A stretch of 54,517 bases of DNA, filler included, from Jimgerdemannia flammicorona (taxonomy: Eukaryota), in the NCBI GenBank assembly GCA_003990765.1. It is 3 parts of 3 records of this genome, joined end to end, with 100 filler letters (N's around TTAATTAATTAA, not from the genome) between each part and the next. Parts side by side here need not be neighbours in the genome. Positions count along the whole stretch, not along the records: positions 1 to 18,109 come from RBNJ01002302.1; 2 more parts are not named here. One strand, given 5' to 3'. Position 1 is the first letter of the stretch. Each line of letters opens with the position of its first letter. Below, piece by piece: positions 1 through 54,517 of the stretch. The notes beneath the pieces are model-generated. The model saw nothing but the letters and a program-made list of their open reading frames with translations. It searched no databases and had not been told where the DNA came from. Made by a program: the position numbers and the translations under genes.

Positions 1-2310
1 CCCCATCTCTTCTCAATGAAAGACCACTTTGTCTAACACTATCTCCATCTGCCCACCACTCTGTTCACAGATCCCTTCCACCAAGCAGTGACATTGTCCA
101 CCCTGGAGACCTCAGCCAATCTACCACCCAGTCAGCAGATCTTCCAACAACCCCTCCTACTTTAATAACTTCTTTTGCATATCTAACTGTTGCCCTTCCT
201 CAAAAACCAAAAGCCAATATCCAGCCAACCCTACCCACACTGCTATAATCCACCCTACAGTAAGCCACCCATTGCTGACACCTCCTACTAATTAAGATTT
301 CAAATTCTTCCAGTGACCTCTCACTCTATCTGGCCTCCTCTCCACACCCAGTTAGACCCCTATAACTATCCAAAAATCTCCCAAAACCTCACACTCTCTC
401 AGCCAATGTTCTGGCATTTGCACAAATTCCCCAGCTTGTCCTATATTATAACACTCCTCACAATCTAAGTGGCTACCATCCATCAGATGTCCAGCATGAA
501 AATTCAGCATAATATTCCTCTACAACATCTACCACCATACTACTCAGAACTTGGGAGGAAGCCACCTCTACATCTCAGCACTCTAAGACCAGATTCCTAC
601 CCAATCCCACTCCTCACAAATCCTCACTACCTGCCAACTACTTAGCCAAAGATCCTGGCCAAGTCCTCACTGATACTTCATACTATCACCAAAATCAAAA
701 TCAATAAGTGGAGTCCCCCCCAGAAGCAATCGGTCTCATTGCCACATAGCTGAGCCCTACATCATCTCTCTCTCATTATCTTACCAGCACAGACCTATCC
801 AGTGTACTCCATTCACCACCCCCTACCAGAAGCCCTTATACCTTAGTTGTTAGCTTCCATTTAGACCCACCAGAGAGAGTAAATTTCCTGAGAACCCCCA
901 AGGGGAGAATCTCATCTCCCACACCTTCTGCATCAGTGGTACCCAATCTCCTCCCTGCAGTTCAACAGCCCTTCTCAATCACCAAGCTTACAAGCAGTAT
1001 AGTTGCTTAGAGAAATCCACCAGGCTCAGTCCTCTCCTAATCACCAGTATTGCAAGGGTATCCCAACTGATCTGGGACCTCCTTCCTGCCCAAATCCAAT
1101 CTCTAGCCAGTTTCATCAGCCTCTTTACCACCCAGGCCAGAAAGTCTAAGTGATAAGCTACATACCACAGCTTGGAGAACCAGTAGACATTCAGAATTGA
1201 CACCTGCCTCTCCAGGGAGATGTGACAACTCCCCCAACTTCTAAGAGCCTCCCCCCAAATGGCCATCCTCCTCTCCCACCATACTTACAATAAAACAGAT
1301 CCATATACAGAAAGGAAGATTTCCAGGTACTATACCATCTCTCCTATAGAGACAATTGTTCCAATGATGTCCCCTCCTACCAGCCCATTCCCCAACACCA
1401 TTGTCTCACACTTATGCTAGTTGAGTCTTGTCCCAGAGTACATCTCATACCATTCTACTGTTTCCTTAAGTGCCTCTATGTCTACCACTGATCTAAGTCC
1501 AACTACCATATCATCTACAAAGGCCCCCACCTTCCACACCATACCATACATAGAGAGCTCTGCTACTCTCTGATATATTCTATCTATCAAAAGTTCCAAT
1601 AAAAGGGCATAAAGGATAGGAGACAGCAGGTCTCCTTGTGGAACTCTTTTTCCCAATAGAAATGCCAAACTCCTGTGACCATTACACATCAGCACTGCCC
1701 TACTACTCTCTAATAAATCCAACATAGAGGCCTAAAACCATAGCAGAACACCAATTCTGTCCAGTACCTTGCCCAGCCATATCTGCCAAACACAGTCATA
1801 GGCCTTCTCCTGGTCCAAAAAGACTAGCCTACTATCCAATCTGCAAGCCCAGGCTCCCTCAATAATGCTGTGCACCCAGGCAGTCTCATCCCTTATAAGC
1901 CTGCCTCCTACAAAACCCTGTTACTCCTCACCCAGCACCTGTTGAGCAACTTTCTGTAGCCTTGCAATAACCATCTTAGTCACCAACTTTCTGTTCATAT
2001 CCAGAAGCATGATCAGCCTCCAGTTCTTTGAGTCCTCCCACCTCCTCTTGTCTTTATACAATAAGGCCACCAGCTCTAAGTTCTGCTCTCTAATCCACTT
2101 GCTATCTAGAATAACTTGATTACAGAGAGAAGCTATCTCTCCTATCACTCCAGAAATCTTTACCATCTTCTTCCAAAAGTCCCAAGGTAGCCCATTCTCA
2201 TCAGGTGCTGTCCCAAGCTTAGTTGCTGCTAGGACTCACTAGATCTCCTCCTCTTGGATTGATAAGATCAAGTCATCAAGCCCCTCTACTTACAGCAGCT
2301 CCCACTCCTC
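1..2310 (-). mobile_element. Degenerate L1-clade non-LTR retrotransposon (LINE) ORF2, copy A, 5'-truncated in RT; its 3' end lies beyond the window start
   Basis: Minus-strand RT motifs WRLIMLLDMNRKLV, VPQGDLLSPILY and GAFVDDMVV, plus post-RT SKLWY...WIW. The C-terminal CCHC finger CEECYNIG...PEHWLREC..GDFW lies near 330-470. Many stops are of the TGG->TAG/TGA and CAA->TAA type. Confidence 0.9.
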
Positions 2311-3275
2311 TTTTTTTTTTTTTTTTTTTATAGTCTCTTGGACTGCCCTTTATTACTGCCATCTATAATTCTAACAATACAATGTCACCCCAAACCCTCA
2401 ACCAATGCTCTGTGGACCCAACCCTCTCACCTTGATCTCCCACTGTCTGAGCACAACTCACTCACCCACTATCCAAATTCGCCCACCACTTTTCTGAGAG
2501 ATACACTGTATGAAACCCCTGTGATTCCCCCCACCCTGCCCCCACCCTCGCCACTAGCTATTCAAAATGTCCAATAATAACCATTCCCAATATGCTACCT
2601 TGTCCCCAACTCCAACCTGCTGTCCCTCCTCAAATACATGAACCCAATGCCCAGCCAATCCAACCCATATGGCCAGAGCCCAACCAAGGGTCAGCTATTC
2701 ATCCCCAACCCCACTCACCAGTCTCTAGTAGAGCTCTCCCCATCTCCCCCCTTCCCCTCTCTCCAAGGTACACAGCTCTAACCAGTCTATGATACATCTT
2801 CAAAACTCCTCCAAAACCTTGTACTTGCCAAGCCAATGTTTAGATGTTTGCACCACTCCTCCCTCCTGACCAAAGTTGAAACACTTCTCGCAATCAAATA
2901 CTCCACCATCCACCAAGTGCCCAGACTGATAGTTCAATATCACTTCCACTGAAGAACTCACCACCACACCATCCTGAACTTGGGGGGCAGCCACTTCCTC
3001 ACCTGTTTGCTTCAAAGCCAAAGTCCATTCCAATCCCACTCCTCACCAATTCCAACTCTCTGCCAGGCTTTAGGCCACAGGTCGCCACCCAAGTCCAGCA
3101 GACACTCCATACCATTGCCAAGCTAAAAATCCTCCACTGGAACACCACTCAGTAGAAGCCTGTCTCACTGCTACATCTGCAGTCCCCAATCCTTCTTGGC
3201 TTCCTCACCTTGCCACCAAAGTCCAATTTTCTTAGTGCCATCCACCACCCCCTACCAGAAGCCCATAAACTGCAT
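2311..3275 (-). mobile_element. 5'-truncated 3' end of a related L1-clade LINE (copy B) with poly(A) tail
   Basis: Poly-T at 2311-2329 and AATAAA on the minus strand at 2349-2354. CCHC relic CEKCF...QTSKHWLGK(Y<-C)KVLEEF. 2970-3270 aligns by eye with 545-840 of copy A. Confidence 0.85.
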
Positions 3276-4699
3276 CCTTCTGCTCCCATTCATGGCCACC
3301 ATTACAAGCAGGTCACCAGAGTCAGTACCAACAGGAGACCAGTACAGAGATTTGCAGCAGCCACAGAAGAATGCAATATTATATACTTCATATATAGAGA
3401 AGAAGGCCACTATACAAAGAGTTGTATAACCAAAACAAGATAACTAGAGAACAAACCAATACAGTAGTCATCAAGGAGATTGGTGATACTGATGATGAAG
3501 AATACTATGATGAGCTTAAATTCTACTCCACTATTGAAGGTACCAGAACCTGGTCCAAGCCCTATGATAGGAAGAGCAACAGCAAACCAGTTGGAAGACC
3601 AAAGAAGACCCCAGCTATCACTATTCAAAGCAAGACCCAACCTGAGGAGATTGATCAAGACATGGAGATAGATGAAGTTGTCTGCCAAATTATTGAAGAC
3701 ACCACTCCAGTCTCAGGAGAAAGCAAAAGCAAGAAGAAACATAAGCTGTGCAAGACCAAGATCCACCAGTATGATATTTATAAGGATCTTAAAGAGCAGA
3801 AGGTCAATGCTACTTTTGGACAACTAGCTAAAGTCTCTGCCTTCAGACAGCTGTTGAGGGTAGGACTTGCAACTACTGCCAAGAATCAAGAGTACAAGAT
3901 TGTAGAAGCTCACAATGCACAAGAGGAATCTGAGAACTCAGGTGAAGAATCCAAAGACCAGCACAAGACATCAGCCTATACTCTATACCAGATTGAAGAC
4001 TGTATCTTTGATACCATCATTGATACTGGTACTGAAGGATGCCTCATGAGCAAAAAGGCAATTGACTGCTTAGGCTGGGATATTGAAGAGTCCACTAAGA
4101 TGGTCTATGTTACAGCAGATGGTACATGAGCTACACTCCTTGGCAAAATCTGAGAAGTCCCTATCAAGATAGGAGGAGCTATCATCCTAGTAGATGAGAT
4201 TGTCACAAGCACCACCAACTATGACATCCTCATTGGCAACCAATGGCTTCACAAGGCCAAGGCCATTATTGACCTCAATGCCCAGAAGATGCAGATAAAC
4301 TATAGAGGAAGAAAGGTATAAGTCTCTATCAATGTCCACAAAGGAGTCCTATCAGACATAGAGGAAGGAGATGAAGAGAACACAGAGGTCTTCATGCACT
4401 CAGTGAACAAGAACAAGAACAAGAACCAGAACAAGATACTCAAGCTTACAGATGAGCAGTGGTACAACAAGATCATCAATGGCTATGCCCCTCAAGGAAG
4501 ATGCCCCCATGATACTAGAATATACTGCTCTAAACACCTGAATGACTGCTGGTCCTGTATCAATGAAGTCAGGAAAATCCACCAACAGAAACATGAGCAA
4601 GAAGCTGCCAAAGCAAAAAGGAAAGCTGAAGAAGATGACCAGCCCCCAGAGCTTCAGGCTGACAGTGATGATGAGGAGGAATAAGAATTAGACATCACC

Positions 4700-5110
4700 C
4701 TTAAGGTCAAGAAGTTTCACTCCAAAGCCAAGATCCCAGAATACAAGACTGAAGAAGTTATAGGAATAGATCTTGCCAGCATTCAAGATACTACTTTTGA
4801 ACTACAGACCACCACCCTACTTGGCACTGGAATTGGAGTCAAGCTGCCAGAGAACCATGCCAGAATTATCAAGACCAGGAGCAGTCTGGCCAAAAGCAAA
4901 ATCTCAGTTGAAGGAGGAGTAATTGACTCTAATTACACTGGTGAGATCTTCCTCATAGTCAGAAATCACAATCCCACCACTCTATTCAAAGTCAAGAAGT
5001 ATGACAGAATTGGCCAGATACTGATCCATAAAATCAAGAAGCCCAAGATCATAGAAGCCATCGAACTCATCAAGACTAAGAGAGAAGAACAAGGCTTTGG
5101 ATTTACAGGA
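4700..5110 (+). pseudogene. dUTPase domain within the pol of gypsy 1 (between protease and RT)
   Basis: All five trimeric dUTPase motifs are in frame with PR and RT: GIDL, RSSLA, GVIDSNYTGEI, DRIGQI and REEQGFGFTG. Confidence 0.93.
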
Positions 5111-6623
5111 AGAGGAGCCTATGCTGCCACTAAGATTACCAAACTTGAGCACAAGAAAGACAAGGACCAGAATAAGCATACATATACCATTAGAGAAAAC
5201 TTTCCCCTAGAGGAACAACTTCTCAAGATCCTGCACCTGAACAAAGGAGTACTTGCTATAGACTTTAGAGATATCCACAATCAAGAACCCAAGTACTACT
5301 ATGAAGTTGATACTGGTGATACCAAGCATATCTACCAGAAAGCCAGATCTATACCACCTGCCTACAGAGAATGGCTGCAAGCAGATCTCAAGGAAATGGA
5401 AGAAGCTGGAATTATCAAACAAGCTATCAGCCCCTGGGCCTCACCCATTGTTCTTGCCCTAAAGAAAGGAAGTAAGTCTGGAGAGTTTTCACCAAGACTC
5501 TACATTGACTATAGGAAGCTCAATGCCATCATCAAGAAGGATAGGCAGCCCTTGCCAAATATTCAAAAAATCCTTACCACCCTTGGAAGTGAAGCCAAAT
5601 ACTACACCATCTTGGATCTGTTCTCAGGCTTCCATCAGATTGGTCTCACTTAAGATACCAGTGAGAAATCAGCCTTCATCACACCTGATGCCACCTATAT
5701 CTATCTGTAAATGCCATTTGGAATATATAATGCCCCAGCAAGTTTCTAGCGAATGATGAACAGAGTCTTCAGCAATGAGATTGGAAAATAGCTCTTTGTC
5801 TATATTGATGATGTGATCATCTTCAGCAATACTATATAGAAATATATCAATCACATACAGCTAGCCCTCAAGAAGCTCAAGGAGCATGGCCTCTACATCA
5901 AACCCAAGAAATACAAGTTTATAGCTCAGGAAATCACCTACCTAGGATACCTCATCAATCAGACCAGAATCTATACAGATCCTATGAAGATCGAGACTGT
6001 TGCAGCCTACCCAAGACCCAGAACAACCACAGAAGTCCATGCCTTCCTTGGACTGGTCAGCTACTATAGAAGATTCATCAAAGAATATTCCAATATTACA
6101 GTACCTATCTATGAGCTACTGAAGAAGGAAACCAAATTTGAATGGACCAAAGAGTACCAAGAAACCTTTAATGAACTCAAGACCAGATTGACCCAAGCAC
6201 CTATCCTCAAAAGACCAGACTGGAACCTAGAATTCATTCTGCAGACAGATGCAAGTACTATAGGACTTGGAGCAGTCCTAACTTAGAAGAAAGATGGACA
6301 TGAATATGTCATCTCCTATGCAAGCTGAGGTACCTGTAGAGCAGAACAGAACTACAAGTCAAGCAAGCTTGAATGCTTAGCAGTAGTTTGGGCAGTAGAT
6401 AAGTTCCACTACTACCTAGCCAGAAAATACTTCACTATTCAAACAGACCATTCCACCCTTGCCTGACTATTCCACACCCTGAACCCCAAAGGAATATATG
6501 TCAGATAGATCTACAAACTGCAAGAGTATGACTGCACTGTCAAGCACTGCTCAGGAAGAACCAACACCAAAGCTGATGCACTATCAAGGATACCCTGAAA
6601 CATCCCCATCAAGACTATTCAAT

Positions 6624-7829
6624 ATGAATAAGAAGCTATACTATAGGTTAACCAGCTACCTTGGGTAATGGAAGATGTCCAACCACCTTGAACCCTGGAT
6701 AATCACTATCATCAACCAGACTTGAAAACAGTTTGAACTAGATAACACTATACTCAGAAAAGGAGAAAAGCTAGTAATACCTGAACACAAGAAGTATCAA
6801 GTAATGAAGGAAGTATATGAGCAAGGACACCTAGGAGGAATCAACACATACAACAAGGCAAAAAGAACCATGTAGTAGCCCAAGATGGAAGAAGACCTGC
6901 ACCAATTTGTCAAAGGGTGTGACAAGAGGCAAAAACAGAAACAAGATCAGCAAGACCAAGTATCTAAGTCATTAAGAATTGAGCCTATCTCCTTCCACTA
7001 CATCACAATAGATATTATTGGACCACTACTAGTAACACTATCAGAAAACTGCTATATTATAGTTATTGTAGACCTCTTCACCAAATGGATAGAGGCAGAA
7101 GCATTACAAGAAGCCAATGCCCTCTCTATAGCTGACTTCCTGCACTGAGAAATCATCTGCCACTACAAGACACCAAAGCAAATCACAACAGACTGTAGCA
7201 TAGAATTTATCAATGGATTCCATAAGATAATATATCAGAAATACAAGATTCAGCACATCAAGACCACTGTGTACCACCCTCAAGGAAATAGACAAACAGA
7301 GAGAACCAACAAGACCCTCAAGAATATTCTAGTAAAGATCTCAGAGACATATGAGAATTGGGATAACTATCTCCCAACTGCCCTCTCTGTCCTATGAGAC
7401 ATATGGTCATAGAGCACACACTTTATCCCAAGGGAGCTGCTCTTCAGAGAAGAAGATTCTGATGGAACCTCAGCCACAAATCTAGACCTAACTTGGAGAC
7501 AGGTTGATGCAGAAATCCAGAGACTACACTAAATCAGAAAGAAGGCTGAAGATTATATCACCAAGTCACAAGTGCTGACAAGAAAGAATATGGAAAAGAA
7601 TCACAAGGCTCTAAAACCTATCCAAATCAGAGAAAAGGTTCTATTGTATCAAAATAGAGTAGAAACCTCATGATCACAAAAACTGGAGCCCAAATGGGAA
7701 GGACCCTTCTATATGCAAGATATCAAGAGAACTACCTTCTGGCTTAGAAAAATCTCAGGGACCATACTACCTACCATGGTACATAAGAACAGACTCAAGA
7801 AGTACCACAAACCTATACAAGAGAAGTAA
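6624..7829 (+). pseudogene. Gypsy 1 integrase reading frame (HHCC relic, DDE core, GPF/Y), in a different frame from RT-RNase H
   Basis: One frame runs from ATG 6624 to TAA 7827-7829, with internal stops explicable by C->T/G->A transitions. It contains GHLG...VKGCDK, DIIGPL, IVDLFTKWIEA and KWEGPFY. Confidence 0.85.
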
Positions 7830-8184
7830 AATGTGATGACTGCCTGTGAGGTTCTAGTCCATGAATTATAACAGCATATTCTGTGACCAGCAGGCTATCT
7901 GTCTGGACCATTCTCTAAAGGATATGGTACTGGTAACTACTCATCTGTGAGACTTTTGAAGTCAGAGGAGTTCAAACCATCAACTGATTGATCAAGATCA
8001 GAATCAGGCCCTTACTCTATATGAAGGGAGCAACCCTTCACCATTACACCAAAATACAAAGGAAAGATGCTAGCCCATAAATACCACTTTTTGACCCCTT
8101 GCCAGAGATTATGGGAATAGCAAATTTTTTAGGACTGGACCAATGAATAAGGATGCTCAAGAAGATCCTTATTCAGGAGGAAGA

Positions 8185-9710
8185 TGTAATAGTGACCTCA
8201 GAATGATGACATCAGCACAAGAGACAGCCTTTTCTCACAAGTCACCAGATCAGAGCATAAGAAGATCATATGGCATATGAGATGAGTAATGATGACTAAC
8301 TGTGAGTCATTGTGACCATAGTATGGTATCTTGAGAAATATAAAAGAAGGATTAAGAAACTGTAGTAGCAGCAATCAACAAGACCCACTAATCCCAAAAT
8401 AGCCCAAAGACTTACTACAAATGAAATGCCTGCTGCTTGCCAAACCTCAAGGTCAAGAAACCACCAAGGCACCTCAGTTGAAGAAAGGATGTTCCAAGAC
8501 ATCAGAAGAGCTATGAGGACCCACTCAAGAAGGACTCCTAGTATCAACCTGGGTACTGGTGATCCTTATCATTATATCCTCTACTACTATGAAATGGAAA
8601 CAAGAATCACAATTGCTACTGAATGCCTCCAAATGTGATAGGAGTAAGAAATAGGAAACCTCCTCTACCGGGAGTTCCCACAGGCCAGCACTTAAGAGCT
8701 ACAAGATTCCACTCCTATGGATATATGCGAAATGAGGACAGCTAAGAAGATCCATCAGATCTTCAGACATATACTATGGTCGATCCCCAACTTGGAGTAT
8801 GTTAGAGTCTCAGATTTCAGAGATCAGTTATCCTGTCATATCAATGCACTGGAAGCCAGGGTGGCTACAGAAGCCCAGTCCACTATCACCCTCAATAGTG
8901 ATGAAGTAGAAGACTTCTGGCATCCCATCCTTTAGGACAACCCAGACCAATTTCTGCAAAGATTGATCTCAGTATTCCAAGGCCCAAGCATCCAGATTAG
9001 ACCTCTCCAAGACCCCACATTTGTCCCCTATTTTGTGGAAGAGAACCTCATAGACTGGAGAGCTCCAGATCTCCTTGTTCCCACCACTACTAAATATGAT
9101 GATATCATCAGTGATGACATCATCCCATGTGATCTACATGATCTTGACAAAACATTTGTAGATCTCATCTCCTTTGAAGATATCCTGACCTCTGATGACA
9201 AGGATGAAGCCCCCATGGTCTTGAACATTCTGCTCTAAGTCTCTTATTATACTGGATAATGCCAGCACCAGTATTCTGAGGTGACACAGAATTGTTCCAG
9301 TACTAGTATTTTGATATAATACTAAATAATACCAGTACCAGTATTCTGATGTGATACTGAATAATACCAGTATCCTGAACTTGTACAACCATCAGTGCTG
9401 ACTCTGGAACTTAGTAGTTTTAGTTATTGGAATTTATATTTAGCTTTATATCTTAGCAATCATTGAATTATATTTTGTATAAATTCTCCTCTTATTTCCT
9501 CTAAAATAAAGTGAGTTCTGGTTTTACTTACACACACTTCCTTATAAGCAATCTAAGAAATAACAAGATAGTTAAAGATAAGAAGTTTAAGGACTATAAG
9601 ACCTTGAGAAGGCACTCCAATAAGAGCTTGCTTATAACAAACTTGAGTTAGTCTAAGAGATATACCTTGAAGAGAATCTGGTATATTTGAAGGACTCAGT
9701 GACCACTACA
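8185..9710 (+). repeat. Putative 3' LTR of gypsy 1 (~1.53 kb)
   Basis: The polypurine tract AGGAGGAAGA (8175-8184) is directly followed by TGTAATAGTGAC. The end GTGACCACTACA (9699-9710) is its imperfect inverted repeat (TG...CA). AATAAA lies near 9505. The 5' LTR is not in the window, so this is unconfirmed. Confidence 0.65.
8426..9238 (+). pseudogene. ~270-codon accessory ORF of unknown function inside the putative LTR
   Basis: Track ORFs 8426-8638, 8717-8935 and 8963-9238 share one frame. The intervening stops are TGA/TAG/TAA, revertible to CGA/CAG/CAA. Confidence 0.7.
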
Positions 9711-9789
9711 TGACAGTATAGAGAAATCTAACAAGCTAAAGATCATTAAATTTGGATGTATTTTTGTCAAATTATTATATTTTAAAAAA

Positions 9790-9892
9790 TAGAGTTCAAA
9801 TCAAATCTCAAATTGAATCAGAGCTTTGATTCAATTTGAATGAAATCAAATTTGAGTTAAATTCAATTTAATTTAATTTATTGGAAGCACTG
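9790..9892. mobile_element. Possible terminus of a DNA transposon or MITE (hAT-like)
   Basis: Ends in GGAAGCACTG (reverse complement CAGTGCTTCC, like hAT termini). It has dense TCAAA/TTGAA subterminal repeats and the inverted repeat CAAATTGAATCA-gagct-TTGATTCAATTTG. Confidence 0.4.
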
Positions 9893-12399
9893 ACTTTATT
9901 ATAATAGGTTAGTAGAAAAATGTTTCAAGTTACTATTCAAATTAGTCACTATAATTTAGCTATATATTATATCAAGTATACTAGGCAACCAGAACTGCCC
10001 TACTATATCAAATTATATAAATAATCCAGAGAGTCAAAGAAGGACACAAAGTATTTCTAGCTACTATACTATATTAGAATTTAAGATTAATATTCCTAGC
10101 TAATATACTGTACCAGAATTTGAAATTTATATTCTTAATAAAAATAGTTAAATATTATCAGAAATAGTTATCTATAGTTAGCTACATAGCAACAAGATAG
10201 CAATGATAACTATATAAAATACCTCAGAGATAAGAGTGAATAAACTGTAGTCAAAAATTGAAACCAAAAAGCAAAAGACATTTCTGTCTACCATACTTTA
10301 AGAGATATATCTGCCAAAAGCTACTTAATTTAGAAAGAATTATAATACTTAGAAGAAATATCTACTCTAAAGCTACTTTTAAAAGATTGTGAATTTGATA
10401 TTCTTTTTCACTTTAGTTTACTTTCTGATATAAAGAAGTCTGACATTTTCAAGTAATATGCTATTTTAAAGAAGAAGTCCACCTATACAAAGTTAGTCTA
10501 GAATAAGATATATCTTTATAATAAATTTATTCATACAAATGAAATAGTCTTTGATATAACTTTTCTCACTGCTATATTCTTGATCTTCTTTCCAAATAAG
10601 ACAGAAGAGAAATCTGTCTATTTGGAAAAACTCCACATTATTCAAGTTATTTAAAAAGTCTACTAATTCAAGAAGAATTTATATTATTTACCATATTTAA
10701 GAAATCTGCTTTATTTAAAGAATCTACAAAAATTGTTTTTATTGTATCAGACCATCTAATTAGAAAAATTGCTAAATTATCTATTATGTAAACAAGGGAA
10801 CTTACTCAGGAATCCAGTATAATACTACTAAATACTAATAAGGATATCAGAAATCATTGAACATTTGATACTTTTGACAAAGTAACTAGAGACTCAAGCT
10901 AATTTACATAGTAGTTTCAATCTTATAATTTATCTCTATTGAGCTAGTATATTATATTTGTAGGCTTAACTAGAAAGATTTTCTTTAAATCAATATTACT
11001 TATTATCTTATAAGAACTTGATAACCAAACTAGATATATTTGATATAATATCAATCTTTGCCAAAATAGAAGAATGGGTCATTTTCTATATTTGGACAAA
11101 AAGAGAATTAATTACCTTAAAACTTACCAAATATTTAGTATTAAAAGGATCTCAACTAGAGGCTAGTATATGTAGTACTGAATCTTCAACCAGTATCAAC
11201 AGACTTACTACCAGAAGATCTGATCCAATAAAATCAACTAGATTAACTAGACAATATAGACAGCTCTGCCAGAAACATCACCAAGTTTATATAAGAATCT
11301 GAAGATCTTATTATATAATTCTGATTTCCTCAAAAGCTCCACCAGTCTCTCTCATCAAACCACTATCAGAACCAATAACTACAGAATCAGAGAAATCAGA
11401 AATAGCTCCTTCAAGAATACCTAGACCTACTATATCTCACTCAAGATCAATAATATTATCTTCAGAATACTCAAGAATTCTAAGCTCTAGTAACAACTCT
11501 AACAACTCAGAAAGTAAATCAGAACCTGAATCAGAACCAGAAGACAGTAATGATGAAAGAGTCATCTCAATAGCAATCTTTATAGAATATCTAAAAGAGA
11601 ATATAAGAGAATTTTATAATAGAATTAAAGAAATCACAACTCTAAAGAACCTCTCTATATAGAGAAAAGTCACTATCTAAACCAGTTAAGAGAATTTTCA
11701 ACTGAGTAGCAAGTGATGTATATTCAGACCTCAGAGCAGTCACCTATATAGTACAATCCTGAGAAAAGAAATATAGAGCCATAACCTACTAACTTATTGA
11801 AAAATATACAGAAAATAAATCTATCAAAAGGCTCAAGAATCTATCATACAAATGAAGATAAATCTTGAAGAATTACCTAGAGCATTATTTATTAGAATTT
11901 AGAAAAATATATATATATATAGTTAGTTCAATACTACTAATTAAGATATTATAAATCTAATAAGCTTTATGAATAGAATCTCTATAGTATATTTACAATC
12001 TAGATATTGGAAAGTCTGATGAATAAGTAGATATAGCTTAAGGATTATTTAATATTAGACAAAGAACTATCTGAAGTAATTATAATAAGAAGAATAATAA
12101 AAAAGACCTCCTGATCAAAACCTTGTAAAGACTCCTTTAAGAATGTGGAAAATCTGAAGCAGAGAAGTCAGCCAAGGAGTAGAAGAGAGAGAGAAATGAA
12201 ATCTAAGACCTTAACTCCAAGTTGGACCAATTGATTGAGTAAATCAAAAATGCACTATATGTAAAAATCAGAGTTACCTACAGAATAACAGAGGATATAA
12301 ACCACAGAAGAATCAAGGCTACTCACTTAGAGATAATCAGAACTATTAGCTACAAGAAGAAAAAAGATATCTAGTTAGAGATAGAGCCCAAGTCTAACA

Positions 12400-12400
<1 letters not shown>

Positions 12401-12432
<32 letters not shown>

Positions 12433-13607
12433 GACTCAATGTTCTGCAGATTTTATTAGAAGAAAACCTAGACTATATAGACCAAAACCCTCCCTCACTA
12501 CCCACCAGACATTATTAATCTAGGCTACTAAATTGTCCTATAGTTTTATTATTTTAGCTATATATATCAGATATATCAACTCTCACTATAAAGACTAGAC
12601 TTGTCTATTTACTAGGGTTGGATTATTGTGACTATATATAAGACCACACCTATATATCAGTTCTAGCAATACTGGGACTGAATAAGGAATAGCCCCCTGA
12701 ACTCCAAATAAAGATCTGAGATAAAAAAACCCCCCAATAAGCTAACTGAAAATAGAATAGATTTAAAGTAAGTGAGTAAAGAACTTATATATAGAACTCT
12801 CTTAAAAGAACTGATATATGGGCTAAGGCTTGAAAAAGCCCCACTCCCACTCTTTGAGCCTGTGGGCCTTGATCATATTACTGTATCAGCTCTTAGTTCC
12901 AGTTAGATACTGCCAAATAAGGAAGAACCTACTCCTCAAGTCTGTGGGTCTTAATTGTATTACTGTTTTAGCTCTTGGTTCTAGTTAGATATGTATAGCC
13001 AGGATACCAGCTTCTATACTACCCTACTCTCTACCAGTCAATCAAAAGGCCTCACTGAGATAATACTCATACTAACCCCAATGACCACCCCCAGCCTTAT
13101 ACTCTACTAGTCTACTATTATCATCCTTCCACTTATTTGTAATGATCATCTCTCCTCCTATCCTGACTCTACCTGAAAGGCAGTCACCTACATTAGAACC
13201 ATGCTTGTTGAGAAGCTTACCAAAGCTCAGAGGGCTCTACTATAGCTACTGGAGACCTGTAGATAACCTATACTGACACTTGATACCCAAGGTTGGTCAA
13301 CTCTATATGTAGTCTATGATATACTAAGATAAAATCTTATTGATGATAGTAAAAGAAAGAAAGTACAATATCAAAATAAGTATATCCCAGATATAGCCAA
13401 AGGTACTAGAAACTATGAAAAATTAGAGAAGATACTGATCTGATACTAATAAAGAGGTAACTTATCACTATTACCTCCCTCCTACTGCCCTGCAATAGGT
13501 AAAGCAAACTAATTCAAGATAGAGAGGATACAAGTTGTAAAAAGTAGACTCAGAAGATAGTCTACCAAACCTTGTACCTAGGAAGATAGCAGAGAAACAG
13601 AACTCCT
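12401..13607 (-). mobile_element. Non-autonomous poly(A) retroposon (SINE/HAL1-like), copy 1, subfamily A, inserted in gypsy 2 gag
   Basis: Poly-T at 12401-12428 and minus-strand AATAAA about 22 nt inside. TSD AAGTCTAACAC(TTTT) at 12390-12400 and 13608-13622. Homologous to 34727-35983, 36444-37356 and 53324-54390. Confidence 0.9.
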
Positions 13608-15909
13608 AAGTCTAACACTTTTACTATAGATAGTTTGGACACTATACTACAGAATGTAATAATAGAAAAATTAATCAAAGGGACTCAGAACTACTATATA
13701 AAAAGAATGTAACTTAGTATAAAAAGACTAAAGCTCACTCTATCAAAGTCTTTGAAAAAGAAAGTAATAATAAAGACTATAGTAATCTAGACCTATACCC
13801 AACTAAGGTCATCATCAGAAAACAGTCTACCTAGCTGAGAAAAGAAAGAGATCAGTTAGAAGGCTATTCAGAAATACTACAGAATAATTATCTAAGAAGA
13901 AAATAAAAAAGATAAAGAGGAGCAAGTTGAGATACATCTTAGGTCTCCTTTACCTTTTATCTCTAAAACAAAATAAACTATCACTAGAGAATAAAGAAAT
14001 AGAGCAAGAAGTACAAGAGCCTGTTATTCTAAAGTCCAAAAAGAAGTATATTCTAAAGACTATACCCAGAGACATTTATAATGAAGTCTGGCAAAAGATT
14101 CAAGAAGTTAAGATAAAGTCCCTCTCTTATAGTTTCTATAACTGATATTTGCCAGAGTTCAAAATAAACTATTGAGAACAACCATGTCCAGTACTAGCTA
14201 AGTTTCAATCCTATAATAAGAACTAGGATTACTACTATCCAGACTATAGAAAGATATATTAATATATATCTATATAGAGATATCAGAGAACAGAAGGTGA
14301 AAATTCTCATTGACACTAGAGTTGCTATCTGTATTATTGCTAAATAATTTCTAGATACCCTCTAGTGGCCCATTAATAGACTGTTTAATATTAGTATTAT
14401 AGTAGTAGATTGAGATCAAACTCAACCCCTTGGAGAAGTATAAAATATCACTATCTCTCTTAGATACATTCAGTTCTTTATTCTAAAAGCTATTGTTACC
14501 AAAACTATCATTTATGATATAATTCTTAACACTAACTGGGTTAAGGAAATAAATACAGTTATTGATATTAGTCAATAGATACTCAAATTTGACTATAGTT
14601 AAAAAAAAATTATAGAATCAAGATACATAACTAGCTATATACATATGAGCAATTGAAAAAAAAGAAGAAGATTATTGTTCAAGAAGAGTATATAGTATCA
14701 AAAAATCTATTATAGAGAAAGAAGAAGAATCTGAAGATAGAAATGATCCCAGACTCAACTCATGAATTAACCTAGTAAATAACAGACCAGAAGATAATAT
14801 ATGAATCAAAGATACTATCTCTATCACAATCAAAGCTATTGAAGAATAAGCCAGAGAATATTCTGCTGATCTCAAAAGATATAAGTGTTCTGAATATTTC
14901 TCTAAGATCATTGAAATAAGAATTTACCTAGTAAGCCTACTCTATGTATATAAAAGAAAGAAGAAATATAACCATTCTCTAAAGATATCTATAACTGAAG
15001 TTGTAGTAGTATAAGTAACCTGGGGTCAAGAAATATCTAATAAAGAGACCCCTGAATAAGAAGTCTCCAAATAGGAGAAACTCTCTGAACTTATCTTCTG
15101 AGATAACTTCTGCTAGATACATATCACTAGAAGATAATAATTTCTGGAATACTGAAGAAGGACTAAGCATAGTTATCATTGCTCTAAGATGAGAAATATA
15201 TCAAGAAAGGACCTTTCAGCTAGGAAGATGCCAGCATCAAAAGGTCTTCTGCTCTCTCCAAGACTACTACTATTAGTGCTACTTATTAGATTAATAAGAA
15301 AGATAGAGATATATAGATCAGAATTCTCAACTATAATTATACAGATAACTACTTTTCAAAAAACCACTATAATGTTGAAAAGGCAAGTCAATAGATAAGA
15401 ACACTTTACCTGAACAGAAGTACATACCTTAGTTACTCTTTTTCTAACTTATAATAAGGATAGATATCAATTCTCAAGACAGTAAGAAGTCAATAACTGA
15501 GAACTATATTTTTGGATAATGGAATATTGTAATTATAGAAAAATACAGATTTCTGAGACCATCTATATTAGAAGATTTATCTCCACTAAGATGTTATTAT
15601 TCATATACTAAAAAAAGGAGATAACAGAGCTCATATTCAAAGAAATCAGATCAAGAAACTAAAGAAAAAGACTCTTAAGATCTATGATCTAGAAGATAAT
15701 ATTCTAGCTCTCATTAGATATAAAATCTATCAAGGATAAATAGAAGATACTATCAACTTTATGAAGGCCATAGATTCTCTGGGAAAAAGAGAAATCAATT
15801 ATCTCTAAGATTCCTCTACTGGAGCCAAATGGCTGTATCTTAATCTTAGAGTCTGTAAGCTTATATCTATTAGAGCCTTAGCTTAAGAACAATCCAAACT
15901 CAGTGAAGA

Positions 15910-16320
15910 TATTATCCAGTATATCTTGCTATATCTTAAGACCAAAACTCAAACAAAAGCTCATCAGGAAGATATTGAATATAATCTTTATAGCCTCAGA
16001 GATAAATTGATTAAGCCTGGAAGAAAAATGATACTTAGCACAAGAATAGCTATATAATTACCCAAAGGAACTTATATACAACTGACCTCAAGATCTGGAC
16101 TTGCTAAATAAGGAATAACTATACAAGAAGAAATAATAGATCTGAGAATATAGGTGAAATTAAGATCATTCTAAATAATAGTAGTATAGAGTAGATTCTA
16201 ATCTATAAAGAACAAAAGAGTATATAAGTAATCTTTATAATGGTTGAGACTTCCCAACTATAAGAAGTCTCTAAACTAACTCTAGGCATAAGACAAACTG
16301 AAGAATTTAGAAGCTCTAAT
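15910..16320 (+). pseudogene. Decayed dUTPase domain of gypsy 2
   Basis: Relic motifs DIEYNL (<-DAGYDL), LPKGTY, RSGLA, EEIIDL/EYIGEI and RQTEEFRSS (<-GGFGSS), located between PR and RT. Confidence 0.8.
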
Positions 16321-18000
16321 AAGAAAGAAGTATATCTTCTCCAAATTAAATTCTTTAAGAAGAATGCTCCTTAGTATAAATACTACCAATCAGTCAATAT
16401 ATATATATAAGAACCTCATTCTAGAACCAGGAGAGCAGACTATCTTCGAAATCTTTACACTACCTGATTCTAAAAATCTTCTCTTTGAACTTATTAAGAA
16501 CCTAGATATAAAAGAATATATATTTTCTGATAATATAAACTCTATATGCTCTCAAGTAATAACTATAGTTGAAAAAGTCTCATTCTGCTAAAAGAACTAT
16601 TATAGACTATCTAGTACTCTACTTAATTGAATATATAGTGAAGTTTATAAATAAAACCTATCAAGAAACAGCAGAAGACCTCAGAAGAAAGTAAAGCCTT
16701 CTACTAATATTAGAGAAAAATTGACATTTTAGCAATAGTAGTAACTAGTAGAACTTCTTTATAAATACCAAGATATCTATACTATAGAATATGATAACCT
16801 ACTATATAATCTATTATATAACTAAAGTATAAATATAAAAAATGCAATATCTATCTAACAGAAGTCTTATAAAATACTTTATTACTTAAAGATATTTGAG
16901 AAAGAATATATTTAGAAACTCTTAAATAATAGAATTATCTGACCCTCTATCAGCCTCTAAGCCAGTTCTATATATATTATATTCAAGAAAAAAGAATAAA
17001 TACTCTATATATATTACAGAAAGCTCAACTTAATTATAGAAAAAGATATCTATCTCTTGCTCAGAATCAATGATCTCTTAGACCAATTAGAATATATCAG
17101 ATATTTTAACAGTATAGTTCACTTTGTAGATATTGGAATAGTAACCCAATATATCAATATATAATTATGTTATTTTATTAGTTTAATATCATTCATCAGT
17201 AATATATAAAATATATAACCTGTACAATTTTAATTAAATTGATCTCTTTTATAATAAAGATTATAAGTCTCACTAGTACTAAGTAGCTATAGCAAATATA
17301 TATATATATATACCTCTTTAATTTATACAATAATAAAAATATCAGATAATTAATCTAGTAATACAGATATACCAATTATAAGTATTCTCACAGGTATAAC
17401 CTCAACTGATATAGGAAATACAGTCTCAGTTATAAGTGTAAATATAGCTAAGATATTCATCTCAATCTTTGATAGAAAAGATTATATAATCTGAGCAATC
17501 AATATAATAAATCTCCTTAATAAATATAGCTTAGTAGAGTATATAAAGCTATTAGTCCTGATTTAAGATTATAATACTATAAATAATTACTAAGCATTAT
17601 ATAAGATTGTATTCATATTATCAAATTTAAAAATAAAGCTCATAATATATATTATAATAGTTCATAAGATATGAGAGACTCTATATAATAATCATATATA
17701 AGTATTTATATTAAATTAATTTCATCTGAAATCTTAGCTTTACAATTTATAAATAACATTTAAGAAGAGTATCTACAAATATACCAGTTATATTAATAAT
17801 CTGGTAAATTAAGTGAACTCTTCTAGTATATTTGCAGATTGTATTGATAATAAAGAAAGGTTTATAATACTCACAAGAGGACTTCTAGATATATATAATA
17901 TTATTATTATAGCTATACATGAGAGCAGCAGACTTATAGATTATGTCCATATGATAATAAGCCTTATAAATGAGGAAATGTATTAGGAAATAGTAATAAT

Positions 18001-18109
18001 GGGTTAGGGTTAGGGTTAGGGTTAGGGTTAGGGTTAGGGTTAGGGTTAGGGTTAGGGTTAGGGTTAGGGTTAGGGTTAGGGTTAGGGTTAGGGTTAGGGT
18101 TAGGGTTAG
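18001..18109 (+). repeat. Telomeric repeat (TTAGGG)n, about 18 units, at the right end of contig 1
   Basis: Perfect GGGTTA array running to the contig end, with the G-rich strand oriented 5'->3' toward the end. Confidence 0.95.
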
Positions 18110-18209
18110 NNNNNNNNNNNNNNNNNNNNNNNNNNNNNNNNNNNNNNNNNNNNTTAATTAATTAANNNNNNNNNNNNNNNNNNNNNNNNNNNNNNNNNNN
18201 NNNNNNNNN
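18110..18209. other. Artificial contig linker
   Basis: N44 + TTAATTAATTAA (six-frame stop) + N44. Confidence 0.98.
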
Positions 18210-19465
18210 AATGGGGAGGAGAGGAGGGAAGAAGGCTTCCAGGACTCTTGGCCAGTATATGGACGGGCAAAAAGTGGGGGAAGGCTAGGTCGGAAGAAGA
18301 GAGGCAAGTTTGTGGATTGGGTGGGCAATGGCCATGGACGCAAAAAGGAAAATTCAATTTGGCGACGAGGTCAGGCGGCGATGGCAAACACACCATGTGG
18401 CCTGCACACACCAAATGATGGACCCCGCTGTCAAAAATCGTGCAAACTGGCCCGAATTGCCATTATTGCTGTGTGATGCTAGCACCTAAGACGCCGACGG
18501 AAACAAGCTTCTGGAGCCAGCGATAGTGGCCGCATTAACCTTTTCCTTTTGTTTGCTTGACCTACCGTACCATCGCACATTTCACGTATATACTCATAAC
18601 AACAATAAAAAAAATAAAAAAAAAAGCCTTACCAACCACGATGACTCAACAGCACTGTCCACCTCACCAATTGGGTCGGGAATTCGACCGGATATCCAAT
18701 CCTCACAGAAACGATCCCACTCACGCGACATCAAGAAAATGATACATCGGAGTACGTAATCATGCCAACGTCGGCCTTTCATCCGAGCCACAGCGTACAT
18801 GGGTATATACGTGGGTGGCGCCGAGGTCCGTGCCAGCATGATCAGCATATCTTAGGATCTGTTTTTCCGGGTATCACGGAGGCAGGGAGGGAGGAAGCGC
18901 GTGACAGATCGACGCTCACAGATTACGAACGCTGAGCGCTGGGCTAGCCATCCCTGACGCACGCTCGCGTGCGGGCGAGCCGTAAGGGTGGGCCGTGTTG
19001 GAAACGTACAAAGATGCCGTGTTGGGCGTGTCATGGCGCCGCACAAGTGTCCGGATATGGCGCGGCATTTCGGCACTGGTCAATGCACGCGAGTTAGGCA
19101 GTGGGGCGCTTCAAACGTGGAGAGTTATGGTTGTTTGGGGTGTATCTAATTACAATCTAAGGTGGCCGATCAAATTACAACCGATCAAGTTCGCTGTAAT
19201 ATGCAATTCGGATGACAAACGAGTAACGCGCGGTCGCGCAGTCGCCCCGTCGACGGTGTTTCCAATCGGAGGGGGAATCTGTGCTTGTCTTTGTGGTGGT
19301 AAAGTAATGCTTCCATAAGGCTTTTTTGTACGACACGCACGATACGCACATGTATTGTGCTGCGGAGGGGCGTCGTGCGGTCACATGAGGCGAGTTCTCT
19401 AAATTGGCTCCCCTGTTCGGCGTCTGTCAACTCGCCGACATGCCTCGCACCGCCCAAGCGCAACA

Positions 19466-22400
19466 ATGCTGACCCAACAACCCCCTCCCACCCAAGAGCA
19501 CCAGTCTCTACCGCCGCCGCTGCGCGACGAGAGCGAGGTTGTCTCGCGCCACCGCGCCGACGACGACCACCCGACCGCCGACGCTGAGGAGAAACTGCAC
19601 GGGAACGCCCAGTCGAAGTCCGCCGTTGGGCCAATCCTGCAACCAAAACGCCGCCCCCCACCCATCCACACCCAGAAGCCCCCGTTCACTTACCATCCAG
19701 AGTACATCCCCGTCAAGGGCATCCTCAAACCCGCCCCTCCGCCCCCGCAGCGCACATCATGGTTCACATCTCTTGGTTCCCTCAACACTCGCCTCGGGAA
19801 CGCGATCAGCAACGCATACCCTGTCGCGCCGTCGCCGACAGAGCCAAAGAAGGCTCCGTTCGATGCCACTGCTGCGGCTGCCCAGCGCAGCGCCGTCGCG
19901 GGCTCGTTCAGCACCTTCAAGAAAATCATGAACACACAGGTCCGTCCGAGCCCATTGTCACCCTCCAATAACACATTCCCGTCCCGCCCATCCCTAGGCG
20001 ATCCGGACGACGACGCGCGTCCGCTCGAGTCCCCGCTCCTCTCCCCCGTACAATCAGACCACCCTCCCATCGAGGTGGGTGCAGACTCACATCAGCACGG
20101 CGGTGCGCAACCACCGTCGCCCACCCAGCTGCTGCACCCGAGCACTCTCAAGCGCGTCCGGTTCTCTGTTGGCAAGCTCACGACGGAGTATTACCCCTAT
20201 GCCGCAGTCGCGACTACGGCTGCGGAGGCAGATTCTAACGCGGAGCCTGAGCTCGTCCCCGCGGAGGGAGGGGTCGTTGGCGACGCTGAGGCGAATGACG
20301 TGACTCACATCGACGTGGGTGAGATCGCACCTCCCTCGACGCCGACGACCCCCACAACGCCTGTCGCCGAGGCGGAGAGTGTGGAGGAGAACATAGACCT
20401 AGAGGAAGTGCGGAAAGTGTATTCGGCTAGGGAAGTCATGCAATATTATCTGACGGCGTGTAAGAATAGGGAGGAGTTTCCGTTGGAGAGACTGATGGAG
20501 ATCATGCGCGTGAGTTTTTTTTTTTTTTTTTTTTGGCGTGTTTCATAGTATTGGGGTATGGGATTTGAATTTGGGAGGCCGACGATGAGGAAGATCGAGC
20601 GACGTGAGTTATTAGTCGCACTTTCGCATTCGTTTATTCTTTCTTACATCCACTTGGTTAATATCTGTTTACCCGATACCCATTATCGCGACCGACCAAC
20701 ACAAATATTTGATATGTCATCCTTCTCTTCAGCATTACCAAGGCGTAGAGCTTCTCGAAACGATTGACCTCTCCAATGACATCATCGATCGCAAGCTCAC
20801 GGAACCGCTAGCGGACGTGCTGACGCTTGAGTGCGGGTTACAAAGGTTGGTGCTGGAGAACTGCGGATTGGAGGACGATGTGAGCAAACTTTTTTCTTTT
20901 TCATCTTCTTTTGGTGATACTTGAGAGTTGTGTTCATATTTCTTTCGTGTCTTTGTGCATGCTTTCAAAAAGACCCTCAAAGTACTGCTACATAGCTTGC
21001 TCGTCACGGATTCGTTACCACACTTGAGCTTGGCGAATAATAAGAAAATCAAGGCGAATGGGTTCAAGTATATTGCGGTGTACATCAAGAAGGTATCCTC
21101 CTCCCCTCCCCCCCCCCCGTCTTCCCGTCGATCCCAAAATGTCGCAATGAACACCGTATCCTTCTCACACCCACTTTCCCCACCTCTCCCTCTCCCCAGT
21201 CCGCCTCCCTCAAATACCTCAATATAGCCAACACGCTCCCAGACAAAAAAGCAGCACAATACCTCTCCCAATCCCTGACCCCCTCAACCACAACACACCA
21301 CTCGACCTCGCTCGAAACGCTGATCTTGGACTCATGCCAGCTCAAGACCCCGCTTCTGGAACTTCTGGCCCCGGGGATCCGTCGCTCGAGTCTACGTATT
21401 CTCTCGCTCCGCAATAACAAGATAAACCATCTGGGCGCGCTCTGGATCGGTGTTATCCTGCGTGATTACGAAGACGCTGACACCGTCACGTCCCCCGGCG
21501 GGGCCGCAAGCGGCGTTGGTGGTGGACCAGGGATGACCAGACCTGGACAGGAGGAGGATAGGTTGAAGGGGAGGACGTGGAAGGACGGGCTACAGGTGCT
21601 GGATTTAAGGTCTAATGAAATCCGTACCGGGATGCAGTATATTGCGCAGAGCTTGAGGAGGAATAGGAGCCTTAGGGAGTTGAAGGCCGCGGATTGTAAG
21701 ATCGATGGGAAAGGGTGCGTCGCAGTTGGAGATGCGTTGGTAAGTGGCGGTTTTTTGGTGGGGAGGGCGTGGGGGGAGGGAGGGTGTGGGGGGGAGGAGC
21801 ATTTTGGGCGGAGGGCAATTGGTAGTAGGGACTAGAAGGAAGGAATTTATATTGTAAGGGTGGGTGGTTGAGCGCTATGAGGTCGGTGGTGGCTTGCTCA
21901 CTTCACCGGAAGCGCAACCTGTTGCATTACTTCGATCGAACACGATTAACTCCATCCTCCCTCTTGAACTCCATCAGAGATTCAACCAAAATTTGGACCG
22001 CCTCGATCTCAGCCGGAACCAGTTGTGCGTGCCGAACGTAGACGGGGTGCGTTGGCGTGCGCTTTTCTGTTACTTGTTTCAGCAATAAGCGGAGGCTTTG
22101 TTACCAATCACTGTGATTCTCATACCCCCACTCACCCCGGCACAGATCAATGCCATCAAGACGGCCCTGTTCCAGAACCGCTCACTCAAGGAGCTGGTAC
22201 TGGCCGAAACGGGCTTGACATCTGAAGGTCGGTTATTTTCTTCCTCGACATTTCCCCTATTCTTCATTTGTTCATCGTCCTTCGCTGCCATTGAAATGCC
22301 GCATCAAACCACGCTCACCCCTTCGACCCTCCCTGCTCTTCCATCAGGCGCCATCGCCCTGGCCGAGTGTCTGCCCGAGAACAAGGCGCTGGTCCGCCTC

Positions 22401-24240
22401 GACCTGTCGTCTAACCCGGGCATCGACATCGCGGGTGTCATGGCCCTGTCTGTCTCCATCAAAATGAACCATACTTTGACTTATCTGGACGTGAACGTGC
22501 CGGTGTGTGGTCATTCACTTTGTTGCAATGCGTGGGGTCTTTGTGGAATATAGTCATCGAAGCAAGCTAAACCCAACTCACCCATCTTACAACCCCTAGC
22601 CTAATGACGTTGAGCTAGCGCGGCTCTCGCGCGAGATTGTTAGCACATGCACGCGCAACACCGAAGGCAGCTTCCGCTCTGAACGCCGCACGGTAGACAT
22701 AAATAGGATTCCGTCACAGACCTCGTCGACGGCCACACTGGACTTGAGCCAGCCGCGCACCTTCACCCCACCGCCTGCAAATCCGCCCAACCAACGCCTC
22801 TCGCTTCAGGAGCGCCTCGCTGCCGCCACCAAGGGCGCAAAAGGTCAGGGACAGACACAGAGACCCAGCGCCGCCTCCGCTTCCGTATCCACCATAAGGG
22901 GACCCGAGCCCGCGACTCCGGTCGTCGCTGCTGAGATTAGGAGGGAACTCGTTCAGAGTAGGGAGGCCGTTTCCGTGTTGAGGGAGGTACTGGAAGCAGA
23001 GAATGCGAGGAAAACCAAGGAGGAGAACGAGGGCAGGGGCGCTAAGACGCCGCCAGGGGAGGTCGTTGCGGTAGGTTGAGGGTAGGGCGCGGTGGAAAAT
23101 GAGTTGGATTTGGATTTGGGCAAGCGCTGATTGAGGTTTTTTGTTTTTTGTTTTTTTTGTGTGTGTTGTTTGCGGTTGGGTTTTTAGGAACTGTATTCAC
23201 AGTGCCAGCGGTGCCAGGCGCCGTTGTTGGCGAATATTTCGAGGGTATCGGATGAGCATCTGCTGGGTATGTTTGTTTTCAATGTTCGTTGGTTTGGTCA
23301 TATTTTTTTTTTGAAAGACACATATATATCCCTCAATGGGACTCATATACATAGTACTTAAAAATCATTTCATGAACTACTCATCCCACATTATAAAGAG
23401 GATCTCCTCGCCGTAAACGACGAACTGACCTCCCTCCTGCAGGTTTACGAAGACATGTACGACACGTCTCTCCCCCCGATCCCCGACGCCCCCTCCGAGC
23501 GCCCCTCGACCCTCGCCGATGTCCCCCCGGCAGCCGCCGAGACCCCCGTACCCACCACGACCACTCCCGCGACGCTCCCCTCTCCCGGTATCGAGATTTC
23601 GCAGCCAACCTTCTCGATCGGCGACGACGAAGATGATGACGACAACCTCCCGCTGCGCCGTCCAGCTTCCCTCACCCGCCCTCTCCTGCCGCCGTTGCTG
23701 GCCGACAACTCCCTAGCACCTCAAGACGGGGCAGTCCCACGGAGTCCGCTTGAAGAGCTGAGGAAAGAGAAGGAGGAGGAGGAGGGCGTGATGTTAAGGA
23801 AGGCGAAGGAGGTCGTTACGCAGGAGCTGATGGCCACCGATGATGAGGAGAATGGGGGCGTCGATTTGTTCGTTGATGCAGAGGATGAAGATGAGGGGGA
23901 GATGAATAACGAGGTGGTTACCCCGGGGTTGTTGGCCGTTGAGGCGCCCGTGAGGGGAAGACTTGGGTCTATTGATGCATCGGGAGAGGAGTTGAAGACA
24001 CAGGTGGGTGTGGGGTTGTGCTGATGGGGGGTGGGGTTATTTGTGAGTGACTTGAAGGGTTGGAAGGCCGTGCTGATAGGGGTGGGGGTGGTTTTGAAGG
24101 GTTGGAAATATGATATTGTATGGGGAGATTAATTTGTATATCATTAATCGTCCCGCCCTCTCGCCACGCTGTAGATCCTGGACCAGTTCAACATTTCGCC
24201 GTCGTCGTCATCGTCGAGACGGCCCAGCGCACAAGCATGA
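19466..24240 (+). CDS. Multi-exon RNI-like leucine-rich-repeat protein, probable PP1 regulatory subunit (PPP1R37/Mhp1-like)
   Basis: KGILK and KRVRF PP1-docking motifs in exon 1 (19466-20509). LRR exons include LETIDLS, LRILSLRNNKI, LQVLDLRSNEI and LVRLDLSSN. GT-AG introns include 20510-20732 and 20880-20972. The last exon 24175-24240 ends in TGA. Confidence 0.8.
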
Positions 24241-24466
24241 GAGTGACATCGTGAAGTATATAGAGGCCGACAGTAGATCAGTAAAATGATACCCATCTTG
24301 TAAGTAAGTGTATTTTATCAACTGCTCATAGATCGCATCTTTGCATCAAGTTTCGCATGAACACCTCTAATCCATCGTCCTTCTGTTTTATGTAAATCAC
24401 GATGCAATAGAATAACATGCGTCCATCCCGTTTTATTTTTACACACATTTTCTCCCTCCCCCGCCC

Positions 24467-24557
<91 letters not shown>

Positions 24558-25070
24558 TTTTTTCTTTTCCCCCTTTTTTTTTTTTTTTTTCTCCTTGTCT
24601 TTCTCCGGGGTTTCACTTTATTGTTTGCGTTTATGCCCTATTCAAATCCCGAAATTCAAATGGAAATCGCATCTTCATCTCGTCCCGTTATATCAGCATA
24701 TTGAAATTTTGTGGGAAAGAATGTCAAATTGTTGAATGAATGAATCTCGCCGTCGATTTTCCTCGGAAACAAAATGAAGGGGATTTTGGCAAAAATCATG
24801 TGTTATGATTGTTGTGATTGCATATATACACATGTGGTCTTGCCTTTGTTTGGCCAAGTCGTCGATGACATCAATATGATAACGGTACCTGACATACAAC
24901 CCACGTTGATCACAAATAGGAATGCAGTCACGCAGTCACCTATCACGATCCATGTATGGAGTGTGCTCCGCCCTAATTTCCTAATGATAGGTAAAGTACA
25001 CCTATCTTGGCGATTGACTCCAAAGCGGCGTTGCATCAAAGAATGGTGTCGGCGATCGCATATCTGGGGT

Positions 25071-25171
25071 GTCACGTCGGAGTCCGTATCGTCGTCACAT
25101 GGGGGAGCGATCGATTGGTGCCTGGTGTGACGTGTGCCCCACGTGGGGCATCAGGCCTCTCGGAACGTGAC
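25071..25171. promoter_or_regulatory. E-box/CLEAR-like motif cluster upstream of the PQ-loop gene
   Basis: GTCACGT 25071, GTCACATG 25094, GTGACGT 25127, the perfect palindrome TGCCCCACGTGGGGCA at 25135-25150, and ACGTGAC 25165. Confidence 0.4.
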
Positions 25172-25245
25172 CTGAACCTTTTTCAGCCTTTATCTCCAGG
25201 TTCCGAGCTTTGGCTTTTATCTGCTCAAGAATCACTACGAGCAAT

Positions 25246-27034
25246 ATGAGTCCAACTGCTTGCGAACCCTTCCACAACGGCGTGCCATATATCCGTTGGA
25301 TTTATGTAAGAGCCCTCGTCACTTGACCATCCCTTGGCGTATACACATCTCTAACCATTATAATCTTTTCGTGTCCGAATAGTTCTTGTTTGGAGATTGC
25401 GTGTACGGATCCCATGAAGCAACGAGCCTGCTATTAGGTTGGTATGCCGGACGAACCTGCTTGCACTGGAGCCTCATTTCACACCAAGAGGACGTGGGAG
25501 TAAAATTCTCCAACACCCGATTCCTTATCATTAACGTGCTTTCTATGTTGGCACATAGGCTATACCTCGATATGTTGCTGGTTTAATGCACAGTTCCCGT
25601 ACGTCTTTATTTTATATCGCGACCGCCGTTTACCGATATTTTTGCGTTACTAATATGCGCTACCAACCAACCGTTTAGGCAAATTTACGAAAACTACAAG
25701 AATGGCTCGGTGGAGTCTCTCAGTCTGCCATTTCTGATCAACTGGATGTTGGGTGTGTCCATCGTTTCCGATCAATTGTTATTACACTTTTATTTTTCCA
25801 ATCAACGCGTCGGATAAACGTAGAAGATCATGATATTGTTATTAAATATAGCGTCTACTTTACACCCAAAGGCGACCTAACCAACCTCACTGGATGTCTA
25901 TTGACGAATCAACTACCGTTCCAGGTAAGAAACATCCTGCGCAACAACACTATATCATACTCCTGTGCATGAAACTTACCATTACTCTCTATCCACCGCG
26001 CTAGACCTACCTGGCGATATACTTCTGCATCGTCGACCTGATACTGATATGCCAGTATGTCTTCTACACTCATATAAGACCGCCACCCGATGTTGTCGTC
26101 GCGTACGAACCGGAGCGGATGCCACTGAACACGGGGGCGACGAATCTTGGCGGGATGCATTCCGCCAACAGGACCTACACGTTCCCGAGCGACAAGGGCG
26201 AGGAGACGCATAAGAGGAGGTAGGAATCGGTTTACTTGTTTGGTTTTTATGTCTTTAAAAGTTTGATCGTAGGGCGAGTCACACTTCGAAACTCATGGTG
26301 TTTTTGTTTTTTTTTTTTCATCACCCTAGTACATCAATCGTTTTCTTCGCGCTCCTCCTCTTCACCTTCAACGAGGTCCAGTCCCCGCAGCTTAGCTCGT
26401 CCGGATCCGCGGGCCACGTCACCCGTGCTTTGTTGGCCGCGCCATCCGAGGACGAACTGTGGTTGGGCCTGAACTCGCAAACCATAGGGAGGATCATGGC
26501 GTGGGCGTGTACGGTGTTATACCTGACAAGTAGGATGCCGCAGATCTGGAAAAATGTGGGTTTTTAGATGGTTTTGGGGTTTGGGTGCAGTATCTCTTTT
26601 CATTTTCGTCATTCTAACCATCCCCTCCCCTCTCCCCCTCCCAGTGGCGCCGCGGCTCAACGGATGGTCTTTCAATCGCGCTCTTTGTCTTCGCTGCCTT
26701 GGGAAACCTAACCTACACGGCTTCAATCTTCACGAATCCACGCGCGACACGAAAGTCGTTGCACGAGTCTCTGCCCTACATTCTCGGCGCCGCGGGTACC
26801 CTTGTCTTCGACCTCACCATCTACATTCAGTGGTGGTATTACCATCATTTGCACCGTCACAGCCGCCGCAGGGGCCACGACGCCCTGATCGAGGAGGCCG
26901 ACCCATTAATCGCTATGGAGCAGTCTAGGCCACCGTCGCCTGGGCCAGAGGGGTTGTTGGTGGTGGAGGGGGAGGAGGAGGAGGAGGATGAGGAGGCGGT
27001 GGTGGGGAGGATTAAGACACGAGGATCAATGTAG
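25246..27034 (+). CDS. PQ-loop repeat vacuolar/lysosomal cationic amino-acid transporter (Ypq1/PQLC2-like), multi-exon
   Basis: The spliced product reads MSPTACEP...FGDCVY...CWFNAQFPQIYENYK...WMLGDLTNLTGC...QLPFQ...LYLTSRMPQIWKN...GNLTYTASI...LPYILGAAGTLVFD. Two PQ motifs and canonical GT-AG introns. Confidence 0.9.
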
Positions 27035-27490
27035 GAATTATGGACTGACCTTTTGCGTTCGCTCGTTGGCGAATGAACGCGAATGAACCCTTTATGAATT
27101 TGGGGGGGTTTTTTTTTTTTTTCTTCTTTTTCTCCTCTTTTGTTAGAGCCAATTATGTAGATATATTAAGTGTTATTCTGTACATTGGTGACGTCTTTGG
27201 CATTGTTCATTTAACTCCCCCCATTGAACCATACCCGTTTGCCTGTTGGATATGAATGTAATCGAGTATATAATCGACTTGCGCTTAGGGTTCAAACGGC
27301 TCCCTGTTAAATCCCAACCATCTCATCACCACCGTTTATATCTTTTCACTTTTCATATCCTCGTTACACTTCCCAAAGCAAATAATTTTTATTGAGCGAA
27401 AAACAAGTCTCGACTCACAATCTCCCAACCCATATCCGTATCCAATGTCACTCTCCCGTTCAATTCGTCCCTCTCATTCTTTAGCTTCGC

Positions 27491-28956
27491 TCAGGGAGTC
27501 TCATCAATCCTGGCGACGAGCTTGACACCTGAGACCTTACCCGCGGCGAGCCTGGCGTGGCCCTCGGGGATGCCCGCGAGGCCGTTCGGCAGGACCTCAT
27601 AACGGTTAGGCCGGAGCACGCCGGCGGCAAGGAGCTCGCCGAGTTCTTCATAGAAGGAGACGCCGAATGAGTTGGCTTCCTCCCTGTGGCCGGGTTTGGT
27701 GAGGTAATGGGATGATGGGATGGTGTTAGATAAGTGCGACGCTCGAATACAACAAACTAACCACAAAAAAAAAAAAACATACCTATAAATCACGCCGGAT
27801 AACACATTGTGTACCTTAACTTTCGGATAACTTCCTGTGGGGGCGCCGGCGATAACGGCGAGGTGGGACTCATGTTCCTGATCGAGTGCCTGGGCGGCGA
27901 GATCGGCCGTGGCAGAGGAGATGGTGTCGTAAGCGTAGCGCAGGCGGCCACGCGTGATCTCGCGGATTTTGGTCACGGCCTCTGGGTCCGACCGGTCGAT
28001 CACCACGTCTGCGCCTAGTTCCTGCAGGTACGCGTGCTGGTGCGGGGACGCAGTCGTGATTACCGTGTAGCCAGAGAGTTTTGCTAACTGGATCGCATAA
28101 TTTCCTGTGCTGCTCGAGCCGCCCCAGATCTGTGAGGGGAGGGATGTTGTGTGAGTGGAGTAATGTATATAATATATATATTGTAGATATAAGGTTCGTA
28201 TACGTACGAGGAGGTATTCGGGGCGGAAGAAGGACTGATGCTCGCGCGGGCGGGGAAGCTTGAGAAGGTGGTAGAACGCGACGGCAGAGGTGAGCGTGCC
28301 CAAGCCAATGGTCGAGGCCTCCTCAAAGGAGAGGTTCGGGGGGATCTGTCGATCGAGGCGGAACGGGTTACAAAATGCCAACCATAATCTGCAGCGCTAT
28401 TTGTGATATGCGAGGTACGGAAAGACAGTACCTTGGCTGATAGGTTTTCGACGAGCAACGAGTACTCAGCGTAGGTGCCGTAGTTAAGTGAGCCGACCTG
28501 TGATGGTTGGGAATTAGCCTTTTGCTTTTGCTTTTTTTTTTTTTTTTCCCGTTCAAAAGTTTCGTGCAAGATGACAATGCCAAAGACAAACGACAAGTAC
28601 CCCGGCGAACGCGAACACTTTATCTCCTGGCTTGAGATTCTTCACATCGGGGCCCACAGCCTCGACGACACCCGCGGTGTCAGCACCGACGACGAATGGC
28701 CACTGGGGCACGGCGAAGTTGTATTTGATCTAGGGGCGACGATCACGACTGTGAGCCGCCAGTTTCACACCTAACCCAGTATCACCAACACAAATCCAAG
28801 GGAGCCGAATCCCTCTCTCACCTGCTTCCAGTCGACGGGGTTTAGCGCAACGACCTTGTTCTTGACGAGGATCTCGTTGCCCTTGGGCACGGGCTTCTCC
28901 CACTCGCCGATCTGGAGCTCGCCGCCGGCCTTATGCGCGATGAGGGCCTTGACCAT
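27491..28956 (-). CDS. MDR-family NAD(P)H oxidoreductase (enoyl-reductase-like, ToxD/YLR460C-type), copy 1
   Basis: VALNPVDWK, VGADTAGVV, IWGGSSSTGNYAIQLA and GKVSGVKLV motifs. Five GT-AG introns splice to an open frame. Confidence 0.92.
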
Positions 28957-29962
28957 GTTTTCCTTACGAGTGATGTATATACGGGGTGTGAAGGGGTGTT
29001 TGTTACGAAAACTGATGTGGAGCGAACACTAGGAGACGCGTCGTTCTTTATAACCTGGATGTGGCTGCCAATATCTACATACTCCAGAAACGGTAGCGCA
29101 CATTCGAGAGATGACGTACGTCAGGGACCCTGTCGACTCCGAATCTCTAGTTTGATGGCGACTTGTGCAACGGATATGTCGAGATTGTCAGCAAATCGTT
29201 GCAAGGTAATTACGTATGCTCTCATTTTCCTGGTAGTCTAGTTTTTGAGCGAAATTAGTCAGCTACCAGGTTACAAATGTCAAGATTAGAAATCGGTCAC
29301 AAATGTCAAGATTCGAAACCTTGTCCAAGATCAAAAAAGACTGACATCTGTATAACAGAACGTGATTTCATACAAATCAAGAATATCTCCGACAATGATA
29401 CTACTTGGTTACTGATACATAGATACATAATTAGTTCAAATATAATCGGTCAAATCTATGATATGTAATACCTTTATTATTAATATCTAAACAAGCTCTT
29501 TACTTTGCTAAAATGCTATCAGTATATTATTTAATATTATAATCACTCACTTTTAACTTTTAATTATATTATAATAAAGAATTATTCAAATATTGTTTAA
29601 TTTGATTATATTATATCTTTTAGTATTATAGTATATTTAAAAGATATCTTCTATTTTTAAATATATCTTTATTTTTACCCTTCTTTACTTCTTCAATATA
29701 CTTTATTATATTTTTTATTTATTAATCTGTTATCAAATATCTATCTGATCTCAAATTAAGTAACTAGAGCTTTTTAATAAAAAAGATATTATATTTTAGA
29801 ATTTAGTAATTTATAACTACTTAGAATAATATTATAATTATACTTTCTTTTATAATAATTAACTAAAATTATTTTTAAGCTTAAATATTAATAAATTTTA
29901 ATAAAGTATTATTATTATTATAATATATATTATATATTTATAATTAAAGAATATAATAAATC

Positions 29963-30113
29963 AGAGAGAAGGCTCCTTGTGGGATTGGGTGAGGGTACAT
30001 TTGTACATCTGTATTAGTATATGTAACATAGAATGGAGGGTAATAAAGTGGAAGTCCAAGTGACTAAAAAAAAAAAAAAAAAAAAAAAACAAAAGGGAAA
30101 AAAAAGAAAAAAG

Positions 30114-30147
<34 letters not shown>
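29963..30147 (+). mobile_element. Severely 5'-truncated LINE 3' end with poly(A)
   Basis: GTAATAAAGTGGAAGTCCAAGTGACTA-poly(A) matches the LINE B 3' end (GTAATAAAGGGCAGTCCAAGAGACTAT). The 15-bp TSD AGAATATAATAAATC is at 29948-29962 and 30148-30162. Confidence 0.85.
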
Positions 30148-30151
<4 letters not shown>

Positions 30152-30356
30152 TATAATAAATCTAGTATAACATAGATATATTGCACTAAGCTGGGGCATC
30201 TCAAATCCAAAAGATCTTTGCAAATAATTTGTTGAACCAAACAAATCTTGACTCGCACAGCTTCCCAACCCATATAATATTTGTATCTGTATCCAATGTT
30301 CTTCTCTCGCTCAAGCCTCTTGTTCCTCCCACCCTGCCTCAATTCTTTAGTTTTGC

Positions 30357-31075
30357 TCAGGGAGTCTCATCAGTCCTGGCGGCGAGCTTGACACCTGAGA
30401 CTTTTCCCGCAGCGAGCTTGGCGTGGCCCTCAGGGATGCCCGCGAGGCCGTTCATAACGGTTAGGCCGGAACACGCCGGCGACAAGGAACTCGCCGAGTT
30501 CTTCATAGAAGGAGACGCTGAATGAATTGGCTTCCTCCCTGCGGCCGGTTGTTTAGTAAGGTGATAGGATGATTGGATAAGTGCGACTCTCGAATATAAA
30601 GTTTTTTTTTTTTCATTTTTTTTTTTTTTTTTAGTAAAAAAAATTCCTTAGCCATTTTTTCTTTTATTTTTTTTTTTTCATTTTTTTTTTTTTTTTCAGT
30701 AATACAAATTCCTAAGCCATTTATACATTAATATATTTTTATTGGTAATATACAACAACAACAACAACAACAAAAATACTCATAAATCACGCCGGATGAC
30801 ACATTGTGCACCTTAGCTTTCGGATAACTCCCTGTGGGGCCGCCGGCGATAATAACGAGGTGGGACTCATGTTCCTGATCGAGTGCCTGGACGGCGAGAT
30901 CGGCCGTAGCGGAGACGGTATCGTAGGCGTAGCGCAGGCGATCTCGCGGATCTTGGTCACGGCCTCCGGGTCCGACACCACGTCTATGCAGGTATATACG
31001 CGTGATGGTGCGGGGACGCCGTCGTGATTACGGTGTAGCCGAAGAGTTTGGCTAACTGAATGGCATAGCTTCCCT
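30357..31075 (-). pseudogene. Truncated pseudogene copy of the MDR oxidoreductase
   Basis: Only the 3' half is present. There is an 11-nt deletion near 30453 (GGCAGGACCTC missing) and further deletions, and the 5' exons are lost. Confidence 0.9.
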
Positions 31076-32370
31076 GGCGGTCTCTTCTTTTCGCAAGCGG
31101 AATGAAATCGGTTACAAAATGTCAAGATTAGATTAGAAATTAAAAACCCTATATCTCGTCCAAGAACGTCAGGGATTTGAACATACTTCATATTTCAGAC
31201 AACAAAGATATAATTTGGCTACTGATAAAATATTTCAAATATAATCAGTTAAATATATTCTTGATCTTTGCTGTTAACATCAGAACAGGTTTATTATATT
31301 TTTAGTAGCTTATATATTATTGTAGCCAAGTATTACTTAATTATATATTATAAAGGAAATAAAAAAGAATATAATAAAGTATAAATATAACAGTTTTATT
31401 TTTATTTCTCAAATCTAAACATATCCATCAATTTATTATCTCATTTATAGTATTATTATAGTAATAAACTTTAACAATAATAATGATAATAAAATTAAAT
31501 ACATTATTTTAAATATAAAATTTATTATAATAGTTGATTTTTAATTTAAACTAAACAATTAAAAACAATATATTGATTATTTTATTTTAAACTATATTTA
31601 GAAGTATAAAAATTCAATTTATAATAATAGAATATAAATATTAAATATAATAAATTTGTTAAAATTATAAAAATACTTACTAAAATATAAAGTTATTAAA
31701 TTATTTATTATAATAAAATTTAATTTAATTAATCAACTATAACTTTAAGTTTCTATTAAATATATAGCTATTTATACTAATATAAAACTTAATTATACTT
31801 TTTATTTATAAATAATTAATATAAAAAAATAATAAGATTTTTTTTATTTATTTATAAAAAACTTACAATTTTATAAAATTTAATTGTAAATATAATCCTT
31901 ATAGTTAAATTTATTTAATAAAAAATAGTATTATAAATATTTTAGTAAACTATTTGAAAATAAATATCAATATCAATATAAAGTTATATAATAATAATAT
32001 TATTATTATTAGTAATAGTAGTATTAAATATTAAATTATTTATTTATTTATCTATTATTATTTAACATTTATACTTTATTATAATTATATTAGTAATTTA
32101 ATAATATTATATAATTTACTATTACATATAATTTAAAGTTTATAATAAATCTCTTAACAGTAGGGTTAAGTTTCTCTTTTTTTAAAAATATATATAAGCT
32201 CAATATTCTGATGATGAAGCTAAGCCAAGGTTTCATGTTCCATTTTAAATCCAAAACAATTTATTGAACTAGAAGCAAAGCTTGACTACAATATTTGTAT
32301 ACGTATCCAATGCCCCTCTCCCGCTCAAGCCTCTTGTCCCTCCCACCCTGCCTCAATCATTTAGCTTCGC

Positions 32371-33888
32371 TCAGGGAGTCTCCTCCACTCTGACGACGAG
32401 TTTGACACCCGAGACCTTGCCCGCGGCGAGCCTGGCGTGGCCCTCGGGGATTCCTGCGAGGCCGTTTGGCAGGACCTCATAACGGTTAGGTCGGAGCACG
32501 CCGGCGGTCAGGAGCTCGCCGAGTTCTTCGTAGAAGGAGATGCCGAATGAGTTACCTTCCTCCCTGCAGCCGGTTGTGATAGGATGATAGGGTGGTGTTA
32601 GATAAGGGCGACGCTCCAACACAGCAAACTAACCACATCAAAAAAAAAAAAGTCGCACTTATAAATCACGCCGGTGGACACACTGTGCACCTTAACTTTC
32701 GGGTAGCTCCCTGTGGGGGCGCCGGCGATAACGGCGAGGTGGGATTCACGTTCCTGGTCGAGTGCCTGGGCGGCGAGATCGGCCGTGGCAGAGGAGACGG
32801 TGTCGTAGGCGTAGCGCAGGCGGCCACGCGTGATCTCGCGGATTTTGGTCACGGCCTCTGGGTCCGACCTGTCAATCACCACGTCCGCGCCTAGTTCCTG
32901 CAGGTACGCGTGCTGGTGCGGGGACGCCGTCGTGATTACGGTGTAGCCGGAGAGTTTGGCTAGCTGGATCGCATAATTTCCTGTGCTGCTCGAGCCGCCC
33001 CAGATCTGTGAGGGGGGATAGGGATGTTGTGTGAGTGGAGTAATGTATATAATATATAATATATATTGTAGACATGAGGTTCGCATACGTACGAGGAAGT
33101 ATTCGGGACGGAAGAAGGACTGATGCTCGCGCGGGCGGGAAAGCTTGAACTCGTGGTAGAGCACGACGGCGGAGGTGAGCGTGCCCAAGCCAATGGTCGC
33201 GGCCTCCTCAAAGGAGAGGTTCGGGGGGATCTGTCGATCGAGGCGAGTGGGAAGGGGAGAGAAGGGGTTGCAAAATGTTAACCACAATCCGCAGCGCTCT
33301 ATGTGTGTTATGGAAAAGACAGTACCTTGGCAGATAGGTTGCCGACGAGCAACGAATACTCAGCGTAGGTGCCGTAGTTAGGCACGCCAATCTGTGACAT
33401 GGTTGGGAATTAGCTTTTTTTTCCCCGTTCAAAAGTTCTGTGCAAGATGACAATGCCAAAAACAAACGACAAGTACCTTGGCATACGAGAACACTCTATC
33501 TCCCGGCTTGAGGTTCTTCACATCGGGACCCACGGCCTCAACGACGCCCGCGGTGTCGGCGCCGACGACGAACGGCCACTGGGGCACGGCATAGTTGTAT
33601 TTGATCTAGGGGCGACGGCAACGTTAGGATCACGGCTGTGAGTAGCCAGTTTCACAGACAGACACTCGAGTGGGACCTTCCATCCCATCCCCACCTCCAA
33701 CAACCGTCTCGGCATCGCCAACACGAACCCAAGGGACCGAACCCCTGTCTCACCTGCTTCCAGTCGACAGGGTTTAGCGCGACGACCTTGTTCTTGATGA
33801 GGATCTCGTTGCCCTTGGGCACGGGCTTTTCCCACTCGCCGACCTGGAACTCGCCGCCGACCTTATGCGCGATGAGTGCCTTGACCAT
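32371..33888 (-). CDS. MDR-family NAD(P)H oxidoreductase, copy 2 (intact paralog)
   Basis: Same intron positions and motifs as 27491-28956, MVKALIAHK...VEETP*, with no frameshift seen. Confidence 0.9.
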
Positions 33889-34723
33889 ATTTTCCTTACG
33901 AGTGATGTATGGGGTATGAAGGGGTGTTACGAGAACTGATGTCAAGGGACGCGCCGTTATAGCTTGGACGTGACTGCCAACCCCTAACTCATGACAAATC
34001 CATCAGCAGACTGAGATGACGCACTCAAGGACCCTGATTTTGGGTGAACGAATCTCTCGTGGTTGGGCTAATAATAGCTCCCTTTTTTTTTTTTTTTTTT
34101 TTCGCGAGCAAAACTAGCCTATAATGTAAGGAATTTCATCTTCAAGATATCTAAGATATCTTCGCCACCAATACATATTTCCAAAATAAATCTAGTACTA
34201 TATAATCTTAATTTTAAAATTAAGGATACAGTTCAAAATTCCCAGGTCATGAGCAGCTACAGAAACAGGGTATTGATTTTTTACTGAATATTTTCATAAA
34301 TATATAATTTGTAATAAATTAAGATTATTACAAGTTAAGTTTTATAATATCTTGCTTCACCTCTCTACTCATTCCAATACTCAGTTAGCTAGTGTATCTA
34401 ACATATCTTATCTTATTACTCATTCTATATAATCTTAGTTGATTAGTATATTTAGGCTCAGAGAGAAAAAAAAAAAAAATGAGAGATATCTCAAGGTTTA
34501 GAATTCTTCACAATTAGTTTATATTGACTCTTTATACTAGCTTATTGTATATTTTTTAGTCTTTTTAGAGAGAGGAGAGCTTTGTTCTATTGCTTTTTTA
34601 GATATTTTATCTTATTACTTATTTTAATATATCTCACCTTACTACTCATTCTAATGCATTTTGCTTTATCACTTATTCTAATACTTTATCTTACTATTTC
34701 TTATCTCATCACTTATTCTAATA

Positions 34724-34726
<3 letters not shown>

Positions 34727-34762
<36 letters not shown>

Positions 34763-34768
34763 TTTTTT

Positions 34769-34814
<46 letters not shown>

Positions 34815-35983
34815 GACTCAATGTCCCACAGATTTTTATTGGAAGGGAACCTAGACTATATAGGCCAAAACCCTCTCCCACCACCCATCAAGCACTGCCC
34901 CCCCATTAACCTAGGCTAGCTATTATCTAGCAGCTCAACTATACCAGATGCAGTAGGGCCTATGACAGTTCATACCTTATTCTATATACCATACTCTCCC
35001 TATCACTAGGGGAAACCCAGCCATATGCCAATGACTGAAAGCACATGCCCAAGAACCCAATGTATATACAAGGCTATGCCCAAGCCAAATAGAATAGCCT
35101 CTACCACCCCAAAGAGAATGACAGACAAAGAAAAACCCTTATCAAAGCATAATATGATAGGTAGGGCCTGGTTCTCCCAGTTGAGGTAAGTAAAGAACTT
35201 ACACATGAGATGGGAGGAGACCCCCAATACCCCACTACTCAAGCCTATGGGCCTTGATCACATTGCTATATCAGCTCCCAGTTTCAGTTGAGTGTAGCCA
35301 AGATGTCTGAAATAGTAGCCTCAGGCCCTCTGACCCCCTCTGATGACCAGGGCCTAATCCACCAATTTATCAAAAGAAGCTGAGAGTGTCACCTACTACC
35401 TAACCACACTGTACCAATCAAAAGGCCCCACCAAAGTAGCACCTGCCTCAGCCCTGATGACCACCCCCAGCCTGGCACCCTACTGGTCCACTATAATTAC
35501 TCTTCCTCCTATCTGTGATGGCCATCTCTCCTCCCATCCTGACAACACCTAAAAAACAGTCACCTATACCAGAACCGTGCTCGCCAGAAAGCTTGCCAAA
35601 GCCAGAGGGCCCCACCACAGGCACCAAATACCTGCAAGTAACCTATACTGAGTACTTGATGCCCAAGGTTGGCTGACTCCCTATGTAGCCTAAGACACAC
35701 CAAGACAGCACCTTGTTGGTGACAGCAAAAGAAAGAAGATACTGCACCAAAACAGATACACTCCAGACATAGCTGAAGGCACTAGAAACCATGAAAAAGT
35801 AGAGAAGACACTGATCCAACACTAATAAAGGAGCAACTCATCACCATTGCCTCTCTCTCACTACTCTGCAACAGATACAGCAAACCAACCCAAGGTAGAG
35901 GGGGTAATAATTGTGAAAAGTAGACTCGGAAGGTCATCTACCAAACCATTGTGACTGGTAAGGTAGCAGAGAAAGGGGCTGGT
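34727..35983 (-). mobile_element. Non-autonomous poly(A) retroposon, copy 2, subfamily B, apparently full length
   Basis: Long poly-T followed by AATAGACTCAATG and a minus-strand AATAAA. Colinear with the reverse complement of 53324-54390. A possible TSD TTCTAATATCT (34716-34726, 35990-36000) lies in repetitive flanks. Confidence 0.88.
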
Positions 35984-36131
35984 ATCTGCTTCTAATATCT
36001 CATCTTACTACTCATTTTAATACTATACTTTATTATACTTTCTAATATATTCTATTGCTCATTTTATTACTCTATAGAGCTTTTTTATTAATATTTAAAG
36101 AGTAGCTCTATTAGTGCTGATACTTTTATCT

Positions 36132-36133
<2 letters not shown>

Positions 36134-36204
<71 letters not shown>

Positions 36205-36290
36205 GATTCAGATTCCTGCATATTTTTATTTAAAGAGAACCTAGACTATATAGACCAAATTTCTCCCCCACCACCCATTAAGTACTGTTC
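36134..36290 (-). mobile_element. 3' fragment of the same retroposon (copy 3)
   Basis: Poly-T, then ATAGATTCAG...TTTTTATT...GAACCTAGACTATATAGACCAAA, as in copies 1 and 2. Confidence 0.85.
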
Positions 36291-36313
36291 TTTTTTTTTT
36301 TTTTGTTTTGCTA

Positions 36314-36413
36314 NNNNNNNNNNNNNNNNNNNNNNNNNNNNNNNNNNNNNNNNNNNNTTAATTAATTAANNNNNNNNNNNNNNNNNNNNNNNNNNNNNNN
36401 NNNNNNNNNNNNN
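36314..36413. other. Artificial contig linker
   Basis: N44 + TTAATTAATTAA + N44. Confidence 0.98.
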
Positions 36414-36443
<30 letters not shown>

Positions 36444-36445
<2 letters not shown>

Positions 36446-37356
36446 AATAGTCTCCCAAACTCCAAACAAAGGCCTAAGATAAAGAAAAACCCTCCAACTA
36501 GCCAATATAAAACAGAATAGATTCAGAGCAGATGAGTAAAGGACTTATATATAGAATCTTCTCAAAAAGACTAATATATAAACTAAGGCTTAAAAAAGTC
36601 CTACTCTTACTCTCTAAGTCTATAAGCCTTGATCATATTGCTATATCAGCTCCCAGTTCCAATCAGATATTGCCAAATGAGAGAGATCTCACTTCTCAAG
36701 TCTGCAGGCCTCAATTGTATTATTGTATCAGCCTTTGGTTCTAGTTAGATATAGTCAAGATATCAATTCCTATACTACTCCACCCTCTATCAGTCAATCA
36801 AAAGACCCTATCAAGATAACACCTACTCTAACCCTAATAATTACTCCAGCCTAACACCCTACTGATCTACCATTATCACTCTTCTACCTATTTATGATGA
36901 TCATCTCTCCTCCCATCCTAATACCACCCAAAAAGCAGTCACCTACACCAGAACTATACTTACCAGAAAGCTTATCAAAGCTCAGAGAACTTTACTACAA
37001 ATACTGAAAACCTGCAGATAACCTACACTGGTATTTAATACCCAAGGTTGGCTGACTTCATATGCAGCTAATAATATACTAGACAATACCATATTGATAA
37101 TGACAAAAGGAAGAAAGCATTGTATTAAAACAGATATACTCCAGATGCAGCTGAAGGCACCAGAATCCATGAAAGAGTAGAGAAGACACTGATCTGACAC
37201 TGATAAAGGGACAACTCATCACCATTGTCTCCCTCCCACCATGCCCTTGCAGACACAACAAACTAACCCAAGATAGAGGGGTAATAATAGAGGAAAAGAG
37301 ACTCAGAAGGTTGCCTACCAAACCTTGTGACCAGTAAGGTAGTGGAGAAAAGAGGA
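36444..37356 (-). mobile_element. Non-autonomous retroposon, copy 4, subfamily A; 3' part cut by the contig start
   Basis: Colinear with 12685-13607, including the internal ~80-bp tandem duplication. Confidence 0.88.
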
Positions 37357-37399
37357 ACAACTTTATCTATATGACCGTAGCAGTGGATTATTGCATTCT

Positions 37400-38150
37400 T
37401 GTCCTTTACATTGTACAAAACGTGCACTACCTCAAAATGCCCATCGCTTGCTTCTACAAAAGTCAGTTAGGTTCGTTGCTCTGACTCCCAGCTGGCAAGA
37501 AGTTGAGAAGGAACATGGCTATTGTATTCGGACGATTCTTGGTAAAGGCAATGGCTTGCTTGGCGCTTTTCATTATTTCTGCATCGGTAGCTAAGTTCAC
37601 TTTGCATTCGATTCCCAAAAATCGCACTTCTTTTCAGAGGTTTCTATCGTCCTAATCTCGCGATAAAGGCGGGTATCGCTGTGCGCATCAAAGCGTATAT
37701 TCTCCTTGGATCATGGCTTTGGCGACAGAATGTGCATTGACAGCAAGGTGGTCGTAGATCGTTTGGCGAATGAGGAGATAACTTTTTGGAGAAAATCTTC
37801 TGAATCGCCAATGTTTCCGAATCTCTGGATGCCACCTCTGTCAGTATTCATCTGTAGCAAGTCGAAGAGAATTAGAGGTAAAGATGTACTCATCGGAATC
37901 CTCTTTTTGCTTAATGATGCCAAGACCTCGGAGATAGATAGGTGCGTCATTATCTTCGATCTGGAAATTTCGTTAGGGAGCCGGAGTAGAGAAAATTCTC
38001 CAAACGTTTCTCTGCGTTAGTCATCAAGGGAGTCGTGGTGCGATTATCGGGGCTCAAGCGACTGCAGATATGAGTAACTGCTTCAAGTTTCTCCATTGTT
38101 CGTGAGCGAGTGCAAGGATAATACGACTTGAATTTGTTGCGGGACGTCTC
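37400..38150 (-). pseudogene. Decayed fragment resembling a Crinkler-type NTPase/restriction-endonuclease-fold gene
   Basis: Broken frames read IYLRGLGIIKQKEDSDEYIFTS and ILGIECKVNL...AKQAIAF...MFLLNF (ExK...Q pattern of the PD-(D/E)xK fold), with stops and frameshifts. Confidence 0.35.
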
Positions 38151-38655
38151 GTTGAGACCACATCACAAAATACCAACTGGTACCAGTACCATACATTGAG
38201 TACATTTAAGTATATATACCCTAAGTAGCCAGATGATCTTGACTCTGTTTTTTTTTTTTTATTCTTCTTTCTATACCACAGACAGAAAATGTTACTGCTG
38301 AACTTCAAACTCTTAGATCAGATCGAAGGAACAAAGCATCGGTGATGTCATCTAATACATCTGTGAGACAGGCTATATAGCCTTTTATTTAATTTGGATT
38401 GGTTTGGAATATTGTTTATTCGTGCACAGCCGCAAAAGTTGTTCGCGAGGAGTTGCACGAAGAGATTGGTTGCACCCATTGGAAAGGTTTCGTGCGCATA
38501 CCCATATAAGATTCACGGTAAATTCGTTACTCATAGTTCAAGTAGCATTTATGAAGGTGCAATTAGATGTAAACTTTAACCCAGACATTGAATGGAAGAT
38601 CGGCTATAACTGTACAATTTTATAAATTGTTGATCGCTTAGATATCCAGTTAGAC

Positions 38656-41600
38656 TTAGAATTCCGTGACCATGATGCCCTTGGTGTCGCAGCCGTATAT
38701 CTACAGGGGAAGGATATATCTCGGTCAATGCAAGGAGTTGATATTCGCAATCCTTAGCGCCAACTGTTCATGACTTACCGAGATGTAAGAATCGCCTGCC
38801 CCTGCTGCAATAAGCATTGCGTGCGGATGGAACGCGAGCGAATGAATCTTGCCTACCCTCTGACTAAGAAAACCTGTTGACGGACGAAGTGTTGAAAGGC
38901 TGGTTCCTGACACGTTCCATATTTTAATGAACTGATTCTCGCTTCCACTGTATTGTTATCACCAAAGCCCGGTTCAGGTTAGGATGTTAGTAAAGAACAT
39001 ACATTATGCCATTATTTGCTACATTAACCATATATCCATCAGTTCACACACCTTGCAATAACAGGTGCATGATCATGCACTGCCAGGGTTGTCATCTCCG
39101 AGCCTCCGTGAGCTTCAACTGTTTGTAGGGAGTGTGACATCCTAATATCCCAGGACTTGATTTCGCCTTCCCCACTGTTACGGGTTTGGCATTGAAATAT
39201 GAAAGAATTAACGAGTAGAGAGTATAAATAAGCGTGATTAAATCATAAACCGAGATCGACAGTTGATTAAATTCAAGGTTAGAAAATAAGCAACCGCACC
39301 TTCCAGATATTAGCTCTCTATTGCCACCGCGCTGCATGTGAACATTGACTACCCATGCCCTATGCTCTTTATATTGCATCACCATTCTAATCAAGAAAGA
39401 GAATCGAAAGTTCGTGATGAGAGGTTCCACTGTGTGCATGGTGAAGGACGAGGTGTGCGAATTTTGGGGACAAAGCATGAAATGAGGACCTACGCTTCTC
39501 GAACTGCCTTCCTTCTATCATATACGCGGACAGCGCCGTCCCCAAATCCTGCCACAAATATATTGCCTGCAACCTGGTCACTGGTGATGCTTGTCACGCA
39601 ACTGCCAGATCGTGTCAGTACGTCCTAAAGCATGGACAAAAACGCCATTTTTTTTTTTTTTTTTTTTTTTTGTGGATGTGTTAATAGCCGACAATTACCA
39701 CCAAGTAGGCATGGATATCATAATAATGTGTTTAAACAATTCAGCATACCGCATAACAAGTCTCTTTCGCCGCGTCCCATACTCTGATTACTCGCACATC
39801 TCCACCGATCAACAATGTGCCTCGGCCTTGCTGCCAGTCGCACACAAGACCACTACGCCGAATGCTTGGCACTAAGTCCGTCAGTGCACGCCATGCTGTT
39901 ACCAAATCAGCACCTTCGGGATTATCATAGTTTCTGTATAATCGCACAGCGCCATCATCTAAACAACCCAAAGATCCGTACGCGATACAATGTCAGAACC
40001 CGACATATACTGAGCCTCGAAAATTACACAATTCCATATAATACTTGCCTGATCCCGTCAACAGCATAGCCACATCCTCCTCATTAACAAATTTCAGTGA
40101 CGTGATTCGACTACGTGGCGGATTCCCGTTTCCAAAAAAGTTCAATCGTGTACCTTCTTGCCAATTCCATACACTATAAATGTCGATAGTATTGCAAAAC
40201 AATAATTAGAGCGGTAATATGTCGAAAACAGTTCCGATCCACTTATTTTGAGGATAACGGAAAATCAAGGAGAAAACGCGTGCCGGAGATCTGCAAGCCA
40301 GTGCGTGAAACCCTCTAGCCTCTTTCCCCCCTCTACCTACGTAATTGACCGTTCATCATCCGCCGTCACCAGATGTGGCTCAAATTGATGAAAAAGTAAG
40401 TGCGTTGTGTCCGTGCCACCATGTAACATCATGATTTGCTCATCCCATCGGCTCTTGCCTGTATTAACCGATGTAGTTGTCAGTAGAATCCTTATGTGAT
40501 CGGAAACCGTCTTTACAAACATCATTAGCACGGACTCAAATGATCCATACGCATTTATAATGGATAAATACTATATGCCAGTGATCTTAATCATGACTCA
40601 CCAGCATACTCTCTCAAAGCCTGTGTATCGTATACTATTTTTTCATTTCGAATCCTTCGCCAAAGTCGCTCATTATAATTCACGCTACCAGGTTCTTCGG
40701 ATTCGGCAGGCTGCAATTTTTCAAATAAAGGCATCATGTAAGAGTGCCGATAAAAGAATTCAGAGATTGTCATTCCTAATAAACGGTCATCTTGGTACCA
40801 GTAACCCTTTCCGACACAAGAACTTACCCGCATCTGCGGCTCCGTGAAAAACTCGCAGCTCCAATCATAGAAGCCAGATTTTAGTGGTAATATACCTTCC
40901 TCCTCTTTGTTTGCTCCGTTTTGCTGAAAATCTTCATCTTTAAGGGCCAGCGGAATAGCATCCGTCAATGATGCGGAAGAGTTATTATTGGCAGTTGTTC
41001 GAGGCTGGTTCAGTCCGGGTACAGTTACAGTTGTTGGCGCAGGCGGAAGACTGGCTGGAACACGGTCAGCTCCTGAAGACTGGTATCCCGTCATGTTGCC
41101 GTTGTTCATGACGGAACCCACTGTGCTGTTTATTTCTGTCGTACTGTTAGATCCGCTGCTGAGATTATACAAGGTCCGCAAAGTGCGAGTGAAAGTCGCA
41201 GACCGAGTTAATTTCGCAGTCTTCTTTGCCTCTGCAGTGGCACGATCTTCAGAACCGTGGAATGAGGGCGATCGATCCAATGCAGATGGATGTGAATTAA
41301 GTCTTCCACTTGAAGCTTGGCCAGTTGGTTGCGGGAGGTGTAGAACGGAGGATACTGCATCTCCCATGTGCGGAGAATTAATGAGGGAATTATTGACGTG
41401 ATCCACGACCACTCTGGCTAGGTTCGCAACCTCACTGTGCGGATCCACGGAAAGGTTAAGTAGCGCCTTCCAGATACAACTGTAGACAGTGGCGTTGGAG
41501 TTGGAACGGAAGATACCATCGGAAACATTCGGGCGGCGATCTGAAGATCGACCACGACTCAACTTACGCTCATCCCACGTTGTGACTGACCGTTGGCGAT

Positions 41601-44083
41601 CCTCCTCCAAAAGTTCGTAAGCCGCATAAACGAATTTGTGAAAAATTGATTGATGCACAATGTGGGAAAGGGCGATAATCAGCTCTTTTCTCACTATCGG
41701 TGATCCATCCGAGGTGGCGACAAGTGCTGAGATACCAATGTTATGCTCGATAGTGATAACCTGCTCTGTACGGTCAAGATCACCAATGAATGTTCCTAGC
41801 GCATAAAGAGCAGCTGCGCGCACCTCGGGGAGCGCGTCATTCAGGAGTGTACACAGCTTCTCGTGAGCGTTCTCGTTGATAGCGCTGGTCTTCGCCTCTG
41901 CATAGTCTGTCCATAGTTGCGCAAGACAGACGCAGACCCATTGTCTCAATAGCGGGTCAGTGTCGTTCACGTGGGCAAGGCATGCGTTGAGGACACTATT
42001 TCGGAAACAGGCCTGCTGTCCAGCGGGGAAATTGGTGCAGAAAACAGAGAGGATAAATGCGCACATAGCACGGTGCTCCGAAACATGAGGGATCGAAAGC
42101 ATAGCGTTGTTGGGCGCAAGAATGTTAATGAAATATGTGTAACCGTTGTCTTTGAGCAAATCAGCCTGACATGACTTGTCAACTGCCAGGATCCTTGCCC
42201 AGATGAATACCAGTACAGGTTTCAACTCAGCAGCGGGGCTCTGCAACAGCTTTAGAACATAAGGAAAGATGCCAACTGACAATGCGGCATTCACTGCCCA
42301 CGGCCCCAGATCCAGAAATTTGCTTAAGAGGATTAGTGCTCTTAGGCGATGCACCTGGCTCAGCAGAACTTGAAGAACAATAGGGAGTTGTTCGGGAACC
42401 TTTCGTGAAACGGAACCTTGCGCCAACCAAACTTCAAAGGCTGTGAGTTGCTCCGAGAAGAACGTACTTGCTTGATATTGATACGATGAGCTGCCCTCTT
42501 CGTTCGCCAATAACGCGGGTAGCTGGGCGAGGCATACATCGACGGCGAGATCCCACGCAGCCCACATTGGATGATTATGTGTCGGCGCAAGTTTAGGCAT
42601 TGACATGGGCGTACACTGGTGGGAACGTAATATGCGTTCGGCGAGAAGAAAGTTTCGAAACATTGACGCGACCATCAAGTCCTGCCTGAAAAGACGCTTG
42701 AATAGCTCGGGCTGGCCCTGCAGTACATTCCATGCAATTGTGTCTGTCACAGCGGTAAAGATCCAGTTAAGCTCGCCGAGGGGAGTGCGTCTATCCTGCG
42801 CCCTTCCCGGCAGCTTGAGCACCATCTCTAGCGTAAGGTTGGTCGTTAACAGGGGGTTCTGCATTACGAACCATCTCAGCGACATCTCGATTGGTGTCGT
42901 CAGACAAGATGTGAAAACGTCCGCCGGTAAGTCTGGATTCATGGGCAAAATCTCGTTGGGTCCGCATGCCGCTAGTTGTATACAGTCTTTCATAGGAGTT
43001 GCAGGGATTGCACCAGGATGTTGCTGCTGAGACGCAGCAAGGCGTGTAGCTTCATGATCGCGCTGGTCAGCGAAACGGTTGAACGATTGTATGATATTGC
43101 CCGCGGCAGAGCAGTCCCAGACATAGATAACAGGTGAACCAAGTAAGCCCTGAACATCAAAAAGTGAAACCGGAATATACTGCGTGTAATTCTTGTTGAA
43201 CACCCATATCTCGCCAGACGCAGTCGGCTTCGGTACACCATGTCCATTGTAATGAAAGAGAATCCGTTCATCTTTGGCTGCACGCCGCAGCTGACAACAG
43301 TGCTTTTTGGTTTCCTCAACTGAGGGGTCAAGCGATTGTTTGAAACGAGTACGAATATTAATGTTCTCATACTGTGTTTGTAAATTCTTTCCTATCGCCT
43401 CAAGTGCCTTGATCGATGGAAGAGTGAACGGGTCGATCCAGCACTCAAGCTTGGCACAGGGGATCGTTTTGACGGTATCCGGCGGGTCAACTCCGATGTT
43501 CAAACACACCACCAGGAGGCCACTAACTGTTTTGATGCGCTCCCTGAGTCTGTTCCAAAAATAAAGTGGAAGGCAAAACCAAGTTGGCCGCCGTTGTACA
43601 TTCGATGTTTGGTATTCTCCCACTCTTGCTAAATGCAATTGCCTGAATTCTGGCCTTCCTCTCTGACTTTCAAAGATATAGTCTTTGGAAACGTTAAAGG
43701 CCAAACACTTACCTCCAGTCCTGTAATGCGTAAGCCAAGCACGGGTCGGAAGGTTTAGCTACAGACTCGTGCCGTTTGTCGGTATAAAACATGTATCTAA
43801 CGGTCTCCAACATGTTGATGTACTCGTCAAAATACTCTTCTTCGAATCCGTGTCGAATCAGTGAAGATTCTACGTTGAGGGCGACGTGGCCCACCTTCCC
43901 GCGAGGCGTAGACGGTTCTTCGTCTTCATCCTCGTGGTGGTAGCCGTTTGAAGTTGGTGGTTCAAAAAGCTTGCCATTCACGAGGGTACTGCTCGTACTG
44001 CGGGCGTCTTCATCCATGGGTGGGACGGGTGGGGTTACAGTAGCGTCGTAAGGTGTTGTATTATGGTTTATTGTGGACGGCAT
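38656..44083 (-). CDS. KOG1: Raptor, TORC1 subunit (RNC domain, HEAT/ARM repeats, WD40), multi-exon
   Basis: DWRLRERIKTVS..CLNIGVDPPD, ERILFHYNGHGVPKPT, LFRQDL and LLSQVHRLRAL motifs, followed by WD40 exons ending ...IMVTEF* at 38656. Confidence 0.97.
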
Positions 44084-44185
44084 GGTTCGATAGTGTGCAA
44101 AGGAGAATTTGGGCTGGGTTTGAACCACTGGCAAATTAATGATGATCGCAGTGACGCAGCCAGGCCCGTGCTTAATCGGCCATTA

Positions 44186-45720
44186 CTACATCATTCTTCT
44201 CAGGTCATCCTCCACAACCTCAATACTTGCTAACACATCCATATACCCCCGCACAACATTCTCAAACTCGTCCCCCACCTTCTGGAACGTGCGTAGTTGC
44301 CCTTCCACAACCTGCAATCGACGCTGTACATCACCCTCACGGCTTTCGAGTACCGCCCTGGGAAGTTATGCGTAGATAGTGAGCGAGACGAAGACCATCT
44401 TTCGATGTACATGCATACTTATGTCGATGGTTCCAAGGTTACCTGGTCAGCTCCAGTGCACGTGCGGTATTCGCGTCATATACATTCATCAGGACAGTGA
44501 TTCTGAAAATCCTACGCGGCAACAAAATGAGATAAGCGTAAGGTGGATTCAGATGCATTTGTACGAACTGCAAATGTTGTGGATATTCGCCATATTGACC
44601 TACTTCATTTTCAATGCCACTGAGTCGACGATCGATGCGAAATAATTATTGAAAGCTCTGTGTTTCTCAATTTCCTGCGTACTTATCCACTCATCAAGCA
44701 GTTCCCACAAGGAAGACAACACTTTATCAAGAATCTAAGTGTAGGGAGGAATGCAGGCCAAATGGATATTCGATACGATCGCGAGTTTAGGGTGGGGCCT
44801 AATCAACTAGGGATGTGGAACATAGGCCCACCGATTGATCCGTTCAAACATACCTGTAGATAAGCTGCCAATCGCACCACCAGCACCATCTTGGAGGCCA
44901 TGTTGTTTTTAGCCATTAGTTTGAGATTCGCTCGCTTCCAGTGTAACACCGGATCCAATTGAGTAGCTTTGGCAAACATCAGATTTACAGAAGCAACCTC
45001 TAACATCACACGAAATAGACCTCGTAAATATAATCCTAAAGGCCATCATTCAAGCGCGCAAGATGCAAATGTGCACCATCACGCACCTTTATCGGAGCTT
45101 GCATAGTAGAACTTCGATATCGCCTCACATCTTAAACGGAGATTTTCTTCGAGATCGTCGATAATGACATCCTTGAGGCGCTATCACAAGAGTTATAGTG
45201 CATACGTCGATGAGTGTCGATGTGGTATCACGGAGATCGAGAGGAATATCATTTCGTACCCAAATCAATTCCAAATCTGCTTCAACAACAGAAGCCAATT
45301 CCTGGTCGGAGAGTCCAAGTAGGCATGTCGGTGCTGCTACATCTAAACGCAGTACTTGCTTGCCGTGAATCATGCGCATAGCGCTGTCGAAATGCTGGAG
45401 ATAGTCAGTGCGAAGGACCGAGATGAAAATGACAAATGGGAAGAAGACAAGTAAATGTACCAGCTTCACCGACGATTCACTGAAATTGATGGTTAGCACT
45501 TCAGATATGGCGAGAGCAGAAAGAAAGGATGTTTTTTCGGTCGTTTTGTTGATGAGCTGCTATATATGTGGAGAAGGCATATGAGGGTGTGGTGTGCGCT
45601 TTCGTTATCGGATTCAAAGTGGACATGCGTTGTACATGCATTTTCAATGTAGGATTGAAGCTGGCTTGAACATTTTATGTCAAGATCGGCGAAAAGGGCG
45701 TCGAAGTTTGGAGATGCCAT
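44186..45720 (-). CDS. HAUS4: Augmin/HAUS complex subunit 4 homolog, 7 exons
   Basis: The manual splice gives LLGLSDQEL...LEENLRLRCEAISKFY...LMFAKATQL...AAYLQIL...VALKMKIFRITVLMNVYD...TFQKVGDEFENVVRGY...DDLRRMM*. This is colinear with human HAUS4 motifs recalled from memory (LLGL, EEQLKKKC, AAKVWKL, LKL...DTY, LGEEFDRLVKEY). Confidence 0.78.
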
Positions 45721-45868
45721 GTTGGAGAGTTGTACGATGTGGACACGCGTCGTCGTCGTGAATTTCCTTGTCGTGTTACGTCATCGCAGAAACAGTCCGC
45801 CTGCTGCTCTTCCCGCTTGCGCCTCTTCTCTAACGTTCATTATCTAAAACAGCAATACCTTGCCCAAC

Positions 45869-48567
45869 ATGAGCGACGACGATTTCATGATGGAGGATGA
45901 CGATCAAGATTATGATTTCGACTATGAAGATGACGAACAGGAGGAACCCGACGTTGACCTCGAGAATAAATACTACAACGCCAAAGGTAACTTTGTTTCT
46001 TGTACTGGCGCCACTGCCTTGAGAGTTAAGACTGTAATCAGGCGTAGGGCGGTTCACTAGAATAGCTAAAAACCCCTACCGCAGCCATCACCATAGTATC
46101 CTGCTGAGATCTTTTGATCGGAATCGTTCCGCAGTAATAAGGGAATGGGCGCGCGCGCGCGCGCGCGCGCGCACCGTTGACGAAATTTACCTTTGCATCG
46201 CCGATTTTAACCTATCTGACAGCCCGCAAGGAAGACGATCCGGAAGGTGCCATAAGAGAATTTCAAAGTGTTGTTGAATCTGAAGAAGAGAAAGGTGACT
46301 GGTGAGTATTGTTTTAATCACCAAGTAGTGAGCATATACAGCACACTTTTTGGGAGAGGAATATTTTGTGTCTTTTCGTTGTCAGAGGTTCAATAATGGA
46401 ATTCCTTGCGCTCTTCTACGTGAATAGGGGTTTCAGGGCGTTGAAGCAAATGGTGAAGCTTTCTTTCAAGTCCGGTGATTACAACGCCGTATGTTTTTCT
46501 TCTTATCTTGCATTCATTCCACCACTATTTCACCACATCGTATGCAAAAGGAGATGCCGGATTTGAGCGTAATACCGACAACATCGCAAACGGGATCGAT
46601 AAAATTTTGACGTTCTTTCGTCAACATCCAGACTCTTACCTATTATGAACAGCTGTTGACGTACACTAAATCGGCGGTGACACGTAATCACAGCGAGAAG
46701 AGCATCAATAATATCCTGGATTACATTTCCTCCTCGGATGACATGGTTTTCATGGAGAAGTTCTACCAGACCACACTTGATGCACTGGTCGACGCCAAAA
46801 ACGATGTGAGTTGTGGGTCATTTGTGTTGAGGCCTTGTTTTTGGCCAAATAATGTCCACGACATTTAATGGCTAAATGTTCTCTCTTCAGCGATTGTGGG
46901 TCAAAACCAACCTGAAATTGGCAAAATTATGGCTGGACCGTAAGGAATATGCACGGCTGAACAAGGTTAGCACACTCCATTGGTCTTGCCCTGCCTGAAT
47001 GAACGTGTGATGTTGCGGATACGCAAACAATGAGGGCATTTTGAACATGATATTTGGTTACATTTAACTTATTCTGATATTTGTTTTGGACGTGAATGTG
47101 TATCTAGATTCTACGGCAACTCCACGCCTCTTGCCAGAAAGACGATGGCACAGACGATCAGCGAAAGGGCACGCACTTACTTGAAATATTTGCTCTCGAG
47201 ATTCAGATGTATACCGAGACGAAAAACAACAAAAAGCTCAAGGTAAATGACCATTCACTCTGCACGAAAATTTCCATTCAAACGTGTTTCATGCTCATTT
47301 CTTTGTATCGGCATCAATACAGGCCCTGTACTTTCAATGCCTACACGTCAAATCCGCTATACCGCATCCTCGTATCATGGGCGTCATTCGTGAATGCGGT
47401 GGAAAAATGCACATGGGCGAAGGTCAGTGTTTTACCCTTTTCCCGGTTTTGAGCATGTCGATCCACGACCGTTTATCTTACTTTTTCTGTGATCCCTTGC
47501 CTCAAAATTATCAGAGGAGTGGGACAAAGCACAGACAGACTTCTTTGAGTCTTTTAAGAATTATGATGAAGCTGGGAGTCCGCAGCGCATTCAGGTTTTG
47601 AAGTGAGTTAATTTCTTTACGGGGAATTATAAATGCATATCATTACGGTCCAGCTTTATATCTTAATCAATGAATTGCCATCGCAGGTATCTGGTTCTGG
47701 CTAACATGCTGACAGAATCGCAGATCAATCCGTTTGATTCACAAGAAACTAAGCCGTATGTTTACATGACAGTTGCCTCGTTCGTGTGCCGACGACATTG
47801 GAACTAGAACCTCATCGCCACTTCGATCCCTGGTTTTGTGCTCGTCTGTTATAGCTATAAAAATGACCCACAAATCGTCGCGATGACAAACTTGGTTAGC
47901 GCCTACCAACGTCAAGAAATTCGCGAATTTGAGAAAATTTTAAGGGGTGAGCTTATTTAATTATTCTATCCAGTGCCTTTGTATAATATATGCCATTCTA
48001 ATCTTCTCATAATTGCCATGGTTTTTCTTTATTCGTGTTCTAGAAAATCACCAAACGATCATGGATGATCCATTCATACGCAATTACATCGATGAAGTGC
48101 TCAAAAACATTCGCACTCAAGTTCTAATTCGGCTCATTCAGCCCTACACGCGGATAGAGATACCTTTTGTATCGAAGGTAATCGAACGTCATTGCTCCCG
48201 TTGTTCGTGCGAACCTTATATGGCGTTTTAAACAATCTTATGGCCAATTATTCTATAGCAACTTGGTGTTCCCGCACAGGATGTCGAGGATTTGCTAGTG
48301 GGCCTCATTTTAGACAACAAAGTCTCCGGAAAAATAGACCAGGTCAATCAGCGGCTTGAACTTTACAGGCAGTATGTTGAAGATCTTTTATACTGGCGTA
48401 CTTCTGGGCTATTCAACTGGACTGGTGCACAATATGCTAGTTCTCTGAAATGTCTAACAATCCCCCATTTTGGTAGGTCCACTGATACCCTTCGCTACAC
48501 CGCAATGGATAAGTGGTCTACGAACGTATCAAATCTCTACAAAACAGTTATTAGCAAGGCGGTGTGA
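45869..48567 (+). CDS. CSN2: COP9 signalosome subunit 2 (PCI domain), multi-exon
   Basis: MSDDDFMM...[58 protein letters not shown] and IRTQVL motifs. Confidence 0.97.
46149..46172. repeat. (GC)12 dinucleotide tract in CSN2 intron 1
   Basis: Perfect alternating GC run seen directly. Confidence 0.95.
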
Positions 48568-49096
48568 TTGGCTTCATTATCAGAATCCGCCTACCAGCGT
48601 CGAGATTACTGAATAAATTGTACTTTGACCAACTGCGCATTGTTCTTCATCGTCGATGGAAAATCTCCGGTATCGCACTCAATATACAGTGAAGCTTTGC
48701 GTCAGAATAATCCGAGTTGTAAAGAAATCATTTTTCTTCTAAATAGCTTGACCCATCTTGTTGAGCGGCTTATGGATGTAGTACGGTTTCGTTTCGCCCG
48801 ATGATAGTTTCAAACTTGACATTCGAAAAGAAAAAAGGAAGCCTGCATTCGTTGACCCATAATGCCAAACAACGCATTCGTGGGATCGATTACGGAAAAC
48901 AGAAGGGAACAATGTCAAGCAGTGTTCTCTTGAACATCTGTATGGCCCCCCCCCCCAAAAAAAAAAAAAAAAAATCTATGTCGCTATCGTACACATTGCA
49001 TTGATAAGCAGGATATGTAAAAGGCTATGTACATGTGCCATTGCAAAAGATAAAGAGAGGGAGAAAGGGAGGAGATATTTCATGTACTCCTCGCCA

Positions 49097-49971
49097 TCAC
49101 ATGTTTTTCCCCTGTTGAGATCTGAGTGTTGACGGTGCAACGCCGAATTCTCCTGGAGTTGATACGCCCAGCTCGTAACAAATAGCCTTGATGAGCGCAT
49201 AATGATGGGTCTAAGAAGCGAAGAGACCCGAGGCAAACGTGAGTTCGACATCTCGTTAATTGTTATCATTAATAAAAATACAGATGTCGTACCGCATGCG
49301 AGCAACAAAACCACAATTCCCGTCCAAAAGATGTTGCAAACGATGACTGGTGTTCCGAATGCGGATCCATAGTAGCTTGTAATTGAATCGACATTAAAGG
49401 TGTGGCAGCGTTACTGACTTCGATGTCATTCAAGATAGATTGAATACTTTTCATAGCAACTATAGCCATTGCCACATTCCGCTCCAGTGGGACCTGGTTG
49501 AGATGAACATAAAAACATAAAAACGCCAGAAAACTGAGATTTGGAGTGGTGTAATGGCAGAACGCAAAAAGAAAGCTGAGGCGATCGAGTAGCTGCATCT
49601 TGGTGCCCGACATAGCATATACAAGCAACTTACATCGCGTTCACGTTTGTCATAATTCACCTGAACAATGGCATCTGAAAGCGATGCCGATTGTACGGCT
49701 GACAACAAGATTCGGAAATGGTCGTACAAATGTCTAGAGATATTGATGGGCGACAAACTCATTACTTTTTCCTACAAGCCAAGAATTTCACATTCGTTGC
49801 CTGTCGGTCAGTTAAGACGAACCTGACATGTTTTCCTATTGTGCTCTTGGGGACTACTGCAGATTCTCTCACGTATAAGTGCTCGGGTAATACTTCCAGC
49901 AACATGACGCACTGCTGGAGGGTGTTGCATGCAATGGCATAAATGTCGTTGGACATTGCGGTGGAAACCAT
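49097..49971 (-). CDS. DinB/YfiT-like four-helix putative metalloprotein, 4 exons
   Basis: The spliced product reads STIGKHVRHLYDHF...NYDKRERD...SFGRELWFCCSHATHHYALIKAI...FGVAPSTL. This gives the His-triad pattern of the DinB superfamily, with GT-AG introns. Confidence 0.85.
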
Positions 49972-50209
49972 TGCGATGCCGATAATCGCAAGTTTATAGA
50001 GTAAAATACACGTCACAACACATGGCATGAATTAACTTGATTATCATAAGATCAACTACATAGAGGCAGGGTCTATTAATATGAAATCAGACAAAGTGAA
50101 CATTTGACGTCACGATTTTTTTTTTTTTTAAGTATCATCGTTATCACCAAGATTTCACGTTGTCTCAACTAATTACATGCGAAGATGATTAGGAAATCGA
50201 AAACTTAAT

Positions 50210-51210
50210 TCGCGGTGCTAATATTAAGCGCTGGGTGCTTGACCTTCTTGGGTTTATGTGGCGTGTCCAAATTCTTGGAGACATCGCGTTCGATTTCCCT
50301 CAAGCGAAAAGCGCACTGATGACCTCCAGGTTCTCCAGCGCTTGATTTACCCACACCCGCATCAATGCACTACACATTAGATCATTGGCTTAAATATAAT
50401 TATTTTATGTCGGAATTAATCATCCTACCTTAATGGATAAGGAGAACACGTATCATATCTGACATCCATAACAGGTCCGCGGGATCTGGAAAGTCACGAC
50501 TTGCTCAAAACGATTGAGGTATATACATATGTGGAATATCCATTGCATAGATATAGGCTTTCCAGCCTGAAGATTTAAAGGAGTATCTGATCAGAAAGAG
50601 GTCCCAAAAAGAAATTCAAATAAACTTACCGAACACCTGAATTCCGAACACCTTCAATTTCTGGAAGATATCGCTGTTACCATGCTCAGCCCTCTTGGCC
50701 ACAAGGTTGAGCATATCCTTGAGGCCTTTTTGTATCTTGATTTTGTCATCACCGAAATGCTCCAGGTCATTCTCATAAGGTGCCCTGCTAACCTCGCACA
50801 CTAATAACTCCTGACCGAGGTGACTTTGTAAAAGAGGATTGTATCCGTCCGCTGCCCAGGCCTCCGGCGTGCGCTAGACTCGACCTCCTGATTACGCCGA
50901 ATTGAAGCCAATCTCACCCCTACTTTTCCTAGAAAAGATTCTTCAACATCGGAGAGACTGCCTGTATGATTTGCGTAGCCTCGCTCGGATTTTGGGTCCA
51001 AAGATCCGCACTATTGATTGGATAGCATTCATATTAAGTATGCCTGTGTCTGTAAGCATAATCAGAGGATGCCGAGTCCCCACTTACAAGTTTTGATAGA
51101 GCCTATGAATATATCGAAGCTCGTTTTGCAGAGGCGGAGTTGTCTGCAGGACACGTGCAGAGAGCCGATGAATTTCTTGATGGATATCCTCGAGAGCCTT
51201 ATTAGTGAGT
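50210..51210 (-). pseudogene. Frameshifted PD-(D/E)xK-fold (Crinkler-REase-like) multicopy-family pseudogene
   Basis: ASIRRN...GQRTD.IL / ELLVCEVS...HFGDDKIK..KGLKDML...VFGIQVF. There is a frameshift near 50810, and the 5' end is truncated by TE sequence. Confidence 0.55.
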
Positions 51211-51269
51211 TACGTTAACAGTTAGCAGTTAAAAAAAAAAATCGAAATATCTCTGACCTCACATAAATG

Positions 51270-51595
51270 GCCTGAGATGCTCTCACAGAGGTATAGGACT
51301 ACCAGACTAGTATATCAATCAGAAGTAAAGAGAAGTCTCCTACAACATTAGTGATCAAGTTATGCTTAAGACAGATCACCTACACTCTGACACCCTTGTA
51401 TAATAGCCTTCAAAGAAGCTTCAAGCTAAAAGAATTAGACCTTATCAAATCTTAGAGAAGATCAGTAAATTTAATTATAAGCTAGAACTTCCCCATAATA
51501 TCTATATCTATTCAGTATTCTATATTAGTCAATTGGTAAAATTTTATAAAAATCTATTCCCTAAATATATAGTCTCATTACTACCCCCAATTAGG
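51270..51595 (+). mobile_element. Decayed gypsy (chromovirus-type) integrase C-terminal fragment
   Basis: DQVMLK...SKKLQAKRI(R<-G)PYQILEKI..NYKLELP...SVFYISQL, a GPF/Y region. Confidence 0.8.
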
Positions 51596-51599
51596 ATTA

Positions 51600-53220
51600 T
51601 ATTATAAGATTTAATAATATATAAAAACAGCCCATTAAATATATATATATAAACAGTCAAGCAATTCATTTAATTAAGTTTTCATCTATAATACTATCTG
51701 AGAAAAAGAAGAAAAGAATATACAAATAAATTACCCCAGAGATAAGAGTGAATAAACCTCAGTCCAAAAGTCTGAAATACAAACCAAAGAAGCCTCTAAA
51801 GATTGAGCATTGGTCCCCTTTCCACTCCAGTCTACTTTTTGATACAAAGCTTGAAGATTTTACCACCAAGTTCAAGTGAAGAACTTTGCCATCTTTGGAA
51901 TCATTGTTATTAGTACACTTGCCAGATAAGCCTGAAGAACCCAAGTTTCTACCACCTAAGAGAAAGCTGTCTTGCTCAAGCCAGTTTCTGATGCAACTTT
52001 GCAGTAATCTATTCATATAAATGAAGTCAGTCTTTAATGCAACTTTGCCAAGAGACCCTTTCTCAAAAAGCCACTAGCATGTTTCCCAGTTGAAGCCACT
52101 GATTCAGGAAGAATCTATACCATCATATTCCCAGAAGAGCCTACTGATTCAGGAAGAATCTACACCAATAGTATTCCCAGTTGAAGCTGTCAAATTAGAA
52201 GAATTTGTGCCACCTGAGTTATTTCTTAGAGAACTGCTAATTTAGGAAGAATTCATATCATCTGCCATTTTTGAGTTATCCATATTTCCAGAAGAACCTG
52301 ATTCACATCATCTGAGTTTCTGCAATATCTGAGTTATTTGTTCTCAGTGAGCTTAATATAGAAGAATTTGCCACCAGTATTATTTCCAGTTATTCGAATT
52401 ATCCACACTATTCAAGTTATTATTTCTAGAAGTCTGTCAATTTAAGAGAATCTATATCAAATTAAGTTATCTGCCCAAATTGCATAAGGGATCCACCATG
52501 CTACACAAGAGATTGTCACCCAGAAATTGTATACTTTTGGAGATTGTTGTGCTATACAGAGATTGCCCATCACTCAAGAAGGAGAACTACTAAATTGCTA
52601 GACTGTTATATATATATAGAGATCACGCTATATATAAATTTCTATCAATTCTCAGTTGATCCAAGAAGGAAATCTATTTATATATAAATCACTGCTATAC
52701 TCAGAGAACTGTCCCAATAAGGAAACCACTTACAGATATCCAGTCTTGACTATTATACTACTAAATACCAAAGACCTCAGAAATCTTAGAACATTTTATT
52801 GCTTTTTGACAAAGTAACTGGGGGCTCAAGCCAAACTACATTAACCCCCAACCTTGTAATTTGTCTCTATTGAGCCAGGTACATTACAATACTGAACTCT
52901 GAAGATATAGAGGAAGTTATACATCATATTTAGCCATATTATATATTCTATAATTATCTAGATAGTAACTGAGATAGTAATTATAACTATATAAAATATT
53001 CCAGAGATAAGAGTGAATAAACTTTAGTCTGAAATTGAAATCAAAAAGTAAAAGATAAGTCTGCTTACTATACTTTAAGAGATATACCTGCCAAGAGTTA
53101 CTTGATTTAAAAAAAATTACAATACTAAGAGAAATTCTCACTCTAAAGCCACTTTTAGAAGATTGTAAGCTTAATATCTTTTTTCCACTCTAGTCTACTT
53201 TTTGATATAAAAAGAGAAGT
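51600..53220 (+). repeat. Nested LTR sequences related to the gypsy 2 LTR (one ending ACATTACA at 52888, a second fragment at 52889-53220)
   Basis: Shares CCAGAGATAAGAGTGAATAAAC and TTTTGACAAAGTAACT..GGCTCAAG...CTCTATTGAGC blocks with 10200-10956. Internal ~55-60 bp CTGATTCAGGAAGAAT repeats. Confidence 0.8.
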
Positions 53221-53323
53221 TTACTGCTCCTTTCTCTATTATCATACTAGTTATAAGGTATTGGTAGATAATTTTCTGAGTTCTTTTTCTATAACTTTCA
53301 CTTTCTTTATCTTAGATTAGTTT

Positions 53324-54390
53324 ACCAGCTCCTTTCTCCGCTATCTTATCGGTCATAAGATTTAGTAGGCAACCTTCCGAGTTCCCTTTCCCCTAATATT
53401 ACCCCCTCTACCTCGGGTTGGTTTACTATGCCTGCAGGGGTATGGTGGGAGGAGGGCAATGGTGCTGAGTTGTCCCTTTATCAGTGTCAGATTGGTGCTT
53501 TCTCCACTTTTTCGCAGATTTTGGTGCCTTCAGCTGTGTCTGGAGTGTACCTGTTTTGGTGCGGCGCCTTCTTCCTTTTGCCATCACCAACAAGGAGTTG
53601 TCTCAGTGTGTCTCGGGCTACGTAGGGAGTCGGCCGAACTTGAGTGTCAAGTGCTCAGTATAGGTTACCTGCAGGTTCTCGGTGCCTGTGGTGGGGCCCT
53701 CTGGCTTTGGCGAGCTTCCTGGCGAGTGTGGTTCTGGCATAGGTGACTGCTTTTCAGGTGTTGTTGGGATGGGAGGGGAGATGGCCATCACAGATAGGTG
53801 GAAGGATGATTACGGTGAACCAGTAGGGTGCCAGGCTGGGGGCGGTCATCGGGGCTGGGGCAGGTGCTGCTTCGGTGGGGCCTTTTGATTGGTGTGGTGT
53901 GGTTAGGTGGTAGGTGTCACTCTCGGCTTCTTTTGGCGGGTAGTGGGGTGAGGCCCCAGTCATCAGAGGGGGTCGGGGGGCCCGAGGCTACCTATTTCAG
54001 GCATCTTGGCTGCACTCAACTGGAACCGGGAGCTGACACAGCAACGTGATCGAGGCCCACAGGCTTGAGTAGTGGGGTATTGGGGGTTTCCTCCCACCTC
54101 ATATGTAAGTCCTTTACTCACCTTGACTGGGAGAACCAGGCCCTACCCACCGTGTTGTGCTTTGATGAGGGTTTTTATTTGCCTGTCATTCTCTTTGGGG
54201 TGGCAGGGGCTATTCTATTCGGCTCAGGCGTGACCTTGTACATACGATGGGTTCTCAGGCATGTGCTTTCGGTCATTGGCATATGGTTGGGTTTCCCCTG
54301 GTGGTAGGAAGAGCATGGTACACAGAATGAGGTACGGGCTTATCAGCCCTGCTGTGCCTGGTATGGTCGAGCTGCTGGACAATAGCTAGC
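53324..54390 (+). mobile_element. Non-autonomous retroposon, copy 5 (least mutated, subfamily B), preceded by an older 5' fragment at 53223-53323
   Basis: Reverse complement of copy 2 with most CpGs retained. Homology stops abruptly at 54390. Confidence 0.9.
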
Positions 54391-54517
54391 TGTAAGCGCA
54401 CAACCTCCAAGCCACCAAAATCGCATGGCATCCTCAGAACTAATTTGGAAACCACATGCGAGACTACAAAACAAGAGATCATCTGGTTACACGAAATACG
54501 CCAGCAAGCACGAGAAC
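54391..54517 (+). mobile_element. Probable start of a younger LTR inserted into retroposon copy 5
   Basis: Begins TGTAAG exactly where homology to copy 2 ends. CpGs are retained. Confidence 0.4.

What the first reader, a model, noticed from the sequence alone, without database searches (positions are those of the whole stretch)
8175..9710. A ~270-codon ORF inside the putative 1.5-kb LTR of a gypsy element
Seen: a PPT followed by TG at 8185, a matching inverted end at 9710, and three co-framed ORF pieces (8426-9238) whose stops all revert by single T->C changes to one protein (...ILYYYEMETRI...MRTAKKIHQIF...VRVSDF...). Known: LTR-encoded proteins exist in retroviruses (MMTV sag, and nef overlapping U3) but are not a standard feature of fungal Ty3/gypsy elements. 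Inference: this is an accessory gene that would be copied into both LTRs and left behind in solo LTRs, seeding a host gene family. It could be an anti-silencing or trans-acting factor.
Basis: partly seen in the sequence, partly recalled or inferred. Interest (0 to 1): 0.75.

Follow-up and report, generated by a model that had tools for sequence, protein, structure and literature searches.

The report
Protein gene inside fungal retrotransposon LTRs
A very common jumping gene in this fungal genome carries a real protein-coding gene of unknown family, apparently with its own promoter, wholly inside its long terminal repeat, a layout known from mouse mammary tumour virus; this copy is dead and the protein's job is only inferred.

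Summary
Confirmed, with one correction. 8185-9715 (not 9710) is the 3' LTR of a high-copy, dUTPase-bearing Ty3/gypsy family: paired LTRs in four intact elements, 4-nt target duplications, solo LTRs and a tRNA-Thr(UGU) primer site. 8426-9238 is a real gene, dead in this copy (5 stops). Across 37 copies its frame has no fixed stop, 11 of 14 shared indels keep the frame (1 of 17 outside), and dN/dS is 0.32 against 0.56 for shuffles. A conserved TATA box lies 87 nt before its ATG; the element's usual TATA/AATAAA block follows the gene, so each LTR looks like a self-contained cassette. Homologues (30-60% identity) occur in three more gypsy families of this genome: inside the LTR in two, just before the polypurine tract in the third. 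No Pfam, PDB or fold match. Basic N-terminus, helical core and acidic tail best fit a self-activating transcription regulator like foamy-virus Tas (inferred, 0.4). A host gene family is not supported. The scan found this gene before on other pieces of this genome, including the internal form.

The parts
3324..7829 (+). 5'-truncated, decayed gag-PR-dUTPase-RT-RH-IN of the element (family A)
   Evidence: 88-89% match to intact elements from 3324 on; dUTPase, RVT_1, RT_RNaseH_2 by Pfam; domain order
7830..8174 (+). non-coding spacer between integrase stop and PPT
   Evidence: no frame stands out in dN/dS; not alignable to the spacer shared by families B, C, D
8175..8184 (+). polypurine tract
   Evidence: sequence; precedes 22 of 37 copies
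8185..9715 (+). 3' LTR, 1531 nt, TGTAA...TGACA
   Evidence: 37 full-length copies, four LTR pairs, 4-nt duplications, PBS 3 nt behind the 5' copies
8207..8214 (+). CRE-like octamer (decayed form); motif name recalled, function untested
   Evidence: 34 of 37 copies at this place
8339..8346 (+). TATA box of the accessory gene (P1), inferred
   Evidence: ATATAAAAGA in 36 of 37 copies, top 2% of non-coding 8-mers; TATA-like box at a fixed distance in families B, C, D
8426..9238 (+). accessory gene, 270 codons, broken in this copy by stops at 8636, 8639, 8645, 8693, 8933
   Evidence: stop-free natural copies; homologues
9245..9372 (+). 35-nt tandem array, variable copy number
   Evidence: TRF; 24 arrays of period 35 among 33 copies; 35/70-nt indels
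9478..9484 (+). TATA box of the genomic RNA (P2), inferred
   Evidence: TATA-AATAAA-YAGT block at fixed spacing in 31 of 37 A, 8 of 9 C, 13 of 17 D copies, seen in B
9505..9510 (+). poly(A) signal AATAAA, just before the inferred start of R

Best explanation
A real accessory gene of a fungal Ty3/gypsy group sits wholly in U3. Shown: LTR limits, coding constraint, copying into both LTRs and solo LTRs, homologues in four families. Inferred from motifs: each LTR holds two promoters; P1 (8339) makes a short mRNA for the gene that ends at the LTR's own poly(A) signal, P2 (9478) starts the genomic RNA, and because AATAAA lies just before the P2 start the genomic RNA is not cut short. Inferred from anatomy: the protein (basic N-terminus, helical core, 60-125-residue acidic tail, no membrane segment) is a nuclear regulator that switches on the element's own promoters, working like foamy-virus Tas with its internal promoter. 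Selection acted while the elements were replicating; inserted copies, this one included, then decayed by C/G deamination. The gene's existence and position are near certain (about 0.97), the own-promoter cassette likely (about 0.75); the confidence given is for the transactivator mechanism.
For: Frame, indel and dN/dS tests: dN/dS 0.32 in 42 DNA-found copies against 0.56 (lowest 0.44 of 25) for shuffled columns, like integrase 0.36 and RT 0.28; C 0.30, D 0.25. P1 box: 36 of 37 A copies, 19 of 19 B, 21 of 21 C at -68 to -73, 14 of 14 D at -62, although the surrounding U3 does not align between most families. In C the gene lies outside the LTR yet keeps a TATA box of the same sequence as the LTR's. 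Net charge +1 to +8 in the first 45 residues, -13 to -27 in the tail, FxxL(I/L) in 4 of 6 tails, highest 19-residue hydropathy 1.07. Mainly helical core model, pLDDT 60. Tas: internal promoter, DNA-binding part, acidic C-terminal activation domain (PMC7390438, passages).
Against: No known DNA-binding fold or family was found. No transcript or start site is shown. No shared motif upstream of P1 and P2 in three single-copy comparisons. Family B shows no dN/dS signal (0.51 against 0.48; heavily decayed copies). Acidic tails with aromatic-hydrophobic motifs also bind trafficking or autophagy factors (own knowledge). Among AT-rich 8-mers, 5% are as conserved as P1 and 11% as P2.
Confidence: 0.4

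Rival explanations
1. Sequence-specific anti-silencing factor that works like VANC: binds the element's non-coding DNA and removes or blocks DNA methylation rather than recruiting polymerase.
For: Elements are under strong methylation-type decay (CpG observed/expected 0.03-0.08 against about 1 in host genes; 4421 transitions to 598 transversions). Family-specific tandem arrays follow the gene in 31 of 33 A and 13 of 17 D copies; VANC targets form tandem repeats (PMC5735166, abstract).
Against: No array in 12 B copies (230 nt scanned) and only 2 of 13 C copies; no similarity to any Pfam family; the copies examined are heavily deaminated inside the LTR too.
Confidence: 0.2
2. RNA-export or RNA-fate factor that works like Rev, Rem or Cer1 CERV, binding a response element near the 3' end.
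For: Arg-rich N-terminus; a 240-320-nt non-coding element just upstream is shared by B, C and D at 73-84% identity although their pol differs widely; precedent in an LTR retrotransposon (PMC10309623, abstract).
Against: The shared element has no folding signal (z 0.1 to -1.3 in 7 copies) and family A lacks it; a long acidic tail is not typical of Rev-type proteins (own knowledge).
Confidence: 0.15
3. Particle, nuclear-import or integration-targeting helper that acts after translation, the acidic tail binding a host adaptor.
For: Conserved W, H, P, D residues in the core and a conserved C-terminal P-x-x-L-N-F motif in A, B and C; such roles are proposed for plant additional ORFs (PMC7264820).
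Against: The gene pairs with very different gag-pol and with 4-nt and 5-nt duplicating integrases, which is hard for a tight Gag or integrase partner.
Confidence: 0.12
4. The solo-LTR copies have become a host gene family under host selection.
For: 5 of 10 solo against 9 of 53 paired LTRs are stop-free (p 0.035); MMTV keeps sag intact in dead proviruses (PMC3026287, passage).
Against: Sample biased by a protein search; 0 of 5 DNA-found solos open, mean stops 2.6 against 3.0 and 3.4; openness tracks CpG retention; no relative from NCBI or UniRef sources among the hits.
Confidence: 0.06
5. Not a gene: a chance open frame in an LTR.
For: No family match; the window copy and all 37 DNA-found copies have at least one stop.
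Against: Indel, stop and dN/dS tests; protein conserved at 30-60% between families whose flanking DNA does not align.
Confidence: 0.01

Closest known systems
MMTV sag (superantigen ORF in the LTR)
   Same: A whole accessory ORF makes the LTR long (about 1.3 kb there, 1.5 kb here); MMTV also has dUTPase (PMC3026287, passages).
   Different: sag mRNAs come from the 5' LTR or a promoter in env and use a splice acceptor before the ORF (same paper); here a TATA box lies inside U3 before the ORF. No sequence match, no membrane segment, fungal Ty3/gypsy host element.
Foamy-virus Tas (Bel-1) with its internal promoter
   Same: Second promoter for a roughly 300-residue protein with a central core and an acidic C-terminal part (PMC7390438, passages). 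Family C even has the internal layout.
   Different: No detectable homology; in A, B, D gene and promoter are in the LTR and so duplicated; activity not shown. A working analogy, not membership.
Additional ORFs of LTR retrotransposons (plant aORF-3S/3R, Grande gene23, Retand TRP28, Boty; rotifer ORF3; rice Retrosat2 ORF0)
   Same: Family-wide extra gene of unknown function, sometimes with its own promoter, nuclear, or shared between distant elements (PMC7264820 main text; PMC11963269 abstract; PMC5408684 and PMC3485330 passages).
   Different: Those are described in the internal region; here three of four families hold the gene inside the LTR, in sense, without a membrane segment, from an unrelated protein family.
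dUTPase-bearing fungal Ty3/gypsy elements (PosPlaTy3-5 type)
   Same: dUTPase between PR and RT (PMC2864245, passages). That paper's figure legend also names an additional ORF of unknown function.
   Different: The figure and supplements were not seen, so the position of that ORF is unknown to me; no relationship tested.
VANC anti-silencing proteins of VANDAL transposons
   Same: Element-encoded protein beside fast-changing tandem repeats in a methylating host (PMC5735166, abstract).
   Different: DNA transposon of plants; no homology; arrays missing or rare in families B and C.

Membership tests
Ty3/gypsy LTR retrotransposon | Order PR-RT-RH-IN after gag | tested here: met
   (dUTPase inserted between PR and RT)
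Ty3/gypsy LTR retrotransposon | Paired direct LTRs with TG...CA ends and target duplication | tested here: met
   four intact elements, 3 of 4 with 4-nt duplication; 5 solo LTRs
Ty3/gypsy LTR retrotransposon | PBS complementary to a host tRNA and PPT before the 3' LTR | tested here: met
   PBS is the complement of the 3' end of tRNA-Thr(UGU), L206:1450-1521; PPT
Sense additional ORF between pol and 3' LTR (aORF-3S) | Lies in the internal region, before the PPT | tested here: not met
   window family A: ORF starts 241 nt inside the LTR; met only by homologue family C
Sense additional ORF between pol and 3' LTR (aORF-3S) | Present in most copies and conserved like gag-pol | tested here: met
env-like ORF | Transmembrane segment | tested here: not met
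   highest 19-residue hydropathy 0.39-1.07 in 6 proteins
MMTV sag | ORF contained in the LTR | tested here: met
MMTV sag | Detectable sequence homology to the superantigen | tested here: not met
   no such Pfam family among 51 members scanned at E up to 1
Foamy-virus Tas | Own promoter separate from the genomic promoter | tested here: inconclusive
   conserved TATA box only; no start site mapped
Foamy-virus Tas | Acidic C-terminal activation domain | tested here: inconclusive
   acidic tail present; activity not testable
Foamy-virus Tas | Binds LTR DNA and activates it | not testable with these tools
   needs an assay
Foamy-virus Tas | Homology or shared fold | tested here: inconclusive
   no Pfam hit; fold model of moderate confidence only
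VANC | Tandem-repeat targets in the element's non-coding DNA | tested here: inconclusive
   arrays in A and D, not in B, rare in C
VANC | Sequence-specific loss of DNA methylation | not testable with these tools
   needs methylome data

The most novel reading that the evidence does not exclude
A fungal gypsy group has evolved complex-retrovirus-style regulation: a portable module (own promoter plus a regulator of a new protein family) that is exchanged between families with very different pol, can sit on either side of the polypurine tract, and when inside U3 turns every LTR, solo LTRs included, into a self-contained gene able to activate or de-silence relatives in trans.
Probability: 0.35. 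Interest if true: 0.8.

Novelty: new variant of a known kind. Interest (0 to 1): 0.6.

Why it matters
LTRs of retrotransposons are treated as non-coding and neutral; they are used to date insertions and are masked in annotation. Here over half of the LTR is a selected gene, probably with its own promoter, in a family of the order of a thousand elements (952 exact LTR-PBS junctions). It gives a new protein family to test as a retrotransposon-encoded regulator in a host that deaminates its repeats heavily, and a natural series (inside versus just outside the LTR) showing how an LTR boundary can move around a gene, as must have happened for retroviral LTR ORFs.

Tried and rejected
Family and structure searches: Pfam 0 hits for the window protein and only scattered weak hits for 51 members (best Apo-CIII, 12 members, E 0.004); PDB sequences 0; ESM Atlas nothing at 0.9 or above; first fold model pLDDT 36, unusable; second model pLDDT 60 gave no Foldseek hit at E 0.001 in PDB or BFVD and best Z 4.6, which shows neither a new fold nor absence, and residues beyond 131 were barely tested. 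Homodimer prediction: no verdict. Longer or fused forms of 600-2000 residues: none, weak evidence. JGI metagenome contigs: no locus confirmed among 600 pattern matches. Expression: no RNA holder listed; of 4 runs laid two are only guessed to be RNA, and although X6 covers mostly the LTR its contigs run past both P1 and the poly(A) signal, so I drew nothing from it. Second ORF in the 7830-8174 spacer: rejected, no frame stands out. Structured RNA in the B/C/D spacer: no folding signal. Shared binding motif before P1 and P2: none. Relic of an old LTR start upstream of the family C gene: not significant (z 0.4-2.1), so the direction of the boundary shift is open. Formal incongruence: integrase tree rejects A+B (p-AU 0.025) but the ORF tree does not reject B+D (0.135). 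A first comparison of stop rates in ORF and pol was dropped because arginine codons made the denominator unfair. Literature: ten searches (listings only) gave no report of an ORF inside the LTR of a fungal retrotransposon; most subscription papers are not in that library.

Full report
Observation. The stretch follows a decayed gag-PR-dUTPase-RT-RH-IN region. A PPT (8175-8184) is followed by TG at 8185. A DNA search of the window's own genome scored 40 of 4378 candidates, and nearly all matched the whole 1.5 kb and stopped at the same two places. Among the loci fetched, 37 distinct full-length copies (1467-1622 nt) end in TGACA or a deaminated form, which puts the right end at 9715, not 9710: 21 follow a PPT, 10 precede a PBS, 1 has both and 5 are solo with a 4-nt duplication. 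Four intact elements have LTR pairs 89-92% identical, almost all differences being transitions, and 3 of the 4 have a 4-nt duplication. The PBS is the complement of the 3' end of a host tRNA-Thr(UGU) gene. Contigs of an unrelated-looking soil run also break off at 9715 into the PBS. The LTR-PBS junction occurs exactly 952 times in the genome, which may include sister families. The window copy lacks its 5' LTR, being cut at 3324.

The gene is real. 8426-9238 is one frame of 270 codons with 5 stops. That each stop differs from a sense codon by one T/C change is true of any stop and proves nothing. Across the 37 copies the frame has 118 stops in 9846 codons and no site where half the copies stop, against 8-25 such sites in each other frame; the final TAA is in 37 of 37 and the ATG in 30 of 37. 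Of indels shared by two or more copies, 11 of 14 in the ORF are multiples of three against 1 of 17 outside (p 9e-5); two of the three exceptions look like a compensating pair. Third positions vary most (0.071, 0.057, 0.100; permutation p 0.0006). dN/dS is 0.32 in 42 DNA-found rows against 0.56 for shuffled columns (lowest 0.44 of 25), comparable with integrase (0.36) and RT (0.28). None of the 37 DNA-found copies is fully open, but protein searches find open ones: 24 of 87 cores are stop-free, and these keep more CpG (median 7 against 1). So selection acted during replication and inserted copies decay.

Promoter anatomy. ATATAAAAGA lies 87 nt before the ATG in 36 of 37 copies. After the gene and a 35-nt array comes a TATA, AATAAA, YAGT block at fixed spacing in 31 of 37 copies. 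I read the second as the usual U3/R border and the first as the gene's own promoter; both are motif readings, no start site was seen, and AT-rich motifs resist deamination, which inflates their conservation (5% and 11% of AT-rich 8-mers do as well).

Relatives. Public protein searches gave 6, 5 and 11 hits, all unnamed or 'hypothetical', from ENA or JGI contigs of at most 4.8 kb; none carried an NCBI or UniRef source. Used as queries, they revealed three more families in this genome. Family B (about 55-60% identity): 19 of 19 copies start at one point about 280 nt before the ATG, 3 after a PPT, with a TATA-like box at 210-213. Family D (about 30%): LTR start 216 nt before the ATG, PPT in front in L162, TATTTAAR at -62 in 14 of 14. 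Paired LTRs were not seen for B or D. Family C (41-45%): the gene lies after the integrase with TATAAATA at -68 to -73 in 21 of 21, and its stop abuts the PPT in 15 of 17; paired 800-nt LTRs in L167-L169 exclude it. A, C and D have dUTPase before RT, seen once for B. The ORF tree groups A with B and the integrase tree B with D; integrase B-D 63-70% and A-B about 30%, the reverse of the ORF. The integrase data reject A+B (p-AU 0.025), the ORF data do not reject B+D (0.135), so exchange of the module is likely but not proven. L179 was left out of that test as a long branch. B, C and D also share a non-coding element upstream (z 44-56). The direction of the boundary shift is open.

Protein. No family, structure or fold match was found. 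The better model (pLDDT 60, pTM 0.48) has a long helix, a helical core and a short beta hairpin. Six representatives have a basic start, an acidic tail (net -13 to -27) and no membrane segment. With a second promoter, this anatomy parallels foamy-virus Tas, which is made from an internal promoter and has an acidic C-terminal activation domain (PMC7390438, passages). I give the transactivator reading 0.4, anti-silencing 0.2, RNA export 0.15, a particle or targeting role 0.12. The host-gene-family idea gets 0.06: 0 of 5 DNA-found solos are open and 79 of 84 hits with enough flank lie in an LTR, against one biased signal for solos.

Comparison. MMTV has a long LTR because it encodes sag, expressed from spliced RNAs (PMC3026287, passages). 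Additional ORFs of retrotransposons are described in the internal region (PMC7264820, parts 1-2 of 3 with the whole main text; PMC5408684 and PMC3485330, passages; PMC11963269, abstract). A fungal survey names dUTPase between PR and RT and an additional ORF in a figure legend; the figure and supplements were not seen and may bear on novelty (PMC2864245, passages). PMC10787394 (passages) treats a variable fungal U3 without mention of an ORF in the passages seen. PMC10309623 and PMC5735166 were seen as abstracts. Ten searches found no report of an ORF within a fungal retrotransposon LTR.

Earlier scan notes describe the same gene many times in other pieces of this genome, including the internal form and the Tas analogy; they were read after my own tests of boundaries, selection and family C, and are not independent evidence. 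Verdict: real, an unusual layout and an uncharacterised protein family; new variant of a known kind (accessory ORF of LTR elements in a sag-like position); interest 0.6.

Noticed in passing
L206:1450-1521 (G000:C5115): Host tRNA-Thr(UGU) gene whose 3' end is the exact complement of the family A primer site; L205 is an element whose leader extends the match further into the tRNA.
   Followed up: partly
L168:4983-8899: Family C deletion derivative with both 800-nt LTRs and a 5-nt duplication that lost most of gag-pol but kept the accessory gene.
   Followed up: partly
L115, L127, L162: 240-320 nt upstream of the PPT or of the gene's promoter: Non-coding element shared at 73-84% identity by families B, C and D whose integrases are only 22-70% alike; no folding signal; function unexplained.
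   Followed up: partly
window 1-3323: Decayed minus-strand LINE pieces with almost no CpG; one abuts and truncates the gypsy element at 3324.
   Followed up: partly
window 18001-18109: Telomere-type TTAGGG array at the end of contig C2302; the rest of the window lies off this contig.
   Followed up: no
window 12400-13570, 34780-37300, 53361-54334: Another dispersed repeat with poly(T) ends, four copies at 76-87% identity.
   Followed up: no
window 27400-28400, 30270-31190, 32290-33360: Three tandem copies of a zinc-type dehydrogenase-like gene (name from recall), the middle one decayed.
   Followed up: no
window 40591-43758 (-): Long Raptor/KOG1 exon (Pfam Raptor_N) with normal CpG content, unlike the repeats.
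   Followed up: no
L004, L017, L021, L028, L040: Family A LTRs often lie next to or inside one another, including a tandem LTR with PPT before and PBS after (L021).
   Followed up: no
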